Source of the DNA: Candidatus Forterrea multitransposorum CG_2015-17_Forterrea_25_41
GTDB lineage: Archaea; Iainarchaeota; Iainarchaeia; Iainarchaeales; CSSED10-239
Assembly: GCA_009392915.1 (NCBI GenBank)
Contig: CP045477.1
Coordinates: 64,001 to 128,000 of the forward strand
Reading direction: 5' to 3'
DNA: 64,000 nt
Part shown: piece by piece, positions 1 to 64,000 of the stretch
How the letters are laid out: the number at the start of each line of letters is the position of its first letter
Numbering within the stretch: the first letter of the stretch is position 1
The notes under the pieces: generated by a model
The model's input: only the letters and a program-made list of their open reading frames with translations
What the model was told of the DNA's origin: nothing
Databases searched by the model: none
Made by a program: the position numbers and the translations under genes

Positions 1-2
1 CT

Positions 3-158
3 TTAGTCTCTTCCTGAATTTATTAAAAGTATTATTCCTATAATTATTAAAATTAGTCCTAAATATATATTTAATCTTGATAATACACCTGGAAGATCTG
101 GAATATACATTCCAATACCAATTCCCATTATAATTCCACTAGCAAGAGATTTACCCAT
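3..158 (-). CDS. small hydrophobic protein (51 aa), absent from ORF track
   Basis: Hand translation of the reverse strand gives MGKSLASGIIMGIGIGMYIPDLPGVLSRLNIYLGLILIIIGIILLINSGRD*. ATG at 158-156, TAA at 5-3. Two hydrophobic segments. No family recognised. Confidence 0.3.
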   Translation of the reverse strand: MGKSLASGIIMGIGIGMYIPDLPGVLSRLNIYLGLILIIIGIILLINSGRD

Positions 159-296
159 ATTTCATGTCTCCTATTTTAATTGTTAGTTTATAATTTCATA
201 TATTGATGATAAGGTTTTTAAATTAATTTAGTTTGATAAATTAAATAAATACATTCTTTTTAATATTTATCTAATCTATTATTATATTGAGAAAAT

Positions 297-926
297 ATGA
301 ATTTTGAAAATGTAATCTTTGGAAATATTAATGATTTTGATAAAAGTCTTTTAAAAGAAATTATTGATTATCTTAATGAAAAAGAAATAAACTATTTTTA
401 TTTAAGTGGACTTAATGAAGATTTTGGAAAAGAATATATTAAAAATAATAATTTTGATTATTTTTTTAATTTTAATAAAATCTATCATGTAGACAAATCT
501 TATTTAGATACTCTTTCTGAAATTGATTTAGAAATTAGAAATAACAATTATAAAAAATCAAACGATTATATTGATCAATATTATAAAATTTATTTTTTAA
601 CAAAATTAAAACCAAATCTTAATAATGAAAAAACTTTATTTATTGGAAATGATATTTGGACTGATGCTTATTATATATCTGAATATACTCTTGCAAATGT
701 AATTTTATTTAAATCAAAAATTACATTTAATAAAGAAGAATTTAATAAAGATTTAAAAACAATTAATTGTTTTGAAAATATATCTGATTTTAAAAAAATA
801 ATTGAAGAAGAAACTGAATTTAATTATTCTAAATTAAAGTCTTTTGCAAAAAGTTATTTAATTTCAAAGACTGTTGGAAAACTAGATTTAGATTTAAGTA
901 AAATATATAAAAAGAGTGATAAGTAA
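297..926 (+). CDS. hypothetical protein, weak HAD-hydrolase-like motifs
   Basis: 209-aa ORF. NDFDKSL near the N-terminus and LFIGNDIWTD near aa 115 loosely resemble HAD motifs I and IV. Its stop overlaps the enolase start (TAATG). Confidence 0.4.
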   Translation: MNFENVIFGNINDFDKSLLKEIIDYLNEKEINYFYLSGLNEDFGKEYIKNNNFDYFFNFNKIYHVDKSYLDTLSEIDLEIRNNNYKKSNDYIDQYYKIYFLTKLKPNLNNEKTLFIGNDIWTDAYYISEYTLANVILFKSKITFNKEEFNKDLKTINCFENISDFKKIIEEETEFNYSKLKSFAKSYLISKTVGKLDLDLSKIYKKSDK

Positions 927-2173
927 TGGAAATAAAAGAAATAAAAGCAATTAGAGTTCTTGATTCAAGAGGAGTACCAACAATTAAAACGTTTGTAAAA
1001 ACAGAAAATGAAACAGGATCAGCATCAATTCCTTCTGGAACTTCTGCAGGTTTGTTTGAAGCTTATGAACTTAGAGATACAAAATCTAAAGATTATTTTA
1101 ATTTAGATGTTTCTAAAGCTATAAAGAATGTTAATACTGTAATTAATAAAAAATTAAAAGGTAAATTTGTACTTGACCAAGAAGATATTGACAATACATT
1201 ATTAGAGCTTGATGGTACTGATAATAAATCTAGACTTGGAGCAAATGCAATTCTTTCTGTAAGTCTTGCAGTTTCAAGAGCAGCTGCAAATGAATTATCT
1301 ATGCCTTTATATCAGTATATTTCAAGATTAAATAATAATAATAATTTTAAAGACCCAACTCCTCTTTCAAACATTATTAATGGTGGACTTCATTCAGGAT
1401 CAAATATTGCTTTTCAAGAATATTTAATAATTCCAAAATTTAAAGAAATTGAAGATTCTGTAAAATCAATGAGTGAAATTTATCATTCTTTAAAAAATAT
1501 AATTTCAAAAGAATATGGTCCTTCTTCTACAAATGTTGGTTTTGAAGGAGGTTTTGTACCTAACTTTAAAGATGTTAATGAAGAAAATCCTTTAATATTA
1601 ATTGAAAAAGCAATTAAAGATGCAGGATATACAAGAAAAGAAATTGGTTTAGGACTTGATTGTGCTGCAAATTCTTTTTATAATGAAAAAGAAAAAAAAT
1701 ATTTTTTAAATAATAAAAATTATTCTTCATCAGAATTACTAGATTATTATTTAGATCTTATTAAAAAATTTAAAATAAAATCAATAGAAGATCCTTTCTT
1801 TGAAAAAGATAAAAAAGCATGGCAAGAGTTTAGTAAAAAAGTAAGTTCTTCAATTAATGTTGTTGGAGATGATCTTTTAGTTACAAATCCAGCTTTAATA
1901 AAAGATGCAATTTCTAAAAAATACTGTAATTCTCTACTTTTAAAAGTTAACCAGATTGGAACATTAACTGAAAGTTTAAATGCATTTAATATTTCAAAAA
2001 AAGCAAATTGGAAAGTTATAGTCTCTCACAGATCAGGAGAAACTGAAGATAATTATATTTCTGATCTTGCTTATGGAATTAATGCTGATTATGTTAAATT
2101 TGGAGCTCCTTCAAGAGGAGAGAGAACTTCTAAATATAATAGACTTCTTGAGATTAAAGAAATAAAAAGTTAA
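926..2173 (+). CDS. eno: enolase (phosphopyruvate hydratase)
   Basis: N-terminus IKAIRVLDSRGVPTI..IPSGTSAG, SHRSGETED motif, 415 aa. GTGAT SD-like motif 7 nt upstream of the ATG. Confidence 0.95.
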   Translation: MEIKEIKAIRVLDSRGVPTIKTFVKTENETGSASIPSGTSAGLFEAYELRDTKSKDYFNLDVSKAIKNVNTVINKKLKGKFVLDQEDIDNTLLELDGTDNKSRLGANAILSVSLAVSRAAANELSMPLYQYISRLNNNNNFKDPTPLSNIINGGLHSGSNIAFQEYLIIPKFKEIEDSVKSMSEIYHSLKNIISKEYGPSSTNVGFEGGFVPNFKDVNEENPLILIEKAIKDAGYTRKEIGLGLDCAANSFYNEKEKKYFLNNKNYSSSELLDYYLDLIKKFKIKSIEDPFFEKDKKAWQEFSKKVSSSINVVGDDLLVTNPALIKDAISKKYCNSLLLKVNQIGTLTESLNAFNISKKANWKVIVSHRSGETEDNYISDLAYGINADYVKFGAPSRGERTSKYNRLLEIKEIKS

Positions 2174-2200
2174 AAAGAAAGAAAATTATTCTTTCTTTTT
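2172..2200. terminator. AT-rich hairpin between convergent genes
   Basis: AAAAAGAAAGAA (2172-2183) is the reverse complement of TTCTTTCTTTTT (2189-2200). It lies between the enolase stop and the stop of the minus-strand small ORF. Confidence 0.3.
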
Positions 2201-2356
2201 AAGCATAGGAAGTCCAGTTCTTTTGTTTTCTATGACTTTATAACCATCTGGAAGATCTATTGAATCAGTAGAGTCTCCAGAAAAAAAGAAAAGATGACCT
2301 TTTTTATGAAGATAATATGTTTTACCATTTTTTTTATTTTCTTGTGAATAACCCAT
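2186..2356 (-). CDS. small conserved-looking protein (56 aa), absent from ORF track
   Basis: Hand translation gives MGYSQENKKNGKTYYLHKKGHLFFFSGDSTDSIDLPDGYKVIENKRTGLPMLKKKE*. A G-rich SD (AAGGGGG) lies upstream on the minus strand. Confidence 0.45.
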   Translation of the reverse strand: MGYSQENKKNGKTYYLHKKGHLFFFSGDSTDSIDLPDGYKVIENKRTGLPMLKKKE

Positions 2357-2611
2357 ATATTAACAACCCCCTTAAAATTGTTTTTTTATAATAACTATTT
2401 TTATTTCTAAATTTAATACTCTTAAAAACTAAATATTTTTTTATCTAGAAACTAAACTATTCAATATATAGAAACAATTCTTTTATAATAGTGTAGGTTT
2501 TTTTAATTAATTTATTCACTGAGATAAATAACGATACCTTTAAAAAACATTTATAAACATATTTATTTATAAGTTTAATATACTTTATAATATTTAAAAG
2601 GTGAAATGAAA

Positions 2612-3460
2612 ATGGCAGATGAATTTGATTTAAATGAAGACATGGGCTCTACTTCTAAAAGATCTGGAACTTCAAAACTTAGACTTGAAGGAATAATTCC
2701 AATTGTAATAATAATTATTGTTGTTTTATTAATTGCTTTTAAAACAAACATATTTTCAGGATCTTCAGATATATTTAGTGGAAAGGGATCAGCAGTTTTA
2801 ATTATTGGTTCTCCAAGCCCTAATTTACAATTAGTTTTAAACAATGCAGAAAATAAAGATTTAATTAAAGAAAAAAGACAAATAACGATGGATGCTCTTT
2901 TATATAATCCTACTGAAAGGATAAAAGGGTATGATATTATAATATTAGATCAAAGTTTATCTGCTGATAAATCAATTACAAGAACAGCAGGAGAGGCAAT
3001 AGCTTCTTTTGTAAAATCAGGTGGAAGTTTAATGGTTGTTTTAAACTCTGGAATTGAAAGACCAGGAGATCCTTCAGTTATTGGTTGGAAACCAACTTTT
3101 GGAGATATAGTTCCTGTTTCTTGTGATCCTACACTTTACAGTATTCCAAGTTGTAAACAACAATTAAGAGTAAATGGTATTTTATATGCTAATAGATACA
3201 ATAGTAAACAAGGTGCATATAAGATAATGTATGGTATTGAAAAAGTGCCTGCACTTGAATCTGCTGGACTTATTTCAACAGAGACATATCCTGTAACTGT
3301 TAATGGTAATGAAATTGCATATTTAGTTGATTCTAGAACAGGTACATACTATCCTGCAATTGTTGAAAAACCATTACTTTTAGGAAAAGTCATTTACTTT
3401 AATTATGATCCTGGACTTTCAGAAACAATTTTTGTAAATACTTTAAAATATTTAGGTTAG
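2612..3460 (+). CDS. membrane-anchored hypothetical protein (single N-terminal TM)
   Basis: Track ORF is 2606..3460. GGTGA abuts the first ATG, so the second ATG (2612) is favoured. TM segment GIIPIVIIIIVVLLIAF followed by a soluble alpha/beta-looking domain. Confidence 0.6.
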   Translation: MADEFDLNEDMGSTSKRSGTSKLRLEGIIPIVIIIIVVLLIAFKTNIFSGSSDIFSGKGSAVLIIGSPSPNLQLVLNNAENKDLIKEKRQITMDALLYNPTERIKGYDIIILDQSLSADKSITRTAGEAIASFVKSGGSLMVVLNSGIERPGDPSVIGWKPTFGDIVPVSCDPTLYSIPSCKQQLRVNGILYANRYNSKQGAYKIMYGIEKVPALESAGLISTETYPVTVNGNEIAYLVDSRTGTYYPAIVEKPLLLGKVIYFNYDPGLSETIFVNTLKYLG

Positions 3461-3508
3461 ATTTTTTTTAAAAAGAAAAAATCTTTTTCTTTTTTCTTCT
3501 TTTTTTTT
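3459..3508 (+). terminator. hairpin plus T-rich tract
   Basis: AGATTTTTT (3459-3467) pairs with AAAAAATCT (3476-3484), followed by TTTTCTTTTTTCTTCTTTTTTTTT. Confidence 0.35.
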
Positions 3509-3633
3509 AAAAATATACATTTAAAAACACTTCTCTGCTATAATTATATTACTTTTAAAGCTATTTATAGTTTTAATATTATTAAAAAAACCGATATAAC
3601 TGCTTAAAATAAAGCAGGAGGTGCAAAGTAGAT

Positions 3634-4290
3634 ATGGATAAAAAGACATTAGAGTCTACCATTAAAGATTTATTTTCAAATCTTAAGAAAAGAAATTTTG
3701 ATGAATCAGTAGACTTAATTGTAACATTCAAAAATATGAATATTAAAAATAAAGATCATAGATTTGAATACTTTGTAAGTATACCTCATCCATTTGTAAC
3801 TAAAATAAAGACACTTGCATTTGTTAAAAATAAACAATTTATAGAGTCTTTAAAAGGTATAGTGGATAAAGTAATTCCTGATGAAGAAATATCAAAGATT
3901 ACTAAAAAAGAAGGTAAAAAACTTGCAAATGAGTTTGATTTAATTTTAGCAGAAGGTCCTGCTATGCTAACTGTGGGAAAATTCTTAGGACAAGTTTTAA
4001 GTCCAAGAGGAAAAATGCCTACAATTATGCCACCATCAGAACCAGCTGTAAAAAGTTTGATTGAATCTCAACTTTCAAAAGTAAAAGTAACTAATAAAAA
4101 AAGTAAATCTTCTGTTTCTTTAATGCTTAGAATTGGAAAGAAAAGTCAAGATACAGCTTTTATTGCAGAAAATACTTTAGCTGTTTTAAGTTCTATTGCA
4201 GATAAACTTCCAAATGGAAAACAGAATATTAAAGATGTTATTTTTAAAACAACAATGAGTGCACCTGTTAAGGTAGGAGGTGCTTTATAG
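3634..4290 (+). CDS. rpl1: 50S ribosomal protein L1 (uL1)
   Basis: 218 aa. uL1-like sequence (ESVDLIV.F...; GKFLGQVLSPRGKMP). GGAGGTG SD. Followed by P0 and P1. Confidence 0.93.
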   Translation: MDKKTLESTIKDLFSNLKKRNFDESVDLIVTFKNMNIKNKDHRFEYFVSIPHPFVTKIKTLAFVKNKQFIESLKGIVDKVIPDEEISKITKKEGKKLANEFDLILAEGPAMLTVGKFLGQVLSPRGKMPTIMPPSEPAVKSLIESQLSKVKVTNKKSKSSVSLMLRIGKKSQDTAFIAENTLAVLSSIADKLPNGKQNIKDVIFKTTMSAPVKVGGAL

Positions 4291-5055
4291 ATGGCAAAAC
4301 ATCTTAAAGAATGGAGACATAAAGAATTAGGTATTATTTCTGATCTTATATCTCAATATAAAACAATTGGTATTGGTGATTTGTATAATTTTCCATCAGC
4401 TTTACTTCATAAGCTAAGAAAAAATACTCCTAAAATACATTTCAAAGTAACTAACAGAAATATTTTAAAAATGGCTCTTGAAAAAATAGGTCAAAAAGAT
4501 TTAATTGAAAAGTTACCTGATCAACCAATATTGATTTTATCAAATGATAATGCTTTTGAAATATATTCTTCAATTAAGAAAAATAAATCAAAATCAAAAG
4601 CAAAAGTTGGTATGTTATCTCCAATTGATATTGTTGTTCCTGAAGGAGACACTGGTCTTGCACCTGGTCCTGCACTTTCAGATCTTAAAAAAGTTGGTAT
4701 TAAAGCTCAAGTTAAAGGAGCTACAATCCATGTTACAAAAGATACTGTTATTGCAAAAGAAGGAGACGTTATCAATGAAGATATTGTAAGTACTTTATCA
4801 AAGCTTGACATTAAACCTGTTGAATTAATTTTAGAAGTTGTCTTTATTAAAGAAGATGGCATAATTTATTCAAAAGATGTTTTAGATGTTGATGCTGAAA
4901 CAATATATAACAATTTCATAACTGCTGTAAGACAATCAATTAATTTAGGTGTTGAAATATCTTACGCAACAGAACTTACAATTGAGCCTATGATAATGAT
5001 GGCTGAATTGAAAGCAAAAGCCTTAGAAAAAGAGGTTGAAGAAAAAAGTAATTAA
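4291..5055 (+). CDS. rplP0: 50S ribosomal protein P0 / L10 (uL10)
   Basis: The N-terminus (LKEWRHKELGIISDLISQYKTIGIGDL) matches the archaeal P0 pattern. Synteny L1-P0-P1. Confidence 0.9.
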   Translation: MAKHLKEWRHKELGIISDLISQYKTIGIGDLYNFPSALLHKLRKNTPKIHFKVTNRNILKMALEKIGQKDLIEKLPDQPILILSNDNAFEIYSSIKKNKSKSKAKVGMLSPIDIVVPEGDTGLAPGPALSDLKKVGIKAQVKGATIHVTKDTVIAKEGDVINEDIVSTLSKLDIKPVELILEVVFIKEDGIIYSKDVLDVDAETIYNNFITAVRQSINLGVEISYATELTIEPMIMMAELKAKALEKEVEEKSN

Positions 5056-5110
5056 TTTTACTTTTTTTCTTTTAAATAAAAAAAAATTAAAAATAAGAGG
5101 GTGAATTAGT

Positions 5111-5401
5111 ATGGATTATATCTATGCAGTTTTATTATTACATAACGCAAAAAAAGAAATTACAGATGCAAATGTTAAAGCAGTATTAGCTGCTGCTGGT
5201 GTTTCTGTTGATGACGGAAAATTAAAAGGTCTTTTAGCTTCATTAAAAGAAGTAAATATCGCTGAAGCTATTGAAAAAGCATCAATGCCAGTTGCTGCTG
5301 CTGCAGGTCCTGTTGCAGAAGTTAAAGAAGAGAAAAAAGAAGAAGAAGTTGAAGTTTCAGAAGAATCAGCTGCTGAAGGTTTAGGTTCTCTTTTCGGTTA
5401 G
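5111..5401 (+). CDS. rpl12: 50S ribosomal stalk protein P1 (L12e)
   Basis: [13 protein letters not shown]... N-terminus, Ala/Glu-rich hinge and a C-terminal GLGSLFG tail. Confidence 0.92.
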
Positions 5402-5430
5402 AGGTTTTTTTTTAAAACCTTTCTTTTTTC
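5402..5430 (+). terminator. hairpin plus T tract after the stalk operon
   Basis: AGGTTTT (5402-5408) pairs with AAAACCT (5414-5420), followed by TTCTTTTTTCTTTTT. Confidence 0.35.
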
Positions 5431-5553
5431 TTTTTAATTTAAGAAAAGATTTTTTTTAAGAATAATAAAAAGATTTTTTCTTTTTTTTATTTTATTTTCT
5501 CGGCCTTGTTCTTTCAATAAATATATAAACTATTTATTCTATTATTATATATC

Positions 5554-7140
5554 ATGTTAGAAGACAAGTATATTACTTTTCCATATATTAAGAAAAATAC
5601 TGTGGAAAAAAGAGTTTATCAAGAACTATTGACTGCAAAAGCTATTGAAACATCTACATTAGTTGTAGCTCCAACTGGTCTTGGAAAAACCATTGTTGCG
5701 GTTTTACTTATAGGGTTTATATACAATCCAAAAAAATCAATTTTATTTTTAGCACCAACAAAACCTCTTGTCTCACAACATAAAAAATCTTTAGAAAAAG
5801 TTTTAGAAGTTGATCCTGATAAAATAATTTTTTTAACAGGACAAAATCCTCCTGAAAAGAGAAAAGAAATTTATTCTCAAAAAGGGTTAGTTATTTGTGC
5901 TACTCCTCAGACAATAGATAATGATATTAAAAATAATCTTTTAAAAGAAGATAATTTTAATTTAATAATCTTTGATGAAGCTCATAGAGCTGTTGGAGAG
6001 TATGCTTATGTTTCTATTTCTTCTTTTTTTAAAGAAGAAATAAAAAGACTTGCATTAACAGCATCTCCTGGTTATAATAAACAGAAAATTAAAGAAATTG
6101 CTGATAATTTAAAAATAAAACATATAGAAATAAAAACTGAATCTGACTTAGATGTTATTGATTATGTTAAAGATATAGAGATTGAAACTGTTTTTGTTGA
6201 ACTTGATGACGTTTCAAAAAAAATATCTAAAATTTTAGATTCTTTTATTTTAAAAAAAATAGAACTTTTAAGAAAACTTAATTTATCAGTTTCTTCAAAC
6301 TTTACTAAAAAACAAATATTAATGGTTCAACAACAATTGTTTAAAAGACTTGAATCTTCTAAAAATTCATTAAATTTTGTAGCACTTATAAATGTGTCTT
6401 TAGCTTTAAAAGCACTTTATGCAAAAGAATTAATTGAGACTCAAGGTTTTTTACCTCTTAAACATTATCTTGAAAAAGCATTTATTGATTCTAAATCTTC
6501 AAAAACTACTAAAACTTTAAATCAATTTGTAAATTCTAAAGAAATTTTAGAAACTTATTCTTTAATAATTAATTTAGATTATTCAAAACCAATTTATTCT
6601 AAGGAAAAAGAAATTGTAGAATTGGTTAAAAACTTTATTTTAAATAATCCTTCTTCAAAAATATTAATTTTTAATAATTTTAGAGATTCTGCTCAAAATA
6701 TTTCAAATTACTTAAATAAATATGATAATTTAAATAGTGTGAGATTTGTTGGACAATCTTCTAAAGAAAAAGATAAAGGATTATCTCAAAAAGAACAAGC
6801 TCAAATAATTTCTGACTTTAGAGATGGTTTAAACAATGTTTTAGTGTGTACTTCTGTTGGTGAAGAAGGACTTGATATTCCTTCAGTTGATTTAGTTTTT
6901 TTTTATGATGCAGTTCCTTCAGAAATTAGGTCTATACAGAGAAGAGGAAGAACAGGTAGATTTAATGCTGGTAAAGTTATTATTCTTTTAAATAAAGATA
7001 CAATTGATGAACATTATTATTATGTTTCTTTAAAGAAAGAAAAAACTATGAAAAAAAATTTAATTTCCATGTCAAGAGATGGAGATTTGAAAATTGTGAA
7101 AAGAAAGAAAAAAGTTCAAAAAAATTTAGGTGACTTTTAA
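5554..7140 (+). CDS. Hef/FANCM-type SF2 helicase (helicase part only)
   Basis: Motif I APTGLGKT, motif II FDEAHRA, motif VI QRRGRTGR. 528 aa. No nuclease domain in this ORF. Confidence 0.8.
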   Translation: MLEDKYITFPYIKKNTVEKRVYQELLTAKAIETSTLVVAPTGLGKTIVAVLLIGFIYNPKKSILFLAPTKPLVSQHKKSLEKVLEVDPDKIIFLTGQNPPEKRKEIYSQKGLVICATPQTIDNDIKNNLLKEDNFNLIIFDEAHRAVGEYAYVSISSFFKEEIKRLALTASPGYNKQKIKEIADNLKIKHIEIKTESDLDVIDYVKDIEIETVFVELDDVSKKISKILDSFILKKIELLRKLNLSVSSNFTKKQILMVQQQLFKRLESSKNSLNFVALINVSLALKALYAKELIETQGFLPLKHYLEKAFIDSKSSKTTKTLNQFVNSKEILETYSLIINLDYSKPIYSKEKEIVELVKNFILNNPSSKILIFNNFRDSAQNISNYLNKYDNLNSVRFVGQSSKEKDKGLSQKEQAQIISDFRDGLNNVLVCTSVGEEGLDIPSVDLVFFYDAVPSEIRSIQRRGRTGRFNAGKVIILLNKDTIDEHYYYVSLKKEKTMKKNLISMSRDGDLKIVKRKKKVQKNLGDF

Positions 7141-7159
7141 GAAAAAATGTGATATAAAT

Positions 7160-7618
7160 ATGGATTTATTAGAATTTATAATTGAAGCAAAAAAAAATAC
7201 TTATGCATCTTCAAAAATAACTGATAAATTAAATAAAGATGGTTCTAAAGAACTTATATTTGAAAAAGATTCTTTAAAATATATTGATAAATATTATGGT
7301 TTTAATCCTTTTTCTGGTCAAGAAATTATTTTTAAAGATTATAAGGGTATTTGGTCTATGAATTATTATGGTTTTATAAAAGATCATTTAGTTTCTGAAA
7401 AAGAAGTTTATTCTTTTTTAAAAAAAGCTTTACTTAATGTTGAAAAAAGATTTCCTTTAAGAGGTCCAAATATTTATAGAGAAGGAGATTTTGAATATTT
7501 TTCAGATACTTCTGGATTTATTGAAGAATTTAATGGAAAGGAAAGAATTGATTATAATGGTAAAACTGTATATCATGGTTTTTATCATGGTGGTCTTTTA
7601 AGAGATAAATTAATTTAA
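7160..7618 (+). CDS. DUF5680-like hypothetical protein
   Basis: Track ORF starts at 7130, but ATGTGAT sits 7 nt before the ATG at 7160. EFIIEAKKNTYAS...YYGF...WSMNYYG...FPLRGP...YHGFYHGGL resembles DUF5680 as I recall it. Confidence 0.45.
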   Translation: MDLLEFIIEAKKNTYASSKITDKLNKDGSKELIFEKDSLKYIDKYYGFNPFSGQEIIFKDYKGIWSMNYYGFIKDHLVSEKEVYSFLKKALLNVEKRFPLRGPNIYREGDFEYFSDTSGFIEEFNGKERIDYNGKTVYHGFYHGGLLRDKLI

Positions 7619-7637
7619 TTTTAAAAAGTGATTTTAA

Positions 7638-8306
7638 ATGCCTTTAAAAGAAATAAATATTATTTGCGATACTAGAGAAAAAGCTTCTTCAGTTTTATCA
7701 GAAATTTCACTTCTTTCAGATAATGATATAAAAGTTAATGTTATTTTAGAACAATTATCTGTTGGAGATTATCAAATTTCAGACGATATTGTAATTGAAA
7801 GAAAAACTTTATCTGATCTTGAAACTTCAATTATTGATGGTAGAATATTTTCTCAATTGCAAGATCTTTCTTTTGTTAAAAGATCTGCTTTAATTATTGA
7901 AGGTGATCCTTTTTTATTGTATAATAGTAAAAGAATAAATGGTAAAGCACTAATTGGTTTAATTACTTCTGTTGGACTTAATTATAGAATTCCTTTATTT
8001 TTTACAAAAAATCAAAAACAAACTGCTTTATTTTTGTGTACCATGGCAAAAAAAGAACAACTTAAAAATGGAACTTCTGAATCTAAACTAAGGTATCAAA
8101 AAAATAAAATGTCAGGTACTCAATTCCAATTATTTATAATGCAGTCTTTTCCAGATGTAGGACCTACTCTTGCAAAATCTATTTTAAAAGAATTTAAATC
8201 TATTAAAAATATTTCAAATGCAAGTATTGAAGATTTATTAAAAGTTCCAAAACTTGGTCCAAAAAAAGCTCAAAAAATAAAATATCTTTTTGAAAGAGAA
8301 TATTAG
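7638..8306 (+). CDS. ERCC4 (XPF/Hef/Mus81-type) nuclease with C-terminal (HhH)2
   Basis: DTRE...VGDYQISDDIVIERKTLSDL signature (GDYxnERKxxxD) and two helix-hairpin-helix motifs (DVGPTLAKSIL, VPKLGPKKAQKI). Confidence 0.85.
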   Translation: MPLKEINIICDTREKASSVLSEISLLSDNDIKVNVILEQLSVGDYQISDDIVIERKTLSDLETSIIDGRIFSQLQDLSFVKRSALIIEGDPFLLYNSKRINGKALIGLITSVGLNYRIPLFFTKNQKQTALFLCTMAKKEQLKNGTSESKLRYQKNKMSGTQFQLFIMQSFPDVGPTLAKSILKEFKSIKNISNASIEDLLKVPKLGPKKAQKIKYLFEREY

Positions 8307-8315
8307 TTATATTTT

Positions 8316-8831
8316 TTAAAATAAAGAAAGTGCCATCTTTTCAATTATTTCTTCTTCAATATTTTTTTTATTTTTAATATTATAATAGTTTATTATTTCT
8401 TTTATTTTAGGAGTGTGTTTTTTAGTAATTTTTTTAACATCTAATTTTTTTAAAACATCTTTATTTATTTTTTTCTCTTGACTTAAGATATTTAAAAAAT
8501 AATTGTTTTTTCCTTTTTTAATATACCAATCTTTAGAAATTCCTTTAATTTGATTTGTATTTGAAAGAATCATTAAAGTTTCTGTAAAAATATTCTTTGA
8601 AATATTAATTTTTTCCAGAAATCTTAATTTTCCATTAAAAATAGCCCAATTAATGTGGTTTTCATTGTAAACTAGGGGTTCTGGAACCAAAATAACAGAT
8701 ATTTTCCCTTTTTGCTCTTTTTCTATGTTTTCAATTCTTTTTAAATATTTTTCTATATTATTAATATCTATAGAGCAATATATATTTTCTATATAATAGC
8801 TTTTTTTAAAAATACTAAATGAGTTTTTCAT
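8316..8831 (-). CDS. hypothetical protein, possibly KEOPS subunit Cgi121
   Basis: 171 aa. The central ...NIFTETLMILSNTNQIKGISK... and C-terminal ...EEEIIEKMALSLF resemble the archaeal Cgi121 layout (recalled, weak). Confidence 0.35.
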   Translation of the reverse strand: MKNSFSIFKKSYYIENIYCSIDINNIEKYLKRIENIEKEQKGKISVILVPEPLVYNENHINWAIFNGKLRFLEKINISKNIFTETLMILSNTNQIKGISKDWYIKKGKNNYFLNILSQEKKINKDVLKKLDVKKITKKHTPKIKEIINYYNIKNKKNIEEEIIEKMALSLF

Positions 8832-8897
8832 ATTAATATATTGAATAATTTAGTTTAAAAACATAATTATATTTTAAATCAAGGAGTTGAATACAAA

Positions 8898-9293
8898 ATG
8901 GTTGAATGGATTAAAAAATCAAAAAGAAAAAAAACAGGTGGAATAGATAACTCTGTTAATTTTAAAACAAAAGCATTATCTGATAGAGGTGGATCTTTTG
9001 TTAAAACTGTTGTTGATGATTCTGAAAAGAAATTTAAAGAAAGAACAAGAGGCGGAAATGAAAAATTAAAAATTTCAAAAGCATCTACTGTTTTAGTTTC
9101 AGACAATGGTAAATCTTTTAAAGCAAAAGTTTTAAATGTTGTAGAAAATCATGCAAATAAACAATTTGTAAGACAAAAAGTAATTACAAAAGGTTCAATT
9201 GTTGTAATTGAAAAAGATGGTAAAGAACATAAAGCAAAAGTTACTTCAAGACCAGGACAAACAGGTCAAGTTACTGCTGTTTTAGTAAAATAG
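8898..9293 (+). CDS. rps8e: 30S ribosomal protein S8e (eS8)
   Basis: RKKTGG..., TRGGNEKLK, VLNVVENHANKQFVRQKVITKG, TSRPGQTGQVTAVLV. Confidence 0.92.
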   Translation: MVEWIKKSKRKKTGGIDNSVNFKTKALSDRGGSFVKTVVDDSEKKFKERTRGGNEKLKISKASTVLVSDNGKSFKAKVLNVVENHANKQFVRQKVITKGSIVVIEKDGKEHKAKVTSRPGQTGQVTAVLVK

Positions 9294-9303
9294 ATTTTAA
9301 GAT

Positions 9304-9846
9304 ATGTTAACTTTTTTTAAAAAAATTAAAAGAGATTTGAAAACTAAAAAAAAAATAAAAGAATCTCTTTATTTTTTATTATTTTTTATAATTTCTTTTT
9401 CTCTTATTTATTTATTATTATCAAAAACCTTAATCTATAATTTTATAAACTATTTTTATGGTTCTCTTTCAAGTATTATTCTTAATATTTTTTATGGAAT
9501 TAATACTTCTTTTTATTATGATTTTATAGAACAAGTAACTTTTCTAATAATTCCAAGTATAGATTATCCTGTTGCAATTGTTTTCTTATGTACTGGTATT
9601 TTAGAATTTTCTTTAATTGTAAGTGCTATTGTTTCAACTATTGGTTTTTCTTTAAGAAAGAAAATAAAATGGGTATTAATTTCTTCTTTCCTTGTAATTA
9701 TTTTTAATCTTTTAAGAATAACTTTTACAATATTTATAATAGATTATTTTAATTTAGAAATAGCAGATTTTTTCCATGGTTTTTTATTTAGATTATTTTT
9801 AGTAATTATTGTTATTGGTACTTATTATTTTTTCTTAAAATCTTAA
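9304..9846 (+). CDS. exosortase/archaeosortase family protein (small form)
   Basis: 180-aa polytopic membrane protein with the family Cys/Arg/His pattern: VFLCTGILE (Cys), IFNLLRITF (NxxR), FFHGFLF (His). Confidence 0.65.
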   Translation: MLTFFKKIKRDLKTKKKIKESLYFLLFFIISFSLIYLLLSKTLIYNFINYFYGSLSSIILNIFYGINTSFYYDFIEQVTFLIIPSIDYPVAIVFLCTGILEFSLIVSAIVSTIGFSLRKKIKWVLISSFLVIIFNLLRITFTIFIIDYFNLEIADFFHGFLFRLFLVIIVIGTYYFFLKS

Positions 9847-9850
9847 ATTA

Positions 9851-10162
9851 TTATTTTTTAGGACCTTTCTTAATTTTTGGTTTTCTTTTTTTACAAGCTT
9901 CATTTTGAATAACAATTTCTTTTGTTAATTTATCATTCTTTCTTTGAAGACTTGCAATCTCACATAAAATAATTTCAGCAAATTCTTTATTTCCTTTATT
10001 TGATCTAATCATGTCTTTACAGTATTCTATGTTAATGTTATTAAGTTCAATTTTTTCAGAATTAGAAATTGTACCTACTCTATTTTTTTCTTGCAATTGA
10101 TTTTTTCTTTTTGCAATTGGTGATGATGAATGATTCCATTTTTGATTTAATTCAGTAGTCAT
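9851..10162 (-). CDS. hypothetical basic protein
   Basis: 103-aa ORF whose start overlaps the upstream gene's stop by 4 nt (ATGA), so the two are likely translationally coupled. Lys-rich C-terminus. Confidence 0.5.
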   Translation of the reverse strand: MTTELNQKWNHSSSPIAKRKNQLQEKNRVGTISNSEKIELNNINIEYCKDMIRSNKGNKEFAEIILCEIASLQRKNDKLTKEIVIQNEACKKRKPKIKKGPKK

Positions 10163-10551
10163 TTTTGCATCTCTTCTTTAATGATTTTTTTCACTTGTTC
10201 AATAGTTGTATACTCTAAAGGATTAATATTATCAATTACATATTTCATTTCTTTTAAATCTTCAGCTCTTGCATATCTTTTTGAAAACATCTCAAGATTT
10301 GATTCAATCCCTTTCATTCTGTTTTCAATATCTTTCATTTTTTTAAAAATTTCTTCAATTTTTTCATTAGATGCAAAAGAGCCTTGTGAATCTGAAGTAT
10401 TGGCTGAAGCAATCTTTTTATTTAAAACAAGGATGTTTCTTCCAAGTATCTTTTCATTATGCACAAGATATTTTATCTTTTGTCTTAAAACAAGAAGACT
10501 TGATTGTAAAGCTTTAATATCTTGATACACATTCTGTGATTGATCAACCAT
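10159..10551 (-). CDS. hypothetical coiled-coil protein
   Basis: 130-aa ORF with heptad-like charged/hydrophobic periodicity. First gene of a two-gene minus-strand unit. Confidence 0.5.
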   Translation of the reverse strand: MVDQSQNVYQDIKALQSSLLVLRQKIKYLVHNEKILGRNILVLNKKIASANTSDSQGSFASNEKIEEIFKKMKDIENRMKGIESNLEMFSKRYARAEDLKEMKYVIDNINPLEYTTIEQVKKIIKEEMQK

Positions 10552-10745
10552 AGTTAGTTCTTCTCTTTTGTAAATATTTTATATATTTATATAGTAATAG
10601 ATAATATTTAAAGATGTTTGTTTTATTTTTAAAGATTTCTTTTTTTAAATTAACTTATAATAATTTAGTTCAGTTATTAAATTAAATACCTTTATAAACT
10701 ATTTGTCTCATAAATATATAAAAATAAATGAGGTGTTAAAAGGAT

Positions 10746-11102
10746 ATGAATAAAAAAATATTAAATATTTTTGGAGTACTTTCTGTTTTAGTTTTTTTAA
10801 TGTTTATTTCATTAAACTTAAGTGCAGAGAGATTTGATGTTACTGATATTTCTTACTCTTATGTAAGTTATAATTATCCATATTACCCAAATGGTCAATA
10901 TTATAATAGTTACTATAATTATTATGATTATTATATTCCAACAGGTTATGTAAATTCATATACAGGCTATATTAATTATCCTGCTTACTCAAATTATGTT
11001 CCAACTTACTATAACACTTCATATGTAACTTATCCTTCATACTATAACAACTCAATCAGTTATGGAAGTCCAGAGGCATATGTTTCTTTTAGTTGGCAAT
11101 AA
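10746..11102 (+). CDS. secreted tyrosine/asparagine-rich low-complexity protein
   Basis: Sec-type signal peptide (MNKKILNIFGVLSVLVFLMFISLNLSA). The mature region has about 28 Tyr in about 90 residues by hand count. GAGGTG SD. Confidence 0.7.
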   Translation: MNKKILNIFGVLSVLVFLMFISLNLSAERFDVTDISYSYVSYNYPYYPNGQYYNSYYNYYDYYIPTGYVNSYTGYINYPAYSNYVPTYYNTSYVTYPSYYNNSISYGSPEAYVSFSWQ

Positions 11103-11129
11103 ATAAAAAAGAGGATTTAAAGATTTATT

Positions 11130-14100
11130 ATGAACTATAAATATTTTTTTGTATTTTTATTAGTAGTTTTATTTTCATCAATGGTATTTTCATACACAAT
11201 TGGTTTTGATTATGCTGAAGTTAGAACTACAAGTTATCCTAACTATCTTAATTATCAATATGCTCATTACTATGATAATATTGATCTAAGATATGGTGTT
11301 TATGGAAGTGGAATTTCTTCTCCAGTAACAATAATTGTTTCTCCAAAAGTTTATGGAATAACAACTACTGGTCAAAGAGTCTTTGTTCATAATATACAAA
11401 CTCATTCTTTTTCAATGAATCCTTCTTCTTTTTATACTTATAGTTATAATCCAATGTTTTCTTTTGATCCTGCATATCAAAGTTATGAAGTTGTTTTAGA
11501 TCTTCAAAGTTCAGATGGATCTTTTAATAATTCTGTAAGTAGATATGTTTATTCTCAAGGAACAAATCCAAACCCTGGAGGAGATGATCCTACAGGTGAT
11601 GATCCTAATGTAGTTAGTTGTGATGATTTTTATGTTTCAGGAATGGAAGATATTTATTTAGATGAAGATTCAAGAGAATATTATAATCTTTATTTAGTAA
11701 ATTCTGTTGACTTGCCACTTACAATAACTTCAGTTACAGTTTCTCCAAATAATCCTACTAACTTAGAAATTGAAGATATTACTTATCCTTTTACAGTTTC
11801 TGCTCTTCAAACAAGAAGTGCACAAATTGAACTTTTTACAGATACAGTTTCTTCTGATTATTCAAATAGTTTTCAAATAGAAGTTAAAGGTAAATATGAT
11901 AATTCTTTAACTTGTGAAAAAACATATAATGTTAATTATAGAATACTAGATGCTGAACTTGAAAATAATGGTTCTTGTAGTGATATAAGAATTTTAGATG
12001 ATTATTTTACAATGAGTGATAATTCTTCTAAAACTTTTGAAATTGAAGTTTCAAATGCTTCTCAAGATTATTATTTTGAAGTTGATGATATTGATTTAGA
12101 TACTACAAATGATTCAATAATTGAAGCTAGTGTTAGAAACACAATTGATAAAATATATACAGATTCTTCTAAAATTTTAAAAATAAATGTTTCTTCAGAT
12201 GACACTTCTTTTTATAGAACTGAAAAAATTGATTTAGAACTAACAGGTTATTTAAAAAGAGAAAACAGAGAAGATAAAAAATGTAGAATAAGAGAAGATG
12301 TTTCAATAAGAGTTTCTCCAGATTCTTCAACTGGAAATACTTCAAATGAATGTGATGATATAAAAATATATACAAGAGATGTTTTCCAAGATTCTCAAAT
12401 AACAGAAAACTACTCTCTTCAAGAGGGTTTTTATATTTATAATGGAACTAATAAAAAATTTACTGTATCAGGTATTAACTATAAAGACAATACTATGTAT
12501 GCAGATATCTTTTCAAAATCTTTTGATTATACTCTTTATCCTAGATCCTCTAATGCTTTAAATTTTGATATAAGAACAAGTGAAGTTTCAGAAAATAAAC
12601 TTTCAAATGCAGAAATTTCTATTCAAGGATATTTTGAAGGTGGACTTTCTTGTAGTTATTCAGATATAACTTCAAACTTTAATTTAACTATAAGAGAAGA
12701 AAATGATTTTTGTTCAAATGTAGGTATTTATGATGACAGTTTTGTTGAAGGTGAAAATTATTTTACAGTTTATAATAACACTAATAAAGACTTTACTGTA
12801 AATGATATTATTTCTCAAAATTCAGTTAACTCAAATGTAGGTGTGATTGATTCTTCTTTTAAAGTTTTAAAAGATTCACAAAAAACTTTTAGAGTTGGTT
12901 CTTCAGGAAATGGTAGTTTTGAGCTTTTAGCTAAAGGTGTTTTTTCAGATGGCACTTCTTGTGACTATACTCAAACAAGCAGTGGTTATTTCAATAGTGA
13001 TTCTGGTTATGATTTTTCAGATACTTCTTGTGAATTTGAATTTAATTATCCAAATGTAAAATATATCTCTTTAAACGGAGACTCTCTAAATTTTGATTTT
13101 AGAAACTTAACTGGAAAATCTGGTGAGATTAGACTTTCTGCAGTTGGTGCTGTAATTGAAGATCCAATTATTAAGTTTTCTTCATATTCATCTTTTAATA
13201 AAGAAATAGATCTTTTAAATATTAAAAATCCAAAAATGGTTCTTTATACAATTGAAATTTACGGTTGTTCTAAAAAATCATATTTTACAAATCTTTATCC
13301 TTTAGGAAATTCTATTCAAGGAGATGTTTCATTTTTAACATATCCTAGTAATTTAATTTCAACTAAAGATAAATTTATAAGTTCTTTTTCACTTAAAAAC
13401 TCAAGTAGTTTTTCAGAAGATGTTGAAATTAAATTTTCAGGTTTTACAAGTGCATTTAATTTTGTATCTTCTCCTTATCCATTAAACCCAAATACTTTCT
13501 CATCTTCAGATAATGTTTCAACAGTTACAATAAATCCAAACTCTACAAAAAATATTTATTTTGGAGTTGATGTTTTAGAAAATGCAGAATATAAAAAATA
13601 TAATGGATATATTGAAGTTTATAGTAATAATAAATTATTATTTAAAGAGCCTTTATCAATAGATAGATCAATTACTACTAATAATTTATTAGTAAATACT
13701 ATGGTTGAAAAGACATCTGTTAAAAATACTGTTCTTTTAACATTTACTTTTGAAAACAAATTACCTGACCTTACAAGAGAACTTTATTTATCTTTTGAAG
13801 ACGAGAATAGTTTTGAAGTAGATGGTAATAGAAATATATCTGTTGCACCATTAAGTGTACTTGAAAGAAGCTTTACTGTTAAATATAATGAAGGTTCTTT
13901 ATTTAAGTATAATTTAATAGATACAGATAATTCTTCTCTTGCATATTCTGGAGAAGTAGATTTAAAAGAAATTGATAATTCTTCAAATCTTTTATCTGGA
14001 TTTTTTACTCTTTCAGATACAAAAGGATTTATATTTGCAATTGTTCTTATATTACTTATAGCTTTAATTATTTTCTTAATAGTTTATGGAGATAAATCTA

Positions 14101-14273
14101 GAGCTAAAAGAAAACAAGAAACTAAATCAGTTTTAGAAACACAAGAAAAAATAAAAGAAGAAATTAGAAAAGATAATTTTTCTAATATTACTAAGTCTGA
14201 GATTATAATAGGAAATAAGCCTATTATAAAGCCTGCAGAACCAAGACAGATTACTTTAGGTGAGCTTGATTAA
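11130..14273 (+). CDS. large surface protein (1047 aa): signal peptide, five Cys-bracketed modules, TM anchor, charged tail
   Basis: N-terminal signal peptide. Repeat modules of about 110-125 aa each begin and end with a Cys (aa ~164-713). TM segment GFIFAIVLILLIALIIFLIV followed by an ~80-aa K/E-rich tail. Confidence 0.8.
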   Translation: MNYKYFFVFLLVVLFSSMVFSYTIGFDYAEVRTTSYPNYLNYQYAHYYDNIDLRYGVYGSGISSPVTIIVSPKVYGITTTGQRVFVHNIQTHSFSMNPSSFYTYSYNPMFSFDPAYQSYEVVLDLQSSDGSFNNSVSRYVYSQGTNPNPGGDDPTGDDPNVVSCDDFYVSGMEDIYLDEDSREYYNLYLVNSVDLPLTITSVTVSPNNPTNLEIEDITYPFTVSALQTRSAQIELFTDTVSSDYSNSFQIEVKGKYDNSLTCEKTYNVNYRILDAELENNGSCSDIRILDDYFTMSDNSSKTFEIEVSNASQDYYFEVDDIDLDTTNDSIIEASVRNTIDKIYTDSSKILKINVSSDDTSFYRTEKIDLELTGYLKRENREDKKCRIREDVSIRVSPDSSTGNTSNECDDIKIYTRDVFQDSQITENYSLQEGFYIYNGTNKKFTVSGINYKDNTMYADIFSKSFDYTLYPRSSNALNFDIRTSEVSENKLSNAEISIQGYFEGGLSCSYSDITSNFNLTIREENDFCSNVGIYDDSFVEGENYFTVYNNTNKDFTVNDIISQNSVNSNVGVIDSSFKVLKDSQKTFRVGSSGNGSFELLAKGVFSDGTSCDYTQTSSGYFNSDSGYDFSDTSCEFEFNYPNVKYISLNGDSLNFDFRNLTGKSGEIRLSAVGAVIEDPIIKFSSYSSFNKEIDLLNIKNPKMVLYTIEIYGCSKKSYFTNLYPLGNSIQGDVSFLTYPSNLISTKDKFISSFSLKNSSSFSEDVEIKFSGFTSAFNFVSSPYPLNPNTFSSSDNVSTVTINPNSTKNIYFGVDVLENAEYKKYNGYIEVYSNNKLLFKEPLSIDRSITTNNLLVNTMVEKTSVKNTVLLTFTFENKLPDLTRELYLSFEDENSFEVDGNRNISVAPLSVLERSFTVKYNEGSLFKYNLIDTDNSSLAYSGEVDLKEIDNSSNLLSGFFTLSDTKGFIFAIVLILLIALIIFLIVYGDKSRAKRKQETKSVLETQEKIKEEIRKDNFSNITKSEIIIGNKPIIKPAEPRQITLGELD

Positions 14274-14349
14274 GTTTTTCTTAGAGGGAAATAACAAACC
14301 ATTTATAAAGTTTTCTGTTCAAAGATTATTATATAATGAAGAATTAATG

Positions 14350-14436
14350 AAGCTTTGTAGACTGTGTGTTAACATAGACAGTTATTAACCATTTTTTTCA
14401 AAAATTTGGTTAACATATAAATGCAAAGCTTTTTTT
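14350..14436 (+). other. structured intergenic element (10-bp closing stem, two internal hairpins, T7 tract)
   Basis: AAGCTTTGTA (14350-14359) pairs with TGCAAAGCTT (14422-14431). Inner hairpins are ACTGT/ACAGT (14361-14382) and TTAACCA/TGGTTAA (14385-14413). A T-run at 14430-14436 follows. Confidence 0.3.
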
Positions 14437-14551
14437 AAAATAATGATTGTTTTTTAATTTTTTTTAAAAAACATTTGTAAAGTTTAAAAATTGTTTTATA
14501 TAAAAAAAAGTGTAATTTATTTTGTGTAAAAAATATTAATGTGTAACATAT

Positions 14552-15535
14552 ATGCCAAAAAAATATAAACCTAGAGCTGGATCTATGGCTTTTTACCCAA
14601 GAGTAAGAGCAAGATCTATAATCCCTAAATTTAATTCTTATAATGGACTTGAAAAAGATGAGTCTGTGTGTAAACCAATTGCTTATTATGGTCTTAAGGT
14701 TGGAATGATGCAAGCAACTGCAAAGAATGCTCATAAAAACACTTCCTCTTATGGTCATGAAGTTGTTTTGCCAGTTACAGTAATTGAGACTCCTGATTTA
14801 AAAGTTTCAGGTGCAAGGCTTTATAAAAATAAAAAACCTATAACTGGAAAAGAAGCTGTTTCTGAATTTTTAAAATTTGATAATCTTCTTTTAAAAAAAA
14901 TTAAAGGAAAGAAATCAAATGATAAAAAAGAATTAGATGTTTTCTTAAAACAAACTGAGAAAGCAGATGATCTTGTTCTTTTATGTTATATTGATACTAA
15001 ACAAACAACAATTGGTCAAAAAAAACCAGTTCTTGTTGAAATTCCTTTGTCTGGAAAGTTTGAAGACAAAATATCTTATTTTAAAGAAAAATTTACTAAA
15101 ACATTACCTATTTCTGAAGTTTTTGATGTTGATACTGATTTAGATGTTAAATCAATATCTAAAGGTCACGGATTTACTGGTCCTGTAAAAAGATTTGGTA
15201 TTAAAATACAAAGACCTAAAGCACAACAAATCCAAAGACACGTTGGTTCTATTGGTCCATGGCATCCTGCTACAATTATGCACACAGTTCCAAGAGCTGG
15301 TCAACATGGTTTCCATAACAGAGTTGCTTATATGAAAAAACTTTTAATGATTGGTAGTGATTTAGAAAAAGTAAATCCTAAGGCTGGATTTAAAAAATAT
15401 GGTGTTGTTAAAAACAACTATATTTTAGTTTCAGGAAACGTTCCTGGTGTTACAAAAAGAGTTGTAGCTCTTAGAAAATCTACAAGAAAACCAAGATCTA
15501 AATTGACTGTCACAGATGTGAATATAATTAATTAA
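14552..15535 (+). CDS. rpl3: 50S ribosomal protein L3 (uL3)
   Basis: PRAGSMAFYPRVRA..., GHGFTGPVKRFG, archaeal uL3 length. First gene of the large r-protein cluster. Confidence 0.95.
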   Translation: MPKKYKPRAGSMAFYPRVRARSIIPKFNSYNGLEKDESVCKPIAYYGLKVGMMQATAKNAHKNTSSYGHEVVLPVTVIETPDLKVSGARLYKNKKPITGKEAVSEFLKFDNLLLKKIKGKKSNDKKELDVFLKQTEKADDLVLLCYIDTKQTTIGQKKPVLVEIPLSGKFEDKISYFKEKFTKTLPISEVFDVDTDLDVKSISKGHGFTGPVKRFGIKIQRPKAQQIQRHVGSIGPWHPATIMHTVPRAGQHGFHNRVAYMKKLLMIGSDLEKVNPKAGFKKYGVVKNNYILVSGNVPGVTKRVVALRKSTRKPRSKLTVTDVNIIN

Positions 15536-15549
15536 TAATTTTGATTGTT

Positions 15550-16365
15550 ATGAAAACAAACGTTTATAATCTTTTAGGAAAATCTATTAAGGAAATTGAA
15601 GTTCCAGAATACTTTAGACAAAACTACAGACCAGATCTTATTAAAAGAGCTGTTGTAGCTTCTCAAAGTAATTCTTATCAACCAAAGGCACCTTCTCCAT
15701 ATTCAAATAGATTAAATACTGCTGAATATAGAGGTGCAAGAAAGAAAAACACCATGGATAATTCTATTAATACTGGTAAAGCAAGGCTTCCAAGAACAAA
15801 AAATAGAAGAATTTTAATGGCTGGGAGAGTAGCTGGTGTTTCTCATGCTGTTGGTGGACCAAAAGCACATCCTCCAAAAGTTACAAAGATTTTAATTAAA
15901 AAAATTAATACTAAAGAAAGAACAAAAGCTATTTTAAGTGCAATTTCTGCAACTGCAAATTTAGGACTTGTTTCTACAAGAGGACATGTAATTCCTCAAG
16001 AAATTTCTCTTCCTATAGTTTTTGAAAATACTCTTGAAAATTTAACTAAAACAAAAGAAGTTTATGATATTTTAGAATCCTTAGGTCTTTCTGATAATGT
16101 TGAAAAAGCAAAAGATAATAAGTCTTATAGAGCTGGAAAAGGAAAGATGAGAGGAAGAAGATATAAGAGAAGAAAAAGTGTTTTATTTGTTTTAGGTGAC
16201 TCTAAGAATTATAAAGTTTTCCAAAACTTAGAAGGTGTTGATGTAATTGATGCATCTAAACTTTCAATAAAAGAACTTGCTCCAGGAACACATGCTGGTA
16301 GACTTACTATCTTTTCTGAAAGCGCTGTTGAAAAATTACAGGAGAGATTTTCAAAGGTGATGTGA
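15550..16365 (+). CDS. rpl4: 50S ribosomal protein L4 (uL4)
   Basis: Track ORF starts at a TTG (15541). The ATG at 15550 follows TGAT. Sequence includes GRVAGVSHAVGGPKAHPPK and YRAGKGKMRGRRY. Confidence 0.93.
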   Translation: MKTNVYNLLGKSIKEIEVPEYFRQNYRPDLIKRAVVASQSNSYQPKAPSPYSNRLNTAEYRGARKKNTMDNSINTGKARLPRTKNRRILMAGRVAGVSHAVGGPKAHPPKVTKILIKKINTKERTKAILSAISATANLGLVSTRGHVIPQEISLPIVFENTLENLTKTKEVYDILESLGLSDNVEKAKDNKSYRAGKGKMRGRRYKRRKSVLFVLGDSKNYKVFQNLEGVDVIDASKLSIKELAPGTHAGRLTIFSESAVEKLQERFSKVM

Positions 16366-16366
16366 T

Positions 16367-16639
16367 ATGGCTAAAACTTTAGAATACTATGATATTGTAG
16401 AATATCCTGTAATTACAGAAAAAGCTGTTGATTTAATCTCAACACAAAATAAATTAACATTTATTGTAAATAAAAAATCAAATAAAGCAGAAATTAAAGC
16501 TGCTGTTGAAAAATTATATAAAGTTAAAGTAAAAACTATAAATACTTTAGTTGATAGAAAAAGTAGAAAAAAAGCATTTGTAACACTTTCAAAAGAGTTT
16601 AATGCTCAAGATGTTGCAAATAAATTAGGAATATTATAA
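16367..16639 (+). CDS. rpl23: 50S ribosomal protein L23 (uL23)
   Basis: VEYPVITEKAVDLI...NKLTFIV pattern. Position between L4 and L2. Confidence 0.92.
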   Translation: MAKTLEYYDIVEYPVITEKAVDLISTQNKLTFIVNKKSNKAEIKAAVEKLYKVKVKTINTLVDRKSRKKAFVTLSKEFNAQDVANKLGIL

Positions 16640-16651
16640 GGGTTGTAAATT

Positions 16652-17365
16652 ATGGGAAAAAGACTTAGACTTCAAAGAAGAGGAAAAGGAACTCCAAAAT
16701 ATGCTGCAACTAATCATGCAAAAGTTGAAATAAGATATAATTATTTTAATGATACTCAATGTTTGAAAGGACAAGTTGTAAAATTATACTCAGATCCTAT
16801 AAGAACAGCTCCTGTTGCACAGATTTTATTTGAAAATGGTTCTATTGACAATGTTGTTGCTTGTGAAGGTTTAAAAACAGGTGATAGAGTTGTTTTTGGA
16901 AAAGATGCTGAAGTAAAATCAGGAAATGTTTTATTTTTAAATGATATTGAGCCAGGAAAAACTATCTTTAATATTGAAAAAAATTTTGGAGATGGTGGTA
17001 AATTTGTAAGAGCAACTGGACAATCAGCAACTTTAATGAGTAAAAAAGAAGATGTTGCGATTGTTAAGATGCCTTCAGGAAAAATAGTTAATTTCCCATT
17101 AAATGTTAGAGCAACAGTTGGTATTGTTGCAGGTTCTGGTAGACCAAATAAACCTTATGTTAAGGCTGGAAATAAATTCCATGCGATGAAAGCAAAAAGC
17201 AAACCTTATCCAAGATTAAGAGGAGTTGCAATGAATGCTGTTGATCACCCTTTCGGTGGACTTCAACACCACGTAGGACACTCAAAATCTACATCAAGAC
17301 ATGCTCCTTCTGGAAGAAAAGTTGGTGCTATTGGATCTAAGAGAACAGGAAGAAAGAAAAAGTAA
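16652..17365 (+). CDS. rpl2: 50S ribosomal protein L2 (uL2)
   Basis: RGVAMNAVDHPFGG...GRKVG signature, 237 aa. Confidence 0.96.
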   Translation: MGKRLRLQRRGKGTPKYAATNHAKVEIRYNYFNDTQCLKGQVVKLYSDPIRTAPVAQILFENGSIDNVVACEGLKTGDRVVFGKDAEVKSGNVLFLNDIEPGKTIFNIEKNFGDGGKFVRATGQSATLMSKKEDVAIVKMPSGKIVNFPLNVRATVGIVAGSGRPNKPYVKAGNKFHAMKAKSKPYPRLRGVAMNAVDHPFGGLQHHVGHSKSTSRHAPSGRKVGAIGSKRTGRKKK

Positions 17366-17378
17366 AGGTTGATTTTAA

Positions 17379-17768
17379 ATGGATGAATATTACGGTTTTA
17401 GATATAAAGGGAAGACTTTAGAAGATCTTCAAAAAATGTCTTTAAGAGAGTTTTCAAAAATAATCTCTTCAAGATCAAGAAGAAATCTTTTAAGAAATGA
17501 ATCTGATCCTTTCTATCAAAAGTTTGAAAAAAACATTGATGTAGATGGAACAATAAGAACTCATAGAAGAGATATTATTGTGATTCCTAAAATGGTTGAA
17601 AAAACAATTAATGTTTATAACGGAAAAGAATTTGTTCCTGTTGTAATTACTGAAGAAATGCTTGGACATTATTTAGGTGAATTTGCACTTACAAGAAAAA
17701 GGTTAAGACACGGAAAAGCAGGAATTGGTGCTACAAAATCAAGTACTGCAATTAGCGAAAGAAAGTAA
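17379..17768 (+). CDS. rps19: 30S ribosomal protein S19 (uS19)
   Basis: TH.RDIIV.P.MV...[22 protein letters not shown]. Confidence 0.94.
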
Positions 17769-17783
17769 ATTGGTTGAATATTT

Positions 17784-18254
17784 ATGTCAGATAAAAAATA
17801 TAATTTTCAAAAAAAAGTTAATGAGAAAAAGGTTGCAAAAGCATGTAAACAAAATGCTCCAATCTCAACAAAATATTCTGTTGAATTTTCAAATTACTTT
17901 AAAAATAAGCCTTTAGATAAAGCTATAAAAATCTGTGACGATATTATAAATATGGAAGATCACCTTCCTTTAAAAAAATATAATAAAAAAGTTGCTCATA
18001 GAAAAGGAGATTCAAAAAGAGGTGTTGCTTCAGGAAGATGGCCTATTAAAGCTGCAACAACAGTTAAAGCTCTTTTAGAAGATGTAAAGGCTAATGCTGA
18101 AAATTTAAATTTAGATACTGAAAAATTAAAAATAATACACATGTTTGCTGTTAAAGGAGTTACTAGAAGAAAAACTCAACCTCTTGGTAGAACTGGCGGT
18201 AAACAAAGAGAATCAAAATCTACTAATATTGAAGTAATTGTTCTAGAGGAATAA
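17784..18254 (+). CDS. rpl22: 50S ribosomal protein L22 (uL22)
   Basis: Archaeal uL22 pattern (ISTKYSVEF...PLKKYNKKVAHRKG...GRWPIKAA). Synteny. Confidence 0.92.
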   Translation: MSDKKYNFQKKVNEKKVAKACKQNAPISTKYSVEFSNYFKNKPLDKAIKICDDIINMEDHLPLKKYNKKVAHRKGDSKRGVASGRWPIKAATTVKALLEDVKANAENLNLDTEKLKIIHMFAVKGVTRRKTQPLGRTGGKQRESKSTNIEVIVLEE

Positions 18255-18257
18255 TGT

Positions 18258-19148
18258 ATGAAAGAAAATTATTTTGTTAAAGATAAATTAAAAAAAATTG
18301 CAATTGCAAATTATTTAAAGAAAAAATTAGCTTCTGCAGGTTTTATAGATGTTGAAGTTTTAAAATCTGTGTTTAACACAAGAATTGTTATTTATTCTTT
18401 AAAACCAGGATTTATAATTGGAAAAAAAGGTTCAAATATTAGAGCTTTAACTGAAGATCTTGAAAAAAGATTTGAACTTTCAAAAGTACATATTGAAATT
18501 GGAGAAATTCCAAATAAAGATTTAGATCCAAAAGTTGTAATTGAAAATATTTTTTCAAATATTTCAAGAGGAGTTACTTGGAAAAGTGTTGTTTATAATG
18601 CTTTAAGACAAATTAAAGAAGCAGGTGCTATTGGTGCTGAAATTATTGCAAAAGGTAATACTTCTGGAAAAGGTCAAAGAAAAAGAAAATCTAGATTCTT
18701 CTTTGGTTATATGAAAAAAGCAGGAGATCAAAAAAGTCTTGTTGCAATGGAAAAAAGAACTACATTTCCTGGTCTTGGAACTATTGGAATTACATTAAGA
18801 ATTGTAAGACCTGATATTGTATTCTCAGATAAAATTGATGTTTTAGAGTTTTCAAAGAAATATAAAATGGAAATTCAAGAAGAAGAACTTTTAGAAAGAC
18901 AATCAGAAGTTTCAAAAGATGCTGAAGAAAAAGTTGAAAAGAAAAATGCTGATAAAAAGGTTGTAAAAGAAGATGATAAAACTGAGAAACCTAAAGTAAA
19001 AACTCCAGCAAAGAAAAAAGTTTCAACTAAAAAGAAAGATGATACAAAAGATGAAACAAAATCTGTAAAAGAAGAAAAACCTGTTGATTCTAAAAAAGAA
19101 GAAAAATCTTCAGATAAAGAAGAAACTAAAAAAGAAGAAATAAAATAA
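18258..19148 (+). CDS. rps3: 30S ribosomal protein S3 (uS3) with long K/E-rich C-terminal extension
   Basis: KH-domain region (GFIIGKKGSNIRALTEDLEK) and a uS3 C-domain, then ~90 aa of Lys/Glu/Asp low complexity. Confidence 0.93.
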   Translation: MKENYFVKDKLKKIAIANYLKKKLASAGFIDVEVLKSVFNTRIVIYSLKPGFIIGKKGSNIRALTEDLEKRFELSKVHIEIGEIPNKDLDPKVVIENIFSNISRGVTWKSVVYNALRQIKEAGAIGAEIIAKGNTSGKGQRKRKSRFFFGYMKKAGDQKSLVAMEKRTTFPGLGTIGITLRIVRPDIVFSDKIDVLEFSKKYKMEIQEEELLERQSEVSKDAEEKVEKKNADKKVVKEDDKTEKPKVKTPAKKKVSTKKKDDTKDETKSVKEEKPVDSKKEEKSSDKEETKKEEIK

Positions 19149-19169
19149 ATTTAAAAATGTGATTTTTGT

Positions 19170-19397
19170 ATGGTTAAAAAGAAACAAGTTACTTTAAGTA
19201 ATATTTCAGAAATTGAGGAAAAGATAAGTAGCTTAAAGCTTGAATTATCTAACTTTAAAGGAATATTAGCTTCAAAAACAAAATCTAATAATACTTCAAA
19301 GAAAAAAGAATTAAAAAAAGAAATTGCAAGATACTTAACCTTAAAAAATCAATTAATAAAAAATGATTTGAAAAAAAAAGTGGAGAGTAAAGTTTAA
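19170..19397 (+). CDS. rpl29: 50S ribosomal protein L29 (uL29)
   Basis: 75-aa helical protein at the canonical S3-L29 position. ATGTGAT SD 6 nt upstream. Confidence 0.88.
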   Translation: MVKKKQVTLSNISEIEEKISSLKLELSNFKGILASKTKSNNTSKKKELKKEIARYLTLKNQLIKNDLKKKVESKV

Positions 19398-19399
19398 TT

Positions 19400-19702
19400 A
19401 TGAAAGATATTAGTTCTGTAAGTCATCTTTCAAAAGACATTTTTGATTTAAATGAGATTTCAAAAGAATCTCAACAAATAAAAATATTTATTGAAAGAAA
19501 AAAATTCAAAAAATTTGCAACAAAAGTTTCAGGTTTTGAAACTGCTGCAGAAGCAAAAGAAGTTGAAAAATATCTTAAAAGAAAACTTGCTTGTGGTGGA
19601 ACTGTTAAAGATAAAGTCGTAGAAATTCAAGGTAATCAAAAAGATAAAGTAAAACAATTATTGATTGAGAAAGGTTACCAAGGAGAATTAATTGATGGTT
19701 AA
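19400..19702 (+). CDS. translation initiation factor SUI1 (aSUI1/eIF1)
   Basis: IKIFIERKKFKKFATKVSGF...LKRKLACGGTVKD..VEIQGNQ. Confidence 0.92.
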   Translation: MKDISSVSHLSKDIFDLNEISKESQQIKIFIERKKFKKFATKVSGFETAAEAKEVEKYLKRKLACGGTVKDKVVEIQGNQKDKVKQLLIEKGYQGELIDG

Positions 19703-19886
19703 TTTAAAAAATATTGATATGATTGGAAAAAAGATTTTTCTTGAAAATTCTTCAGATAAATCTAAAAAAAATCTTTCTGGTCTTATAATTTTTGAAACAA
19801 AAAACACTGTTGTTTTAAAAACAAATGAAAAAAAAATAATTAAAATTAAAAAAAATGAAATCTTAAAAATTAAAGAAGTTTTGTGA
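19695..19886 (+). CDS. rnp1: RNase P protein component 1 (Rpp29/Pop4-like), unusually short
   Basis: Canonical position between SUI1 and S17. GKKIFLENSSDKS..LSGLIIFETKNTVVLKT fits the Sm-like Rpp29 core. Only ~63 aa. The start (ATG 19695 or TTG 19692) is uncertain. Confidence 0.65.
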   Translation: MVNLKNIDMIGKKIFLENSSDKSKKNLSGLIIFETKNTVVLKTNEKKIIKIKKNEILKIKEVL

Positions 19887-19892
19887 TTTGAT

Positions 19893-20174
19893 ATGGTTGA
19901 AAAAAAATTAAGTGTTAGAGGAAAATTACTTGAAGGTAAAGTTTTAAAGATGAAAGCTAAAAAAACAGCTCAAATCGAAATTAAAACTACTAAGTATATT
20001 CCAAAATATGAAAGATATTTAGTAACTAGAAATAGATATTCAGTACATGTTCCTGAAGATATAACAATCTCTGTTGGAGATAATGTTTTATGCGGTGAAA
20101 CAAGAAAAATAAGTAAAACTAAATCTTTTGTTGTTATTAAAAAAATAGATTCCGTTCAAGGTGATCTTAAATGA
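19893..20174 (+). CDS. rps17: 30S ribosomal protein S17 (uS17)
   Basis: GKVLKMKAKKTAQIEI...YIPKYERY....YSVHVPEDI.VGD.V pattern. Synteny. Confidence 0.92.
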   Translation: MVEKKLSVRGKLLEGKVLKMKAKKTAQIEIKTTKYIPKYERYLVTRNRYSVHVPEDITISVGDNVLCGETRKISKTKSFVVIKKIDSVQGDLK

Positions 20175-20569
20175 AACAAGTTAGTGCACACCCAGTAAGA
20201 AGTTTAATAGTTGGTTCAAGATGTAATTGTACAGATAATAGTGGTGCAAAAATAGTTGAAATAATTTCTGTATATAAATTTAAATCTAGAAGAAGACAAT
20301 TTCCTTCTGCAGGAATAGCTTCTTTAGTTAATGTTGTTGTTAAAAAAGGAACTCCAAACACTAAAAAAAAGCTTGAAAAAGCAGTTATTGTAAGAGTTAA
20401 AAAAGAATATAGAAGACATAATGGTTTAAGAATTAGTTTTGAAGATAATGCGGTTGTTTTAACAGATGCAAAAGGATTTCCTAAATCTTCAGAAGTTAAA
20501 GGTTGTGTTGCAAAAGAAGTTGGTGAAAGATTCCCTAAAATTGCAGGTCTTGCATCAAGTGTTATTTAA
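20171..20569 (+). CDS. rpl14: 50S ribosomal protein L14 (uL14)
   Basis: CTDNSGAK....ISV...., AVIVR.KKEYRR.NG..I.FEDNAVVL. Its start overlaps the S17 stop (ATGA). Confidence 0.95.
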   Translation: MKQVSAHPVRSLIVGSRCNCTDNSGAKIVEIISVYKFKSRRRQFPSAGIASLVNVVVKKGTPNTKKKLEKAVIVRVKKEYRRHNGLRISFEDNAVVLTDAKGFPKSSEVKGCVAKEVGERFPKIAGLASSVI

Positions 20570-20600
20570 TTATATTAAAAATTAAAAAGAATGATTGTTA

Positions 20601-20987
20601 ATGAATAAAAAAATTACAAAAAATCCTGGAAAACAAAGATTAAAAATCTATAAAGGTCCACTTCATACTAAAAGAAAATTATTAGCATGTCCTTTAGATA
20701 AACCTTTACAAAAGAAATATGATCTTAAAAGCATCCTTATAAGAAAAGGAGATACTGTTAAGGTTATGGTTGGAGATGAAAAAGGAAAATCTGGGAAAGT
20801 TGAAATTGTTGATCATGCAAAAGCGAAAGTTTTTGTAAAAGATATTAAATATAAAAACTCAAGAGGTCAAGAAAAAATGTATCCTCTTGTAGCTTCAAAT
20901 CTTTTAATCACTGACTTAGTTGTTGATGATTTAAAAAGATTTAAAAAGAAAAAAACACCAGAGAAAAAAGGTGGAATAAATGACTAG
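20601..20987 (+). CDS. rpl24: 50S ribosomal protein L24 (uL24)
   Basis: Track ORF starts at a TTG (20595). The ATG at 20601 follows TGAT. KOW region IRKGDTVKVMVGDEKGKSGKV. Confidence 0.92.
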   Translation: MNKKITKNPGKQRLKIYKGPLHTKRKLLACPLDKPLQKKYDLKSILIRKGDTVKVMVGDEKGKSGKVEIVDHAKAKVFVKDIKYKNSRGQEKMYPLVASNLLITDLVVDDLKRFKKKKTPEKKGGIND

Positions 20988-21669
20988 TAAAGGCGAAACT
21001 AAATGTTTAAAAATAAATAACGCAACTTCTATAAGTAGCGTTTCAAAAACAAAAAGATTTGTATATAATCCAAAACCTGGAAAACATACAAAAACAACAT
21101 CTATATCAATAGGTTTTGTTTTAAAACATTTACTTAATATTTGTGATAACACAAAAGAAGTAAAATATATCATTAACAATAGAGATGTAATAGTTGATAA
21201 AAAACTTGTTAAAAATTACAATCTTCCTGTAGGATTATATGATATTGTAGAAATTCCAAAACTTGAAAAATATTATGTTGTTGTGTATGCATCTAATAAA
21301 TCTTATGTTTTAAATGAAATTTCAAAAGATGAATCAAATTATAAAATTTGTAAAATAACTTCTAAAAAATTAATTAAAAAAGGAGAAGTTCAATTATCAA
21401 CAAATGATGGTAGAGTTTTATTAACTCAAAACCAAGCATATAAAGTTGGAGCTTCTATAAAACTTGATCTTTTAGAAAATACTATAAAAGAATATTTCCC
21501 TTTAGAGAAAGGAAGAGAAGTATTTGTATTTGCAGGAAAACACACTGGACAAAAAGGTACTGTTGAAGATATTAAAGAAAGTACTATGAAAAGACCTGCA
21601 TTAATAAAATTAAAATCAAACGGTATTGATTTTGAAACTGTTGAAAAAAATATAATAGTTATTAATTGA
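20980..21669 (+). CDS. rps4e: 30S ribosomal protein S4e (eS4)
   Basis: PKPGKHTK..SI..GFVLKHLL, VIVDKKLVKNYNLPVGLYDIVEI. Canonical L24-S4e-L5 order. Confidence 0.93.
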   Translation: MTSKGETKCLKINNATSISSVSKTKRFVYNPKPGKHTKTTSISIGFVLKHLLNICDNTKEVKYIINNRDVIVDKKLVKNYNLPVGLYDIVEIPKLEKYYVVVYASNKSYVLNEISKDESNYKICKITSKKLIKKGEVQLSTNDGRVLLTQNQAYKVGASIKLDLLENTIKEYFPLEKGREVFVFAGKHTGQKGTVEDIKESTMKRPALIKLKSNGIDFETVEKNIIVIN

Positions 21670-21681
21670 ATGTGATATTTT

Positions 21682-22206
21682 ATGTCAAATGAAACAAAAA
21701 CAAATCCAATGAAAGAAATCTTTGTTGAAAAAGTTGTTGTAAATATAGGTGTTGGTGAAGGTGGTCCTGAACTTGAAAAAGCAATTAAAATAATTAAGCT
21801 TTTAACAAACAAGCCTGCTGTAAAAACCATGTGTAAAGTAAAACTTCCAACATGGGGTATAAGACCAGGAATTCCTATTGGTTGTAAAACAACTTTAAGA
21901 GGACAAGACGCTCTTGATTTTATTGAATTAACTTTAAAAGCTAAAAGAAATATTATTAAGAAAAAATCTTTTTCAAAAGATGGTAATTTTTCATATGGTA
22001 TACATGAATACTTAGACGTTCCAGGTATCAAATACGATCCTGATCTTGGAATTAAGGGGTTTGATGTTTGTGTTTCTTTAAAAAGAAAAGGTTTTAGAGT
22101 AAAACAAAGAAAAAATGATGTATCTAAACTTGGAAAGACACACAAAATATCAAAAGAAGACGCAATCAAATTTGCTGAAGAAAAGTTAAAGGTAGTGATT
22201 GAATGA
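21682..22206 (+). CDS. rpl5: 50S ribosomal protein L5 (uL5)
   Basis: NPMKEIFVEKVVVNIGVGE, FSYGIHEYLDVPGIKYDPDLGI.GFDV. Confidence 0.95.
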   Translation: MSNETKTNPMKEIFVEKVVVNIGVGEGGPELEKAIKIIKLLTNKPAVKTMCKVKLPTWGIRPGIPIGCKTTLRGQDALDFIELTLKAKRNIIKKKSFSKDGNFSYGIHEYLDVPGIKYDPDLGIKGFDVCVSLKRKGFRVKQRKNDVSKLGKTHKISKEDAIKFAEEKLKVVIE

Positions 22207-22394
22207 CTACAAATGATAAAAAAGAAAAAAAAGTTTTACCAACAATTAGTAAAACAAGTAAAGAGTATCAAAGATCAAAAGCTTGTAGATTTTGTGGTAC
22301 TCACAGAGGAGTTATTAGTAAATATAACTTAAAAATTTGTAGAAGATGTTTTAATGATCATGCTTTAGAGCTTGGCTTTAAAAAATATGATTAA
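22203..22394 (+). CDS. rps14: 30S ribosomal protein S14 (uS14, zinc type)
   Basis: CRFCGTHRGVISKYNLKICRRCF. 63 aa. Confidence 0.93.
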   Translation: MTTNDKKEKKVLPTISKTSKEYQRSKACRFCGTHRGVISKYNLKICRRCFNDHALELGFKKYD

Positions 22395-22420
22395 AATTTT
22401 AGTGCATTTAGGTGAAATAA

Positions 22421-22810
22421 ATGAGTTTGAACGATCCAATTTCAAATGCTTTGAATAATATAAACAACGCAGAAAATGTGGCAAAGAAGATATGTACACT
22501 TAACCATTCTAAGTTAGTGGAAAATATTTTGACTGTGCTTAAAAATGAAAATTACATTGGTAACTATAAAGTAATTGATAAGGCACCACATAAGAAGGTT
22601 GTTGTATATTTAGACGGTAGAATAAATAAGTGTAAGGCTATTAAACCAAGGTTTGCTGTAAAACACGATGAGTATGAAAAGTTTGAAAAATCTTTTTTAA
22701 TCTCAAGAGATGTAGGTATTTTTATTGTAAGTACCACTAGCGGACTTATGACCCACAAAAACGCAAAACAAAAGGGTCTTGGTGGAAGATTAATTGCATA
22801 TGTTTATTAA
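22421..22810 (+). CDS. rps8: 30S ribosomal protein S8 (uS8)
   Basis: MSLNDPISNALNNINNAE..., TTSGLMTHKNAKQKGLGGRLIAYVY. Confidence 0.95.
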   Translation: MSLNDPISNALNNINNAENVAKKICTLNHSKLVENILTVLKNENYIGNYKVIDKAPHKKVVVYLDGRINKCKAIKPRFAVKHDEYEKFEKSFLISRDVGIFIVSTTSGLMTHKNAKQKGLGGRLIAYVY

Positions 22811-22832
22811 ATTTTAAAAAAAAGTGATTTTT

Positions 22833-23384
22833 GTGACTGAAAAAAAAGGTAAAAAAGAAATTAAAGAAAATATTATAGAGATTCCTAATGGAATTAATGT
22901 AACAATTGATGATTCTAAAATAATTTTAGAAAAAGCATCAGTTGTTCAAGAAGTTCCATATAATCATGTATATATTTCTGTAGAAAAATTAGATAATAGT
23001 GTAAAAGTAATTCCTAACAATAAAAAAACTAAATATACTTCAGTATCAAACACTATTAAAAAATTAATATTAAATGCAATTCAAGGTTTTGATAAAGATT
23101 TTGTTTGTAAATTACAAGTTGTTTATTCTCACTTTCCAATGACTGCAAAAGTTGAAAATAATAAATTTATTATTTCAAATTTCTATGGAGAGAAAAAACA
23201 AAGAGTTGTAAATTTAGTTTCTGGTGTTAAGGTTGAAATTTCCGGAAAAGAAATTACACTTTCAGGTAAAGATAAACAAAAAGTAGGACAACTTGCAGGA
23301 AACATAGAATCTATTGCAAGAATGAAAAACAAAGACTACAGAGTTTTTGATGATGGTATTTATATTGTTGAAAAAGTTAAATAA
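22833..23384 (+). CDS. rpl6: 50S ribosomal protein L6 (uL6)
   Basis: The track start GTG at 22824 is itself the GTGAT SD motif, so the GTG at 22833 (VTEKKGKK...) is the likely start. uL6-like two-domain sequence; canonical position. Confidence 0.9.
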   Translation: MTEKKGKKEIKENIIEIPNGINVTIDDSKIILEKASVVQEVPYNHVYISVEKLDNSVKVIPNNKKTKYTSVSNTIKKLILNAIQGFDKDFVCKLQVVYSHFPMTAKVENNKFIISNFYGEKKQRVVNLVSGVKVEISGKEITLSGKDKQKVGQLAGNIESIARMKNKDYRVFDDGIYIVEKVK

Positions 23385-23400
23385 TTAGAGAATGATTATT

Positions 23401-23739
23401 ATGAGTAACGATACACCAAAATTTAGAGCCCATTACGGCTTAACAACAAGAAGAAAAAAGAAAAGAAGAGATGTACAAGCTTGGAGATTTCCAAGAGGTA
23501 TTGATAGATCTTTATCTGAAAAAAGAGGTCCTATGCCAAAAATTGGTTATGGTCATAAGAAAGAAGAAAAAGGAATGCATCCTACAAAACTGATAGAAGT
23601 TTTAGTTTCTTCAAAAACAGATCTTGAAAACATCTTAACTGAAAATGTTGCAATAAGATTTAGTAAAAGACTTGGTGAAAAGAAAAAATTAGAACTTACA
23701 AATCTTGCAAAAGAAAGAAATTTCAAGGTTTTAAATTAA
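23401..23739 (+). CDS. rpl32e: 50S ribosomal protein L32e (eL32)
   Basis: WRFPRGIDRS...PKIGYGHKKEEKGMHP..., KKLELTNLAKERNFKVLN. The ATG at 23401 is preferred over 23392, which overlaps TGAT. Confidence 0.92.
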   Translation: MSNDTPKFRAHYGLTTRRKKKRRDVQAWRFPRGIDRSLSEKRGPMPKIGYGHKKEEKGMHPTKLIEVLVSSKTDLENILTENVAIRFSKRLGEKKKLELTNLAKERNFKVLN

Positions 23740-23751
23740 ATGTGAATCTTT

Positions 23752-24201
23752 ATGAAATTAAATAAATTAAAAGAAAAAGTTGGTCAAATACTTAAAAAAA
23801 GTAAGCATAAACTTAAGATTGCTCCAGAAAAATTAGAAGCTAATAAAAAGTCAGTTTCTGATGCAATTACAAAAGATGATGTTAGAAAATTAATTGTTGA
23901 TGGAATTGTTACAAAAAAGCCAAATACTGGTCAATCAAGAGGACGAGCAAGAGTTTTACTTGAAAAAAAGAAATTAAAAAGAAAAAGAGGTCCTGGAAAA
24001 AGAAAAGGAACTCAAAAAGCAAGACAAAAAGTTGACGAATATAACGTAAAGGTAAGAGCTTTAAGAAAAAGATTAAGAGAACTTAAGGCTGAAGATAAAT
24101 TAAATGGTAAAAATTATAATAGATTATACCTTAGAGTTAAAGGAAATTACTTCAGAGGAAAAAAACATCTTGAAGAATTTATTAATGGTGAAAATAAATG
24201 A
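23752..24201 (+). CDS. rpl19e: 50S ribosomal protein L19e (eL19)
   Basis: Highly basic 149 aa (GQSRGRARVLLEKKKLKRKRGPGKRKGT). Canonical position. Confidence 0.93.
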   Translation: MKLNKLKEKVGQILKKSKHKLKIAPEKLEANKKSVSDAITKDDVRKLIVDGIVTKKPNTGQSRGRARVLLEKKKLKRKRGPGKRKGTQKARQKVDEYNVKVRALRKRLRELKAEDKLNGKNYNRLYLRVKGNYFRGKKHLEEFINGENK

Positions 24202-24713
24202 AAATAGGTCCTACATATAACGTTCCTTTTAGAAGAAAAAGAGAGCAAAAAACAGATTATAATAAAAGACTTAAATTTTTAAAATCTGGTGAAAAAAGAT
24301 TTATTACAAGATTATCAAATTCAATTGTAAGAGCACAAATTGTAGATTATAAAATTGATGGAGATCAATCATTAGTTTTCATAACTTCTAAAAAATTAAA
24401 AGATTTTGGTTGGAAACACTCTCTTAAAAATACTTCTGCAATTTATTTAACTGGTTTACTTGCAGGTGTTCTTGCTAAAGAAAAAGGTATTAAAAAAGTA
24501 ATTTTTGATACAGGTGTTAGAAACTATAAAGCACATTCCAGAATTTATGCATCTTTAAAAGGTATTGTTGATGCTGGAATAGAAGCTCCACACGATCCAA
24601 AAGCATTTCCTTCAGATGATAGAATACAAGGAAAGCATGTTGAAGAAAACTTAAAGAATGATATTAGTAAAGACTTTTTAGAGGTTAAAGAAAAAATTCT
24701 TTCTAAAAAATAA
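24198..24713 (+). CDS. rpl18: 50S ribosomal protein L18 (uL18)
   Basis: GPTYNVPFRRKREQKTDY.KRLK.L, IVRAQIV, YASLKG.VDAG. Confidence 0.94.
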   Translation: MKIGPTYNVPFRRKREQKTDYNKRLKFLKSGEKRFITRLSNSIVRAQIVDYKIDGDQSLVFITSKKLKDFGWKHSLKNTSAIYLTGLLAGVLAKEKGIKKVIFDTGVRNYKAHSRIYASLKGIVDAGIEAPHDPKAFPSDDRIQGKHVEENLKNDISKDFLEVKEKILSKK

Positions 24714-24735
24714 TTTTTAATTAATGTGATATTTT

Positions 24736-25434
24736 ATGCCAAGAGAAAAAACTAACGGTCAAAATAAAAAAGGTCCAAGAAGAAGATCTGATAAATCTTA
24801 TAAAGATAAAGTTTTTAACAAAGATTTATGGAATCCTAAAACAAAATTAGGACAAAAAGTTAAAAGCGGAGAAATTTCTTCTTTAAAAGATGCTTTAAGA
24901 TATGGGAAAATAATGGAATCTGAAATTGTAGATTGTATTTTACCAGAAATTAAACACAAAATTGTTGATATTAAGAAAACAACAAGAGTTACAAGAGCTG
25001 GAAGACATTTCTCTTTTAGAGTAACTGCAATTGTTGGAGATAGTAATGGTCATATTGGTATTGGCTCTGCAAAAGATATCGAAAGATTTAATGCTCAAGA
25101 AAAAGCAATACAAAAAGCAAAATTAAATATGGTAGTTGTTAAAAGAGGTTCTGGTAGTTGGGAAAGTAACACTTATGACGATAACTCTGTACCTTACAGG
25201 ATTGTTGGAAAATGTGCTTCATTAAGAGTTGAACTTTTACCTGCTCCTAAAGGTGTTGGTCTTGCTGTAAGTGATTCTATTAAACCAGTTTTAGAACTTG
25301 CTGGAATTACAAATGTATGGTCTAAAACAAGAGGCGCAACTGACACTAAATTAAACTTTGTTAAAGCAACAATTGATGCTTTACATAACTTAAGTAAACT
25401 TAAAACTTTACCTGAAAAGAAAGAAGAAGAATAA
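24736..25434 (+). CDS. rps5: 30S ribosomal protein S5 (uS5)
   Basis: TTRVTRAGRHFSFRVTAIVGDSNGHIGIG.AK, LLPAPKGVGL. Confidence 0.95.
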   Translation: MPREKTNGQNKKGPRRRSDKSYKDKVFNKDLWNPKTKLGQKVKSGEISSLKDALRYGKIMESEIVDCILPEIKHKIVDIKKTTRVTRAGRHFSFRVTAIVGDSNGHIGIGSAKDIERFNAQEKAIQKAKLNMVVVKRGSGSWESNTYDDNSVPYRIVGKCASLRVELLPAPKGVGLAVSDSIKPVLELAGITNVWSKTRGATDTKLNFVKATIDALHNLSKLKTLPEKKEEE

Positions 25435-25463
25435 AGATTATAAATTAAAAATGTGAAATAAAT

Positions 25464-25925
25464 ATGTTAATGGCAATAATTAGAGTAAGAGGTCCTGTAA
25501 AAATTAAAAAGGACATAGAAAAATCAATGACTTTATTAAATCTTACAAGAGCAAATCATTGTGTTCTTTATAATGATTCAGCTTATCTTAAAGGTAGTTT
25601 AAAGAAAGCAAAAGACTATATCACTTGGGGAGAAGTTTCAAAAGATGTTTTAAAGAAACTTTTAGTTAAGAGAGGATATGTTTATACTGCTGAAAATAAA
25701 TTAATTTCTTTTAATGATGCATTTTCAAAAGATCTTGATAAAATTATTGAAGAAATTTTTTCAGGTAAAAAAACTATTAAAGAATTAAATATTAAACCTG
25801 TATTTAGACTTAAACCTCCTTCAAAAGGTTATGATAGAAAAGGTATTAAAAAAACTTTTGTTGAAGGCGGAGCTTTAGGATACAGAAAAGAAGAAATTAA
25901 TAAATTATTAAAAAAAATGTTATAA
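25464..25925 (+). CDS. rpl30: 50S ribosomal protein L30 (uL30)
   Basis: AIIRVRGPVKIKKDIEKSMTLLNLTRANHCVL. Archaeal long form. Confidence 0.93.
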   Translation: MLMAIIRVRGPVKIKKDIEKSMTLLNLTRANHCVLYNDSAYLKGSLKKAKDYITWGEVSKDVLKKLLVKRGYVYTAENKLISFNDAFSKDLDKIIEEIFSGKKTIKELNIKPVFRLKPPSKGYDRKGIKKTFVEGGALGYRKEEINKLLKKML

Positions 25926-25950
25926 ATATTTTTAAAGAATGTGATTATTT

Positions 25951-26331
25951 ATGCCAAAATCAAAAGTTGATAGATTAAGAGGGAAAAGAACCCACGGAAA
26001 AGGAAATACAAAGAACAAAAGAGGTGCTGGTTGTAAAGGCGGTGCTGGAAGAGCAGGTTCTTTTAAACACAAGTTTACTAAATATTTCCCACTTTTAGGA
26101 AAGAGAAAATTAGTTTCTCCAAGACTTTCTGCAAAGGTAAGAGTAAAGACAATTACTTTACATGATTTAAACAAATATATAACAGACAAAGATTATATTG
26201 ATTTAAAAGAAATTGGTTTTGGAAAAATACTTGGAACTGGTAATTTATCAAAAGCTATTAAAATTAAAAACGCACAAGTTACAAAAATTGCAAAAGAAAA
26301 GATTGAAAAGGTTGGTGGAGTGATCGAATGA
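25951..26331 (+). CDS. rpl15: 50S ribosomal protein L15 (uL15)
   Basis: LRGKRTHGKGNTKNKRGAGCKGGAGRAGSFKH. Confidence 0.93.
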   Translation: MPKSKVDRLRGKRTHGKGNTKNKRGAGCKGGAGRAGSFKHKFTKYFPLLGKRKLVSPRLSAKVRVKTITLHDLNKYITDKDYIDLKEIGFGKILGTGNLSKAIKIKNAQVTKIAKEKIEKVGGVIE

Positions 26332-27659
26332 GTTTTTATGCTGTAGCACAAAAATTACTTCCATCAGTTAAAGATCCAACAAAATCTTTAACCATTAAAG
26401 ATAAATTAATTTGGACAGCAATTGTTTTAGTTGTCTTTTTTATTTTAGGTACTGTAATGCTTATTGGTATAAACCAAGCTCAGTTACCTCAACTTGAATA
26501 TTTACAAATGATCTTAGCAAGTCAAATAGGATCTTTAATAACATTGGGAATTGGTCCAATTGTTCTTGCATCTATTATTTTGCAATTACTTGCAGGAGTA
26601 AAAATAATTAATTTAGATTTTTCAAATCCTCAAGATAGAGCAAAATTTAGTATTTTACAAAAAATATCTTCAGTTGCTCTTGCAATTGTTGAATCAATCG
26701 TTGCTGTTAAGATTGGTTTTTTAGTTCCAATGCCAGGAATGGGCTTTATTGTGGCTCTTCAGGTTGTAATTGGTTCAATAATTATTTTATATTTAGATGA
26801 AGTGGTATCAAAGTATGGAATTGGTTCTGGAATAGGACTTTTCATTGCTGCTGGAGTTTCACAAACAATTATTTGGAGAATTTTTTCACCTCCTTTAGCA
26901 GGTTCCACTGGTGGCCTTATTTTTATGGCTATTGATTATATTTCTACAGGATCAATGCTTCAGTTATTGACTTCTGTTTTAATTCCATTATTAATGACTA
27001 TTATAGTATTTTTACTAGTAGTTTATGTGGAGGGTATGCATGTAAACATTCCATTAACTGTTGGAAGAAGTGGGATGGGTGCTAAGTATCCTGTGAAACT
27101 ATTGTATGTTTCTGTAATGCCAGTAATTTTTGCATCAACGTTATTTGCAAATTTTAATCTTTTAGTAAATGTTGCAAAAAATACTTCTCTTGAAAACATA
27201 ATGTTTAAGATTGGAGCTGTATTAACTCCTCAATATCAATTGCTTGAAAACGCTATATTAGGTGGTGCAACTGCTACTATGTGGCTAAATGCTTTAATAT
27301 ACATGGTGTTATTTGTATTAACTTGTGTCATCTTTGGTAAATTCTGGGTAATGGTTGGAGGACAAGATGCAAATTCAGTTGCAAGACAACTTCAAAATTC
27401 TGGAATGTCAATTCCTGGTTTTAGAAGAGATGAAAGAGTTTTAGCAACTGTATTAAATAGATATATACCAACAATTACAATTCTTGGTTCTATATTTGTT
27501 GGACTCTTAGCATTTGTTTCTGATCTTACAGGTGCCATTGGTTCTGGAACAGGAATATTATTAACCGTTGGAGTAATTTACAAGATCTATGAAGTTCTTG
27601 CAAAAGATCAAGTATTCCAAAATAGTGCGCTTTTAAAACAAGTAGCAGGTAGGAAATAA
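26328..27659 (+). CDS. secY: preprotein translocase subunit SecY
   Basis: 443-aa polytopic membrane protein directly after L15. GIGPIVLASIILQLLAG and GIGSGIGLFIAAGV motifs. Confidence 0.95.
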   Translation: MSFYAVAQKLLPSVKDPTKSLTIKDKLIWTAIVLVVFFILGTVMLIGINQAQLPQLEYLQMILASQIGSLITLGIGPIVLASIILQLLAGVKIINLDFSNPQDRAKFSILQKISSVALAIVESIVAVKIGFLVPMPGMGFIVALQVVIGSIIILYLDEVVSKYGIGSGIGLFIAAGVSQTIIWRIFSPPLAGSTGGLIFMAIDYISTGSMLQLLTSVLIPLLMTIIVFLLVVYVEGMHVNIPLTVGRSGMGAKYPVKLLYVSVMPVIFASTLFANFNLLVNVAKNTSLENIMFKIGAVLTPQYQLLENAILGGATATMWLNALIYMVLFVLTCVIFGKFWVMVGGQDANSVARQLQNSGMSIPGFRRDERVLATVLNRYIPTITILGSIFVGLLAFVSDLTGAIGSGTGILLTVGVIYKIYEVLAKDQVFQNSALLKQVAGRK

Positions 27660-27681
27660 ATTTTAAAGAGGTTTTTAATAA

Positions 27682-28137
27682 ATGTTTGAAGCACCATTAA
27701 TAAGTTATTGGGTTGATATTATAATAATATCATTAGTTTTTGCTTTATCAAGTAAATTAATTCAACATTTTACAATAAACCCAAAAGATTATTTTTATAT
27801 TAAATTAAAAAGTAAACAAATAAACAAAGAAATGAAAGAACTTTCAAAAGTTCAAGATATGCAAGGTGTTAAAAATAAACAAAAAGAAGCTTTTTCAATG
27901 GTTGGAAAACAATTTAAGCTTCAACAAAAATCAATGATTGTAATGCTTTTAATTGCATTCCCTTTATTATGGGTTGTAAATAAATTTTATGCAGTTCCTT
28001 ATGATTTTATTTTATTTTCAGTAAAAACAGGGTTCTGGGCTTATGTTATTATTGGTATTGTTTTATCATTTATAATAAGTAATATTTATGATAAACAAAT
28101 GGTTAAAAGATATTACCCAAGTGGTAAATTAGATTAA
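27682..28137 (+). CDS. DUF106 / EMC3-TMCO1-like membrane protein (archaeal Oxa1/YidC-like)
   Basis: 151 aa. TM, charged coiled-coil region (KSKQINKEMKELSKVQ...), then two TMs. Conserved position downstream of secY in archaea. Confidence 0.55.
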   Translation: MFEAPLISYWVDIIIISLVFALSSKLIQHFTINPKDYFYIKLKSKQINKEMKELSKVQDMQGVKNKQKEAFSMVGKQFKLQQKSMIVMLLIAFPLLWVVNKFYAVPYDFILFSVKTGFWAYVIIGIVLSFIISNIYDKQMVKRYYPSGKLD

Positions 28138-28164
28138 TATTTTAAAAAAAAAGGTGAATTAATT

Positions 28165-28506
28165 ATGCCAAACTTTAATGAAAAATTTAAAAAACATAAA
28201 ACAATAAAAACTCCAAGTGGTAAAAAAACAAGACATATTTTAAAAAAGAAGCCAGGTAAACATATTTGTGCAATTTCACAAAAACCTCTTCAAGGTATGC
28301 CACACGGAAAAAGAGCTTTTGAAGTTGCAAGACTTACAAAGACACAAAGAAGACCAGAAAATTTACTTGCATCTATGATTTCTCCAGATGTAAGAAAAGA
28401 CATCTATCTTCAAGCTGTTATGCTTAAATATAATGTAATAACAATGGATGATGTTGATTTAAGATATTTAAAATATATCGAAATGATTAAAAACAAAATT
28501 GAATAG
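28165..28506 (+). CDS. rpl34e: 50S ribosomal protein L34e (eL34)
   Basis: KTPSGKKTRHILKKKPGKHICAISQKPLQG. Confidence 0.88.
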   Translation: MPNFNEKFKKHKTIKTPSGKKTRHILKKKPGKHICAISQKPLQGMPHGKRAFEVARLTKTQRRPENLLASMISPDVRKDIYLQAVMLKYNVITMDDVDLRYLKYIEMIKNKIE

Positions 28507-28533
28507 TAATATATATATAATGAGTGATTTTTT

Positions 28534-28689
28534 ATGGGTGTTTTGAAAGTAGGAACTGAATGTATAATAATTCAGGGAAGAGATTTTGGTAAAAAAATTA
28601 AAATTGAAAAAGTTGTAAAGAATGATGTTTTTTACAAAAATAAAGACAAAGAGGTAAAACTGAGTATATTTCACGTTTTTCCAATATAA
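28534..28689 (+). CDS. rpl14e: 50S ribosomal protein L14e (eL14), short form, absent from ORF track
   Basis: Hand translation gives MGVLKVGTECIIIQGRDFGKKIKIEKVVKNDVFYKNKDKEVKLSIFHVFPI*. KOW-like N-terminus, canonical position after L34e, and GTGAT SD 5 nt upstream. Confidence 0.6.
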   Translation: MGVLKVGTECIIIQGRDFGKKIKIEKVVKNDVFYKNKDKEVKLSIFHVFPI

Positions 28690-28710
28690 ATTTATAAATG
28701 AGTGTTAAAT

Positions 28711-29343
28711 ATGGCTAAAGCAAAGAAAAAAGATAGTGGAAATTCTAAAGGTGGAAAAGGAAATTCCAAAAATAAAAAACCACAGAAACAACAAAAAGGG
28801 AAAGAAAATTTTGGTGTTAAAGTTGCAACAAGAACTGAAAGAGTTGCAAATCAACCAACAAGAAAAGCTCCTTCACACTTTGATGCTTCTAAAGAAACTA
28901 AAGACTTTAGACATGTTGTAAGAATAAGTGGAAGAGATGTTCCTGGTTTTATGTCTTTAAAAGACGGACTTGTTTTTGTATATGGTATTGGAAAAAGAGT
29001 TTCTGGTGCTATTGAAAGTGTTTTCTTTAATAAAACTGATAGATATATTAAAAAAGTTGGATATTTAAATGAAAAAGATATTGAAATGATTGAAAACATT
29101 ATTTCAAATTTAGATAAAGAAATTCCTACATGGCTTTTAAATAGATCAAGAACAATGGATGGTCAAACAAAACATTTAATTATGGCTGACTTAAGACTTG
29201 AAAATAGAAAAGATTTCCAAAGACTTGGAAAAATTAAAAGTTATAGAGGACTAAGACTTCAATGGGGACTTACTGTTAGAGGACAAAAAACAAAATCTTC
29301 TTTTAGAAAAAGTGGTGCTGTTGGTGTTACTAAAAAGAAATAG
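28711..29343 (+). CDS. rps13: 30S ribosomal protein S13 (uS13) with Lys/Gly-rich N-terminal extension
   Basis: FRHVVRISGRDVPG..., core ending RGLRLQWGLTVRGQKTKS. Track ORF starts at GTG 28702; the ATG at 28711 is preferred. Confidence 0.92.
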   Translation: MAKAKKKDSGNSKGGKGNSKNKKPQKQQKGKENFGVKVATRTERVANQPTRKAPSHFDASKETKDFRHVVRISGRDVPGFMSLKDGLVFVYGIGKRVSGAIESVFFNKTDRYIKKVGYLNEKDIEMIENIISNLDKEIPTWLLNRSRTMDGQTKHLIMADLRLENRKDFQRLGKIKSYRGLRLQWGLTVRGQKTKSSFRKSGAVGVTKKK

Positions 29344-29365
29344 TATTATTAAGATGTGATTAATT

Positions 29366-29938
29366 ATGGGTGACCCAAAAAGATTAAATAGAAAATATGA
29401 TGTTCCAAAAATGAAATGGAATAAATTAAAAATCAGAACAGATAAACAAATTACAGAAGAGTATGGTCTTAGACGTAAAAAAGAAATCTGGAAAGCTGAA
29501 ACTGAAGTTAGAAACTTTAGAAAGAGAGCAAGACTTTTACTTGCTGGAAGAGTTGATGACTACAGTACAAGAAAAGATGAACTTTTAAATAAACTTGTAA
29601 AAATGGGTATTTTTACAAAAGAACATAAAGTTGAAGATGTTTTAAAACTTAATTTAACAGATTATTTGGACAGAAGACTTCAAACTTTAGTCTTTAAAAA
29701 AGGCCTTGCATTAAGCCCAAATCAAGCAAGACAATTAATTACTCACGGTCATATTGCAATAAATGGAAAGGTTAGAAAAATTCCTGGATCAATTATTTAT
29801 GCAGATGAATCTGTATCATACAGTAATTCTCAAATCAAAGATATGATTGAAAAAATGCTTGAGAAAAAAGGAAAACCTGCAACTTCAACTAAAGAAGAAA
29901 AGAAAGAAGAAGTAGCAGTTGAAGAGAATAAGGAGTGA
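29366..29938 (+). CDS. rps4: 30S ribosomal protein S4 (uS4)
   Basis: MGDPKRLNRKYDVPK..., S4 domain LDRRLQTLVFKKGLALSPNQARQLITHGHI. Confidence 0.94.
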   Translation: MGDPKRLNRKYDVPKMKWNKLKIRTDKQITEEYGLRRKKEIWKAETEVRNFRKRARLLLAGRVDDYSTRKDELLNKLVKMGIFTKEHKVEDVLKLNLTDYLDRRLQTLVFKKGLALSPNQARQLITHGHIAINGKVRKIPGSIIYADESVSYSNSQIKDMIEKMLEKKGKPATSTKEEKKEEVAVEENKE

Positions 29939-29944
29939 AGATAA

Positions 29945-30331
29945 ATGGTATCAACTGAAAAGATCGGGATTGTAAATATTTTTGCATCTAGAAATAATAC
30001 TATTATGGTATTAACAGATGAAACTGGAGCAGAAATTATTGCAAAAACATCAGGTGGACAATTAACAAAGTCTCAACATAAAGAAGGCTCTCCTTATATC
30101 GCTATGAAAATGTCTCAAATTATTGCTGAAAAAGCAAAAGAAAGAGGAATTAAAGAAGTTCATGTTAAGATAAGAGCTCCAGGTGGAAATCTTTATTATA
30201 ATCCTGGACAAGGTGCTGAACCTTCTATTAAATCATTAACAAGACATGGTTTGAGAATATTAAGTATTTTAAACACTACACCTGTCCCTCATGATGGATG
30301 TAGAAAGAAAAAATCTCATAGAAGAGATTAG
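29945..30331 (+). CDS. rps11: 30S ribosomal protein S11 (uS11)
   Basis: GIVNIFASRNNTIMVLTDETG, HVKIRAPGG....PGQGAEPSIKSLTR.GLRI..I.NTTPVPHDGCR. Confidence 0.95.
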   Translation: MVSTEKIGIVNIFASRNNTIMVLTDETGAEIIAKTSGGQLTKSQHKEGSPYIAMKMSQIIAEKAKERGIKEVHVKIRAPGGNLYYNPGQGAEPSIKSLTRHGLRILSILNTTPVPHDGCRKKKSHRRD

Positions 30332-30371
30332 ATTTTTCTTAAATTTATAAAAAAGAAGAAGTGATAAAGTT

Positions 30372-31109
30372 ATGGTGAAGGTAAAATTTTTAGAAAAAGA
30401 ACATAATGTATCTAAGTATTTAATTGAGAATACAGATCATATTACATTAAATACTATTAGAAGAACAATTAGTTATTATCTTCCAACCTATGCTATAGAT
30501 GAAATTGATTTTTATGAAAATAATTCTGTAATGATTGATGAAATGCTTGCAAATAGAATAGGACTTTCACCTGTAAAAACACCAGTTGTAACTACTGGAA
30601 AAAAGGTCACTTTTAATTTAGAAGTTGAAGGACCAAAAACAGTATATACAAGTGAATTAGTTTCAAATGATTCTGAAATTAAAATGGTGTATGATACAAT
30701 TGCACTTACAAAACTTAACGAACATGAAACAATTAAGCTTACAGCTTATGCAACACTTGGTCAAGGAAAAGATCATGTTAAGTATATGCCAGCAATTGTT
30801 TCTTATGCACAATTATATGATCTTGAAATTTCAAGAGGTTGTGAAGAGTGTAAAGCAGTTTTTGAAAAAGCTTCTAAAAATGCTATAAAATCTGAATCTT
30901 CAAAAAATATTATAATTAATCCTGAAGATTATGATTATTGTGTTGGTCAAGCTGAAGCTTGTGAAAAAAAGTGTTTAAAAATTAATCCTATCAATAGTTA
31001 TATATTATCTGTTGAAACAATTGGTCAAATGACTGCGAAAGAAGTTTTTATTTTAACTGAGAGATATTTAAAAGAATATGTTTCAATCTTAAAAAAGAAA
31101 CTTAAATAA
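30372..31109 (+). CDS. rpoD: DNA-directed RNA polymerase subunit D (Rpo3)
   Basis: Canonical S11-RpoD position. NTIRRTI...P, DEMLANRIGLSP. Cys cluster CEEC...C......C...C. Confidence 0.9.
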   Translation: MVKVKFLEKEHNVSKYLIENTDHITLNTIRRTISYYLPTYAIDEIDFYENNSVMIDEMLANRIGLSPVKTPVVTTGKKVTFNLEVEGPKTVYTSELVSNDSEIKMVYDTIALTKLNEHETIKLTAYATLGQGKDHVKYMPAIVSYAQLYDLEISRGCEECKAVFEKASKNAIKSESSKNIIINPEDYDYCVGQAEACEKKCLKINPINSYILSVETIGQMTAKEVFILTERYLKEYVSILKKKLK

Positions 31110-31128
31110 AAAAAGTTGTTAAAAAAAA

Positions 31129-31210
31129 GCAGGGGTTCCCGAGTGGTCAAAGGGGCAGGACTTAAGATCCTGTGCTTAGTGCTTCGCAGGTTCGAATCCT
31201 GTCCCCTGCA
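31129..31210 (+). tRNA. tRNA-Leu (anticodon UAA)
   Basis: Hand-folded cloverleaf: acceptor GCAGGGG/CCCCTGC, anticodon stem CAGGA/TCCTG with loop CTTAAGA, long variable arm, T-arm GCAGG-TTCGAAT-CCTGT. No encoded CCA. Confidence 0.9.
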
Positions 31211-31252
31211 TTTAATATTTATATAAAAAAAAAGAAATAAAGGTGTCACATT

Positions 31253-31615
31253 ATGGCAGTTAAAAAAGATTTAATGAATTTAGAAAAAAAACAAACTTTA
31301 GACAATCTATACAGTGTTTACAAATCAAGTAAGAAAGAGATTTATAAAAAAGTAGCTTCAATGCTAGAATCTTCAAGAAGAAATATGATTTCTGTAAATT
31401 TATCAAAACTTGAAAAATTAAATAATGTTATAGAAGGTTCAATTGTAATTGTTCCTGGAAAAATTTTAGGTGTTGGAAACTTAGAAAAAAAAATAACAGT
31501 TTATGCATATAGCTTTTCAAAAAGTGCAAAAGAAAAATTAGCTAAAAATGCAAAAACTTTTGATGATTTTACAAAAGATAAAATTGATTTTAAAAAATGT
31601 GTTATAATTAAATAA
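31253..31615 (+). CDS. rpl18e: 50S ribosomal protein L18e (eL18)
   Basis: ISVNLSKLEKL...GSIVIVPGKILGVGNLEKKITVYAYSFSKSAKEKL. Confidence 0.9.
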   Translation: MAVKKDLMNLEKKQTLDNLYSVYKSSKKEIYKKVASMLESSRRNMISVNLSKLEKLNNVIEGSIVIVPGKILGVGNLEKKITVYAYSFSKSAKEKLAKNAKTFDDFTKDKIDFKKCVIIK

Positions 31616-31644
31616 TTTTTTTTAAATATTTGTGGTGAATGAAA

Positions 31645-32061
31645 ATGATTGTAATAAATGGTGAAAATAAAGTTTTTGGAAGACTTTCAAGTGAAATTGC
31701 TGAAAAACTTTTAAAATACAATGAAAAAGTTGTAGTTGTTAATGCAAGAAAAGTAATAATTAGTGGAAACTATGAAAGTATCTTTGAAAGATTTTTTGAA
31801 AGAACAGAAAGGGGAGGAAAAGGTAATCCTAGAAACAACCCTAAATACCCTAGATATCCTGATAGATTAATTAAAAGAGGAGTTAGAGGTATGCTTCCAA
31901 GAAATCCTAGAGGAGCACTTGTTTTAAAAAATTTAATTGTACATATTGATGTTCCAGAAAATTTTAATAAAGAAATTCCTGCTTCTGTTAAATTAAAAAA
32001 TATGAAATATTTAACTTTAGAAGAAATTTCAAAAAGATTAGGTGCAAAATATTCAAATTAA
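31645..32061 (+). CDS. rpl13: 50S ribosomal protein L13 (uL13)
   Basis: GGTGA abuts the first ATG (31639), so the second ATG (31645) is favoured. VINGENKVFGRLSSEIAEKLL, GMLPRNPRG. Confidence 0.93.
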   Translation: MIVINGENKVFGRLSSEIAEKLLKYNEKVVVVNARKVIISGNYESIFERFFERTERGGKGNPRNNPKYPRYPDRLIKRGVRGMLPRNPRGALVLKNLIVHIDVPENFNKEIPASVKLKNMKYLTLEEISKRLGAKYSN

Positions 32062-32078
32062 GAGTAATGTGATAGATT

Positions 32079-32486
32079 ATGGTAAAAAATTATATGGTTA
32101 AAGCAACTAGAAAAAATGCAGTTGCAAGAGCTTCAATTAAACCTGGGAAAGGAGAAATAAGAGTTAATAAAATGTCTCTTGATGCTATTTATCCTACAGG
32201 TTATAAAAAAGCAATTGTTTTAGAACCTACAAAAATTGCTTCTGAAGAATTTTCTAAATTTAATTATAATGTTAATGTTATTGGTGGAGGATCTTCTTCA
32301 CAAGTCCAAGCAGTTAGAAGTTGTATTGCTAAGGGAATTGTACTTGCTAATGGTAATAAAAAAGCATTAAAAGATAAATTCTTAGAATATGATAGACATC
32401 TTTTAATTGATGATGCTAGAAATAAAGAACCAAAGAAAGAACTTGGTGTTGGTGCTAGAAAGAAGAAACAAAAATCTAAGAGGTGA
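32079..32486 (+). CDS. rps9: 30S ribosomal protein S9 (uS9)
   Basis: ATRKNAVARASIKPGKGEIRVN, GGGSSSQVQAVRSCIAKG, C-terminal KKKQKSKR. Confidence 0.94.
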   Translation: MVKNYMVKATRKNAVARASIKPGKGEIRVNKMSLDAIYPTGYKKAIVLEPTKIASEEFSKFNYNVNVIGGGSSSQVQAVRSCIAKGIVLANGNKKALKDKFLEYDRHLLIDDARNKEPKKELGVGARKKKQKSKR

Positions 32487-32493
32487 ATAATTA

Positions 32494-32688
32494 ATGATTA
32501 TTCCAGTTCGTTGTTTTTCTTGTGGGCAAGTAGTTGCTCACAACTATGAAGAATTTTTAAAAGAAATTAAAGATAAAAAATTAAAACCTACAGATGTTTT
32601 AGATAACTTAGGTGTAAAAAAATATTGTTGTAGAAGAATGTATATTTCAAATGTTGAAGTAATTGATGAAATTATGAAATATAATTAA
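32494..32688 (+). CDS. rpoN: DNA-directed RNA polymerase subunit N (Rpo10)
   Basis: MIIPVRCFSCGQVV......YCCRRM. 64 aa. Confidence 0.95.
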   Translation: MIIPVRCFSCGQVVAHNYEEFLKEIKDKKLKPTDVLDNLGVKKYCCRRMYISNVEVIDEIMKYN

Positions 32689-32714
32689 ATATTGAAAAAA
32701 AAGTGTGAAAAAAA

Positions 32715-33452
32715 ATGAATAAAAGTACAGAAAATAAAGCTATTGAAAATAATCCTTCTGAGAAAAGAACTCCAAATAATAGATTTCAAAAAACATTAGT
32801 AAATATTGATCTTTATTTAAAAAATGGTATCCATATTGGAACTAAATATAAAAATGGAGCTATGAGAAGATTTATCTTTAAATCAAGAAGTGATAAATTA
32901 AATGTAATGGATGTTCAGATAATTGATCAAAGAATAAAAACTTCAATTGAATTTTTATCAAAATTTAATCCTGAAGATGTTGTTTTTGTTTCAAGAAAAA
33001 AATATGCTTTATTTGGTTTAACTTTACTTGAAAAAACTTTTGGTTATAAAATAAAGGTTGGAAGATTTATTCCTGGTACTTTTACAAATCCAGATTCAGA
33101 ACACTTTATGGAACCAAAACTTGTTTTTGTAGTTGATCCTAATATAGATAGACAAGCTATTTTAGAAGCAACTAAAATTAGAGTACCTATAGTTGCTCTT
33201 GCAACAACTTCTAGTAATGTGAGAAATATTGATCTTTTAGTTCCTTTTAACAATAAAGGACGTAAATCTATTGCTCTTTATTTTTGGCTTTTAAACAGAG
33301 AGCTTCAATTAAAGAATGGTTTTATCAAGTCTGAAAAAGAATATAATTACAAAGTAGATGATTTTGTAATAACTAATGATGATAAAAAAGATGATGAAAC
33401 TAGAGATAGAAAACCAAGACCTAGATTTGTTAAGAAACCTTTTAGAAAATAA
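32715..33452 (+). CDS. rps2: 30S ribosomal protein S2 (uS2) with terminal extensions
   Basis: YLKNGIHIGTKYKN, VVDPNIDRQAILEATKIRVPIVAL. Charged N- and C-terminal tails. Confidence 0.93.
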   Translation: MNKSTENKAIENNPSEKRTPNNRFQKTLVNIDLYLKNGIHIGTKYKNGAMRRFIFKSRSDKLNVMDVQIIDQRIKTSIEFLSKFNPEDVVFVSRKKYALFGLTLLEKTFGYKIKVGRFIPGTFTNPDSEHFMEPKLVFVVDPNIDRQAILEATKIRVPIVALATTSSNVRNIDLLVPFNNKGRKSIALYFWLLNRELQLKNGFIKSEKEYNYKVDDFVITNDDKKDDETRDRKPRPRFVKKPFRK

Positions 33453-33579
33453 AAGGTTTTTAAATTTTTAAATAAGCTTTTAAATGTTACTATACATCTT
33501 ATATATAGTAATTAATTAATCTAAAAAGGTTAATATTGTTAACAATTATAAAAAAACGTAAAAAAGAGTGTGAAAAATC

Positions 33580-34305
33580 ATGAAAGATAATTATTTAGTT
33601 TCACTTTTAAAAGAACTTAATTTAACTGAATATGAAGCAAAAGCTCTTGTTACGTTATTTAAATTTTCAGAATCTGATGCTCCAACTATTAGTAGAAATT
33701 CTGAAATTCCAAAAACTAGAATTTATGATGTTTTAGATAGACTTAAAGATAAAGGTTTTGTTTTAGAAGTTTATAAAAGTCCTAAAACCTATAAAATAGT
33801 TAATCCTGAAGAAATTTTTAAAGGACTTTTAGATTTAAAACAAAATGAACTTTTAAATCTTTCAAAAAAAGTAGATGATGTTATTTTAAACTCAACATGG
33901 TCTTCTTATGCAAATAGTAATCCTGAAAAAGTATTACAAGTAAACAATATTAAAGATTATAATAAATTTTTATCACAAGAATTTGAAACTGCAGAAAAAG
34001 AAATACATGGTTTTACAAATCTTGATGAAAGAATTGATTCTTTAAAATCTGTTTTTACAAATAAAAATTTATCAATTAATATTTTAACAAATCCAGTTAC
34101 AAAAATACATGAAATTCCAAAACATGTAACTATTCAAGAAACTAACCATTCAATGGATGCTTTTGTTTTAGATAAAAAGAAAGTTATTATGGCTTTAAAT
34201 GATTTATCTTCTCCTAAAAAAGCATATAATTTAACTGTTCTTGAAAATAATCCTACCCTTGCAAATGCACTCTTATCTCATTTTAAGGATTACTGGAAAA
34301 AATAG
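33580..34305 (+). CDS. TrmB family transcriptional regulator
   Basis: The N-terminal wHTH LNLTEYEAKALVTLFKFSESDAPTISRNSEIPKTRIYDVLDRLKDKGFV is typical of TrmB. 241 aa. Confidence 0.85.
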   Translation: MKDNYLVSLLKELNLTEYEAKALVTLFKFSESDAPTISRNSEIPKTRIYDVLDRLKDKGFVLEVYKSPKTYKIVNPEEIFKGLLDLKQNELLNLSKKVDDVILNSTWSSYANSNPEKVLQVNNIKDYNKFLSQEFETAEKEIHGFTNLDERIDSLKSVFTNKNLSINILTNPVTKIHEIPKHVTIQETNHSMDAFVLDKKKVIMALNDLSSPKKAYNLTVLENNPTLANALLSHFKDYWKK

Positions 34306-34396
34306 TTTTTTTTAATATATTGAATACTTTTTTAAAGTTAACTATCTTTATAAATATATATAAGGGTATATTAACTTTTAAGAGGTAATAAATTAT

Positions 34397-36484
34397 ATGC
34401 AGTTAAAGAAACTAACTTTAGTTTTATTATTTTTATTTATTTTTTCCATACCAGTTTTTTCTTCTTCTATAACTCTTTATGTTTCCTCTCCTTTTTCCTC
34501 TTCATCTTCAAATTTTAGTATTTCTCCTTCACTTTCTTTTGACAAGTTATCTTTAGTTTCAGAAGATAATTTATCTTTATTAAGAGAGCAAAATATTATT
34601 GTTAAAGAAGAAATTATTAAAGAAAAAGAATCTTCTTTAGAAGATAATTCTCTGTTAGAAGAAATAAATTCTCCAAATCATATTTATGAAACTTATTTTC
34701 AAGATTCTGTAATGATTGGAGATGTTTATTTTCCAGAAGGTATAATTGATTCTTCTCAAGTAAGAGAAAGAAGAAATATTAACTCTCAGTCTACAGTTGA
34801 TAATATTTGGGGTACCACTCCATTAACTGGAGAATATCATATTCCTGTTTTTTTAGTTGATTTTTCAGATGTTCCACATACTCTTTCTAAAGAAGTTTTT
34901 GAAGAACAATTTAATTCTCCTCTTTACTTGGACGGTAATGGTACAAGTGTAAGTCAGTATTACAAGAAACAATCCTATGGTGAACTTGATATTACTTTTG
35001 ATGTTTATGATTGGAGAGAAATGCCTGAAACTTATGAATATTATAGTACAAGATTAGGTGTTTTTGGAGCTCAAACAATAGATCTTTTTGGAACTGGTCC
35101 AAATGCAATTGATTTAACTCAATATGATTCTGATAATGATGGTAGGATAGATGGTTTTGTAATTGTTCACGCTGGTTTTTCTTTACAGAACGCTGGTACT
35201 GGTCATATTAAGACATCTACTTTATTAATGTATTCTGATGAAATTTTAACCATTCAAGGTTTGCATTATGGTAATATAGCTGTTACTTCTGAGAGATATC
35301 CTAGTTGTTCTTCTGGTTTTAATGAAAATTTAATTCCATATCCAGATGATTGTAGAATTGGTGTTTTAGATCAAACACATGAGTTTGGTCATATTTTAGG
35401 TCTTCCAGACTTTTATGGTATTGATCCAAATACTGGTGGTCAATCTCCTGGTCTTCAAAACCTAACTATGATGATGATGTATGATGACATTCCTCAAAAA
35501 CCAATTAATTTAGATGCTTGGGCAAGATATTTTTTAGGTTGGATACAACCAACTGTAATTGAAGAGGGCATGGAAGGTGTTTATCCAGTTTATTCAATTG
35601 ACACCAATCCAGATGGTGCTTTTATTTTACAAGATCTAACTGAGATGGATGAACGTGAATTTTTTATAATTGAAAATAGATTTATGCAAAACTCCCCTTA
35701 TAATCAAGATACTTTTCTTTTAAACACTTCTCAACTAAATTGGGATTATTTAAATGGTCATTTTGGTGGAATTGCAGTTTATCATGTTGATGAGCAATAC
35801 ATTGAAGATAATTATCCAACTAACAGTATCATGTGGGATCCTGATGGAGATTTTTATGATGATACTATAGGGCATCCTGGAATCGTTTTTGAAGAAAATA
35901 TAAAATTTTCAGAAAATAATTGGGATTATTCATTAGGAGATTTATATTCTAGTGAACGTAATGCTGGTTTTGGAGATAATACTTTTGGTAATTTTGATAG
36001 ATACCAAAGATTTTATCCAGAATATAATATGTTATGGGATTATCACAATAAAGCCTATAATGGTAATTTAACTGGTGTTACTGTTGGCACTTTAAGTGGT
36101 AGTGGATCTATAGTTTATGCTTATCTTCAAAGTTATCAAGAAACTTTTAATGCTTTAATCTCTTCTCCAAAAAATAACAGATGGTATAAGTATACTAATA
36201 ATTTAAATTTCATTTCAAGTTATTATAATAATTTAGGAGATGTAAGTTGTGTTTGGGAAGATTCCAGTAATAATATTCTATCTCAAGATTGTGAATTTTC
36301 TGCAACTCCAGAAGATTTAGGTTTACCAATCAGTGAATGTTCTGAGAAAATCACTCTAACTTTAGAAATAACAGATCAAGAAACTGGTGATACAATTATT
36401 GATACTGTTGATATAAAGATTTATGAAACCATAAGAGATATTTGTGAGACTGCTCATAACAACACCCAAGCAGCCACAAAATAA
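34397..36484 (+). CDS. secreted M6-family (immune inhibitor A-like) zinc metalloprotease
   Basis: Sec signal peptide. HIPVFLVDFSD...SVSQYYKKQSYGELDITFDVYDW and HEFGHILGLPDFY (HExxH) fit the M6 domain. Confidence 0.8.
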   Translation: MQLKKLTLVLLFLFIFSIPVFSSSITLYVSSPFSSSSSNFSISPSLSFDKLSLVSEDNLSLLREQNIIVKEEIIKEKESSLEDNSLLEEINSPNHIYETYFQDSVMIGDVYFPEGIIDSSQVRERRNINSQSTVDNIWGTTPLTGEYHIPVFLVDFSDVPHTLSKEVFEEQFNSPLYLDGNGTSVSQYYKKQSYGELDITFDVYDWREMPETYEYYSTRLGVFGAQTIDLFGTGPNAIDLTQYDSDNDGRIDGFVIVHAGFSLQNAGTGHIKTSTLLMYSDEILTIQGLHYGNIAVTSERYPSCSSGFNENLIPYPDDCRIGVLDQTHEFGHILGLPDFYGIDPNTGGQSPGLQNLTMMMMYDDIPQKPINLDAWARYFLGWIQPTVIEEGMEGVYPVYSIDTNPDGAFILQDLTEMDEREFFIIENRFMQNSPYNQDTFLLNTSQLNWDYLNGHFGGIAVYHVDEQYIEDNYPTNSIMWDPDGDFYDDTIGHPGIVFEENIKFSENNWDYSLGDLYSSERNAGFGDNTFGNFDRYQRFYPEYNMLWDYHNKAYNGNLTGVTVGTLSGSGSIVYAYLQSYQETFNALISSPKNNRWYKYTNNLNFISSYYNNLGDVSCVWEDSSNNILSQDCEFSATPEDLGLPISECSEKITLTLEITDQETGDTIIDTVDIKIYETIRDICETAHNNTQAATK

Positions 36485-36570
36485 AAAAATAAGTAAACCA
36501 TTTATATACTTTATGTTATATAATTTATAATATAATTATTTAAAATAAAAAATAAATTAAGGTGAATATT

Positions 36571-39531
36571 TTGATAAAAATAAAAAAAGGACAAATTTCT
36601 TTAGAAGCAATTATTATAATTGGTGTTATTGTTTTAGCAAGTATTATATTTGCGACATTCTATATTTCTAATGTTAATAAAAAAATAGATACTGCAAGTA
36701 ATCTAGATCCTAATTTTTCTGGAATGATTGGATCTGATGAAATGGGGTCAACTGATCCTATAACTATTGGTGAAGAACCAGGTCCAGGCCCAGGTCCAGG
36801 AGGAAGTACTTGTGGTGATAATATTATTGAAGGTACAGAAGATTGTGATGGTACTAATTTAGGTGGTGCTACATGTGAGTCTGAAGGTCAAGGTACAGGA
36901 GATTTATCTTGTAATTCAAATTGTACTTTTGATTATTCTGGTTGTTCTAGTCCAACAGCAAGTTATACAATAACTTCAAGTCATGGATCAAATGGAACTA
37001 TTTTTCCTTTAGGAGCTGTAACAGTTTTAGAAGGGGCAAGTAAAAAATTTAATTTGTATCCAAATGCAGGTTATGATGTAGATACTGTTTCAATTGATGG
37101 TGCAGAAGTTTCTCTTAGTGAAAGAAGAAGTTATACTTTTAATAATGTTACTTCCGGTCATACTATTCATGTAACTTTTAAACCTTATGCTTCAAATGAA
37201 CATATTATTTTTGCAAGTAGTGGTTCTCATGGAACCATAGATCCTGCAAGAAATAATACAGTTATAGAAGGAGATGATATTACTTTTACATTTAATCCAG
37301 ATACAGGATATCGTGTAGGTAATGTCTATATTGATGATACTACTGTTGGTTCAGAACAAATAGAGATTATTAATGATTTTTCTTCAAAAGATTCTGAAAA
37401 TAATAATTTATATTTTTCAGAAGAAGATGTTTTATATTTTGCATCTGATACAGGGACAGGTACTTCTTCAAATTTAGTTTATACTTTTGAAGATGTAGAT
37501 GATAGTCATACTATTCATGTAACTTTTATATCAAACACAACTCCTACATATACTTTAGAATATATTGCTGGAGCAAATGGTAGTATTTCTGGTCCAAATC
37601 CTCAAACTGTAAGTCAAGGAGAAGATGGTACAGAAGTATGTGCTGTTGCAGATGAAGGTTATGAATTTTTTAAATGGGATGATGATTATTATTCTGAATG
37701 TAGAACTGAAACAAATGTAACAAGTAATCAAACATATACTGTTATCTTTAATGAAAATGCAGGTCAAACAATGGCTATGAATTTAGAAGGTGTTGAATCA
37801 ACTCCAATAAATCAAAACTTTGATGTTGTTGTTAATACTTCTGAAACTCCAGGAACTGTAAGTTATGGTTTAGTTGCAGGATTATTAATTTATAATGATG
37901 TTGCAGGAGATTATTTGCCAACAAACAATTGTTCTTATAACGGAACTTTTGCTTCAAATCATACACTTGAAACAAATCAATCTCCAGGTATTGAAAATTA
38001 TACTTTTACATGTAATACTTCTGGAAACTATAAATTTACATTTACAGCAACAGATACAACTAACTCAACAAATGATGTTTCAAGAGATAAATTAATTACT
38101 GTTGTAAATAACCAAACAGCAGCACCAACATTTTCAATTGATGGAGGTACTTATTTTAATGATCAAACATTAACTTTAAGTTCAACAACTCCTAGTGCAA
38201 CTATAAAATACACAACTAATGGTACTATCCCAACTTGTACTACAGGAACAACTTATTCTCCTGCAAGTCCAATTCAAATTAATCAAATTTTAACAGTAAA
38301 AGCAATTGCTTGTAAATCTGGATATATTGATAGTCAAGTTGTTACAGAAATTTATAATTTAAAAGTTGGATATCCAGAACCAAGTGTTAATCCTGGTGTA
38401 TATTCTCAAGCACAGACAATTACTCTTTCAACAGAAACAATTGGTGCAACTTTGTATTATTCAACAGATGGTTCTGATGCTTTTGATGGAAGTGTTTACG
38501 TTCCAGGAGAAGAAATTATAATTTCAAAACCATATACTGAATTAAGAGTGGCAGGAGAAAAATCAAATTATAATGATAGTTCAGAATTTGATGAATATTA
38601 TTATATAAATGGTTATGAATCTCCAACTCCAAGTATGGTTTTTACAAATTATTATGGAGATGCATATAATCTTGTAGGTGCTGCAAATTTAACTCACTCA
38701 GATGTTTTCTTTGAAGATGAAGAAAATAATTTAGTAAGATTTGTTAATCCTAAATTAAATGGAGATTATTTTAACGGAAGTAATGCTTCAGGAGCTACAT
38801 TAATAGATTGTGAGGCATTTTGTTCTGAAAAGTATCTTGGAGGAACTTGTGATTCTTTTGATAAAACTAATTATTCTGGAAATGCAAATAATTTGATATA
38901 TTATAGAAATATGATTCCTGGTTCTGGTGGTGCAAATGATGTTTTCCCTTACACAATTGGGGGTGAGTTATCTAATTCTCCTCAATGGGCTTATGCTTCT
39001 GGAGCTATTGGTGGACCAGATAGAGTAGGATACTTCACTTGTGATTTTTCACACACCTCCAGTCCAGAAGATGCAGACTTTGGATTTATTGATTTATATA
39101 CTGAAGATTTATTATTAAATTATGGTGATCCATTTGATGGTACAGAATTCTATTATGATTCTTCAAGAGTAACTTTTGATAATGTTACAAAGTCTGGTTC
39201 AGAATATACTTATTCAGGTTTAAATGTTGTAGGTAATTTTGACACACCAGGCGCAACTGCTCCAACAGGAACAGTTTATATACTTTCAGATGATTTTTCA
39301 CAAGCTTGTGATGCTGTATGTGATGCTTTATATCAAGAAAGTTCTTGTGAAAATTATGATACAACAGATGTATATACTGCTAAAGGAGTTTCATATAATT
39401 ATTATCCTCCTGAATATGCAACAATATTTAATCCTAATTTAAGTACAGGTTATTATTGGACATCTGGAAGTCAACTTTTCTATGATGTTTGGTCAGAAGC
39501 TGTTCTTTCAGAAGTTACTTGTTCAAAGTAA
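36571..39531 (+). CDS. very large type IV pilin-like (class III signal peptide) adhesin-type protein
   Basis: The track start GTG at 36562 lies inside the AGGTGA SD, so the TTG at 36571 is the likely start. N-terminus IKIKKG/QISLEAIIIIGVIVLASIIF (KG|QxSxE plus hydrophobic helix). Then a GPGPGPGG linker, a CGDNxxExxEDCDG Cys-rich repeat, three beta-repeat modules (two ending HTIHVTF), and two chitobiase-C-like modules (APTFSIDGGTY..., EPSVNPGVY...). Confidence 0.75.
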   Translation: MIKIKKGQISLEAIIIIGVIVLASIIFATFYISNVNKKIDTASNLDPNFSGMIGSDEMGSTDPITIGEEPGPGPGPGGSTCGDNIIEGTEDCDGTNLGGATCESEGQGTGDLSCNSNCTFDYSGCSSPTASYTITSSHGSNGTIFPLGAVTVLEGASKKFNLYPNAGYDVDTVSIDGAEVSLSERRSYTFNNVTSGHTIHVTFKPYASNEHIIFASSGSHGTIDPARNNTVIEGDDITFTFNPDTGYRVGNVYIDDTTVGSEQIEIINDFSSKDSENNNLYFSEEDVLYFASDTGTGTSSNLVYTFEDVDDSHTIHVTFISNTTPTYTLEYIAGANGSISGPNPQTVSQGEDGTEVCAVADEGYEFFKWDDDYYSECRTETNVTSNQTYTVIFNENAGQTMAMNLEGVESTPINQNFDVVVNTSETPGTVSYGLVAGLLIYNDVAGDYLPTNNCSYNGTFASNHTLETNQSPGIENYTFTCNTSGNYKFTFTATDTTNSTNDVSRDKLITVVNNQTAAPTFSIDGGTYFNDQTLTLSSTTPSATIKYTTNGTIPTCTTGTTYSPASPIQINQILTVKAIACKSGYIDSQVVTEIYNLKVGYPEPSVNPGVYSQAQTITLSTETIGATLYYSTDGSDAFDGSVYVPGEEIIISKPYTELRVAGEKSNYNDSSEFDEYYYINGYESPTPSMVFTNYYGDAYNLVGAANLTHSDVFFEDEENNLVRFVNPKLNGDYFNGSNASGATLIDCEAFCSEKYLGGTCDSFDKTNYSGNANNLIYYRNMIPGSGGANDVFPYTIGGELSNSPQWAYASGAIGGPDRVGYFTCDFSHTSSPEDADFGFIDLYTEDLLLNYGDPFDGTEFYYDSSRVTFDNVTKSGSEYTYSGLNVVGNFDTPGATAPTGTVYILSDDFSQACDAVCDALYQESSCENYDTTDVYTAKGVSYNYYPPEYATIFNPNLSTGYYWTSGSQLFYDVWSEAVLSEVTCSK

Positions 39532-39552
39532 TTTTAAAACAATTACTTTTAA

Positions 39553-39589
39553 AAAAGCTTAATTTCTTTTAAGCTTTTCTTTTTTTTTT
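39553..39589 (+). terminator. 10-bp hairpin plus long T tract
   Basis: AAAAGCTTAA (39553-39562) pairs with TTAAGCTTTT (39569-39578), followed by CTTTTTTTTTT. Confidence 0.5.
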
Positions 39590-39715
39590 CTTTTTATATA
39601 GCTTTTTTTAAATAATTATATTTAAAAACATTCCTCCATATATAATATTTATATATATAGTTCTTTTTTTTAAAAAAACTAAAAAACCAATGACACTATA
39701 AGGAGGTTGTTTGTC

Positions 39716-40255
39716 ATGTCTGAATTTATAAAATTCTCTGTACCTGAAGATTTAAGAGTTTTACAAGATGAAACTATTAAAAAATTATCAAAATCAGGTA
39801 AAATAAAAATAGGTATAAACGAAGTTACAAAAACAATTGAAAGAGGAAATGCAAAATTTGTTATTATTGCTGAAGATGTATCTCCTGCTGAAATTGTAAT
39901 GCATATACCAATAATCTCAAAAGAGAAAAAAATCCCTTTTTCTTATGCAAAAACTAAAGAAGATTTAGGTAAAATGGTTGGTATCTCTGCAAAAGCAAGT
40001 TGTGTTGCTATAACAGATGCTGGTTCAATGCAAAAAGAATTAACAACATTAATTGATAAGATTGAAGAAGTTTCTGGTGGTAAAAAAGCAGCTGTAAAAA
40101 CAGAAGATGTTAAAAAAGAAAAACCTTCTCCTAAAAAAGAAGAAGTAAAAAAAGAAGCTCCTTCTCCTAAAAAAGAAGAAGAAGTAAAAAAAGAAACACC
40201 TAAAGAAGAAAAACCAGAAAATAAAGAAGAAGTTAAAAAAGAAAACAAAGAATGA
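39716..40255 (+). CDS. rpl7ae: 50S ribosomal protein L7Ae (eL8) with repetitive K/E/P-rich C-terminal tail
   Basis: GINEVTKTIERGNAKFVIIAEDVSP.EIV.HIP......IPF. AGGAGG SD with the ATG at 39716 (track TTG at 39707). The tail carries PSPKKEE(E)VKKE repeats. Confidence 0.92.
   Translation: MSEFIKFSVPEDLRVLQDETIKKLSKSGKIKIGINEVTKTIERGNAKFVIIAEDVSPAEIVMHIPIISKEKKIPFSYAKTKEDLGKMVGISAKASCVAITDAGSMQKELTTLIDKIEEVSGGKKAAVKTEDVKKEKPSPKKEEVKKEAPSPKKEEEVKKETPKEEKPENKEEVKKENKE
40124..40198 (+). repeat. in-frame tandem repeat (36/39 nt) inside the L7Ae tail
   Basis: CCTTCTCCTAAAAAAGAAGAAGTAAAAAAAGAAG occurs at 40124 and again at 40160 with one extra GAA codon. Confidence 0.7.
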
Positions 40256-40267
40256 GGTGAATAATTT

Positions 40268-40480
40268 ATGGCTGATGAAGGAATACCTGCAGAAGTAGTA
40301 GAAGTTGTAGGTAGAACTGGTTCTCGTGGAGAAGCTACCCAAGTTCTTTGTAGAGTTATTGATGGTTATGAGAAAGGTAGAATTAAAAAAAGAAATGTCA
40401 AAGGTAATGTTAAGAAAGGAGACATTCTATTATTAATGAATCCAGAAACAGAAGCAAAGGACATTAAGGCACGTAGGTGA
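40268..40480 (+). CDS. rps28e: 30S ribosomal protein S28e (eS28)
   Basis: PAEVVEVVGRTGSRGEATQVLCRV...GR...RNVKG.V..GDIL.L.E.E.EA. Confidence 0.95.
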   Translation: MADEGIPAEVVEVVGRTGSRGEATQVLCRVIDGYEKGRIKKRNVKGNVKKGDILLLMNPETEAKDIKARR

Positions 40481-40486
40481 TTTTTA

Positions 40487-40681
40487 ATGCAATGTACATT
40501 TTGCGGAAAAGAAGTTCCAAAAGGGACTGGTGTTTTATATGCAAAGAAAGATGGAACTACTTTTATATTTTGTTCAAGCAAATGTAAAATTAATGTTCTT
40601 GAAAAAAAATTCAAAGCACATAAAACCAAATGGACAAATAAATATCATGTAGAAAAAGAAAGACATTTAAAGAAAAAATAA
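40487..40681 (+). CDS. rpl24e: 50S ribosomal protein L24e (eL24)
   Basis: CTFCGKEVPKGTGVLYAKKDGTTFIFCSSKC. L7Ae-S28e-L24e synteny. Confidence 0.95.
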   Translation: MQCTFCGKEVPKGTGVLYAKKDGTTFIFCSSKCKINVLEKKFKAHKTKWTNKYHVEKERHLKKK

Positions 40682-40781
40682 TTTTTTTTTCTTTTTCTTT
40701 TTTCTTCAAATATTTCTAAATATAAATATTTTTTTTAATATAAATTAAATATTTAAAATAAAAATAAATAAAAGGTGGTTT

Positions 40782-42524
40782 TTGTTGTTTAGACAACCAA
40801 TAATTACAATAATGGGACACATTGATTCTGGAAAAACAACTTTTCTAGATAAGATCAAGGGTACCGGTATTGCAAAACTAGAAGCTGGTAAAATAACACA
40901 GCATATTGGTGCAACAGAGATATCTTTAGATGTTATTTTAAAAATTTGTTCTCATCTTTTAGAAAAATATAAATTTGAAGTAACTATTCCAGGTTTATTA
41001 TTTATTGATACTCCAGGACATAATGCTTTTGATAATTTAAGAGAGAGAGGTGGATCTTTAGCAGATTTAGTTGTTTTAGTTGTTGATATTAATAAAGGTC
41101 TTCAAGCACAAGATATTGAAACTTTAGAAATATTAAAAATGTATAAAGTTCCATTTATTATTGCTGCAAATAAAATAGATTTAGTTTCAGGATATTTTCA
41201 AGAAGGAAAAGATATCTCTCAAGCTTTAGAAAAACAATCAAAATCAACTGAAGATAAAATAGATGAATTAATCTACAAAATTGTTGGACAGCTTTATGAC
41301 AAAGGTTTTCAAGCTGAAAGGTTTGATAGAATCTCTGACTTTAAAAAACAAATTGCAATTATTCCAACCTCTTGTGAAAAAGAATATGGTTTAACAGAAG
41401 CAATTTTATTTTTATCAGTTCTTTCTCAAAAGTTTTTAGGTCCAAGAATAACACTTGATTCTTCTCAAAAACCACAAGCAACAATCTTAGAGGTTGGAGA
41501 AATAACTGGTATTGGAAAAACAGTTGATGCAATTGTTTATCAAGGAGTTTTAAAAGTAAAAGATAAAGTTTCTTTTCTTTCAAGAGAAGGAGTTATTGAA
41601 ACAAAAATAAAATCTCTTCTTAAATTAAATGTAATGAGTGCAATTAATAAAAAAAGAGATTATAAAAACGTAGATTTTGTATCAGCTGCAAGTGGAGTTA
41701 AAATAGTTGGTCCTGATCTTGATAAATGTATTCCAGGAAGTATTATTGTTTCTTCTGAAGATTTAGATGCTGTTGAAAGATTAAAAGAAAAAACATTAAA
41801 TAGTTTTGTATCATCAGATATTGATGGTGCTTTTCTAAAAACAGATACTTTAGGATCTTTAGAAGCATTAATTAAACTTCTTACAAAAAATAAAATTCCA
41901 ATTGCAAAAGCAGATATTGGTCCTATTACACAAAAAGATATTTTAGAGATAAAAGTTTTAAATCAAAGAGATAAGAAAAAAGGAGTTTTGTTTTTATTTA
42001 ATGCAAATATTTCAAAAGATTTTTTAGAAGATTTAAATAAAGAAAAAATTCCAGTTTTTAAAAATAATATAATCTATAAACTTATAGAAGAACATGCCGA
42101 TTGGCTTTTAAAAGAAAACAAAATTGAAAAAGATAGTTTACTTAAGGAAATTATTTTTCCTTGTGAAATTAAAGTTTTAAAAAACCATATATTCAGAACT
42201 AGTAAACCTGCAATTGTTGGAGTTAAAGTTGTTGCAGGAAAATTAACTCCTGGTTCAAGAGTATTATTAAATGATAAAGAAATTGGAGTTGTTGAAGGAA
42301 TTCAAGCTGAAGGAAAATCTTTAGATATTTTAGAAAGAGGTTCTGAAGCTGCAATTTCAATTAAACATGCAGTATATTTAAAAGATTTTAAAGAGGAAGA
42401 TGTTTTTTCAGTATATGTTCCTGATTCCTCTATTAAAAAACTTGAACAAATGATAGATGATCTTACAAATGAAGAACAAGAAATGTTATATAAAATTAAA
42501 TCAAAAAGAATTAATGTAAATTAA
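40782..42524 (+). CDS. infB: translation initiation factor aIF5B (IF-2)
   Basis: RQPIITIMGHIDSGKTTFLDKI, DTPGH, AANKID. 580 aa. TTG start after a GGTGG SD. Confidence 0.92.
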   Translation: MLFRQPIITIMGHIDSGKTTFLDKIKGTGIAKLEAGKITQHIGATEISLDVILKICSHLLEKYKFEVTIPGLLFIDTPGHNAFDNLRERGGSLADLVVLVVDINKGLQAQDIETLEILKMYKVPFIIAANKIDLVSGYFQEGKDISQALEKQSKSTEDKIDELIYKIVGQLYDKGFQAERFDRISDFKKQIAIIPTSCEKEYGLTEAILFLSVLSQKFLGPRITLDSSQKPQATILEVGEITGIGKTVDAIVYQGVLKVKDKVSFLSREGVIETKIKSLLKLNVMSAINKKRDYKNVDFVSAASGVKIVGPDLDKCIPGSIIVSSEDLDAVERLKEKTLNSFVSSDIDGAFLKTDTLGSLEALIKLLTKNKIPIAKADIGPITQKDILEIKVLNQRDKKKGVLFLFNANISKDFLEDLNKEKIPVFKNNIIYKLIEEHADWLLKENKIEKDSLLKEIIFPCEIKVLKNHIFRTSKPAIVGVKVVAGKLTPGSRVLLNDKEIGVVEGIQAEGKSLDILERGSEAAISIKHAVYLKDFKEEDVFSVYVPDSSIKKLEQMIDDLTNEEQEMLYKIKSKRINVN

Positions 42525-42546
42525 AATAAACTGAGGTGTTTTGAAA

Positions 42547-42930
42547 ATGAAATTAAATATTGCAGACCCAAAAAAAGCAAAAACATATTCCATAGAAGCA
42601 GATGAAAAAAATAGTCTTTACTTTGTTGGAAAAAAATTAAAAGATGAAGTTGATTTATCTTTCATTGCAGCAGGACTTAAAGGAGTAATTACTGGTGGTT
42701 CTGATAAAGATGGTTTTCCAATGCACGGAGCACTCGATTCAGAAAATAGAAAAAAATTATTATTATCTGGTGGAGTTGGATTTAAACCTACAAGAAAAGG
42801 TGAAAGAAGAAGAAAAAGAGTTGCTGGAAGAATAATTACAACACACATTCAACAAATAAATATTAAAGTAACTGCAGGAGATTCAGCAGTTTTAGAAGAA
42901 AAACATACAAAAAAAGATGAAAAAAAATAA
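42547..42930 (+). CDS. rps6e: 30S ribosomal protein S6e (eS6)
   Basis: MKLNIADP... (eS6-type N-terminus), GGSDKDGFPM. The ATG at 42547 is preferred over the track TTG at 42541. Confidence 0.92.
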   Translation: MKLNIADPKKAKTYSIEADEKNSLYFVGKKLKDEVDLSFIAAGLKGVITGGSDKDGFPMHGALDSENRKKLLLSGGVGFKPTRKGERRRKRVAGRIITTHIQQINIKVTAGDSAVLEEKHTKKDEKK

Positions 42931-42957
42931 AAGGATAAAATAAGTAGGTATTAATAT

Positions 42958-44163
42958 ATGAATAATGAAATTCAAGCAGAACTAAATATAGGGATTGTAG
43001 GACACGTTGATCACGGAAAAACAACATTAACTTCAAAGCTAACCGGTAAATGGACAGATAGACATTCTGAAGAAATAAAACAAGGAATTTCTATTAAATT
43101 AGGTTATGCAGACGCAGAGTTCTATATTGATCCATCAGTTTCTGGAATTTCAAGCTATACCTCTCAAAAAACACATCCTTTGACAGGAAATAAAACAGAG
43201 TTGGTTAGAAAAGTGTCATTTGTTGATGCTCCTGGCCACGAAACCTTAATGGCAGTTATGCTCTCTGGAGCTGCATTATTAAATGGTGCAATTTTAGTTG
43301 TTGCTGCAAATGAAGAATGTCCTCAACCAAGAACTATTGAACATCTTTTAGCACTTAAGATGCATGGTATTAAAAATTTAGTTGTTGCTCAAAATAAAAT
43401 AGATTTAGTTTCAAAAGAAGAAGCTCTTTTAAATTATAAAAAACTAAGAGAGTTTTTAGATTCTGAAGGTTATAAGGATTCTCCAATTATTCCAACTTCT
43501 GCTCATTTTGATACAAATATCGATGCTTTAATTTATGCAATTGTAAACACTATTGAAAAACCTTCAATTGAAAAATTATCCTCTAAACCTTTAAAGATGC
43601 AGATTGTAAGATCTTTTGATATTAATAAACCTTCAACAAAATTAAAAGAACTTAAAGGTGGAGTTTTAGGTGGAGCTATTTTAGAAGGTAAAATCTCAGT
43701 TAATGAAAAATGTTTTATTTATCCTGGTTTTGAAAATGGTCCAATTGAGTTTAAAGTTAAATCTTTAAATTCTGAAAAGATTTCTCTTAAAGAAGCACAT
43801 TTAGGTGGACTTATAGCAATTGGAACTGATTTAGATCCTTTCTTTTGTTTTTCAGATAAAATGGTTGGTCAGATTGTTTGTGAAGAAAAATCAAAACCTA
43901 CTCTTTCAAATATTATTAAGATTGATTATAATAAAATAGAAAGATTAATTGAGCCAAATCAATCAGAATTTAAGATTGGAGAAAGAGTTGTTTTAGTTAT
44001 AGGATCTTCTGCTCAAGTAGGAGTTATTAAAAAAATAAATAAAAATAATGAATTTGAAATAATGCTTGCAAGAAATGCAGCTTTTTATCCAAAAAATAAA
44101 GTTGCAGTAAGCAGAAATGTTAATAGTAGATGGAGACTTGCAGGATATGGGGAGATTAAATAA
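42958..44163 (+). CDS. translation initiation factor aIF2 gamma subunit
   Basis: NIGIVGHVDHGKTTLT, DAPGHE, QNKIDL. 401 aa. Confidence 0.94.
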   Translation: MNNEIQAELNIGIVGHVDHGKTTLTSKLTGKWTDRHSEEIKQGISIKLGYADAEFYIDPSVSGISSYTSQKTHPLTGNKTELVRKVSFVDAPGHETLMAVMLSGAALLNGAILVVAANEECPQPRTIEHLLALKMHGIKNLVVAQNKIDLVSKEEALLNYKKLREFLDSEGYKDSPIIPTSAHFDTNIDALIYAIVNTIEKPSIEKLSSKPLKMQIVRSFDINKPSTKLKELKGGVLGGAILEGKISVNEKCFIYPGFENGPIEFKVKSLNSEKISLKEAHLGGLIAIGTDLDPFFCFSDKMVGQIVCEEKSKPTLSNIIKIDYNKIERLIEPNQSEFKIGERVVLVIGSSAQVGVIKKINKNNEFEIMLARNAAFYPKNKVAVSRNVNSRWRLAGYGEIK

Positions 44164-44554
44164 TGTTTTGATTGATACTAATGTATTAATCTATATGTAT
44201 GAAAACAAAAAAGATATCTTTGATTATGTTACAGTTTTAATCCCTGATCCTAAGTTTTTTATTTTAGATAAAGTTTTTGATGAACTTTCAAAAGTTTATA
44301 AAGCTAAACCAAATAAATTTTTAGGTATTAAAAGATATTTAGAAAAATTAAAAGAAATAAATAAGTTTGAAATTATTGAAGTTGGAGAAGATGTTTTAAG
44401 TCTTAGTGTTAAATTTACAAAAATAGATAACTTATTAATATATTACAGTAATAAATATTTAGTATATACAAATGATAAAATATTAAAAGATAAAATTAAA
44501 AAAAAAGGAAATAGAGTTTTAACTTTAAAAAATAATGGTGTTTTATTAATTTAA
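44147..44554 (+). CDS. PIN-domain protein
   Basis: LIDTNVLIYMYE... N-terminus and a conserved archaeal position between aIF2-gamma and Rpo7. The start is uncertain (ATG 44147, track ATG 44117, or TTG 44168). Confidence 0.6.
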   Translation: MGRLNNVLIDTNVLIYMYENKKDIFDYVTVLIPDPKFFILDKVFDELSKVYKAKPNKFLGIKRYLEKLKEINKFEIIEVGEDVLSLSVKFTKIDNLLIYYSNKYLVYTNDKILKDKIKKKGNRVLTLKNNGVLLI

Positions 44555-44583
44555 AAAAAAATATAAAAAGAGGAAGATTTTAT

Positions 44584-45213
44584 ATGGGTTATAAAAAATT
44601 TGATGTAGAAGGAATCGTTTCAGTATCTCCTTTAAATTTATCTGGAGAATTAAAAGATATTTTAAAAGAACAATTATCAATTAACTATGATGGTGTTATT
44701 GATAAAGACATAGGTCTTATAATTGCAATAACAGATGTTTTAGATCATAGTGAAGGAGAAATTATTCCTGGAGATTCAGATGTTTTCTTTAAAGTTAAAT
44801 TTAGAGTAATAAGTTTTCTTCCTAAATTACATGAAGTTATTAGAGGTAGAGTTACACAAGCAACTGATTTTGGTGCTTTCATAAATATTGGCCCTTTTGA
44901 AGGTTTATGTCACGTATCTCAAGTAATGCCAGATTTTAATTCTTATAACCCTGAACTTCCTGGTTTCTTTGCAAAAGAAAGTAAAAAAACATTAGTGGTT
45001 GAAGATAAAGTTTTAACTAGAATTTCAAACATTAGTTTTAAGAAAACAATTGCTGAAACAAAAATTGGTCTTACAATGAGACAAACAGGTCTTGGTAAAG
45101 AAGAATGGATTGCAATTGATGCAAAGGCTGAGAAGAAAACTACTAAAAAAACATCTAAAAAAGATGATACTAAAGAAAAAAAGACCACAACTAAAAAAGG
45201 TGGTAAAAAATGA
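44584..45213 (+). CDS. rpoE: DNA-directed RNA polymerase subunit E' (Rpo7) with K/T-rich tail
   Basis: N-terminal Rpo7 fold sequence plus an S1 domain (GRVTQATDFGAFINIGPFEGLCHVSQV). Tail KKTTKKTSKKDDTKEKKTTTKKGGKK. Confidence 0.9.
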   Translation: MGYKKFDVEGIVSVSPLNLSGELKDILKEQLSINYDGVIDKDIGLIIAITDVLDHSEGEIIPGDSDVFFKVKFRVISFLPKLHEVIRGRVTQATDFGAFINIGPFEGLCHVSQVMPDFNSYNPELPGFFAKESKKTLVVEDKVLTRISNISFKKTIAETKIGLTMRQTGLGKEEWIAIDAKAEKKTTKKTSKKDDTKEKKTTTKKGGKK

Positions 45214-45434
45214 ATAAAAAAGCATGTAGAAAGTGTAGAAAAATTATAGAAGAAGTTGAAGTTAATGAAAAAGGAAAAGAAGAATCTGTAAAGGTTTGTC
45301 CTGTATGTGAAAGTACAAATTTCACAACTTTTTGGAAAGGTTCTGCACTTGTTGTAAATCCTGAAAAATCAGAAATTGGTAAGGCAATGGATGTAACAGT
45401 TCCTGGAAAATATGCCTTAAGATTAAGTAGGTGA
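45210..45434 (+). CDS. spt4: transcription elongation factor Spt4 (RpoE'')
   Basis: CRKCRK...CPVCEST.FTTFWKGSALVVNPEKSEIGK. ATGA overlap with Rpo7. Confidence 0.9.
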   Translation: MNKKACRKCRKIIEEVEVNEKGKEESVKVCPVCESTNFTTFWKGSALVVNPEKSEIGKAMDVTVPGKYALRLSR

Positions 45435-45437
45435 TTT

Positions 45438-45462
45438 ATAAGTATTATTATACTTATTTTTT
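45438..45462 (+). terminator. hairpin plus T tract after spt4
   Basis: ATAAGTA (45438-45444) pairs with TACTTAT (45451-45457), followed by TTTTT. Confidence 0.35.
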
Positions 45463-45570
45463 AAGAATGGATTTTACGAAAGTAAAGTCTTAAATTTTTC
45501 TTGAAAATTAGTTTTTTTAAGGAAAATAAAAATCTCTCTCAAAGATTTTAGAAATATAAGGTGAAAATTA

Positions 45571-45981
45571 ATGGAAATAGAATTTGAAAAATCAAGAAAT
45601 GAACTTTTAAATAGAACAAATGTTTTTGTAAAAATAAGAAGTGTTAAAACACCAAGTAAAAAAGAACTTCAAACAAAAGTTGCTTCTGTTCTTGCGTGTG
45701 ATCAAGCATTAGTTGTTGTTGATAAAATTTCTCAAGAATTTGGATCTAAAATTTCAAATGCATATGTTAAGGTTTATGATTCTTTAGAAGTTTTAAAAAA
45801 AATAGAACTTGAACATAATATTAGAGATCTTTTAAAAGAAGAAAAAGAAAAAGAAGATGCTCTTAAGGCTGAAAGAAAAGCAAAAAAAGAAGCTGCAAAA
45901 AAACCAGCTGAACCTGAAAAAGAAGAAGCTGAAAAAGAAGAAGCTGAAGAAAAGTCTCAGGAAGAAGTTAAAGAAGAGTAG
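45571..45981 (+). CDS. rps24e: 30S ribosomal protein S24e (eS24) with K/E/A-rich tail
   Basis: NELLNRTNVFVKI....TPSKKELQTKVASVL......VVVDKI.QEFG. The tail contains a duplicated GAAAAAGAAGAAGCT unit. Confidence 0.9.
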   Translation: MEIEFEKSRNELLNRTNVFVKIRSVKTPSKKELQTKVASVLACDQALVVVDKISQEFGSKISNAYVKVYDSLEVLKKIELEHNIRDLLKEEKEKEDALKAERKAKKEAAKKPAEPEKEEAEKEEAEEKSQEEVKEE

Positions 45982-46033
45982 TTTTTAAACAAAAACTAAT
46001 TTTTAAAAAATTGGAAAATTAAGGTGAAAAATT

Positions 46034-46261
46034 ATGGCTAAAAAGAAAGGAGCTAATTCAGTTAAGAAAGGTAAGAAAGCTCATAAGAAAACTGTAAGAG
46101 TTAAAGTGAATAAATTTTATGAAGTTTCTGGCGCAAGTGTTACAAGAAAAGGAAAAGATTGTCCTAAATGTGGTACTGGTGTAAAGATGGGTTCTCACAA
46201 AACAAAAGATGGTCAAGTAAGATATGCTTGCGGTAAATGTGGGACAACAGTTTGGGAATAG
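46034..46261 (+). CDS. rps27ae: 30S ribosomal protein S27ae (eS31)
   Basis: Basic N-terminus and a zinc ribbon CPKCG...CGKCG. Follows S24e. Confidence 0.9.
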   Translation: MAKKKGANSVKKGKKAHKKTVRVKVNKFYEVSGASVTRKGKDCPKCGTGVKMGSHKTKDGQVRYACGKCGTTVWE

Positions 46262-46375
46262 TTTTATTTTAAATAAATGTGATTTAATATTTTCTATATA
46301 TTAGATCTCTTTTTATTTTTATTTCCTATTTATTTTTTATTTTTTGAAAATAGAAAAATTAAATTTAAAGAGATT

Positions 46376-46816
46376 TTGTCTAATTTTGGTGTTAAAAAAA
46401 TCTCTTTTAAATATTTTATAAAACATACTTTTATTGTTTTTTTTATTTTGTTATTTATAAGTATGTTTATTAATCTAGTATTTATTTTATTTGGTTTTAC
46501 AGATTTAGGTCTTGTTACTGAAAAAATAAAAACTCTTTCTCCATTTTTTATAGTTTATTTATTAGTTATTAGAGTTTTTTTAGAAGAATGGTTTTTTAGA
46601 GGTTTTTTAGTTTATAAAACAGGTATTTTATTTTCTGCATTTCTATTTGCTGCAGGACATTATGGGTATGGGTCTATTGTTGAAGTAGTGGGTGCTTTTA
46701 TATTAGGTTTAGTTTTAGCTTTCTATTATAAAAAAATAAATAATATTTATCCTCTTTATGCTGCGCATTTTCTATATAACTTAATGGTTATTTTAGTTAC
46801 TTTTTTTACAATTTAA
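46376..46816 (+). CDS. CPBP family intramembrane glutamic endopeptidase (CAAX protease-like)
   Basis: EEWFFRGF (EExxxR), FAAGHYGYG and AAHFLYN (HxxxN) motifs within TM helices. The TTG start is uncertain. Confidence 0.75.
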   Translation: MSNFGVKKISFKYFIKHTFIVFFILLFISMFINLVFILFGFTDLGLVTEKIKTLSPFFIVYLLVIRVFLEEWFFRGFLVYKTGILFSAFLFAAGHYGYGSIVEVVGAFILGLVLAFYYKKINNIYPLYAAHFLYNLMVILVTFFTI

Positions 46817-46992
46817 TTTTAATTAACAATAGTTAATTAATTATATTTTTTAAAAATTAATTTAAAGAAAAGAATAGTGGTATAGTTTAATTTATTAATG
46901 TGTAATATTTTGTATATCTATTTTAGTATTATATATATATAGTTTATGTTCTATTCTTATATTGGATTGAAAAAGCTATTCTTTATAGAGAT

Positions 46993-47109
46993 GATAGAAG
47001 AGCTTTTGTGAGTATTATGAGTATGACAATACAACACAAATCCGATAGTTAGGAGGAGCTAAACTCAACGTGTTTAAACGGAAAAAAAATTAAGGTGTGC
47101 TCCCCTATC
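46993..47109 (+). ncRNA. candidate structured small RNA (unclassified)
   Basis: Locally GC-enriched ~117-nt patch in a 445-bp intergenic gap. GATAGAAGAGC (46993-47003) pairs at 9 of 11 positions with GCTCCCCTATC (47099-47109). Inner TGAGT/ACTCA helix. No ORF. The minus-strand reading carries a U8 run. Confidence 0.2.
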
Positions 47110-47204
47110 TTTAACATTTACTATTTTTATTATTTTCTAATATTATTTTTTCAAATTCTATTTTTTTAAGTAAATCGTAATTTATAAATAATTTTTTAAT
47201 AAGT

Positions 47205-47231
47205 AACCTAAGTAACAATGTTACATAGGTT
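47205..47231. promoter_or_regulatory. 27-bp near-perfect palindrome, candidate PadR operator
   Basis: AACCTAAGTAACA-A-TGTTACATAGGTT (one mismatch per 13-nt arm). Located between the TATA-like AATTTATAAATA (47179-47190) and the padR ATG at 47262. Confidence 0.45.
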
Positions 47232-47261
47232 TATATTCTTTTTGTTATATGTATTCTTATA

Positions 47262-47624
47262 ATGGTTACAATAAAAAATATGGCTGATAATCCTGAAAAG
47301 ATATGGTTGCAATTTCTTATATTGAGATTGATTTATGAAAATCCAACTTATGGTTATAAGTTAATTAAAGATATTAATAAAATAAGTAATGGAAAATATA
47401 TTGTTAAATCAGGTACTATGTATACTACACTTAGACGAATGGAAAAAAATAAATTACTAAATTCTATTTGGGAAAAAAATGAGTCTGGTCCTAGTAGTAG
47501 AATTTATAATCTAACTATAAAAGGTAAAATGAAACTTAAAAATTTACTTAAAATGGTTGTTGAAAGAAAAAAAATAATAGATCAGTTAATTAAATTTTAT
47601 GAAAAAGAATTTAAAGAACAATAA
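47262..47624 (+). CDS. PadR family transcriptional regulator
   Basis: LILRLIYENPTYGYKLIKDI.......VKSGTMYTTLRRMEKNKLL....E......RIYNLT.KG. Confidence 0.88.
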   Translation: MVTIKNMADNPEKIWLQFLILRLIYENPTYGYKLIKDINKISNGKYIVKSGTMYTTLRRMEKNKLLNSIWEKNESGPSSRIYNLTIKGKMKLKNLLKMVVERKKIIDQLIKFYEKEFKEQ

Positions 47625-47648
47625 ATATAATGTAAATTAAGATTATTT

Positions 47649-47873
47649 ATGAAAATAAAATTACATCAAATATTACTTTGGATTACAATAATTTCTTTAA
47701 TAGTTTTAGTTATATCTACTGTGCCTTTATTAGTTAGTTATTTAAAAAATCTAGATGTTAAATTTCCAATGTTTGTAACTATTCATGTTTGGTCTGGTAT
47801 TATACTATTAGTGGTTGTATTATTAAGAGTTTTTATTAATCGTAAAAAATTAAAGATAATGCTTACTAATTAG
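47649..47873 (+). CDS. small two-TM membrane protein
   Basis: 74 aa with two hydrophobic helices (the second contains HVWSG). Sits between padR and the COG1361-like gene. Confidence 0.55.
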   Translation: MKIKLHQILLWITIISLIVLVISTVPLLVSYLKNLDVKFPMFVTIHVWSGIILLVVVLLRVFINRKKLKIMLTN

Positions 47874-47897
47874 TTATTTTAAAAATTAAGGAGTTAA

Positions 47898-49103
47898 TTG
47901 ATTAATATGTTTTCAAAAAAAATTATTTTAGTATCTGTTTTATTTTTACTTACATCTTTATTTTCGGGGTTGATTTTCTCTGAAAGATATATAGATAGTT
48001 CTTATGTTCAAGTTATTGCTCAAGAAGTAAGTCCTGAACCAGTAGAGCCTGGTCAAGATTTTTTACTAAAAGTTAGAGTTCATAATTTTGGAACAGTGGA
48101 TGCTAAAAATGTAAAAATTAATCTTGATTTAAATTATCCTTTTTATTTAAAAAATACAAGTGAGTCTTATATTGACTTTAATTCGATTTGTTCTAATTGT
48201 TCTGCAGAAAATACATATTATTTTACAGTTTCAAGTTCTGCAGTTTCAGGGATATATCCAATACATTTTAATATATCTGAAATAAATAATGAAACTGTTT
48301 CTTTTAAACCTCAAATAATAGATATTTCCATATTAGGTAAACCTGATTTAGTTTTAGAAACCATAAAAGTAGATCAAAATATTTCTGCCGGAGATATATT
48401 TAATATTAAATTTTTATTAAGGAATATAGGTACTGGGAATTCTAGAAATATAAAAATAATTCCTAATTCTGATGATTTTATGCTTATTGGGACAAATACT
48501 AAATGGTTTGAAGAATTAGGTCCCAATAAAGAAATTATTTTTGATTTAAATTTTATTTCAAACAAAGATTTAATTTCAAATAGTTATATTTTTCCTATAG
48601 ATCTTGAATTTTTAGGAGAAAAACAAAATTTTTATACCTCTTCATATAATATTGGAATTAATCTTTTAGGAAAAGCAGATTTATCTTTACAAAATTTAAA
48701 AATTACTCCTTTAAACCCTTCTTTAAAAGATTTAATTAATTTTGAAGGAATTATTGAAAATATAGGAAATGGAAAAGCAAATAATGTTTCTTTAGAATTA
48801 TTTGTTTCAAATGATGAGAATTATAAATATTATATTGGTCAATTAAATAAAGATGATGATGCTCCTTTTTATTTTAATGAAATTAAATTTAATTCTGTTG
48901 GAAATAATAAAGTAAATTTGATTGTAAATTATGATGATGATTACGGTAATTATAAAATAGAAATTCCTTTAAATCAAAATATAAATAAATCTAATAATTT
49001 ATCTTTATTTTTTATAGTTTTATTTTTATTTTTGGTTTTATTTTTTAGTTTGTATTTATTAAAAAATAATAAACACAATAAAAATAAAAAAATAAAGAAT
49101 TGA
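47898..49103 (+). CDS. secreted COG1361/CARDB-like repeat protein with C-terminal TM and basic tail
   Basis: Signal peptide, then repeated EPVEPGQDF.L.V.V.N.G...AKNV.I.L-type beta-sandwich modules. C-terminus LSLFFIVLFLFLVLFFSLYLLKNNKHNKNKKIKN. Start is TTG 47898 or ATG 47907. Confidence 0.7.
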   Translation: MINMFSKKIILVSVLFLLTSLFSGLIFSERYIDSSYVQVIAQEVSPEPVEPGQDFLLKVRVHNFGTVDAKNVKINLDLNYPFYLKNTSESYIDFNSICSNCSAENTYYFTVSSSAVSGIYPIHFNISEINNETVSFKPQIIDISILGKPDLVLETIKVDQNISAGDIFNIKFLLRNIGTGNSRNIKIIPNSDDFMLIGTNTKWFEELGPNKEIIFDLNFISNKDLISNSYIFPIDLEFLGEKQNFYTSSYNIGINLLGKADLSLQNLKITPLNPSLKDLINFEGIIENIGNGKANNVSLELFVSNDENYKYYIGQLNKDDDAPFYFNEIKFNSVGNNKVNLIVNYDDDYGNYKIEIPLNQNINKSNNLSLFFIVLFLFLVLFFSLYLLKNNKHNKNKKIKN

Positions 49104-49114
49104 TTTAGATTTAT

Positions 49115-50314
49115 ATGAATAAAAAAGATATTAAGCTAATGTTTTTTTTAGCTTATAAAAATATAATTAAAAGTAAATCTACTTTTATTGTAATTGTAGC
49201 TGTAATGGCTATGAGTTTTTTGTCAATAACTTTTTTTTCTGCAATTATTGATGGGTTAAGTTATGAATTTGAAGAGTCGATGATTGATGGTCAAACAGGG
49301 CATTTAATGATCGAACCATCTAATGAAGAAAGTTTTATATTTAATTCTGATAGATTAGAAAAAAATATTTCTAAAATTCCAGGAGTAATTGGTGTTTCTT
49401 CAAGATTAGAATCAAATATTTTAATTACTTATAAAAATGAAGAGCTAGGGGCACCTGTTTTCTTTATTGATCCTATTGATGAACAAAAAGTATCTAATTT
49501 TCATGAAAGTTTAATAGAAGGTAGTTTTCTTTCATATAAAGATACATCTGAAATTATTATTGGTTCTGATTTACTAGAACAGTATGCGCCTATAGATGAT
49601 ACTAAGAAAAGGTTTAATCTTAGAATAGGGGATAATATTATTTTAACTTTTAATAATGGTTATAAAAAAGAATATAAAATCAAAGGTATTTTTAAAACAG
49701 GTTCTAAGTTTAATGATGATAAAATTTTAATTAATAAAGAAGAATATTTTTCAATATTTAATAAAGAAGATATTTCTCATAAAATACTTGTTAAACTTCC
49801 TTCAAGAGGTCTTGAAAAAGAATATATTCAAAAGATAGAAGCTTTAGGAATAATTGAACAGATTAACCCTTGGGAAACTAAGATTGGTATGATTAAACAA
49901 TTTGTAGGAAGTCTTCAAATTACAAATCAGATAACTGGTTTTATAGGTTTATTAACTGCATTTGCAACAATTTACATAATTATTTTTATAAATGTAACTA
50001 ATAAAAGAAAGCAGATAGGTATATTAAAAGCTATAGGTATAAAAAAAAAAATTATTCTTGGATCATATATTATTCAATCTTTTATTTATGGTTTTGTAGG
50101 TGTTATTTTTGGAAATATTATTATGCAAATTTTGTTGGCTTTACTTGCAAGTTATCCATTATCTATGCCTATTGGGGATGTAGTTCCATTACTAACAATA
50201 GGTAAATTATTAACTACCTCTTTTATTTTAATTTTAGCCTCTATTGTTGCAGGTTTTTTCCCTTCTAGAAAAGCTTCTAATGATAATATCTTAGATGCTA
50301 TATTTGGAGGATAG
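49115..50314 (+). CDS. ABC transporter permease, FtsX/MacB-like
   Basis: 399 aa. N-terminal TM, large extracytoplasmic domain, then three C-terminal TMs with KRKQIGILKAIG (FtsX family hallmark). Confidence 0.85.
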   Translation: MNKKDIKLMFFLAYKNIIKSKSTFIVIVAVMAMSFLSITFFSAIIDGLSYEFEESMIDGQTGHLMIEPSNEESFIFNSDRLEKNISKIPGVIGVSSRLESNILITYKNEELGAPVFFIDPIDEQKVSNFHESLIEGSFLSYKDTSEIIIGSDLLEQYAPIDDTKKRFNLRIGDNIILTFNNGYKKEYKIKGIFKTGSKFNDDKILINKEEYFSIFNKEDISHKILVKLPSRGLEKEYIQKIEALGIIEQINPWETKIGMIKQFVGSLQITNQITGFIGLLTAFATIYIIIFINVTNKRKQIGILKAIGIKKKIILGSYIIQSFIYGFVGVIFGNIIMQILLALLASYPLSMPIGDVVPLLTIGKLLTTSFILILASIVAGFFPSRKASNDNILDAIFGG

Positions 50315-50317
50315 ATT

Positions 50318-51007
50318 ATGATTAAAAATATTATTGAAGTAAATAAACTTGAAAGAATATATTCTAATGGAATTGTTAAAACTTATGCCTTAAAAGACGT
50401 TTCTTTAAGTATAAAACCTGGTGAATTTGTTGCAATTATGGGGCCTAGTGGTTCTGGAAAAAGCACTTTACTTCATCAGTTAGGACTGTTAGATACTCCA
50501 ACTAATGGAAGTATTATTATTGATAATGAAGATGTATCGAAATTAACTGATAAACAAAAAACTACCTTTAGATTAGAAAAATTAGGTTATGTTTTTCAGT
50601 CATATAATTTATTACCAGAACTTAATGTTATTGAAAATGTTTTTTTAACCTCTATGGCTAAAGGTTTAGATCCTAAAGAATATAATTTGAGAGCAAAAGA
50701 TATTCTTGAAAAAGTAGGTTTAAAAGATAGATTGTATTATTATCCTTCTGAACTTTCTGGAGGTCAACAACAAAGAGTTTCTATTGCAAGAGCATTAGTT
50801 AATAAACCTAAAATTTTATTTGCAGATGAACCAACTGCAAATCTTGATTCTGATTCTTCTCAAGATATAATTGATTTATTTAAAAAATTAAATAAAGAAA
50901 TTAATCAAACTATTGTTATGGTAACACATGAATTAGAAGAAGGTAAAAAAGCAGATAGGATAATTTGGATTAAAGATGGTATTCTAGATAAGTCTGTAAA
51001 AGTTTAA
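50318..51007 (+). CDS. ABC transporter ATP-binding protein (MacB/LolD-like)
   Basis: Walker A GPSGSGKST, signature LSGGQQQR, Walker B ILFADEPT. Confidence 0.93.
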   Translation: MIKNIIEVNKLERIYSNGIVKTYALKDVSLSIKPGEFVAIMGPSGSGKSTLLHQLGLLDTPTNGSIIIDNEDVSKLTDKQKTTFRLEKLGYVFQSYNLLPELNVIENVFLTSMAKGLDPKEYNLRAKDILEKVGLKDRLYYYPSELSGGQQQRVSIARALVNKPKILFADEPTANLDSDSSQDIIDLFKKLNKEINQTIVMVTHELEEGKKADRIIWIKDGILDKSVKV

Positions 51008-51108
51008 CTATTTATAAATAAAATATTTAATATTTTTATTATAACTATATTTTAAATAAAATTTAGATCTATAGATATTTTTATATATTTTATTAATATA
51101 GTTTATTT

Positions 51109-51618
51109 ATGAAGTCAAGATATATTTTATTAGTTTTAATATTGTTAATTATAATTATAGGTTTTATTATATTTTATAATAAATCAAATTCTAATTATTT
51201 TTTAAAAAATAATATTTTGGATAATAATTTATCTGTAGAAGAAATAAATGCTTTAAACGCAACTTTAAATGATGAATATAAAGCAGAAGCTATCTATCAA
51301 AAAGTTATTAATAAATTTGGAAATGTTCCACCTTTTGTAAATATTATGTCTGCTGAACAAAAACATAGTTCTTCTTTAATTATGTTATATAATAAATATA
51401 ATTTAACTATTCCAGAAAATGATTGGTATAATGAAGTTCCAGAATATGAAAGTGTTCAAGAAGCTTGTAAAGCAGGAGTTAATGCTGAAATTGAGAATGC
51501 TGCTTTATATGATGAAATGATGAAAAATATAACTCATGAAGATATAATTCAAGTTTTTAATTCCTTAAAAAATGCTTCTTTAGAAAAACATCTTCCTGCT
51601 TTTGAAAGATGTTCTTAA
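51109..51618 (+). CDS. DUF2202-like ferritin-like domain protein (membrane-anchored/secreted)
   Basis: N-terminal TM. LNDEYKAEAIYQKVINKFGNV.PF.NI..AEQKH...L..L..KY pattern. Confidence 0.6.
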   Translation: MKSRYILLVLILLIIIIGFIIFYNKSNSNYFLKNNILDNNLSVEEINALNATLNDEYKAEAIYQKVINKFGNVPPFVNIMSAEQKHSSSLIMLYNKYNLTIPENDWYNEVPEYESVQEACKAGVNAEIENAALYDEMMKNITHEDIIQVFNSLKNASLEKHLPAFERCS

Positions 51619-51756
51619 TTAGTTGTATTAAATTTCATTTTTCTTTGAGGTTCAATTTCCGCCAGAAGCTTTGCTTTTTAATTTATGTTATTTTAATTTA
51701 TTTTTTATTACTTTTAGAAATAAATCTATTTAAATAGTTTATTTTTATATATATGT

Positions 51757-51772
51757 ATTATTCGCGAATAAT
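51757..51772. promoter_or_regulatory. perfect 16-bp palindrome upstream of the RNA ligase gene
   Basis: ATTATTCGCGAATAAT, just downstream of a TATA-like TTTTTATATATAT and 28 nt upstream of the GTG start at 51800. Confidence 0.4.
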
Positions 51773-51799
51773 GTTGGACAAAAATTTTGAGGTGGTTGT

Positions 51800-52474
51800 G
51801 TGTTTGATATCGCAGATTTTCCAAAATTAGAATCTCCCTTTATAAGAAAAACTATTAATGAAAAATATATAGTAACTTTTGAGATTAATCCTAAATATAA
51901 ATGGATTTTTAATAGAAACATTGTTTTAGCTTCAGAAAAGATAGATGGAACTAATGTTTCAATAATTATAAATAAAGGAAAAATAATTGATATATACAAT
52001 AGAAAAAATAAAATTGAAATATTAGCAAATAAAAAATATTTTAGATTTATAGATGGTATCAACTATGCCTTATATAAAGAATTATTTAGAACAAATAAAT
52101 CTATGCAAATATTTGGAGAATTAATTGGGCCAACAGTTAATGGAAATCCCTATAATGAAGTAAGAAACATATGGGTGCCTTTTTCTTACTTAAAAGAAAA
52201 ATGTGAATTTAAATTTTGGAATAAATTTTTAGAAGAAGAAATTGACGGTAAAGATTTAAGCGAAAAAGAAATATTTGAAAAAACATCAAATATTTTTAAA
52301 AATCTTTGGAGTCTTTATTATAGAAGAAAAACAGGCGAAAAGATATTTGCTGAAGGAATTGTATTTTATAATAAAGAAACTGGAGAGATGTGTAAACTAA
52401 GAAGAGATATGTTTGATTGGTATGAAGGAATTAGTCATGATTTTTTTAAAGCTAAAGCAAAAAAAGATCTATAA
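51800..52474 (+). CDS. Rnl2-family ATP-dependent RNA ligase, nucleotidyltransferase domain only
   Basis: Motif I SEKIDGTNVSIII (KxDGxN; compare T4 Rnl2 EKIHGTNFSLII), motif III FGELIGP, motif IV AEGIVF, motif V CKLRR. 224 aa. GTG start after a GAGGTGG SD. Confidence 0.7.
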   Translation: MFDIADFPKLESPFIRKTINEKYIVTFEINPKYKWIFNRNIVLASEKIDGTNVSIIINKGKIIDIYNRKNKIEILANKKYFRFIDGINYALYKELFRTNKSMQIFGELIGPTVNGNPYNEVRNIWVPFSYLKEKCEFKFWNKFLEEEIDGKDLSEKEIFEKTSNIFKNLWSLYYRRKTGEKIFAEGIVFYNKETGEMCKLRRDMFDWYEGISHDFFKAKAKKDL

Positions 52475-52500
52475 AATGTAATTTTTATAAACATATTTTA

Positions 52501-52555
52501 TATTACTCACATCTGTGTATTACTCACAATCTTTTTAAATGTTTTGAGTAATACA
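52501..52555. promoter_or_regulatory. three copies of a TATTACTCA(CA) motif (two direct, one inverted) upstream of fic
   Basis: TATTACTCACA at 52501-52511 and 52518-52528. TGAGTAATACA (the reverse complement of TGTATTACTCA) at 52545-52555. Located between the TATA-like TTTTTATAAA (52482-52491) and the ATG at 52561. Confidence 0.45.
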
Positions 52556-52560
52556 TATTT

Positions 52561-53496
52561 ATGAGTTATTTATCTAAACTTAAAAGAAATAATAAAACAT
52601 ATTATTATCTTGTAGAAAATATTCCTATATCTAAAGGTAGGCGAAAACAAATTAGAAAATATATAGGGACAATTAAACCTACAGATCAAAAATTATCTTT
52701 AGAACTATTAAAGTTTGAAAAAGAAATTACTTCTAAAAAAAAACAAATGCAAGGATTTACCTATTTAACTAAAGAAGAAATAAAAGAAGTAGATGAAATT
52801 AATTCAAATTTTTGGAAAAAATATAATAAATTATCAAAAACTGAGAGAGAAGAATTTTGGAATAATTTTATTGGAATTTTTGTTTTTAACACAAACTCAA
52901 TAGAAGGTTCAACTTTAACATTAAAGGAAGTTGAACTACTATTATCTGAAAATATATCTCCAAATAGACCTTTAGAAGATGTTTTAGAAGCAAAATCTGC
53001 AAAAAAAGCAATTAATTTTATTTTAAATTATAAATCTGATTTGTCAATAGATTTAATTACTAAAATTCATAAAATATATTTTAAAGAAAGCTTTCCAGAT
53101 ATAGCTGGTAAATTTAAAAGATTAAATAATAGAATAAAAGGATCAAAATTTGATACTACTCCAAAAGAACTAGTTTTAACTGATTTAAAAATACTTATAG
53201 ATAATTATAAAAAATTTAAAAAAGAATTACATCCAATAGAATTATCTGCTTGGTTGCATTGGTCTTTTGTAAAAATTCATCCTTTTCAAGATGGAAATGG
53301 AAGAATTTCAAGATTACTTATGAATTTTATACTTTTTAAAAATAAATATGCTTTAATAGATATTAAAACAAAAGAAAAACAAACATATTTTAATTCTCTT
53401 GAAAAATGTAATTATTTGAATAATGGAAAACCATTAGCTCAAAGATTAGTTAGAAGATTTAAAAAACAGTATAAAAATATATTTTCAAATTTATAG
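52561..53496 (+). CDS. Fic/Fido-domain protein (class II, internal inhibitory motif)
   Basis: Active-site loop HPFQDGNGRISR (HxFx[DE]GNGRxxR). Upstream TNSIEG matches the [ST]xxxE[GN] inhibitory helix motif. Confidence 0.88.
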   Translation: MSYLSKLKRNNKTYYYLVENIPISKGRRKQIRKYIGTIKPTDQKLSLELLKFEKEITSKKKQMQGFTYLTKEEIKEVDEINSNFWKKYNKLSKTEREEFWNNFIGIFVFNTNSIEGSTLTLKEVELLLSENISPNRPLEDVLEAKSAKKAINFILNYKSDLSIDLITKIHKIYFKESFPDIAGKFKRLNNRIKGSKFDTTPKELVLTDLKILIDNYKKFKKELHPIELSAWLHWSFVKIHPFQDGNGRISRLLMNFILFKNKYALIDIKTKEKQTYFNSLEKCNYLNNGKPLAQRLVRRFKKQYKNIFSNL

Positions 53497-53525
53497 TTTT
53501 ATTAATTTTTTTTTAAAAGAAAAAA

Positions 53526-54272
53526 CTATTTATAACTTAAAAGCTTTTTAACATTTATATTCTCATTAAAAATCTCTTTTGACATTCCTTCAACATGTCC
53601 AGCACCAACAACAACCACAATGCTGTTAACATCTTCTTGTTGTAAGATCTGTCTAATACCATAAGCCATAAACTGATCTCTCTCATCAATCATTATTCTC
53701 TTTAAGGTCTTATGTCTTTTCATGAAAATTTCAAGAAGTTTATTTAGTTTGTCACCACTCTCTTCATCATCAACGCTTTTTAAAAGAACATTTACATCAA
53801 AGTCTTTACCAAGTTCTTTTCTTGTGTTAAATCCTCCAAAGAAAAGTCTAAATTTATCTCTAAAGGTTAAATTTTTTAAAAGTTTACTTAAAGTAAACTC
53901 TGCATCTCTATCCAGAAGTAAAAGCTTTGATTTATTCTCTTGAGCAGAAATAACTCCTTGCATCATTTCTTCTCCAGGAGTTGTATCAAATTTACTTGCA
54001 ATTTTTTTTTGAAATTTTTGTAAAACATAATATACTAAAAAAAGTCCAGGTTTTTTAGCTCTAAAAATATCTTTTAATCTAATCTCTCTTTTATTTTCTT
54101 TTGTCATCATGCTTTGAAATCTTTTTCTATCAAGCTCAATTCCAACAACATCAGGTTTTTCTAAATCAATAGTTTCTTTTACTTTTTCCTTGCTTTTTTT
54201 AGAAATATGTGCTGTTCCAACAATAATTATTTTTTTATTATTATAAAAAATAGTTTTAATCATAATTTTCAC
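53526..54272 (-). CDS. TraB/GumN family protein
   Basis: IIIVGTAHISKKS...V...I....PD.V.IELD..R and a C-terminal VVVVGAGHVEG. Confidence 0.8.
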   Translation of the reverse strand: MKIMIKTIFYNNKKIIIVGTAHISKKSKEKVKETIDLEKPDVVGIELDRKRFQSMMTKENKREIRLKDIFRAKKPGLFLVYYVLQKFQKKIASKFDTTPGEEMMQGVISAQENKSKLLLLDRDAEFTLSKLLKNLTFRDKFRLFFGGFNTRKELGKDFDVNVLLKSVDDEESGDKLNKLLEIFMKRHKTLKRIMIDERDQFMAYGIRQILQQEDVNSIVVVVGAGHVEGMSKEIFNENINVKKLLSYK

Positions 54273-54380
54273 TTAAAATAAACATTTAAATAGGTTTTTA
54301 ATATATTATATATTATAAATAATAGGAAACATTTTTAATATGTTTTTAAAATATTTAAATTAAGGAAAATCAAGATATAT

Positions 54381-57300
54381 ATGAAAAATAAGATACTAAT
54401 AATTTTTTTATTTACAATTTTACTTTCAACTTTTATTTTTTCAGATCCTGTTGTAAAGATAAATGATAATTTAACAACATATACAAACAGTGATTCTGAA
54501 AACTTCTATGTTGAAGTAAGTAATACTGGAGATAATTGTGAAGTTGAATCTGATTTTATAAGTATTAATTTAAGTTCAGATGCAGCAAGTTCTTTTCCAT
54601 ATTTAATATACTGTAATCTTGAAAGAAATTATAGTGGTTATTTTTCAGTAGATTTTTCAACAAACACACCAACACCTCCAATACCAAATGTTTTAGTTAA
54701 TAATGAAGATACTGTTATTGCAGACTATAATGGGTTTACTGCTAATTTAGTAGTTGACACAATAAATACTATAACAGGAACTTTTGATTTAAATTCTGTT
54801 GATTCAGTTGTAAATAATTACTATAAAGGAGATGTTGAAGTTACTTCTTTAAGTTCTTTTTCAGATGCACATTCTGGTTTAAAAGAATATTACATTTATA
54901 TTGTTGAAGTTGATTCAGTAAATGACTATAGAGATGATTATTATAAGAGATTAATTGTAGATGTTAATGAAACTTCTATTGATTTAGGTACATCTACAAC
55001 TGTTTCTGATGGAAATTATTTTGTTTTAGTTGAAGCTTTAGATTATGCTGAAAATCTTGCAATACCTTCTCAAGTAATTTTAAATAAAAAAAATATGTAT
55101 GTTGATAATACAGCACCTCAAGTAACTTCTTTTAGTTTAGGAAGTTTTTCAGAAGGTACAACTTATTATGTTCCTTCAACAACTACTACTTTGACTTTAT
55201 TAATTGAAGATGATGGTGTAGGGGTAAGGAATGAACCTCTATATACACAAATAGATAGAGATAGTGTAAAGTTAGCAGATTATAATTCTATATTAGGCGG
55301 TTTCTTTTTTGATTTTACAACAGTTGATTATGATATTGATGGTTCATATGAGCTTGCAGCAACAGATCTTTTAGGTAATTTAAATGAAAAAACATTTTCA
55401 ATAATGATAGATGAAACTTCTCCAACAACTCCAACAATTTCAACAGTTACAAGAGCTGTAGATAATAATGTTACAATTTCAAATTGGGGTACTTCAACTG
55501 ATTCTGGAAGTGGTTTAAAAGAATACAAAGTCTATAGGTCAACTTCTTCTTTTACAGAAGTTTCAAATCAAGATTTAATTTGTACAGTTTCTGCAGCTGC
55601 TTCAAAAACTTGTCTTGATTCAACTTCAAAATCAGATGATACAAGATATTATTATGGTGTTACTGCAGTTGATAATGCAGGAAATAATAGTCCAGTTGTA
55701 ACTGCAAGCATAAAAACAGGTCCTGAACTTGATATTTATATTGATTTAGAAGATTCTGATTTTGTAAATACTGTTACTCCAGAGATAACTTTAGAGTATG
55801 GTTCTGATGTTAATGCTGTTAGATTTAGTTGTAATGCTTCAACTTTTACATCATGGGTTGAAGTTTCGGGAACTTCTGAGGTTTATGAAAGTTTTAATGT
55901 AACTTCTGGAAATGGATGTAATACAGATCAAGGAGATAAAATAATTTATGTTGAAGCAAGAAGTGAAGACGATCCTTATCTTATTACTAGAGAATCTTTT
56001 GAGTTTGAACTTGATTCAAAAGCACCAACAATACCTAGTAACATAGAAGTTTTAGAACAAGCAAATGGTTCTTTAAATATTTCTTGGACAAGCTCAACAG
56101 ATGTAAATGGTAGTGGTCTTGAAGAATACAGGATTTATTATTCAGAATCTGAGTCAGTTTCTAAATCCTCACAATATATGACTTCTTCAGATGAAGAGTA
56201 TATTTTTAATCCTAATGAAGATAAAACATTTTATTTTAAAATATCTGCAATTGATGAAGCATTAAATGAATCTGATCTTTCATCTATTGCTTCTGGAACT
56301 GCAAAAAGATTTGGACCTTCTTTTACTTTTAATGCAAGCCCAAAAAATTTAATTGATGATGTTTATTATTTAAAAAAAGGAAATGTTTTATTTACTATTA
56401 CAAGTAGTGAAGAATTAAAACAAACACCTATTATTAGACTTAAAATTGGTAATTCACCTTATAAATCAATTTCTGCAATTTATAGTAATTTAATTACAAC
56501 TTTTAATTATTCTTTAGAAGAAAGTGGAGATTCAATTTTAGAAATTACAGGTACAAATAATAATAATGAAACAACAACTGATACTTTTAATTTTATAGTA
56601 GATGCAGAAGTTCCAACTTTTACTGCTGACTATAATTTCTTTGAAGATACTAAATTATATGAATTTAAAATAAGTGATTTTTCAGATGATGTTTTCAGAG
56701 TTCAATATTTATTTAATAATGTTGAAGAAGTTTGTTTTATTGAAGATTCAAATAACAATTATCTTTGTTCACTTGATTCTACTCTTTATAAAGATGGTAA
56801 TCATAAAATGTATGTTTTAGTTTATGATAGAGCATTAAATTATGAAACTGAAATTATTTCTTTTGAAATAGATAATGTTGATGAAGCTTTAATTTTAAAA
56901 GAAAATTTAGTTGCTGAAATTAATACAAATATTTTTACAATTGAAGATAGAATTTCTTTCCTTCAAGCAATCTCTTTAGAAGTTTCTCAAGATGTTTTAG
57001 ATAAATTTTCTGAAGCTAAAGAAAAAGTTGTTCTTGCAAAATCTCTAGAAGATTCAAATAATTTTTCAGAAGCTGTAAATACTTATACTTCTGTAAATAA
57101 TTCTTTACTTGAGATATTAGAAGTTTTACCTACAGAAAATGTTTTAAAAACAAAAACTATTGAAATTGATCTTTTAGATAATTCTTTTGATCTTAATACA
57201 GTTATTTTGGATCAAAATATATTAACTGATAATTTGTCTTTTTATGATGTTAATAATCAAGACCTAAATTTTATATCAGTTTCAAGAGAATTTAGTGTTT

Positions 57301-57959
57301 TTGAAGTATCTGGTCAAAACTTTTATTCTAGTAATTTAATTTTTGTAAATGACTCTAATGTAGATAAAGTAATTTCTTTTATTGAAGTAATACCTAAAGA
57401 ATTTGAAAAATCTTCAGATAATATTTATTTTGATAGAAATATTGTTGTAATTGATAAAGATCCAATAATTCTTTATAATTTAGTAATTCCTAAAAATTCT
57501 TCTCTTACAACAAAATATATTAGTCAAACAGCAATTACAAGTTTTGATATTTTAACTAAATTTGATGCAATTGTTTACAAGTCTCCTCTTCTTTTAACTG
57601 GATCTGTAAATTTAGAAGATTTAAATTTTGAAAAACCTTTAATTGATAGTAAATCTTTATTTATGATAGCAGTTGTTCTTTTAATAATAATTATCTTACT
57701 TTTAGTAATCTGGATGGTGGCTTCTGGTCGTAAGAAAAAAGAAGATGTCTTTAAAGAAATGGAACCTAAGGATGCTATGAATAAATATCTTGGAAATAAA
57801 CTAAATAGTAATTCTCAAGAAAAATCTTCAACTGATTCTTCTTCATCTAAAACTTTAGAAGAAAAAGAAGAAGAGCATAAAAGTGATCTTGAAAAGAAAA
57901 AGAAGTATGATAGTAATTATGAGTTTATTTTAGATGCTGTTAAAAGAAGTAATAAATAA
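54381..57959 (+). CDS. large surface protein (1192 aa) with FN3-like modules, C-proximal TM and long charged tail
   Basis: Signal peptide. Recurrent SGL(K/E)EY.(I/V)Y...(Y/F)Y....A.D.A.N modules (three seen). TM LFMIAVVLLIIIILLLVIWMV followed by an ~100-aa K/E/S-rich tail. Confidence 0.8.
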   Translation: MKNKILIIFLFTILLSTFIFSDPVVKINDNLTTYTNSDSENFYVEVSNTGDNCEVESDFISINLSSDAASSFPYLIYCNLERNYSGYFSVDFSTNTPTPPIPNVLVNNEDTVIADYNGFTANLVVDTINTITGTFDLNSVDSVVNNYYKGDVEVTSLSSFSDAHSGLKEYYIYIVEVDSVNDYRDDYYKRLIVDVNETSIDLGTSTTVSDGNYFVLVEALDYAENLAIPSQVILNKKNMYVDNTAPQVTSFSLGSFSEGTTYYVPSTTTTLTLLIEDDGVGVRNEPLYTQIDRDSVKLADYNSILGGFFFDFTTVDYDIDGSYELAATDLLGNLNEKTFSIMIDETSPTTPTISTVTRAVDNNVTISNWGTSTDSGSGLKEYKVYRSTSSFTEVSNQDLICTVSAAASKTCLDSTSKSDDTRYYYGVTAVDNAGNNSPVVTASIKTGPELDIYIDLEDSDFVNTVTPEITLEYGSDVNAVRFSCNASTFTSWVEVSGTSEVYESFNVTSGNGCNTDQGDKIIYVEARSEDDPYLITRESFEFELDSKAPTIPSNIEVLEQANGSLNISWTSSTDVNGSGLEEYRIYYSESESVSKSSQYMTSSDEEYIFNPNEDKTFYFKISAIDEALNESDLSSIASGTAKRFGPSFTFNASPKNLIDDVYYLKKGNVLFTITSSEELKQTPIIRLKIGNSPYKSISAIYSNLITTFNYSLEESGDSILEITGTNNNNETTTDTFNFIVDAEVPTFTADYNFFEDTKLYEFKISDFSDDVFRVQYLFNNVEEVCFIEDSNNNYLCSLDSTLYKDGNHKMYVLVYDRALNYETEIISFEIDNVDEALILKENLVAEINTNIFTIEDRISFLQAISLEVSQDVLDKFSEAKEKVVLAKSLEDSNNFSEAVNTYTSVNNSLLEILEVLPTENVLKTKTIEIDLLDNSFDLNTVILDQNILTDNLSFYDVNNQDLNFISVSREFSVFEVSGQNFYSSNLIFVNDSNVDKVISFIEVIPKEFEKSSDNIYFDRNIVVIDKDPIILYNLVIPKNSSLTTKYISQTAITSFDILTKFDAIVYKSPLLLTGSVNLEDLNFEKPLIDSKSLFMIAVVLLIIIILLLVIWMVASGRKKKEDVFKEMEPKDAMNKYLGNKLNSNSQEKSSTDSSSSKTLEEKEEEHKSDLEKKKKYDSNYEFILDAVKRSNK

Positions 57960-57971
57960 TTTTGAAAAAAT

Positions 57972-59156
57972 ATGATTGAAGGTATAGATAAAAGAATAAT
58001 TATTGTTGGTGGTGGACCAACAGGACTTTATTGTGCTTATCTTTTAAAAAAATTAAATCCAAATATAATTATTACAGTCATAGAAGAACATAAAACTTGT
58101 GGTTCTCCAATGTGTTGTAGTGGTTTAATTGATGTTTCTGGTTATAATAGATTAAAGCTTAAAAATTTTTTAGTTTTAAAAGACTTTTTAATAAATAAAA
58201 TATATGGATCTCACATCTATGGTCCTTTAGAAGCAAAAATAGATGTTCTTTCAAAAGATGTTAAAGCATATGTTATTGATAGAGAAAAATTTGATAATAG
58301 TATAAAAGAATTAGCCTTAAGTTTTGATGTTGAACTTTTATCTGGAAAAAGAGTTGTTTCTATTGAAAATAATTTTGTAACTTTTAAAGATTTAGAAACT
58401 GATTCTGAAGAACAATTAAGATACGATTATTTAGTTGGAGCAGATGGTCCTAATTCTTTGGTGAGAAAAACTTTTTTCCCTGAAATTAAAAACTCAGAGT
58501 TTGTGCATACTTATCAAGTAACAGTTGAAGGAAATTTTGATAATAGAAATGTTTCTGTTTATTTAGGTGATTTTGCAAAAGGTTTATTTGCATGGATTGT
58601 TCCTGAATCATCAAGTGTTGCAAAAATTGGTTTAGGTGTTTCTTTAGGTAAAAATCCTAAAGATGCTTTTTTAAAATTTAAAGAAAAATATAAATTGACT
58701 TATCAAAGAGAGATTTATGAATGTTCAGGTATATTGCCTATCTCTAAACCATTAAAAAATTTAGTGCATGACAATGTTTTACTTGTTGGAGATGCTGCTT
58801 GTTTTGTAAAGTCTACAACTGGAGGAGGAGTGAATTTTGGACTTCTTTCTTCTGAAATGGCATCAAAAGCAATTAATGAAAGAATTAAAGAGTATAAGTC
58901 TCTTAAAAACTATAATACTTTATTAAAAAAATACCGTAAAGAATTAAATACTCATTATAAGATTAGGAATTATTTATTGTCTAAAAATTTTGTAGAACAA
59001 GATAAATTGCTTTTAAAGATTAAAGATTCAAATATTCATAAAATTTTAGAAGAATATGGCAACATGGATTATCCTAGTGAATTTTTATCAAAGATTTTTA
59101 CAAATAAAAATAGTTTTTTATTAATTCCTGAATTTTTTAAATTTATTATTAAATAG
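57972..59156 (+). CDS. geranylgeranyl reductase family FAD-dependent oxidoreductase
   Basis: IIIVGGGPTGLYCAYLL (dinucleotide fold), CCSGLI, LVGADGPNSLVRK, VGDAACFVK.TTGGG. Confidence 0.85.
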   Translation: MIEGIDKRIIIVGGGPTGLYCAYLLKKLNPNIIITVIEEHKTCGSPMCCSGLIDVSGYNRLKLKNFLVLKDFLINKIYGSHIYGPLEAKIDVLSKDVKAYVIDREKFDNSIKELALSFDVELLSGKRVVSIENNFVTFKDLETDSEEQLRYDYLVGADGPNSLVRKTFFPEIKNSEFVHTYQVTVEGNFDNRNVSVYLGDFAKGLFAWIVPESSSVAKIGLGVSLGKNPKDAFLKFKEKYKLTYQREIYECSGILPISKPLKNLVHDNVLLVGDAACFVKSTTGGGVNFGLLSSEMASKAINERIKEYKSLKNYNTLLKKYRKELNTHYKIRNYLLSKNFVEQDKLLLKIKDSNIHKILEEYGNMDYPSEFLSKIFTNKNSFLLIPEFFKFIIK

Positions 59157-59769
59157 ATTTATTTTCTAATTTTTCAATTTCTCTTTCAAAATCTTTCCAA
59201 CTTTCAATTTTTTTAGTATTTTTAGGAAGTGGTCTTTTTTTATTCCATTTATATTGATTATTTTTATCAAATAAAAAAAGTTTTGTTTTTGAATTTTTTG
59301 AAGCTATGTCTTTTATTTCATCTAAATTATCTTCAATTACAACATCTATTTTAAATTTATTTACTAAATCTCCTTTAGTAAATATAGGTTCATTTTTATC
59401 TGTATTTTTATAATCAATAAATAATATTTCTTCAAATTTATTTTTATAATGTTTATCAATCCAAAGAATTGTTTGAAATTTAACTTTACTATTTCTTGCT
59501 GTAATTATATATATTTGATGTTTTAAACTTAATTTCTTAATAACTCTTGTAGAGCCTTTAATAGGTTTCATTGATAAATGTTTTTCTGTATTAAGAAATT
59601 CTTCCCAGTCATTATAAAAACTATTAAAATCAGAATGGAATAAATCATAGCCTGATGGTTTTTTTGAATGCACTTCTTTTTTTTTAAGAGAATATTTTTT
59701 ATTTAAATAGTTAATAATTGTTTTGAAAGTAGGTGCAATGGTATTATCAATATCTATTCCAATTTTCAT
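59149..59769 (-). CDS. HAD-superfamily 5'(3')-deoxyribonucleotidase-like hydrolase
   Basis: MKIGIDIDNTIA (DxDxT). 206 aa. C-terminal-region acidic motif VVIEDNLDE. Confidence 0.6.
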   Translation of the reverse strand: MKIGIDIDNTIAPTFKTIINYLNKKYSLKKKEVHSKKPSGYDLFHSDFNSFYNDWEEFLNTEKHLSMKPIKGSTRVIKKLSLKHQIYIITARNSKVKFQTILWIDKHYKNKFEEILFIDYKNTDKNEPIFTKGDLVNKFKIDVVIEDNLDEIKDIASKNSKTKLFLFDKNNQYKWNKKRPLPKNTKKIESWKDFEREIEKLENKSI

Positions 59770-59801
59770 AATTAATCATATTTTATTATATATATTAAAT
59801 A

Positions 59802-59874
59802 TAGCTCGGAGGAGATTCGAACTCCTGTCGTAAGATCCAGGGTCTTACATGCTTGGCCTCTACACTACCGAGCT
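59802..59874 (-). tRNA. tRNA-Gln (anticodon CUG)
   Basis: Reverse-strand cloverleaf: acceptor AGCTCGG/CCGAGCT (A1:U72), D-arm GTGT-AGAGGCCAA-GCAT, anticodon stem TAAGA/TCTTA with loop CCCTGGA, T-arm AGGAG-TTCGAAT-CTCCT. 73 nt, no CCA. Confidence 0.85.
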
Positions 59875-59957
59875 TTTTTTGTTTTTAAATCTTTCTTTAT
59901 ATATAATATATTTATCATATAAAAATCTATTTAAAACAATTGTATTAATATATAATT

Positions 59958-61172
59958 ATGGATATTTTAAAAATTAGAGAAGATTTTAAAGTTTTAAAAG
60001 AAAATAAAATAATATATTTTGATAATGCAGCATCTTCTTTAAAACCAAAACAAGTTTTAGAAGGAATTAGTGAGTATTATTTAGACTTTCCTGTAAACAT
60101 TCATAGAGGTATACACAAATTATCAATGAGAGCATCTATAATCTATCAAGAAACAAGAGAAAAGCTTGCAAAGTTTATAGGATCTAAAGAAAATGAAGTT
60201 GTTTTTACAAACAATAGTACAGATGCAATCAATTTAGTGATGTATTCTCTTTATAATTCTGAATATTTAAAAAAAGATGATGAAATAATTCTTTCAATTC
60301 TAGAACATCATGCAAATTTAGTTCCTTGGCTTTTTTTATCTAAAAAAATAGGTGTTAAACTTAAGTTTGTTGAAATAAAAGATGATTTTACACTTGATAT
60401 GGAAGATTTTAAAAATAAACTTTCTTCTAAAACAAAGTTAGTTGCAATTACACATATTTCAAATACTACAGGAACTATTGTTCCAATTAAAGAAATTATT
60501 TCTTTATCTAAGAAATATGATTGTTTAACATTAATTGATGCTTCTCAATCAGCACCACATTTTAAAATAAACTTTAAAGAACTTGATTGTGATTTTCTTG
60601 TATTTACAGCTCATAAAATGTTAGGTCCTACAGGTTTAGGATTTTTAATTTCAAAAGAAAATAATTTAGAAAAGTTTATGCCATTTAAGTTTGGTGGGGA
60701 CATGATTAAAAATGTTTCAACAACTGATTTTAGTACTAATAGTGTTCCTTTTAAATTTGAAGCAGGAACTCCAAATATATCAGCAGTTTTTGGTTTTTCA
60801 AAAGCTATTGATTATTTATCTGATATTGGACTTGAAAATATTGAAAAACAAGATAAACTTTTATTAGAGTATGGTATTGAAAAATTAAAAGCTATTAAAA
60901 ATTTAGAATTTTTTAATCCTTTAGATAAAAATTTACAAAGTCCTATCTTTTTATTTAGACTTAAAGGTATTGATTGTAATGATCTTTCTGCAATTTTAGA
61001 TGATATGTCAAATATTGCAACTAGAGCGGGAGTTCATTGTGCAGAACCAATTGTTACAAGATTTGATAAAAATGGACTTTCAAGAGCTTCTCTTTATTTT
61101 TATAATACTTTTGAAGAAATTGATAAGTTTGTAGAGTCAATAAAGACAGTTGATGGTAAAATAAATGGATAG
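59958..61172 (+). CDS. sufS: cysteine desulfurase (SufS/class V aminotransferase)
   Basis: FDNAASS.KP, HHANLVPW, FTAHKMLGPTG (PLP Lys), ATRAGVHCAEP (catalytic Cys). Confidence 0.9.
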   Translation: MDILKIREDFKVLKENKIIYFDNAASSLKPKQVLEGISEYYLDFPVNIHRGIHKLSMRASIIYQETREKLAKFIGSKENEVVFTNNSTDAINLVMYSLYNSEYLKKDDEIILSILEHHANLVPWLFLSKKIGVKLKFVEIKDDFTLDMEDFKNKLSSKTKLVAITHISNTTGTIVPIKEIISLSKKYDCLTLIDASQSAPHFKINFKELDCDFLVFTAHKMLGPTGLGFLISKENNLEKFMPFKFGGDMIKNVSTTDFSTNSVPFKFEAGTPNISAVFGFSKAIDYLSDIGLENIEKQDKLLLEYGIEKLKAIKNLEFFNPLDKNLQSPIFLFRLKGIDCNDLSAILDDMSNIATRAGVHCAEPIVTRFDKNGLSRASLYFYNTFEEIDKFVESIKTVDGKING

Positions 61173-61271
61173 TTTTGTTTTTTGTATAATAATTAATATT
61201 TTAAATACTTTCTATTCATAATATTAATATAAAATGTACATATACAATTCCGATATAAAAGGGGGAAAAAT

Positions 61272-61562
61272 ATGACTAGCGAAAATGGATCTGTTGAAAC
61301 AAATATAATATATATTGGTAAAAAAGTAACAATGTCTTATGTTTTAGCAGTAATAACTCAATTTAACCAAGGTGCAGAAAGTGTTGTTATTAAAGCAAGA
61401 GGTAAAACAATATCAAAAGCAGTTGATGTTTCTGAGATTGTGAAAAATAAATTTGTAAATACTTTAAGAGTTGAAAAAATAAATATTTCTACAGAAGAGA
61501 TAACAACTGAAAACAATACCCCTATGAAAGTTTCTGCAATTGAAATTATACTTGCAAAGTAA
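61272..61562 (+). CDS. albA: DNA/RNA-binding protein Alba
   Basis: NIIYIGKK..MSYVLAVITQFNQGAESVVIKARGK.ISKAVDV.EIV.N.F. Confidence 0.9.
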   Translation: MTSENGSVETNIIYIGKKVTMSYVLAVITQFNQGAESVVIKARGKTISKAVDVSEIVKNKFVNTLRVEKINISTEEITTENNTPMKVSAIEIILAK

Positions 61563-61566
61563 ATTT

Positions 61567-63015
61567 CTAATTAACTATTAGTTTTGGTATTGGTAAGTTT
61601 AATTGAGGAAAATAATTATTTATTTTCTCAATAATTTTTTTTTCTTTTACAATTACTTTTTCTTTGTCTATTAAATATTTATTTTCATTTACATCTATTT
61701 TCTTAATGGTTTCAAGCTTCAAATATTTTATTGATTGAGCAAGTAAAGAATCATAAAACTTAGTATTTTTATGTTCTATAAACTTAGGTATCTCTTCAAT
61801 AAGGTCATTTATAAGTTTGTATTCTGTTAGATATTGTATAAACATAGGATTTTGTTCTAAATTGTTCTTGAAAGAATAATTATAGTTAAAAGAATTACTT
61901 AAATTTATAGAAGTTTCTAAATATTTTAATCTCTTTAAATATTCTTTTATTTTAATAGATAAGAAAGATTCTTTCTTTAAACAATACCATTTGATTTCAT
62001 CTAAGTTATCAATTATTTCAATTTCTTCTTCTGAAACTAAATTTACTGCATCTATTAAAGGAATACTTGCAAAATCTCCTTTGTAAAAAGGTCCTGTTGG
62101 CATTTCTTTTAAACCATTATTTTTTTTGAAATTAATTCTATTTTCTTTATTTATATTCTCTTGATGGAATTGTTCATATGCCCATTTTTGATCTTTTGAA
62201 ATAAAATAGAATCCTTGTTTTTTAAATCTTACTTTAACAATTGAATTTGATAAAACATTTATATCTAAATAGTTTTTTGGTTTACAACAATCACAATTTA
62301 AAGTATCATGCCCTATATTGTAAAAATCTTTTGTTAAAAGATATGGCCAGATATTTGAAAAATCCATTTTAATTCCTTGTCTTATGTTTTTTTCTTTTTC
62401 TAAGTATTCTATACTAATTTTATTGTTTAGCATCATTTTATTTTCAAAATATAAGTTTTCAAAGAAATTATTTAAAATTTCTTGATTATTAATATTTTTA
62501 ATTTTTATTTTTAATATGTTACTTAAAAGTAGTTTTTTAGTTAAGTTTTCAATTAACTTTAATTGCTCTTCTTTTAAGAAAGGATTTATATATTTTTTAA
62601 CAATTGAACTTATATTGTTATTTTCTATTTTTTTAATTCTTGTTTTTGAAACAATTATAAATAAATCATAATAACTCCATTCTTTCTCAATTAAATACTC
62701 TCTTTCAATATCTAAGATTAATATGTTTTTAGAAGTAGATATAGATAATATTTTATAAATCTTATTTAATGTTTCTTTATTTTTTGCAATTACTTTAATT
62801 TTATTTTTTTCAATTTTTTCTATATTTACTTCTCTTTTAAAATCAGATAATAGCTTTTGTACTACTTCTTTTGGAAGGTCAATATAAAAATAAGGGTTAA
62901 ATTTTTCCTTATAAACAAAATCATACTTATTGCTATAAGGATCTTTTGAAAAATAGCTTATAATTCTTTGTTTTTCTTCTTCATACACGCATTCTGTTAA
63001 ATATAGTTGTTCCAT
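61567..63015 (-). CDS. hypothetical protein with degenerate family-B DNA polymerase-like motifs
   Basis: 482 aa. FNPYFYI (aa 39-45), DFSNIWPYLL...GHDTLN (aa 218-240, motif A-like), NLSNSFNYNY (aa 371-380, motif B-like), KIDVNE (aa 439-444, at the motif C position). No exonuclease motifs recognised. Confidence 0.4.
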   Translation of the reverse strand: MEQLYLTECVYEEEKQRIISYFSKDPYSNKYDFVYKEKFNPYFYIDLPKEVVQKLLSDFKREVNIEKIEKNKIKVIAKNKETLNKIYKILSISTSKNILILDIEREYLIEKEWSYYDLFIIVSKTRIKKIENNNISSIVKKYINPFLKEEQLKLIENLTKKLLLSNILKIKIKNINNQEILNNFFENLYFENKMMLNNKISIEYLEKEKNIRQGIKMDFSNIWPYLLTKDFYNIGHDTLNCDCCKPKNYLDINVLSNSIVKVRFKKQGFYFISKDQKWAYEQFHQENINKENRINFKKNNGLKEMPTGPFYKGDFASIPLIDAVNLVSEEEIEIIDNLDEIKWYCLKKESFLSIKIKEYLKRLKYLETSINLSNSFNYNYSFKNNLEQNPMFIQYLTEYKLINDLIEEIPKFIEHKNTKFYDSLLAQSIKYLKLETIKKIDVNENKYLIDKEKVIVKEKKIIEKINNYFPQLNLPIPKLIVN

Positions 63016-63195
63016 AATCTATTCACTTAATTTTCACAAATATTATAAATAATCTAAAAAGTTGGCAGTTCTTTTTAGGTTATCTTTAAAGGCAATATAT
63101 AATTAGATTGTATAAAATATATCTCTTTTCAAGGGGGGTACTTGGCCGAGAAAGATAATCTTTTAGTTTAAAAATAGTTCTCTCCATTATTTCTA

Positions 63196-64000
63196 TATGG
63201 CAATTAAAAAAAATATTTTAACTTTAGAGCTCAAATTATTAATATTTTCTCTAATTTCTTTATTTGTCCTTAAAATATTTTATATTAAACAATTAGATAT
63301 AATCTTAATTACAACTTTTTTTGATATTTTAATTTTTACATTTATTTTTTCAATTTTTATTTTATTTAAAAATATTTTTTCAAAAGTTTTATTTCATATT
63401 ATTTATGTTTTAAATTTTATTCTTTTTTCTTTTTTCTACATTTTCTATTATGATGTATCTCAAAGAGGGCTTTTCATTTCTAAAATAAAATTAGATGCAA
63501 TTACTTTTGTTTTAAAAAATATTATTTCTTTTAAATTAATATTAATTGTATTTCTTGCTTTATTTTTTATCTATTTTTTATCTTTTTTTATTTTAAAATA
63601 TAAAAAGTTTTTATTAAATTCATTTACTTTAAAATTAGTTTCTGTGATTTCTCTTTTAATATTTTTATTTCTAGTATTATTATTTAATCTAAATTATAAT
63701 CCTTATGCTGATGTTGTTTTAAATTTTAAAAATAGTTTTAGTTATATTCCTTTAGAAGATAATTCTAAAGATTTATCTATTTTTCCAGTAAACAATACAT
63801 TATATCCTGAAAATGAATTAGATATTAAATATAAAAAAATAATTCTGCTTATTGGTGAAGAATGGATGTTTTCTAGCTTTTTGAAAGATAGTAATTCTTT
63901 AGATAATAGTTTTTTTAAAAAAACTGAAAATAATACTCATTTTTATTCAAATTATTACACCACAAATCAAGATAGTAGAACTGCTATTTACACTTTACTT
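63196..64000 (+). CDS. membrane protein, likely sulfatase / LtaS-type phosphoglycerol transferase family (3'-truncated by window edge)
   Basis: Hand translation is open from the ATG at 63196 to the window end. Several N-terminal TM helices are followed by KIILLIGEEWMFSSF....FYSNYYTTNQDSRTAIYTLL, resembling the start of an alkaline-phosphatase-superfamily domain. Confidence 0.45.

Follow-up and report, generated by a model that had tools for sequence, protein, structure and literature searches.

The interval between the ribosomal protein genes S2 and L7Ae of a tiny uncultured archaeon encodes a transcriptional regulator, a secreted protease and a pilin-like surface protein, which raises the question whether these neighbours form a single functional module or have separate histories. 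In the window (the whole 64,000-nucleotide stretch of DNA analyzed here), all three plus-strand open reading frames are found where the initial annotation placed them, namely trmB (33580..34305), the gene for an M6 zinc metalloprotease (34397..36484) and the gene for a modular pilin-like surface protein (36562/36571..39531), each preceded by an AT-rich spacer as reported (127, 91 and 77-86 nt; GC 0.09-0.17). The upstream ribosomal block is S13-S4-S11-RpoD-tRNALeu-L18e-L13-S9-RpoN-S2, and the downstream block is L7Ae-S28e-L24e-aIF5B-S6e-aIF2gamma. Comparison within the lineage (DPANN, Iainarchaeota, labelled 'Ca. ainarchaeum') indicates that the interval consists of two evolutionary units, trmB and a cassette of the M6 and pilin-like genes, rather than one module.

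The product of trmB is a 241-aa TrmB-family wHTH protein with a TrmBL2-like architecture that lacks the full sugar-binding domain (PF01978, 70.8 bits against a cutoff of 25.6; E 8e-20). The S2-L7Ae junction carries TrmB in every Iainarchaeota relative examined, and the gene follows S2 at every locus with upstream DNA (about 17 loci), so it does not belong to a surface module inserted there. Three distant DPANN MAGs likewise have it just 3' of S2, either directly or after a Memo gene (L114). The substitution rate of TrmB is similar to that of S2 and L7Ae, that is, to the rate of ribosomal proteins, whereas M6 and the adhesin evolve much faster. In this lineage, trmB behaves as a housekeeping gene and a permanent resident of the junction, so only the M6 and pilin-like genes interrupt the ribosomal neighbourhood, and the interruption described for all three genes is real for these two only.

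Both palindromes previously noted upstream of trmB and M6 are genuine, and the GTTAAC core they share is a cis-element found throughout the lineage and specific to TrmB and M6 promoters. The first, the perfect 12-bp palindrome ATTGTTAACAAT (33535..33546), is located 34-45 nt 5' of the TrmB ATG and abuts a TATA-like TTATAAAAAAA (33546-33556). The full 12-mer is not conserved in L003 or L004; GTTAAC beside the trmB TATA box is kept in L004 and L113 (GGTTAACC-TTTATAAAAA) and is present as ATAGTTAACTAT in L093-L098. The second, AGTTAACT (34336-34343), extends to AAAGTTAACTAT (34334..34345), a candidate operator that matches the palindrome ATAGTTAACTAT in 11 of 12 positions, is located 52-63 nt 5' of the M6 ATG and 1 nt before a TATA-like TTTATAAATA (34347-34356), and is conserved in L003, L004 and L092. 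When at most one mismatch is allowed, every intergenic match to this element in 690 kb of related loci is found 5' of TrmB or M6. GTTAAC is not over-represented within the window alone; across relatives, it occurs in 9 of 21 TrmB and 8 of 22 M6 upstream regions, compared with 0 of 32 for class-III genes and 1 of 280 for other genes, and AGTTAACT shows the same distribution (6/21 and 6/22, against 0/312 for the rest). The palindrome at the TATA boxes of both genes makes control of the protease by TrmB plausible, possibly even where the two genes are unlinked, as for M6 promoters with GTTAAC in L006, L015, L016, L025, L026, L028 and L035; TrmB thus most probably regulates its own gene and also the protease gene, which it may switch on or off. 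A third GTTAAC and TATA site, 5' of the L3 operon, suggests that the element serves a wider regulon or defines a promoter class instead of acting as a protease-specific switch.

It is also conceivable, but on balance unlikely, that TrmB acts in the manner of TrmBL2 as a general chromatin protein or a global repressor with no specific tie to the protease, GTTAAC then being a promoter-class (BRE-like) element or a site recognised by a different factor. TrmBL2, its nearest relative of solved structure, is a chromatin protein that is for the most part non-specific, and the full-length alignment of TrmB with the TrmBL2 structures 5bpd, 5bqt and 5box (E 8e-9) is compatible with such a role, as are its ribosomal protein-like conservation, its fixed place in the ribosomal supercluster and the invariable position of GTTAAC just 5' of a TATA-like box, the L3 operon included. 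Against this possibility, GTTAAC is missing from 279 of the 280 other upstream regions, including strong promoters such as that of L7Ae, and likewise from the strong promoters of class-III genes; its distance from the TATA box, 0 to 6 nt, is unlike that of a BRE; and a 12-bp palindrome, kept 5' of trmB while the flanks diverge, suits a dimeric wHTH protein. Like TrmBL2 of Thermococcales, the protein combines an N-terminal TrmB wHTH with a short C-terminal domain and has no full sugar-binding module, but the match is weak (the same E 8e-9; NCBIfam TrmBL2 42.6 bits against a cutoff of 530), the gene belongs to the ribosomal supercluster after S2 across DPANN, and the associated motif is the GTTAAC palindrome rather than the TGM motif (TATCAC-N5-GTGATA).

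The first gene of the cassette encodes a 695-aa protein that matches PF05547 (42.1 bits, cutoff 22) and, slightly below the cutoff of 110.8, TIGR03296 (108 bits). Its N-terminus, MQLKKLTLVLLFLFIFSIPVFSSS, looks by sequence inspection like a Sec signal (aa 1-23), followed by a probable pro-region predicted with low confidence (aa 24-129), the catalytic domain (aa ~130-560) and a C-terminal Ig/PKD-like domain (aa ~579-678). The zinc-site motif HEFGHILGLPDFY occupies aa 328-340, with HEFGHILGLPD encoded at nt 35378-35410, and residues H328, E329, H332, D338 and M359 are conserved without exception across 23 homologues. Among PDB entries, the fold of the AF2 model (pLDDT 72) is matched best by the InhA2 zymogen 4yu5 (E 6e-13, ~720 columns); together with the invariant catalytic residues, this fold supports protease competence. 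The protease is probably zymogenic. The archaeal subfamily is separated from bacterial M6 proteins by a clear score gap (215 vs 96 bits).

The partner most probably starts at TTG 36571 (986 aa, the NCBI call), 6 nt beyond a Shine-Dalgarno-like AAGGTGA (36559-36565), rather than at 36562 (989 aa). A class III signal with KKG|QISLE makes up the N-terminal 45 residues together with a hydrophobic helix; the PF04021 (Class_IIIsignal) score, 23.5 bits, falls slightly short of the 23.7 cutoff, a custom N-terminus HMM also matches (E 2e-21), and the L006 orthologue reaches 25.0 bits with PF04021. A Gly/Pro linker (aa ~70-82) and a Cys-rich CG..I.EG.E.CD module (aa ~83-128) follow, with only ~25 residues between helix and linker, so that the protein appears to lack a globular pilin head. 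The passenger matches Flg_new_2, two CHB_HEX_C_1 and Fn3_assoc: InlB-B/Flg_new_2 repeats are best developed at aa 330-399, two CHB_HEX_C_1/Fn3_assoc domains span aa ~527-670, and the C-terminal 310 aa (nt 38599-39528), in which two repeats contain Cys, are an orphan region with no match but itself among 1.84 billion representatives. The protein thus combines Ig-like binding repeats with a tip that is specific to its lineage. Only the N-terminus, linker and Cys motif are constant among class-III partners, the passenger domains being CHB_HEX_C, InlB-B, RCC1, GLUG, DUF285 or none recognised. Genes for prepilin peptidase, filament ATPase or platform proteins were not detected in the window or the flanks examined.

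Across relatives, class-III genes make up 20 of 44 neighbours of clade-M6 genes and 7 of 304 non-adjacent genes (odds ratio 35; Fisher P 6e-15, a value that overstates independence because the loci are phylogenetically related). A same-strand class-III neighbour is present at 19 of 28 dereplicated clade-M6 loci, and most of the remaining ones are interrupted by contig ends. At least 15 distinct flanking contexts harbour the pair, with either gene coming first, and in several genomes M6 is present as two paralogues that have separate class-III partners (L013 + L026; L022 + L032); class-III genes without M6 also occur (L106, L104). Similarity of M6 and of the partner N-terminus is weakly correlated (Mantel r 0.24; 14/2000 permutations). 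CHB_HEX_C is found on the partner in the window, L006, L007 and L010, is fused to M6 in P0024-P0057, L024, L028, L030 and L035, and is present on both proteins in L021, and this switching fits one extracellular device. The M6 and pilin-like genes have been inherited and relocated together across the lineage; thus, of the co-regulated trio originally proposed, the pair is conserved and TrmB stands outside it.

Adjacency without co-function, with permissive operon boundaries gathering abundant fast-evolving surface-protein genes, appears improbable. What occupies the slot after TrmB does vary widely (nothing, a 109-aa gene, an 881-aa TM protein, class III alone, or M6 with class III), surface genes also adjoin the L3 operon (L022, L028 and window 11130-14273), the passenger domains are mutually unrelated, and the two genes have separate promoters, that of the pilin-like gene being a canonical-looking AAACCATTTATATA with AACC and a TTTATA-type box (36495..36508, plus strand), an AACC(A)TTTATAAA element that also precedes many class-III genes in relatives. 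However, the class-III background is ~2% (1 of 83 ORFs in the window), against 45% beside M6; the adjacency survives relocation, order inversion and paralogue duplication, which bears out the protease-adhesin part of the initial annotation's interpretation; sister lineages have CHB_HEX_C fused to M6; and, in the relatives examined, the Sec signal is always on M6 and the class-III signal always on the partner, with no fusion of the two seen. Similarly improbable is that M6 is a maturation or shedding enzyme of its neighbour, for example one that cuts the linker to release or activate the passenger: there is one protease per class-III partner, paralogues included, and the flexible Gly-rich linker and Cys-rich module after the helix are the only constant recognisable region, but InhA-type M6 enzymes are broad-specificity extracellular proteases, and the CHB_HEX_C repeats on M6 in many relatives suggest external targets.

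The cassette spans ~5.25 kb (about 34.31-39.59 kb) and has its own promoter and terminator. In L113 and L100, the nearest relatives without the pair at this site, the flanks are 82-83% identical to the window and TrmB is directly followed by L7Ae; the L113 genome has an orthologous pair (54% and 42% identity) at another place on the 671-kb contig that also carries TrmB. Immediately 3' of the trmB stop codon, T8 and T6 runs (34306..34333, plus strand) likely represent an archaeal oligo-T terminator of trmB and coincide with the approximate left edge of the segment missing from L113 and L100. On the right, a hairpin (39553-39578; perfect 10-bp AAAAGCTTAA/TTAAGCTTTT stem, -9.4 kcal/mol) with T10 (39580-89), together 39553..39589 on the plus strand, is the predicted cassette terminator and roughly marks where the indel ends on this side; further T5, T7 and T8 runs follow up to 39671. 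Previously described as the strongest in the window, this hairpin ranks 5th by energy among 464 T-run-associated hairpins; the four stronger ones all fall within coding regions, which leaves it first among intergenic hairpins of the correct orientation. Between M6 and the pilin gene, the T-run scan detected no run of at least four, and transcription may therefore continue from M6 into the pilin gene.

The least probable reading, a dedicated inserted trmB-protease-adhesin module with TrmB as private regulator, can draw on several diverged lineages in which class-III and/or M6 genes come after S2-TrmB (the window clade, L009/L099, L030/L109, L032, L101, L104-L106) and on the GTTAAC element common to both promoters, but is largely refuted by synteny, the trio not being conserved as a unit: TrmB follows S2 without the pair in L094, L100, L107, L108 and L113, GluRS takes the slot after TrmB in the distant DPANN MAGs with no pair there, the pair is far from TrmB in L006/L013, L007, L010, L014 and others, TrmB and the pair differ in rate, and T-runs separate trmB from M6.

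The component families are already known. The protease shares with InhA1/InhA2 of Bacillus (MEROPS M6; PDB 4yu5/4yu6) the HEXXHXXGXXD zinc site, conserved Met residues and a Sec-secreted, multi-domain organization with a C-terminal Ig-like domain, and its predicted structure can be aligned in full with the InhA2 zymogen. It differs in its ~11% identity in the structural alignment, in its long N-terminal stretch of low complexity, in its membership of a separate archaeal subfamily, and in being almost always paired with a class-III-signal gene, a pairing that, to our knowledge, InhA does not show. The M6 protease PrtV of Vibrio cholerae, an example of type-IV-filament-linked protease export in bacteria, is exported by the T2SS and is likewise functionally tied to pilin-like proteins, but the protease described here bears a Sec signal of the ordinary kind, and instead of a pseudopilin it has a giant surface protein as its partner; archaea usually have no outer membrane for a T2SS-like step to cross. 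With archaeal class-III-signal proteins, namely the Epd/DUF361-type pilins of Methanococcus and the Sulfolobales bindosome (class-III sugar-binding proteins), the partner has in common an N-terminal K-G|Q-x-S-x-E, a hydrophobic helix and a non-pilin functional domain on a pilin-like anchor, in line with the concept of functionalised type-IV filaments (bioRxiv 10.64898/2026.04.22.720090; PMC6393860). Here, by contrast, the anchor carries a ~900-aa adhesin-like array in place of a solute-binding protein, the neighbouring gene encodes a protease rather than an ABC transporter, assembly genes are not nearby, and processing and assembly are putative. In the modular type IV pilin PilB of Streptococcus sanguinis (PMC8179133), a pilin module is likewise joined to adhesive modules, so that the filament or anchor itself can bind directly; PilB belongs to another domain of life, and the passenger described here is much larger, with the globular head apparently missing. 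In the literature searched, we found no description of the M6-class-III pairing or of the GTTAAC cis-element.

A conserved protease/pilin two-gene cassette came to adjoin a regulator gene that belongs to the ribosomal cluster. The reading we consider reasonably likely combines a core trmB with an M6-pilin cassette that functions as an extracellular device under putative GTTAAC-mediated control by TrmB, and we infer that the protease-pilin pair acts at the cell surface. Under this scenario, prepilin peptidase would cut the pilin-like protein after KKG, and its helix would anchor the protein in the membrane or within a fibre resembling a type IV filament, with the binding domains on display. TrmB would bind the GTTAAC palindromes and control both trmB itself and the M6 gene, and the pilin-like gene would be transcribed from its own canonical promoter and could also be reached by read-through from M6. 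The Sec-exported, soluble M6 protease would act at the surface shared with its partner or, alternatively, while docked on it. The host-surface remodelling originally suggested is purely conjectural; the protease might attack material captured by its partner, either for peptide scavenging or in an attack on the surface of another cell.

The initial annotation described three consecutive genes as a single module wedged between ribosomal blocks, and ORF calling placed three plus-strand ORFs exactly at the coordinates it gave: trmB (33580-34305), encoding a 241-aa protein with a TrmB-type wHTH domain (PF01978); the M6 metalloprotease gene (34397-36484), matched by PF05547 and TIGR03296 and carrying the HEXXHXXGXXD motif; and the gene for a pilin-like adhesin with a class III N-terminus (36562-39531, probably starting at the TTG codon at 36571). 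The flanks consist, as described, purely of translation (and transcription) genes. However, whereas the adjacency of three genes in one genome had suggested a module, comparative synteny resolves it into a core gene and a movable pair: in relatives the trio is not co-located as a unit, given that TrmB occurs without the pair in five of the related genomic loci analyzed here (L094, L100, L107, L108, L113) and the pair occurs elsewhere without TrmB (L006/13, L007, L010, L014, L015, L021, L023-26, L028, L035). The earlier interpretation is half right: the underlying observation is confirmed and the M6-pilin pair is real, but TrmB is a core regulator and the pair is a movable two-gene cassette.

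The slot between TrmB and the L7Ae-S28e-L24e-aIF5B genes is occupied differently across these loci: it is empty in L100 and L113, and holds a 109-aa gene in L094, only a minus-strand 142-151-aa gene in L107 and L108, an 881-aa membrane protein gene in L095, one or more class III genes alone in L101 and L104-L106, class III plus M6 in L099, class III, M6 and class III in L109/L030, and M6 plus class III in the window clade. The arrangement in L113 is decisive for the separation of TrmB from the cassette. In this locus, S2, TrmB and L7Ae are 87-90% identical to those of the window and the flanking DNA is 82-83% identical, TrmB adjoins L7Ae directly, and the orthologous M6 and pilin pair (54% and 42% identity) is located elsewhere on the same 671-kb contig, between EF1A-S10 and PolD. 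The window differs from L113 and L100 by a ~5.25-kb indel (about 34.31-39.59 kb) that contains the two genes together with the M6 promoter and the terminator. No direct repeats flanking the indel were seen when the junction sequences were inspected by eye, and there is no integrase-like gene in the cassette, the two genes being its entire content.

The relatives of TrmB were collected by a metagenome scan with a TrmB alignment, followed by labelling of the gene context of each locus. The 241-aa TrmB follows S9-RpoN-S2 in all (~17) loci with upstream DNA, and in distant DPANN MAGs, labelled Diapherotrites or Micrarchaeota, where TrmB is 36-38% identical, the gene order is S2-(Memo)-TrmB-GluRS-L7Ae-S28e-L24e-NDK. 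A TrmB-family gene of ~240-255 aa lies just 3' of S2 in the distant MAGs L114, L115 and L116 and in all Iainarchaeota loci L092-L113; in L114 the Memo gene separates it from S2. It is followed by L7Ae-S28e-L24e, with GluRS intervening in L114, L115 and L116. Given this resident TrmB-family gene after S2 across DPANN, the two "ribosomal blocks" make up one conserved supercluster. The identities of TrmB, S2 and L7Ae to those of four relatives are, in order, 98/99/99, 90/87/88, 76/76 (TrmB and S2, the two proteins compared there) and 57/62/59%; M6 and the adhesin diverge much faster in the same comparisons (91/85, 54/42, 42/38 and 40/31%). On the basis of its fixed synteny after S2 and an identity that tracks those of S2 and L7Ae, TrmB is a core gene of the ribosomal supercluster, outside any inserted surface module.

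PF01978 matches residues 10-77 of the trmB product with 70.8 bits (cutoff 25.6). According to the NCBIfam equivalog models, this 241-aa protein lacks the C-terminal sugar/effector-binding domain of the ~340-aa TrmB and TrmBL1 proteins: with cutoffs of 600-650, the two models reach 41-66 bits; the TrmB match is confined to the N-terminal wHTH (aa 6-80), and the TrmBL1 match covers the N-terminal half (residues 1-168, aligned to the first 162 of 341 model positions). Over its full length, the protein aligns with the TrmBL2 crystal structures 5bpd, 5bqt and 5box (E 8e-9), and the NCBIfam TrmBL2 model scores 42.6 bits against a cutoff of 530; every NCBIfam equivalog cutoff is far above the score of the window protein.

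The M6 protease scores 42.1 with PF05547 (cutoff 22) and 108 with TIGR03296, marginally short of the cutoff of 110.8. Its zinc motif, HEFGHILGLPD, occupies residues 328-338, and H328, E329, H332, G335, D338 and M359 are unchanged in an alignment of 23 homologues; the catalytic site is intact. The top PDB fold matches of the AF2 model (pLDDT 72, pTM 0.70) are the Bacillus anthracis InhA2 zymogen structures 4yu5 and 4yu6 (E 6e-13, ~720 aligned columns, TM 0.40). At the N-terminus there appears to be an ordinary Sec signal, and a C-terminal anchor is absent. The model is of low confidence or disordered at residues 20-129, as would be compatible with a pro-region, and the protease is therefore probably made as a zymogen. 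It belongs to a distinct subfamily of ~58 clusters scoring at least 215 bits, the next match, at 96 bits, being ordinary bacterial M6. A scan of viral contigs with the M6 profile produced a single match at 22% identity and hence no sign of carriage by viruses. Several members of the subfamily come from contigs binned as bacterial, namely L031 (Cloacimonetes UBA5553) and L034 ("uncultured bacterium"), and the member proteins P0024, P0046, P0050 and P0053, which are binned as Bacteroidales, have fused CHB_HEX_C repeats. A class III neighbour is absent from both bacterial-binned contigs examined, L031 and L034. These occurrences suggest either horizontal transfer between co-resident anaerobes or mis-binning.

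The adhesin has all the features by which the class III (type-IV-pilin-like) N-terminus was recognized, namely a short charged leader, [KR]G|Q, Glu at +5 and a subsequent hydrophobic helix of ~25-30 aa, its N-terminus being (M)IKIKKG|QISLEAIIIIGVIVLASIIFATFYIS. The match to PF04021 is borderline (23.5 vs 23.7; 25.0 for the L006 orthologue), and the HMM built for this N-terminus in the lineage gives E 2e-21. The N-terminus is followed by a Gly/Pro linker, a Cys-rich module, InlB-B (Flg_new_2) repeats and two CHB_HEX_C/Fn3_assoc domains. A full-length search retrieved four orthologues, the remaining matches being InlB-B-repeat regions of unrelated bacterial proteins, which give no functional clue. 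For the last 310 aa, an exhaustive phmmer search of 1.84 billion representatives found the protein itself and one marginal match, and an AF2 model of the C-terminal region with 4 orthologues was unusable (pLDDT 33). The adhesin resembles "functionalised" pilins with class III signals, such as the Sulfolobales bindosome proteins (bioRxiv 10.64898/2026.04.22.720090; PMC6393860), and the modular pilins of S. sanguinis (PMC8179133). Neither prepilin peptidase nor filament ATPase/platform genes were found within the 64-kb window, and the precomputed Pfam matches of the flanks fetched with gene tables include no prepilin peptidase and no filament ATPase/platform family, the remaining loci having been screened for the window markers only.

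The context of M6 in relatives was examined by exact-protein look-ups and a scan of genome collections, followed by our own ORF calling and phmmer labelling. Relatives at the species level (M6 86-91% identical) retain the order S2-TrmB-M6-pilin-L7Ae. At greater distances the context is wholly different, yet M6 keeps a same-strand neighbour with K(G/A)Q-x-S-x-E and a hydrophobic helix. The class III N-terminus HMM matches 20 of the 44 M6-adjacent genes compared to 7 of the 304 others in the same loci (odds ratio 35, P 6e-15, a value that overstates independence, the loci being phylogenetically related); in the window, it is found on 1 of 83 ORFs. A class III neighbour is present in 19 of 28 dereplicated M6 loci, and most of the exceptions are cut by contig ends. 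The pair was seen in at least 15 contexts and in both gene orders, with the partner either 5' or 3' of M6, and these distinct contexts and order swaps compensate for the kinship of the loci. The partners range from 81 to 1578 aa and their passenger regions are unrelated between loci (CHB_HEX_C, InlB-B, RCC1 propeller, GLUG, DUF285, or none recognisable); common to all are the helix, a short spacer, a Gly-rich linker and the motif C-G-x-x-x-x-E-x-x-E. Genomes with two M6 paralogues have one partner per paralogue. In some lineages the CHB_HEX_C repeats are part of the partner; in others they are joined to the protease at its C-terminus, and these fusion proteases retain Sec-type signals. No protein combining a class III N-terminus with an M6 domain was found. 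The pair is conserved and mobile as a unit, and the conservation of the neighbour, the order swaps, the single partner per paralogue and the switching of CHB_HEX_C between the two proteins are together strong evidence for a functional pairing of the protease with the pilin-like protein. A Mantel test comparing M6 with the N-termini of the partners gave a weak correlation (r 0.24), which is consistent with co-inheritance and is not proof of interaction.

With regard to how such a pair would work at the cell surface, we infer that a prepilin peptidase would cut the partner after KKG, that the helix would then sit in the membrane or in a type-IV-like fibre, and that the Ig-like binding domains and the orphan tip would be displayed on a flexible stalk; the Sec-exported protease would act at the same surface, either on captured material or docked to the partner. 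A maturation role, in which the protease cuts the linker of the partner, is a live alternative to this surface action on captured material or in the docked state.

In archaea, transcription terminates at oligo-T runs. A T-run scan found T5 and T5 after S2, T8 and T6 after trmB, no run of at least four T in the spacer between M6 and the pilin gene and, after the latter, a perfect 10-bp hairpin followed by T10, T5, T7 and T8. Given the T-runs after trmB, their absence between M6 and the pilin gene and the hairpin with T10 after the latter, the predicted units are trmB alone and M6 together with the pilin gene, which would have an extra internal promoter: the class III genes share a distinct, canonical-looking promoter, AACC(A)TTTATAAA (36495-36508 in the window). 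The hairpin at 39553, which had been called the strongest terminator in the window, ranks 5th by energy among 464 T-run-associated hairpins when all T-runs are folded with ViennaRNA, although the stronger ones are intra-coding; a first terminator scan required at least three G-C pairs and therefore missed it. An Rfam scan of 33000-40500 returned just two sub-threshold snoRNA-like matches, each within coding sequence. A sigma-70 promoter scan, which found 61 against an expected 51, is not informative in an archaeon.

Both palindromes flagged in the initial annotation proved meaningful, as they carry a common GTTAAC core that is conserved at the promoters of trmB and M6. The TrmB promoter of the window clade and of L113 contains GGTTAAC(C)/GTTAACAA beside TTTATAAAAA; in the sister clade L093-L098, a perfect or one-mismatch ATAGTTAACTAT lies 53-89 nt 5' of the TrmB ATG, directly abutting a TATA-like box, in a spacer that is otherwise diverged. 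The palindrome of the M6 promoter, AAAGTTAACTAT (34334-34345), ends 1 nt before TTTATAAATA and is conserved in L003, L004 and L092. Across 690 kb of related loci, all intergenic matches to the 12-mer with at most one mismatch are 5' of TrmB or M6. Among 355 dereplicated upstream regions, GTTAAC is present in 9 of 21 for TrmB, 8 of 22 for M6, 0 of 32 for class III genes and 1 of 280 others, and AGTTAACT in 6 of 21, 6 of 22, none and none, respectively. M6 promoters that bear the element and are unlinked to TrmB were found in L006, L015, L016, L025, L026, L028 and L035. In the window alone, neither AGTTAACT nor the 12-mer is over-represented; the signal requires promoter positions and relatives. 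The simplest reading of these promoter sequences is that TrmB would be autoregulated and would control the protease gene wherever it is located. The closest relative with a solved structure, TrmBL2, shows little specificity in DNA binding, which calls for caution in assigning this control to TrmB. That GTTAAC is a generic BRE was rejected as the main reading given its absence from 279 of the 280 other upstream regions and its variable spacing from TATA.

Intergenic GTTAAC occurs 4 times in the window (shuffle mean 1.1). GGTTAAC abuts ATATAAAT at 14409-14422 (and 14368-14373), 143 nt 5' of the ribosomal protein L3 ORF (14552). Given that this is the third GTTAAC plus TATA site in the window, after those of the TrmB and M6 promoters, the putative TrmB regulon may be broader and include the main r-protein operon. 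A half-site, ATAGTT(AA), is located at 39657-39662, just 3' of the TATA-like box of the L7Ae promoter, and appears as ATAGTTAA in L094/L095 (at -62) and L107 (at -14). The half-site may be a further target of the same factor, but the suggestion is weak, since in AT-rich DNA chance alone can produce a 6-8-mer.

The window DNA is archaeal, with ~25% G+C, and is matched identically by a 663-kb JGI metagenome contig and by the NCBI MAG GCA_009994275.1. Its relatives bear the labels Candidatus Iainarchaeum, "Ca. ainarchaeum" or Diapherotrites, which places it in a DPANN lineage. Just 5' of the L3 operon, the region 9304-14273 looks like a second, unrelated surface-protein locus: it comprises a multi-TM ORF with weak exosortase/archaeosortase-like similarity (9304-9846; PF09721, E 2e-4), two short minus-strand ORFs with no Pfam matches (9851-10551), a 118-aa secreted Tyr/Asn-rich ORF (10746-11102) and a 1047-aa protein (11130-14273) that carries a Sec signal and a TM anchor at its C-terminus but matches no Pfam family. 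Surface-protein genes border ribosomal operons repeatedly in these small genomes: in two other lineages, M6 and class III genes adjoin the L3 gene on its 5' side in L028:1944-8175 and lie close 5' of L3, with one 658-aa gene intervening, in L022:1-7840. A tRNA-Leu(TAA) gene (31129-31210) is located between RpoD and L18e, within the ribosomal cluster. L7Ae (39716-40255) has a ~60-aa Lys/Glu-rich repeat tail (KKEEVKKE.PSPKKEE...), the opposite strand of which yields strong spurious hairpins and ORFs; the tail varies in length in relatives, where L7Ae is 154-259 aa. The accessory genes further downstream (47262-51007 and 52561-59156) comprise PadR, followed by a CARDB protein and then by FtsX and an ABC ATPase (a MacB-like exporter set). 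They also include genes for a Fic/DOC protein, for a minus-strand TraB/PrgY and for a 1192-aa Big_13 surface protein, the last accompanied by a geranylgeranyl-reductase-like gene. An M6 gene of L016 is immediately preceded by two genes that match this last pair in size and order, one for a 1128-aa secreted protein and the other a 394-aa FAD-type ORF.

Each of the components belongs to a known family or is a variant of one, namely M6/InhA, TrmB/TrmBL2-like proteins and pilins with class III signals. Full-text literature searches returned no description of an archaeal M6-pilin gene pair, of a TrmB gene fixed between S2 and L7Ae, or of the GTTAAC element. What is new is of moderate interest: a well-supported gene association and a testable regulator-operator prediction, with familiar parts and a mechanism that we infer. 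We can propose only very tentatively, as a scenario that appears rather improbable in its entirety, that Iainarchaeota possess a previously undescribed two-part extracellular device, in which a dedicated modular pilin on a type-IV-filament-like anchor would tether a soluble M6 protease or feed it substrate, and the promoter of which would be wired through the GTTAAC palindrome to a TrmBL2-like regulator in the ribosomal supercluster, with the same element 5' of the L3 operon.

DPANN archaea have tiny genomes and, to our knowledge, how they feed on or attach to their partners is largely unknown. A protease gene that travels with a pilin-anchored, fast-diversifying surface protein is a concrete candidate for DPANN contact or scavenging machinery, and broadens the concept of "functionalised" type-IV filaments, known for sugar-binding proteins, to include a protease system. 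Across DPANN, a TrmB-family gene has a fixed position between the blocks of S2 and L7Ae; together with an operator-like element shared with the protease promoter, this provides a directly testable regulator-target prediction, which is rare for an uncultured lineage. If the proposed device is real, surface proteolysis or attachment would be coupled to the translation and growth programme, and the regulatory circuit would be a minimal one, serving an archaeon that has a reduced genome and may depend on a host.

Follow-up and report, generated by a model that had tools for sequence, protein, structure and literature searches.

The product of the open reading frame at 36562-39531 (+) of the 64-kb stretch of Forterrea DNA that we analyzed (the window) is probably a modular, type IV pilin-like adhesin of an archaeon. 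This reading is based on the N-terminal signature of the protein, its domain content, the occurrence of the same N-terminal module on proteins of very different sizes, the short pilins encoded adjacent to giant homologs, and the platform genes that neighbor class III-type proteins in the metagenomic locus L025. The features of the gene and its product are listed in Table 1.

The open reading frame comprises 989 aa when counted from the GTG at 36562 and 986 aa from the TTG at 36571. Direct reading shows GGTGA ahead of the TTG, with a 5-nt spacer between them. A JGI protein identical to that of the window has its first residue (printed as L) at this TTG, and three orthologs (83-85% identity) begin at the equivalent position, with a TTG-type codon in the single ortholog whose DNA was read; the identical protein and the orthologs thus bear out the original prediction, which had preferred the TTG over the GTG. 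The signal context KG|QISLE is kept with either start.

Table 1. Positions in the window of the features of the giant gene, with residue numbers counted from the TTG start.
Feature	Position	Strand	Basis or remark
Shine-Dalgarno-like AGGTGA	36560..36565	+	Read directly; alternative GTG start 36562 lies inside
TTG start and basic leader MIKIKKG (7 residues)	36571..36591	+	Predicted class III signal peptidase cleavage after Gly7
Predicted mature N-terminus QISLE and hydrophobic alpha-1 helix, aa 8-37	36592..36681	+	PF04021, AlphaFold helix, conservation
Low-complexity linker, aa 38-80, including GPGPGPGG	36682..36810	+	Read directly; pLDDT 24-35
6-Cys knot, aa 81-125 (C81, C92, C102, C114, C118, C125)	36811..36945	+	End of shared pilin module
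InlB B-repeat 1, aa 126-206, HTIHVTF at end	36946..37188	+	PF18998; best-modelled part, pLDDT 70-78
InlB B-repeat 2, aa 207-322, ~45-aa insertion, HTIHVTF at end	37189..37536	+	PF18998 partial match; sequence reading
InlB B-repeat 3, aa 323-398, Cys pair C357/C377	37537..37764	+	PF18998, E 1.9e-10
Ig-like beta domain, aa 399-515, Cys pair C454/C481, many N-x-S/T sequons	37765..38115	+	Weak matches; predicted beta strands
CHB_HEX_C_1 / Fn3_assoc domain 1, aa 516-598	38116..38364	+	E 3.8e-16
CHB_HEX_C_1 domain 2, aa 599-682	38365..38616	+	E 3.5e-9
Orphan module 1, aa 683-832, Cys spacing C-x3-C-x8-C...C	38617..39066	+	No Pfam match; no relatives outside own cluster
Orphan module 2, aa 833-986, Cys spacing as module 1	39067..39528	+	Local similarity to module 1
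Inverted repeat AAAAGCTTAA / TTAAGCTTTT, then long T run	39553..39595	+	Read directly; function inferred

The N-terminus, MIKIKKG|QISLEAIII, has Lys at -2, Gly at -1, Gln at +1, Ser at +3, and Glu at +5; +9 is Ile where the motif has Leu. We take the PF04021 motif to be a short basic leader ending in Gly or Ala, with Lys or Arg at -2, followed by Q-x-S-x-E-x-x-x-L. When the N-terminal 127 aa from the TTG were scanned, PF04021 (Class_IIIsignal, formerly DUF361) scored 26.8 bits (E 4.7e-6) against a curated Pfam cutoff of 23.7 bits, in agreement with the class III, type IV pilin-like signal (Gln +1, Glu +5) that had been predicted; on the full-length GTG form it scored 23.5 bits, 0.2 below the cutoff, which counts against the pilin-like reading. 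The hydrophobic stretch is ~25 residues long, with a mean Kyte-Doolittle value of 2.3 across the 22 residues past the cleavage site; AlphaFold places a helix at aa 11-42, and the segment closes with the family motif FYISNVNKK. A FlaFind-style pattern combined with a hydrophobicity filter picked this open reading frame alone in the window and 10 kb on each side, and by the FlaFind-like pattern no short pilin was found in that region apart from the giant open reading frame itself. Both this exclusiveness and the above-threshold PF04021 score argue for a pilin-like adhesin, as does the gradient of conservation, which is highest in the helix and lowest in the distal modules: G|QxSxE is invariant in homologs down to 34% identity, and the QISLE/helix segment is 91-97% conserved in orthologs and 51% in comparison with P0016, a 34%-identical homolog. 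The KG|QI cleavage site is the same as that of Methanococcus maripaludis EpdE; the Epd pilins of that species have the EppA-type sites KGQI or KGQV, and EppA needs Gln at +1, with Glu at +5 being the second hallmark of its substrates (PMC4371748). Further support comes from this resemblance and from the name "class III signal peptide-containing protein" that NCBI gives to a protein in the 90%-identity cluster of the Forterrea protein.

Such signals were originally said to sit normally on proteins of 100-200 aa, a statement that did not hold, as we found the same N-terminus on proteins of 59 to 1165 aa. Signal, helix, linker, and 6-Cys knot occur together on proteins of 97, 128, 344-347, 694, 864, 950, 986-990, and 1155-1165 aa, and proteins of 59 and 83 aa have just the first two; a profile search with the N-terminus in a word-indexed database returned only P0121, the 97-aa fragment of a paralog. 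In L006 and L011, the 128-aa protein has the signal, helix, linker, and knot and nothing else, and the giant proteins have Cys at positions that align with all six of its own. Since it ends there, we read the knot from the sequence comparison as part of the conserved pilin module and not of the adhesin part. All six knot Cys are kept in 5/5 full-length members of a six-sequence alignment. The linker, in which the predicted GPGPGPGG could be read straight from the sequence, differs in length between family members. The knot had been described as a Cys-rich repeat of Myxococcus type: the Cys-rich module is there, but the label is weakly supported, as the giant protein does not match TIGR02232 or PF13948 (DUF4215) at E<=1, and the matches are found in three other sequences of the alignment (E 0.0025 for TIGR02232 and 0.079 for DUF4215, which we take to be below the curated cutoffs). 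In L006, L011, and L018, the gene of a short pilin (128-172 aa) immediately precedes that of the giant homolog. L025 has two T2SSF platform genes and, after them, genes for five class III-type proteins (59, 153, 521, 480, and at least 410 aa); PF04021 matches three of the five, two of them above threshold. The pilin reading gains support from these relatives because they share the N-terminal module, adjoin short pilins, and, in L025, lie next to platform genes.

Past the knot, profile searches recovered the multidomain, adhesin-type array that had been proposed, made up of InlB B-repeats, an Ig-like domain, and CHB_HEX_C domains. The three beta-repeat modules of the original prediction, two of them ending in HTIHVTF (aa 197-203 and 313-319), could be identified as InlB B-repeats: PF18998 scored 45.6 bits on the whole protein (cutoff, 23.6), and each of the three segments also matches singly. 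Both C357 and C377 of the third repeat are missing together from P0016. Residues ~399-515 gave only weak Pfam matches, to the Big_9, PKD-like, and GOLD families, and the two modules likened to chitobiase/hexosaminidase C-terminal domains are indeed CHB_HEX_C_1 (PF13290; 70.5 bits against a cutoff of 22). Every module has an even number of Cys, and all 20 Cys of the protein are kept in orthologs; the protein carries 26 N-x-S/T sequons. It has no C-terminal anchor, whereas the other large surface proteins of the window combine a Sec signal with a C-terminal transmembrane segment. P0011 (1332 aa) is an unrelated archaeal case in which a PF07790-like pilin N-terminus is followed by nine InlB B-repeats. 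The conserved Cys, the sequons together with an AglB/STT3 gene, the missing C-terminal anchor, and the parallel of P0011 all speak for a pilin-like adhesin. A search of solved structures with the whole protein gave no match, and AlphaFold2 on the full-length protein (5 sequences) reached a mean pLDDT of 38.5, too poor for a fold search.

The C-terminal Cys-containing region that the original prediction could not place comprises ~300 residues with no Pfam match and no relatives. An exhaustive phmmer search of 1.84 billion representative proteins with the C-terminal 307 aa returned only the protein's own cluster, and the region is therefore a sequence orphan; a word-index search with the same residues returned nothing, not even the protein itself, and we give it no weight. 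AlphaFold2 on these 307 aa (4 sequences) gave a mean pLDDT of 32.5, again too poor for a fold search. Orphan module 1 keeps 4/4 Cys in orthologs, and orphan module 2 is the least conserved part of the protein (74-79% in orthologs). The two modules are locally similar over 21-25 residues at the Cys motif (BLASTP E 0.002; hhalign local E 6e-4), and module 2 may, tentatively, have arisen from module 1 by duplication and strong divergence. In relatives, the distal modules are of other kinds: L015p has a DUF1554/endostatin-like module, and P0016 has Cys-rich modules of another type. A likeness between "GYFTCDF" and "GFYCFEQ" and the DUF1554 match in L015p had suggested divergent C-type-lectin-like/DUF1554 domains; this candidate was rejected on an hhalign probability of <1% and the missing Pfam match.

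The gene has a protease gene on one side and ribosomal protein genes on the other. The inverted repeat and T run downstream of it are likely a transcription stop, judging by the sequence, in which case a monocistronic transcript is probable. The gene directly upstream encodes an M6-family protease whose HEFGH motif is intact, and in L021 an M6 paralog (37% identical) adjoins the 344-aa paralog. The upstream flank also contains an AglB/STT3 gene. Neither a pilus ATPase, a platform protein, nor a prepilin peptidase is encoded in the 64-kb window, as originally noted, and the same is true of the 10 kb fetched on either side.

As a modular pilin-like adhesin, the protein would be translated from the TTG at 36571 and inserted into the membrane by its short, basic leader peptide together with the hydrophobic helix. 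Cleavage after Gly7 would be the work of a class III signal peptidase, probably an EppA-like one because the +1 residue is Gln. QISLE and the helix, with the flexible linker and the small 6-Cys knot, would act as an assembly and anchor module, which would either set the protein into a type IV pilus-like filament whose short pilins share that helix or keep it in the membrane. Since a ~100-kDa ectodomain would be unable to polymerize alone, a filament would be expected to carry the protein sparsely or at its tip; to our knowledge, filament incorporation at such a protein size has been shown for no archaeon. The six beta-sandwich domains (three InlB B-repeats, the Ig-like domain, and two CHB_HEX_C domains) would form a disulfide-stabilized stalk, probably N-glycosylated, and its tip would carry the two fast-evolving, Cys-stabilized distal modules, with a putative role in ligand binding. 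The word adhesin rests on domain types and analogy because the distal ~300 aa are without relatives or a usable model, and the searches turned up neither a catalytic nor a known ligand-binding domain in the protein, which counts against this assignment.

A less probable reading, although one to be taken seriously, is that the protein is a surface adhesin tethered to the membrane and never built into a filament, with its signal either processed or left uncut as an anchor and the helix holding the ectodomain. This would resemble what has been proposed for the substrate-binding proteins of the Sulfolobus bindosome, whose subunits are non-pilins that use class III signals, according to PMC4371748 and bioRxiv 10.64898/2026.04.22.720090. 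It would suit the great bulk of the ectodomain and the position of the gene, alone among housekeeping genes, with pilus machinery and short pilins missing from the window and its 10-kb flanks, an absence that also counts against the pilin-like adhesin. A mere tether does not, however, fit well with a helix and following motif that are shared with the 128- to 172-aa proteins encoded beside giant homologs, with the same signal type adjoining T2SSF platform genes in L025, or with Glu at +5, a residue that serves pilin-pilin packing in bacterial pili. Stand-alone pilin genes are frequent in archaea, as reported in PMC4858521, and the lack of machinery nearby is therefore weak evidence.

We consider it improbable that the protein is instead a carbohydrate-active or polymer-degrading surface protein, whose CHB_HEX_C and orphan modules would capture or hydrolyze polysaccharide, possibly with the adjacent M6 metalloprotease, and not attach the cell. 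The name CHB_HEX_C_1 derives from chitobiases, and both the upstream protease and its counterpart beside the 344-aa paralog would suit such a role, but scans of the whole protein detected no glycoside hydrolase or other catalytic domain, and CHB_HEX_C domains and InlB B-repeats are noncatalytic beta-sandwich modules found in many unrelated surface-protein architectures. Least probable is an ordinary Sec-secreted protein processed by signal peptidase I, with a pilin-like motif that arose by chance in an AT-rich, Lys/Ile-rich genome: although the low GC content (about 25-29%) favors Lys- and Ile-rich N-termini and the Pfam score is only marginally over threshold, the hydrophobic stretch exceeds the length expected of a cleavable Sec signal, with no A-x-A-type site after it on inspection, G|QxSxE stays invariant down to 34% identity, no other open reading frame of the equally AT-rich window and flanks has the pattern, and the other secreted proteins of the window have classic Sec signals; inspection and the PF04021 HMM together ruled this candidate out.

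With the modular pilin-like adhesin as the preferred reading, the family supplies a recognizable pilin module for one DPANN lineage, together with candidate adhesins; in DPANN genomes, pilins are often reported as absent or lacking annotation, including in genomes that have pilus machinery (PMC9563170). If the giants are displayed on pili, they would be obvious candidates for holding surfaces or partner cells by these small-genome archaea, and specificity would then be sought in their fast-evolving distal modules. A wider conjecture, which we regard as doubtful, is that Iainarchaeum-like DPANN archaea may hold a lineage-specific modular pilin family in which a constant EppA-type signal, helix, linker, and 6-Cys module is joined to interchangeable distal modules, the giants would be tip adhesins that set partner or substrate specificity, and the recurrent neighboring M6 metalloprotease would be a functional partner.

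The original prediction had described the architecture as one not described before. It does not stand as novel, since bacterial modular pilins, bindosome proteins, and large class III adhesin-like proteins are already on record (PMC8179133; PMC4858521), and NCBI already applies the class III name within the protein's own 90%-identity cluster. A functional analogy for the earlier idea of host attachment is offered by the pili of Saccharibacteria (CPR). Those are also ultrasmall organisms with reduced genomes, and their type IV pili bind the host in episymbiosis (PMC11623550, abstract); their pili are bacterial and genetically tested, whereas the Forterrea archaeon has no known host or pili. Sulfolobus bindosome proteins are likewise large and carry class III signals, and they are non-pilins that need type IV pilus-like assembly machinery (PMC4371748; bioRxiv 10.64898/2026.04.22.720090). 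They have a solute-binding domain and a link to ABC transporters, whereas the Forterrea protein has neither; Pfam and NCBIfam scans found no solute-binding protein domain in it. Large class III or signal-peptide proteins in archaeal pilus loci are read as adhesins or minor pilins in PMC4858521, and these are, like the Forterrea protein, large, Cys-rich, Ig-fold-rich, and secreted (PMC4858521; bioRxiv 10.64898/2026.04.22.720090). They are defined by their position inside pilus loci, whereas the Forterrea gene lies between protease and ribosomal protein genes, and the set of InlB B-repeats, CHB_HEX_C domains, and orphan modules is not mentioned for them in the available parts of these two sources. 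The Epd pilins of M. maripaludis (EpdA-E) share the basic leader, K-G|Q-I/V, Gln at +1, Glu at +5, and hydrophobic alpha-1 helix (PMC4371748). They are small, and the main Epd pilin is without a globular domain (bioRxiv 10.64898/2026.04.22.720090), whereas the Forterrea protein has ~950 further residues in nine or more modules, and the window and flanks around its gene contain no Epd-type operon or EppA gene.

A close likeness in design is to the bacterial modular pilins, of which more than 1,200 proteins in 264 architectures and of up to 860 aa were gathered by the N-terminal signature IPR012902 (Raynaud et al. 2021, PMC8179133); the word "archaea" is absent from the main text of that paper. 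Streptococcus sanguinis PilB and PilC and the 860-aa pilin of Ca. Falkowbacteria have the same succession of pilin module, short linker, and one or more functional modules for display on a filament. In the Forterrea family, the pilin module also exists alone, as the 128-aa protein of L006 and L011, and the linker is followed by domains that are not specific to pili (InlB B-repeats, Ig-like, CHB_HEX_C_1, and orphan modules). The Forterrea protein differs in being archaeal, PF04021-type, and larger, with a 6-Cys knot in the place of the pilin head. Since its signal matches the archaeal PF04021, it would be a counterpart and not a member of the bacterial IPR012902 set; as both bacterial modular pilins and large archaeal proteins bearing this signal already show the design, we regard it as a good example and not as a new system, an archaeal PF04021-type counterpart of bacterial modular pilins that brings in no new mechanism.

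The predicted open reading frame on the forward strand proved real, and it lies in a very AT-rich archaeal chromosome segment (window GC, 19-30%) whose dominant content is a ribosomal protein gene cluster with SecY. The best database relatives of its product come from uncultured archaea, with one ortholog probably from Iainarchaeum, which belongs to the small-genome DPANN group (Iainarchaeota/Nanobdellati). The choice of TTG 36571 as the start codon was also sound: this codon follows the AGGTGA motif after a 5-nt spacer and is the start of a JGI protein identical to that of the window, and the equivalent position is the start in three orthologs of 83-85% identity. The K-G/Q-I-S-L-E context (slash, cleavage site) is unaffected by the choice of GTG or TTG. 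The spacer upstream of the gene is AT-rich, and because the DNA is so AT-rich, a TATA-like TTTATATA in it (36501-36508) carries little weight.

Features of the gene (nucleotide positions of the window) and of the encoded protein (residues, aa, counted from the TTG start)
Feature	Position	Strand	Basis
Gene, including GTG start	36562-39531	+	open reading frame
Shine-Dalgarno-like AGGTGA	36560-36565	+	includes GTG at 36562
Inverted repeat and long T run	39553-39595	+	3' of stop codon
Low-complexity linker with GPGPGPGG	aa 38-80		sequence reading
6-Cys knot	aa 81-125		sequence and alignment of family members
InlB B-repeat 1 (PF18998), ending HTIHVTF	aa 126-206		profile match
InlB B-repeat 2 (PF18998), ending HTIHVTF	aa 207-322		profile match
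InlB B-repeat 3 (PF18998)	aa 323-398		profile match
Ig-like domain	aa 399-515		weak matches only
CHB_HEX_C_1/Fn3_assoc domain 1	aa 516-598		profile match
CHB_HEX_C_1/Fn3_assoc domain 2	aa 599-682		profile match
About 300 residues without family	aa 683-986		Pfam and exhaustive protein search

From TTG the protein begins MIKIKKG/QISLEAIIIIGVIVLASIIFATFYISNVNKK, which by its sequence is a predicted class III signal, as the original prediction had proposed for a type IV pilin-like N-terminus. PF04021 (Class_IIIsignal) matched the N-terminal 127 aa at 26.8 bits (E 4.7e-6; Pfam cutoff, 23.7 bits) and the full-length GTG form at 23.5 bits, and the NCBIfam class III model TIGR04205 weakly matched all six family N-termini. 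A FlaFind-style pattern with a hydrophobicity filter, applied to the window and 10 kb beyond each end, picked this ORF and no other; AlphaFold placed a helix at residues 11-42 with moderate confidence, and NCP72376.1, which falls into the same 90%-identity cluster, is already listed at NCBI as a "class III signal peptide-containing protein." The K-G/Q-I cleavage site is identical to that of EpdE of Methanococcus maripaludis, whose pilin signal peptidase EppA requires Gln at +1 and has substrates with Glu at +5 as well (PMC4371748). The other large surface proteins of the window combine a typical Sec signal with a membrane anchor at the C terminus; the signal found here is thus of a different kind and is not explained by base composition.

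The predicted multidomain ectodomain was likewise recovered, with its linker, Cys module, three InlB B-repeats, and two CHB_HEX_C_1 domains. The label "Myxococcus-type" is a weak one for the 6-Cys knot: the protein itself had no match, and in an alignment of six family N-termini only three other sequences reached E 0.0025 for TIGR02232. All 20 Cys residues are kept in four orthologs, with an even number per module, and C357 and C377 are both absent from a more distant 1,155-aa homolog (P0016). There are 26 N-x-S/T sequons, and a gene for an AglB/STT3 oligosaccharyltransferase, with a Glycos_transf_4 gene, lies in the 10 kb that precede the window (1242-4212 of the fetched flank, L001); the sequons and the AglB/STT3 gene both fit an extracellular glycoprotein, and the two flank genes fit N-glycosylation of sequon-rich surface proteins.

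The C-terminal region has no relative beyond its own cluster among 1.84 billion representative proteins, and a comparison of the whole protein with solved structures gave no match. AlphaFold models of the full length and of the C-terminal part (mean pLDDT, 38.5 and 32.5) were both too poor for use. A Cys spacing of C-x3-C-x8-C...C occurs twice in the region, and since its two halves are alike only over a short local stretch, an origin by duplication is tentative. The idea that the distal modules are divergent C-type lectin-like domains was not borne out by a profile test.

P0016 is 34-38% identical to the protein (alignment and BLASTP values); it shares the N-terminus, and the order of its modules is similar without being identical. 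Directly upstream of P0016 (locus L006), a 128-aa protein reads MFLKNKQKA/QTTIEVIVILGV...FYLSNQNKK, followed by a linker, a matching 6-Cys knot, and a stop; the pairing recurs with a 128-aa and a 950-aa protein (L011) and with a 172-aa and an 864-aa protein (L018). Signal, helix, linker, and Cys knot thus make up a protein of pilin size in their own right, to which the giants add further modules. In genome and metagenome scans the N-terminal module also occurred on proteins of 97, 344-347, 694, 864, 950, 986-990, and 1155-1165 aa, while proteins of 59 and 83 aa had just the signal and helix; the 344-347-aa paralog was found in the MAG of one ortholog (P0002; locus L014) and at metagenome locus L021, whose contig name is of the Ga01003xx series to which contigs with window genes also belong. 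At another locus (L025), a pair of T2SSF platform genes (E 9e-16 and 6e-14) precedes five class III-type proteins, with lengths of 59, 153, 521, 480, and at least 410 aa; three of the five matched PF04021, two above threshold. This arrangement links pilus machinery with this type of signal and shows that large members are normal.

Conservation is uneven along the protein: the helix is 91-97% identical among orthologs and 51% identical between the protein and P0016, and the distal modules, which vary between family members, are 68-80% identical among orthologs and bear no recognisable relation to P0016. This pattern fits an assembly end that stays constant and a working end that varies. A 694-aa relative (contig JBAWVI010000036.1; L015 80-2164) has, besides the pilin module, four CHB_HEX_C domains and a pair of Cys-rich repeats, and it ends in a DUF1554/endostatin-like domain (E 9e-4) of the C-type lectin-like clan, which suggests that lectin-like distal modules occur in the family. 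In L008, a 97-aa ORF (175-468) whose pilin module ends inside the Cys knot is followed after 114 nt by a 683-aa CHB_HEX_C ORF (583-2634), which looks like a disrupted or misassembled paralog of P0016; this broken arrangement is present in three contigs (L008, L009, and L020). An unrelated 1,332-aa "flagellin-like" protein from a JGI metagenome (P0011) joins a PF07790-like pilin N-terminus to nine InlB B-repeats, an independent archaeal case of this fusion.

Directly upstream of the gene (34397-36484, +) a secreted, InhA-like metalloprotease of the M6 family is encoded, its HEFGH motif intact. In L021 a 37%-identical paralog (5380-7767) comes immediately after the 344-aa pilin-module protein, so the pair is seen twice, in opposite gene order. 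Downstream, an L7Ae homolog (39707-40255, +) carries an unusual Lys/Glu/Pro-rich repetitive C-terminal tail of about 60 aa (KKEKPSPKKEEVKKEAPSPKKEEE...). A 1,192-aa surface protein (54381-57959, +; Sec signal, Big_13/fn3-like domains, C-terminal transmembrane segment, long charged cytoplasmic tail) and a 1,047-aa one with a C-terminal transmembrane segment (11130-14273, +) represent a second anchoring mode for large surface proteins in this organism. Near the latter are a 118-aa Tyr/Asn-rich secreted protein (10746-11102, +) and a 180-aa membrane protein (9304-9846, +) with a weak, below-threshold exosortase/archaeosortase match (PF09721, E 2e-4); the C termini inspected there showed no evident PGF-CTERM-type motif. 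The window also holds a secreted 401-aa CARDB-domain protein, after which come an FtsX-type permease and then an ABC ATPase in a MacB-like layout (47898-51007, +), kept in ortholog contig L007, and, for a small-genome archaeon, an RNA ligase-family protein (PF09414) adjoining a Fic/DOC-family protein (PF02661; 51800-53496, +).

We think it rather likely that the protein is a class III-processed modular pilin-like adhesin, acting by filament display or simple membrane tethering; what is observed is the N-terminal signature, the set of modules, their pattern across the family, and the platform-gene association in a relative. Signal and helix would insert it into the membrane, an EppA-like peptidase would cleave after Gly7, and the QISLE helix would then either become part of a type IV pilus-like filament or serve as membrane anchor. 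Because the ectodomain is about 100 kDa, the protein would join a filament only at its tip or infrequently. Six beta-sandwich domains may form a stalk, with the distal modules binding ligand. As originally noted, the window encodes no pilus ATPase, platform protein, or peptidase; its 10-kb flanks encode none either, and short pilins are likewise absent from both.

Bacterial modular pilins comprise more than 1,200 proteins in 264 architectures, the largest, of 860 aa, from the candidate phyla radiation (PMC8179133), and PilB and PilC of Streptococcus sanguinis are adhesins under experimental study (PMC8179133, PMC9934059). In archaea, class III signals occur on proteins far above pilin size, for example on the subunits of the bindosome and on two "relatively large pilins" from Haloferax volcanii (PMC4371748), and two reports interpret large signal-peptide proteins of pilus loci as adhesins or minor pilins (PMC4858521; bioRxiv 10.64898/2026.04.22.720090). 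It was therefore too strong to state earlier that proteins with such signals have 100-200 aa, and that this architecture had not been described. DPANN genomes often carry Tad-like pilus clusters without annotated pilins (PMC9563170). The new elements are modest: a family of archaeal modular pilins of the PF04021 type, in which the pilin module has a Cys knot; members that reach about 1,000 aa; and orphan distal modules, in an Iainarchaeum-like lineage.

Follow-up and report, generated by a model that had tools for sequence, protein, structure and literature searches.

A minimal RNA ligase and an adjacent Fic protein-modifying enzyme in a small, Iainarchaeum-like archaeal genome are not a functional pair

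C12orf29/RLIG1 (human RNA ligase 1; Yasminevirus homolog, PDB 9c6l) belongs to a 'minimal' class of 5'-P/3'-OH RNA ligases, which consist of a single module of ~220-245 aa and have no additional RNA-binding domain. C12orf29 is published from bacteria, viruses and metazoans, not archaea, and its homologs can seal the halves of tRNA anticodon loops in vitro (PMC11071452). T4 Rnl2 carries a C-terminal helical domain, and in the Rnl5 enzymes (Naegleria gruberi NgrRnl and Deinococcus DraRnl) the accessory element is N-terminal, in NgrRnl a domain of ~150 aa, OB-like in the definition of Rnl5. Among Fic proteins, the class II enzymes FICD/HYPE, Bacteroides BT_2513 and Clostridium difficile CdFic combine an inhibitory (S/T)xxxE(G/N) helix, N-terminal of the core, with an HPFxDGNGR loop. 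The FIC protein CccR of Yersinia uses a DNA-binding domain to repress its own promoter (PMC9755527), and in the class II protein CbFic2 of Coxiella DNA binding switches the enzyme between AMPylation and deAMPylation (PMC10628234). SoFic acts in defence by abortive infection via AMPylation (PMC12249575).

A gene for an RNA ligase and a gene for a Fic protein were found side by side in the window, the whole 64-kb stretch of DNA analysed here. The window also carries ribosomal S24e and Rpo7, which identifies the organism as an archaeon; the genome is small and Iainarchaeum-like. The ligase and Fic genes are best explained as separately transcribed units, adjacent by happenstance in this lineage. 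The explanation that fits best, and that is favoured here with moderate confidence, is one of adjacent independent units in which the ligase stands alone and the Fic protein would be autorepressed through its N-terminal module, acting on boxes at its own promoter.

The ligase ORF (51800..52474, + strand) begins with GTG and encodes a stand-alone RNA-ligase nucleotidyltransferase of 224 aa. The protein passed the gathering threshold of PF09414 RNA_ligase (39 bits, cutoff 27), a model matched by all 33 aligned homologs. Its sequence contains SEKIDGTNVSIII, FGELIGP, AEGIVF and KLRR, and motifs I (KxDG), III, IV and V of the covalent nucleotidyltransferases are all intact. The catalytic lysine is K47 in EKIDGTN (codon 51938-51940, + strand), and the other motif residues are R68, E107 (FGELIG), E185 (AEGIVF) and K199/R201 (KLRR). 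In the alignment of 33 homologs K47, G50, E107, E185, G186, K199 and R201 were invariant, and D49 was conserved in at least 90%. The protein terminates 23 residues past motif V and the Rnl2 C-terminal domain is absent, as an earlier note on this DNA had stated; its wording 'NTase domain only' was correct in that respect but overlooked a conserved N-terminal extension of ~40 aa (DFPKLESPF...).

The name 'Rnl2-type', given in the same note, proved too specific. The ligase scored 19.7 bits against the NCBIfam Rnl2 model TIGR02307, far below the equivalog cutoff of 197.15, and its best structural neighbours were C12orf29/RLIG1 and Rnl5, the closest being viral C12orf29/RLIG1 and not Rnl2 proper; the solved structure nearest to its minimal fold is that of C12orf29. 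By sequence profile, T4 Rnl2 (and kinetoplastid REL1) matched best in the PDB, at E 7e-7 over motifs I-III. T4 Rnl2 has the same nucleotidyltransferase motif order, but the window ligase lacks the C-terminal helical domain and possesses the extra conserved DFPKLESPF segment at its N-terminus. PF09414 is common to the ligase and the Rnl5 enzymes, although sequence similarity to Rnl5 was marginal (E 0.27) and only ~40 residues precede motif I in the window ligase, compared with the ~150-aa domain of NgrRnl. With C12orf29/RLIG1 the ligase shares its single-module build and size, the KxDG motif, the arginine after motif I and the glutamates of motifs III and IV. The RLIG1 model PF17720 was matched by 6 of 33 ligase relatives (best 3e-8) and showed no match to the window ligase at E <=0.01, and 9c6l was not found when the ligase-family profile was searched against PDB sequences. 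The ligase is a member of a small, patchy family of ~220-aa stand-alone ATP-dependent RNA ligases, for which the 5'-P/3'-OH activity of the C12orf29/RLIG1 class is predicted. By analogy with its structural relatives, the enzyme would auto-adenylylate K47, then transfer AMP to a 5'-phosphate RNA end, which it would join to a 3'-OH; its substrate would most probably be broken tRNA or stem-loop RNA.

Upstream of the ligase, the best-conserved element in a MAFFT alignment of seven upstream regions was TATTTAAATA (51728..51737, + strand), the probable TATA box. The alignment also revealed TTGGAC (51774..51779, + strand), a short motif that the upstream regions of ligase orthologs share. A Shine-Dalgarno-like GAGGTGG (51789..51795, + strand) is located 4 nt before the GTG start, and its GGTG is kept in orthologs. 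The ligase would be expressed from this TATA box and Shine-Dalgarno sequence of its own, without a conserved operator.

The Fic ORF (52561..53496, + strand) encodes 311 aa and matched PF02661 (E 2e-19). The motif HxFx(D/E)GNGRxxR is present in the active-site loop HPFQDGNGRISR (residues 240-251; 53278-53313, + strand), and its H, F, D, G, N, G and R were invariant across 24 sequences. The inhibitory motif TNSIEG (residues 111-116; 52891-52908, + strand), of the form (S/T)xxxE(G/N), precedes the Fic core in the same polypeptide; its I, E and G were invariant and it aligned with TVAIEGN of FICD. These features are shared with FICD/HYPE, BT_2513 and CdFic (sequence E 1e-22 to 4e-18), and the protein has the fold of FICD-type Fic proteins. 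The earlier description of it as class II, with the inhibitory motif inside the protein, is upheld. It is an AMP-transferase of class II and of the FICD/BT_2513 type, auto-inhibited from within, with AMPylation as its predicted activity. A class I Fic/Doc toxin-antitoxin module was considered and rejected: the inhibitory motif is internal, and no conserved small antitoxin neighbour was found in 28 loci. A search of the 28 loci for a conserved neighbour of any kind, including a regulator gene, likewise yielded none. The gene had been regarded as accessory, which is not obviously the case, given more than 120 clusters with at least 53% full-length identity to the protein; all taxon names given for these were archaeal, mostly Diapherotrites.

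Three boxes were identified around the core promoter of the Fic gene. Box 1, TATTACTCA (GTATTACTCA in relatives), is located at 52501..52509 (+ strand) and is kept in loci L003, L081 and L167-L171. Box 2, GTATTACTCA (52517..52526, + strand; TATTACTCA copy 52518-52526), has its start 17 bp after box 1. The TATA box CTTTTTAAAT (52531..52540, + strand), found in all orthologous promoters, lies between boxes 2 and 3, and box 3 (52545..52554; GTATTACTCA on the minus strand, TGAGTAATAC on the + strand) follows it, ahead of the start codon. The triple repeat therefore consists of two direct copies (52501-52509 and 52518-52526) and one inverted copy (52545-52553). On both strands of the whole window TATTACTCA occurs only in these three copies, all inside 55 bp, an arrangement with a chance of ~2e-6 under uniform placement. 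The centre of the TATA box is ~25 nt upstream of the ATG, which, at the usual archaeal TATA-to-start distance, suggests a leaderless mRNA. A candidate fourth, degenerate box over the start codon (52562-52570) was rejected as coding sequence (M-S/T/G-Y-L) that, in L003 and L081, changes along with the codons.

The arrangement is maintained in Fic orthologs of 57-84% identity (L003, L081, L167-L170), which keep the order box, box, TATA box, box, ATG despite different spacers and upstream genes. At the nucleotide level, homology with the window sequence begins at box 1 in L081 and L167, 7 nt upstream of it in L003 and 22 nt upstream in L168. An exact repeat of at least 9 nt flanking the TATA box was present in 21 of 28 Fic-family promoters, compared with 4 of 131 other promoters in the same loci (Fisher p ~1e-16) and 2 of 63 promoters elsewhere in the window (~1e-12). 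The TATTACTCA repeat around the Fic promoter is genuine and conserved, and its operator-like character, proposed in the earlier note, is borne out by its restriction to three window copies, its position on either side of the TATA box and its retention in orthologs. Repeated sites kept across orthologs at conserved positions around a core promoter are the pattern of an autoregulated unit.

The candidate DNA-binding domain is the N-terminal module of the Fic protein (residues 1-65; 52561..52755, + strand). In a confident AF2 model it comprises antiparallel strands at residues 3-9, 12-24 and 27-36 followed by a long helix (42-64), and an HMM of the module, run on 166 loci, found it almost only on Fic proteins. 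FICD/HYPE, BT_2513 and CdFic all lack this three-stranded beta-sheet module, and FICD has a membrane anchor and TPR repeats in its place. No match to the module was found in Pfam at E up to 10 or in a profile search of the PDB, and hhalign against the arm-binding domain of lambda Int (residues 1-64) gave a probability of 0.4%. The module is thus without detectable sequence or profile similarity to the arm-type/AP2-like integrase beta-sheet domains; the AF2 model shows a three-stranded sheet plus helix.

The second strand of the module co-varied with the promoter boxes, a relation confounded by shared descent: the signature YYYLVEN was accompanied by TTACTCA boxes in 9 of 9 cases, YYYRxxS by ACGTCTACA boxes in 7 of 9 and KYYLxHS by TGTAG-type boxes in 5 of 5. 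Two Fic paralogs in the L169 genome have different boxes, each fitting its own N-terminal type. The boxes are conserved in sequence and position and co-vary with the N-terminal module, and autorepression of Fic by this domain is likely. The Fic protein, probably as a dimer, would bind the three boxes through the module and, once bound, would occlude TBP/TFB or RNA polymerase and so repress its own transcription. Autorepression of this kind would keep a potentially toxic enzyme low and self-limiting. CccR and CbFic2 resemble the window protein, on this reading, in the fusion of a Fic enzyme to a DNA-binding module, here a candidate one. Both, however, are bacterial and carry C-terminal DNA-binding domains (a helix-turn-helix in CbFic2), whereas the candidate module is N-terminal, is a beta-sheet of no recognised family and has putative sites that flank an archaeal TATA box. 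As a separate observation, L092 holds a Fic family member of the TACGTCTACA type.

Whether the two genes belong together was addressed by a survey of neighbourhoods, prompted by the earlier suggestion that they form a stress, defence or RNA-repair island. A functional two-gene cassette that moves as a unit is consistent with an 1851-bp block (51666..53516, + strand) which contains the ligase and Fic genes only and is 95.8% identical in nucleotide sequence to L171/L172 (blastn), where the flanking genes differ in content from those of the window; L171, at 3.3 kb, is too short to show whether a cassette moved or small insertions arose at both of its sides. In L003 the two orthologs are 1.3 kb apart, within 2.9 kb, with a ParE-type toxin pair between them, and this proximity, together with the L171/L172 block, makes weak linkage within a genus-level clade possible. 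Toxin-antitoxin or defence-type genes (AbiEii, PIN, MNT, Schlafen/AlbA_2, RadC) are also often found near members of the ligase family, and the Fic protein matches defence models in PADLOC, PDC-S04 (E 5e-34) and SoFic (E 1e-21). Against these observations, 74 of 80 ligase loci had no Fic within 6 kb, and in the six that did, the source lineage counted among them, order and orientation differed each time. No ligase was found in 32 Fic-seeded loci (28 of them, from metagenomes, with full-length Fic genes), and the same holds for four long-contig Fic orthologs. The closest other ligase orthologs (72-79% identical; L161, L163, L165, L002) had no Fic nearby, Fic orthologs of 82-84% identity (L081, L167, L168) had no ligase, and the pair was retained in near-identical strains only. 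When 697 neighbour ORFs from the 80 ligase loci were clustered, the largest cluster covered at most eight loci and none represented a conserved partner; recurrent neighbours were toxin-antitoxin/defence-type genes or reflected lineage synteny. The integration scars or compositional shift that might have been expected were likewise absent: the GC profile was flat across the region, the block edges in the window had no tRNA, integrase or repeat scar, and the neighbours were housekeeping genes. The island is unsupported because co-occurrence is not recurrent and because the self-contained promoter of the Fic gene travels with Fic alone. A two-gene cassette is consequently judged improbable, and the pairing is not worth pursuing as a system.

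Alternatives for the individual elements were weighed in the same way. The earlier note had presented a perfect 16-bp palindrome with a CGCG core, ATTATTCGCGAATAAT (51757..51772), as a symmetric promoter element of the ligase. Its place, after the TATA region and before the Shine-Dalgarno sequence, is typical of an archaeal repressor site, and it holds the only CGCG in 64 kb. Such lengths are nevertheless about as frequent as expected in the AT-rich window: first-order Markov simulation predicted 5.4 perfect palindromes of at least 16 bp and 1.2 with at least four G/C, and 7 and 2 were observed. The sequence ATTATTCGCGAATAAT occurs once in the window and is absent from all seven orthologous ligase upstream regions, and L171 has three substitutions at the site although the surroundings are ~96% identical. 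The site also varies in L161, L165, L163, L003 and L002, unlike the TATA box, TTGGAC and Shine-Dalgarno sequence. The palindrome is real but probably not functional, and a role as operator of the ligase gene is very improbable. The Fic boxes might, without involvement of the Fic protein, serve a separate host transcription factor or work in the RNA, as a hairpin that terminates or attenuates the upstream gene. The inverted arms, if transcribed, would pair as a hairpin of 11-13 bp (-18.8 kcal/mol, z -3.7), and the absence of detectable similarity between the module and known DNA-binding families agrees with either version. However, the hairpin is disfavoured because several clades (Fic promoters of L048, L095, L104, L113 and L169b) have direct instead of inverted repeats and cannot form it. 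The element moreover stays in place with respect to the ATG and TATA box of Fic, regardless of the upstream gene or that gene's orientation, the L169 paralogs match unlike boxes to their own N-terminal types, and the Fic gene has no regulator gene as a conserved neighbour; such a use of the boxes appears unlikely. A further proposal, compatible with autorepression, gives the Fic protein a mainly antiviral role, as a single-gene AMPylase of the abortive-infection type like SoFic/PDC-S04. It draws on the PADLOC matches, on the SoFic precedent and on the behaviour of Fic and its promoter as a relocating self-contained unit. The matches, though, span the generic Fic core alone (residues 83-297), no defence genes were found near Fic in the window, and identity within the family is 53-96% over many MAGs, most of them labelled Diapherotrites, a degree of conservation unlike that of typical defence genes with their fast turnover. 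An antiviral role is therefore considered rather doubtful.

Autorepression through the N-terminal module, the preferred reading, can tentatively be extended to the whole Fic family, which is abundant in Diapherotrites/Iainarchaeota and wider in environmental metagenomes. Each member might be a self-contained promoter-operator-enzyme unit in which a previously undescribed beta-sheet DNA-binding domain, almost confined to Fic proteins, reads boxes at its own TATA box, its specificity having diversified with the boxes into at least four protein/box types, with orthogonal paralogs in one genome. If so, binding to DNA might in addition control whether the enzyme AMPylates or deAMPylates, as in CbFic2, and the proteins of this family would be one-component sensor-regulators in genomes where transcription factors are very few. 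The family offers a testable archaeal enzyme that apparently carries its own operator and DNA-reading domain and for which natural specificity variants exist. It is a possible model for archaeal repression at the TATA box and for Fic toxicity held in check without an antitoxin, and a possible source of orthogonal repressor/operator pairs.

Members of the ligase family occur among archaea in DPANN, Thermoplasmatota and Asgard lineages and among bacteria in Patescibacteria, Chlamydiae and other groups, and the family extends the C12orf29/RLIG1 'minimal RNA ligase' architecture to DPANN archaea and ultrasmall Patescibacteria. Most members are ~200-265 aa in length. Among the longer ones no fusions to end-healing domains were found; their additional length consists of LAGLIDADG inteins, DUF4286 or unannotated extensions.

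The ligase ORF (51800-52474, plus strand) begins with a GTG start codon preceded by GAGGTGG, encodes 224 aa and scores 39 bits with Pfam RNA_ligase (PF09414), above the cutoff of 27. The second ORF (52561-53496, plus strand) begins with ATG, encodes 311 aa and matches Fic (PF02661) with an E value of 2e-19. All of the peptide motifs listed in the earlier note were found in the two ORFs, and its sequence observations are correct save for the palindrome upstream of the ligase, for which there is no evidence of function. The setting looks like an unremarkable stretch of a DPANN archaeal chromosome, with neighbouring genes for an FtsX/ABC transporter pair, a DUF2202 protein, a TraB-family protein, a large surface protein, PadR, ribosomal protein S24e, Rpo7, geranylgeranyl reductase and cysteine desulfurase. 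No compositional shift was seen, the GC profile being flat at about 0.19-0.29 across the ligase-Fic region. A genome record labelled Candidatus Iainarchaeum (L001) is near-identical here, with 99-100% protein identity for both genes.

A word-indexed search returned 809 ligase homologs at E ≤1e-3, nearly all of 200-245 aa. The family is small, since just 510 homologs at E ≤1e-3, and 80 at E ≤1e-30, came out of 1.84 billion cluster representatives searched exhaustively with a profile. Its members are scattered among DPANN archaea, Thermoplasmatota, Helarchaeota, Patescibacteria, Chlamydiae, Verrucomicrobia, Spirochaetes and others. Among 33 aligned sequences, residues K47, G50, T51 and N52 of motif I (K47-x-D-G-T-N52) are invariant and at least 90% have D49; P8-x-L10 within the N-terminal segment DFPKLESPF, N67-R68, motif III (F105-G-E107), motif IV (E185-G186) and motif V (K199 and R201) are also conserved. 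The Rnl2-type C-terminal domain is absent from the window protein, as the earlier note observed, and from every family member. The window ligase is not a member of the Rnl2 family proper: with the NCBIfam Rnl2 equivalog model it reaches 19.7 bits, the cutoff being 197. In the PDB the family profile matched T4 Rnl2 (E 7e-7) and NgrRnl (E 0.27), and Pfam RLIG1 is matched by 6 of the 33 members, the window protein having no match. On the basis of the missing domain, the low Rnl2 score and the RLIG1 matches, the window ligase is filed as a putative stand-alone minimal RNA ligase of the PF09414 superfamily, with an architecture nearest to C12orf29; it is a further member of the known minimal RNA ligases of the PF09414/RLIG1-like type. 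C12orf29 homologs seal tRNA anticodon-loop halves (5'-P/3'-OH) in vitro, and their structure has been termed a minimal RNA ligase fold (PMC11071452). Such sealing would be the best functional analogy for the window ligase. Three family members of 432-580 aa (P0249, P0261 and P0262) contain a LAGLIDADG homing-endonuclease intein, inserted directly behind motif I (profile position about 51-53) and adjoining the catalytic lysine.

The 16-bp perfect palindrome ATTATTCGCGAATAAT is present upstream of the ligase at 51757-51772, and its length is within chance. Under a first-order Markov model of the window, 5.4 perfect palindromes of at least 16 bp are expected and 7 were observed; for those with at least four G/C the figures are 1.2 and 2. 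When the upstream regions of seven ligase orthologs were aligned, three common elements emerged: a TATA-like sequence (TATTTAAATA, 51728-51737), TTGGAC (51774-51779) and a Shine-Dalgarno sequence. The site of the palindrome varies across the seven, and in the contig L171, with a ligase gene 95.6% identical, it reads ATTCTTAGCGAGTAAT, three substitutions with which the symmetry is gone. Given this variability and the loss of symmetry in L171, a role as a conserved operator is very unlikely for the palindrome. The TTGGAC element is placed between the TATA box and the Shine-Dalgarno sequence in L171 and in the ortholog loci L161 and L165, with TAGGAC in L002. The one peculiarity of the palindrome is its CGCG, found nowhere else in the 64-kb window among a total of 170 CG dinucleotides.

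A neighbourhood survey did not bear out a recurrent pairing of ligase and Fic: of 80 genome loci with the ligase, 6 had a Fic gene no more than 6 kb away. These comprise the source lineage, L003 and four loci with distant Fic genes that differ in position and orientation. In L003 the ligase is 68% and the Fic protein 81% identical, and the two genes are 1.3 kb apart in the order Fic, a ParE-type pair on the opposite strand, ligase. No Fic match was found near ligase orthologs of 72-79% identity, which are flanked by a HAD hydrolase and a type I restriction subunit (L161), RuBisCO-like and FKBP genes (L163), ResIII and transglutaminase (L165), or a DUF134 protein, a RelA/SpoT-like ORF identified by eye and short-chain dehydrogenases (L002). 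The ligase was found in none of 80 Fic-seeded metagenome loci, many of them short contigs, and was absent within 6 kb of Fic in four orthologous loci, L167-L170, whose contigs span 50 kb to 1.19 Mb. Linkage is favoured by one 1851-bp block (window 51666-53516, L171 842-2692), 95.8% identical in the Logan contigs L171 and L172, which holds exactly the ligase and Fic genes between flanks unlike those of the window. With contigs of just 3 kb, this is either a relocated two-gene unit or the product of small insertions on both sides. The adjacency of ligase and Fic is limited to one narrow lineage, and the stress, defence or RNA-repair island proposed in the earlier note is not supported, the two genes having separate distributions and separate promoters. 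The flanks in L171 and L172 comprise a 92-aa and 84-aa small-gene pair upstream and a 152-aa basic ORF downstream. The pair in L003 (3564-4219, minus strand) consists of a 125-aa ParE-type toxin and a 92-aa partner; relatives of the partner also occur in L045, L046, L090 and L103, close to a Fic or ligase gene.

ORFs within 3.5 kb of the ligase were clustered across the 80 genome loci, and no conserved neighbour was found, the largest cluster covering at most 8 loci. Recurrent clusters were AbiEii toxin (with a putative AbiEi partner), Schlafen/AlbA_2 ATPase, RadC, PIN, MNT-type nucleotidyltransferase, Fic and metallophosphoesterase. The ligase tends toward flexible regions rich in toxin-antitoxin genes, a setting that fits, without proving, a role in resealing cleaved RNA. 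The metallophosphoesterase, a 161-aa calcineurin-like protein, lies near the ligase in seven loci (L045, L047, L052, L056, L058, L062 and L064), mostly from Thermoplasmata-related genomes, and about 2 kb upstream of it in L056; it may serve RNA end healing alongside the ligase, or the association may just be lineage synteny.

The Fic gene is a class II Fic variant that combines an N-terminal module specific to Fic proteins with an operator that surrounds the TATA box and co-varies with the module, and this combination is the sole part of the locus deserving follow-up. The inhibitory motif TNSIEG (residues 111-116) and the active-site loop HPFQDGNGRISR (residues 240-251) are both nearly invariant in the family, in agreement with the class II assignment made earlier and with the published definition (PMC10628234). 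Fic does not look like a sporadic accessory gene: more than 120 clusters align at 53-96% identity over the full 310 aa, and the taxon names given by the sources are all archaeal, mostly Diapherotrites. Its neighbours differ at every locus examined. The PADLOC models matching the Fic core were PDC-S04, a candidate defence family (E 5e-34), and SoFic (E 1e-21). Tandem Fic paralogs, each with the N-terminal module, occur on the metagenome contigs L083 (189-1187 and 1786-2745) and L089 (213-1106 and 1310-2227).

The module, residues 1-65, falls outside every known Fic structure. AlphaFold2 (pLDDT 88.6) predicted three antiparallel strands forming a sheet (3-9, 12-24, 27-36), and after them a long helix (42-64). 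Searches with the module gave no match in Pfam or among PDB sequences, and hhalign showed no similarity to the lambda Int arm domain. Over 166 loci, a module HMM retrieved 46 Fic proteins, all but one at E <1e-9; the non-Fic matches were a 307-aa homolog without the Fic motif and, weakly, a small unrelated ORF.

Three repeat copies surround the Fic TATA box (CTTTTTAAAT, 52531-52540). Box 1 (52501-52509, plus strand) is a direct TATTACTCA copy followed by a 7-nt spacer, box 2 (GTATTACTCA, 52517-52526, plus strand) contains a direct copy from 52518, and box 3 (52545-52554) contains an inverted copy at 52545-52553, 6 nt before the ATG at 52561. The triple repeat is beyond chance, as these are the only three TATTACTCA copies of the window and all lie within 55 bp (probability about 2e-6 under uniform placement). 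The TATA box is centred about 25 nt from the ATG and a Shine-Dalgarno sequence is absent; going by the usual archaeal promoter geometry, the mRNA is probably leaderless. The box-box-TATA-box-ATG layout is kept, despite unrelated upstream genes, in orthologs of 84% (L168), 83% (L081), 82% (L167), 81% (L003), 61% (L169) and 57% (L170) amino-acid identity, and in L171 (97% nucleotide identity over the Fic gene); ortholog boxes read (G/T)TATTACTCA and spacers vary. Nucleotide homology to the window starts at box 1 in L081 and L167, and 7 nt and 22 nt upstream of it in L003 and L168, respectively.

In L082 (53% identity) the boxes read TGTTACTCA, and relatives at 28-40% identity have the same architecture with an altered box: TACGTCTACA / TGTAGACGTA, CC(C/T)TACA / TGTA(A/G)GG, TGTAGACACC, TGTAATGGTAA or TGTGCCCATA. 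Their repeats are mostly inverted around a ATTTATAAAT-type TATA box and direct in some loci. An exact repeat of at least 9 nt, whose arms lie at -32 to +2 and upstream of that, was present in 21 of 28 Fic-family promoters, against 4 of 131 other promoters of the same loci (Fisher p 1.5e-16) and 2 of 63 others in the window (p 1.1e-12). Box type goes with the strand-2 signature of the module: YYYLVEN occurs with TTACTCA (9/9), YYYRxxS with ACGTCTACA (7/9) and KYYLxHS with TGTAG(A/T/C)C (5/5). Two Fic paralogs in the single genome L169 each have the box type fitting their own module. Of the operator-like repeats claimed for both genes, the Fic triple repeat stands, being conserved and co-varying with the module; the ligase palindrome does not.

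The most economical reading is that the Fic protein would bind its own promoter through the candidate DNA-binding module and, once bound, repress it. The binding factor must accompany the Fic gene everywhere, and no other neighbour gene is constant; it must also have co-diversified with the boxes and differ between paralogs of one cell. The TATA box has boxes 1 and 2 directly upstream and is separated from the start site by box 3, and from such near-TATA positions archaeal repressors block recruitment of TBP/TFB or polymerase. The repeats might instead act at the RNA level, as their inverted arms would fold (-18.8 kcal/mol, z -3.7), but some Fic clades have direct instead of inverted repeats, and the repeats are conserved independently of the upstream gene. 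Autorepression by Fic would have a precedent in the DNA-binding Fic proteins already known, from which the window family differs in where its candidate domain lies and how it folds, in having an archaeal promoter context and in a specificity that has visibly diversified. Direct TGTAGCC repeats flank the TATA box of the second Fic paralog of L169 (9108-10061, 35% identity), and about 100 nt upstream of its start there are two TATTACACA copies resembling the boxes of the first paralog, which could reflect cross-regulation or a partly duplicated promoter.
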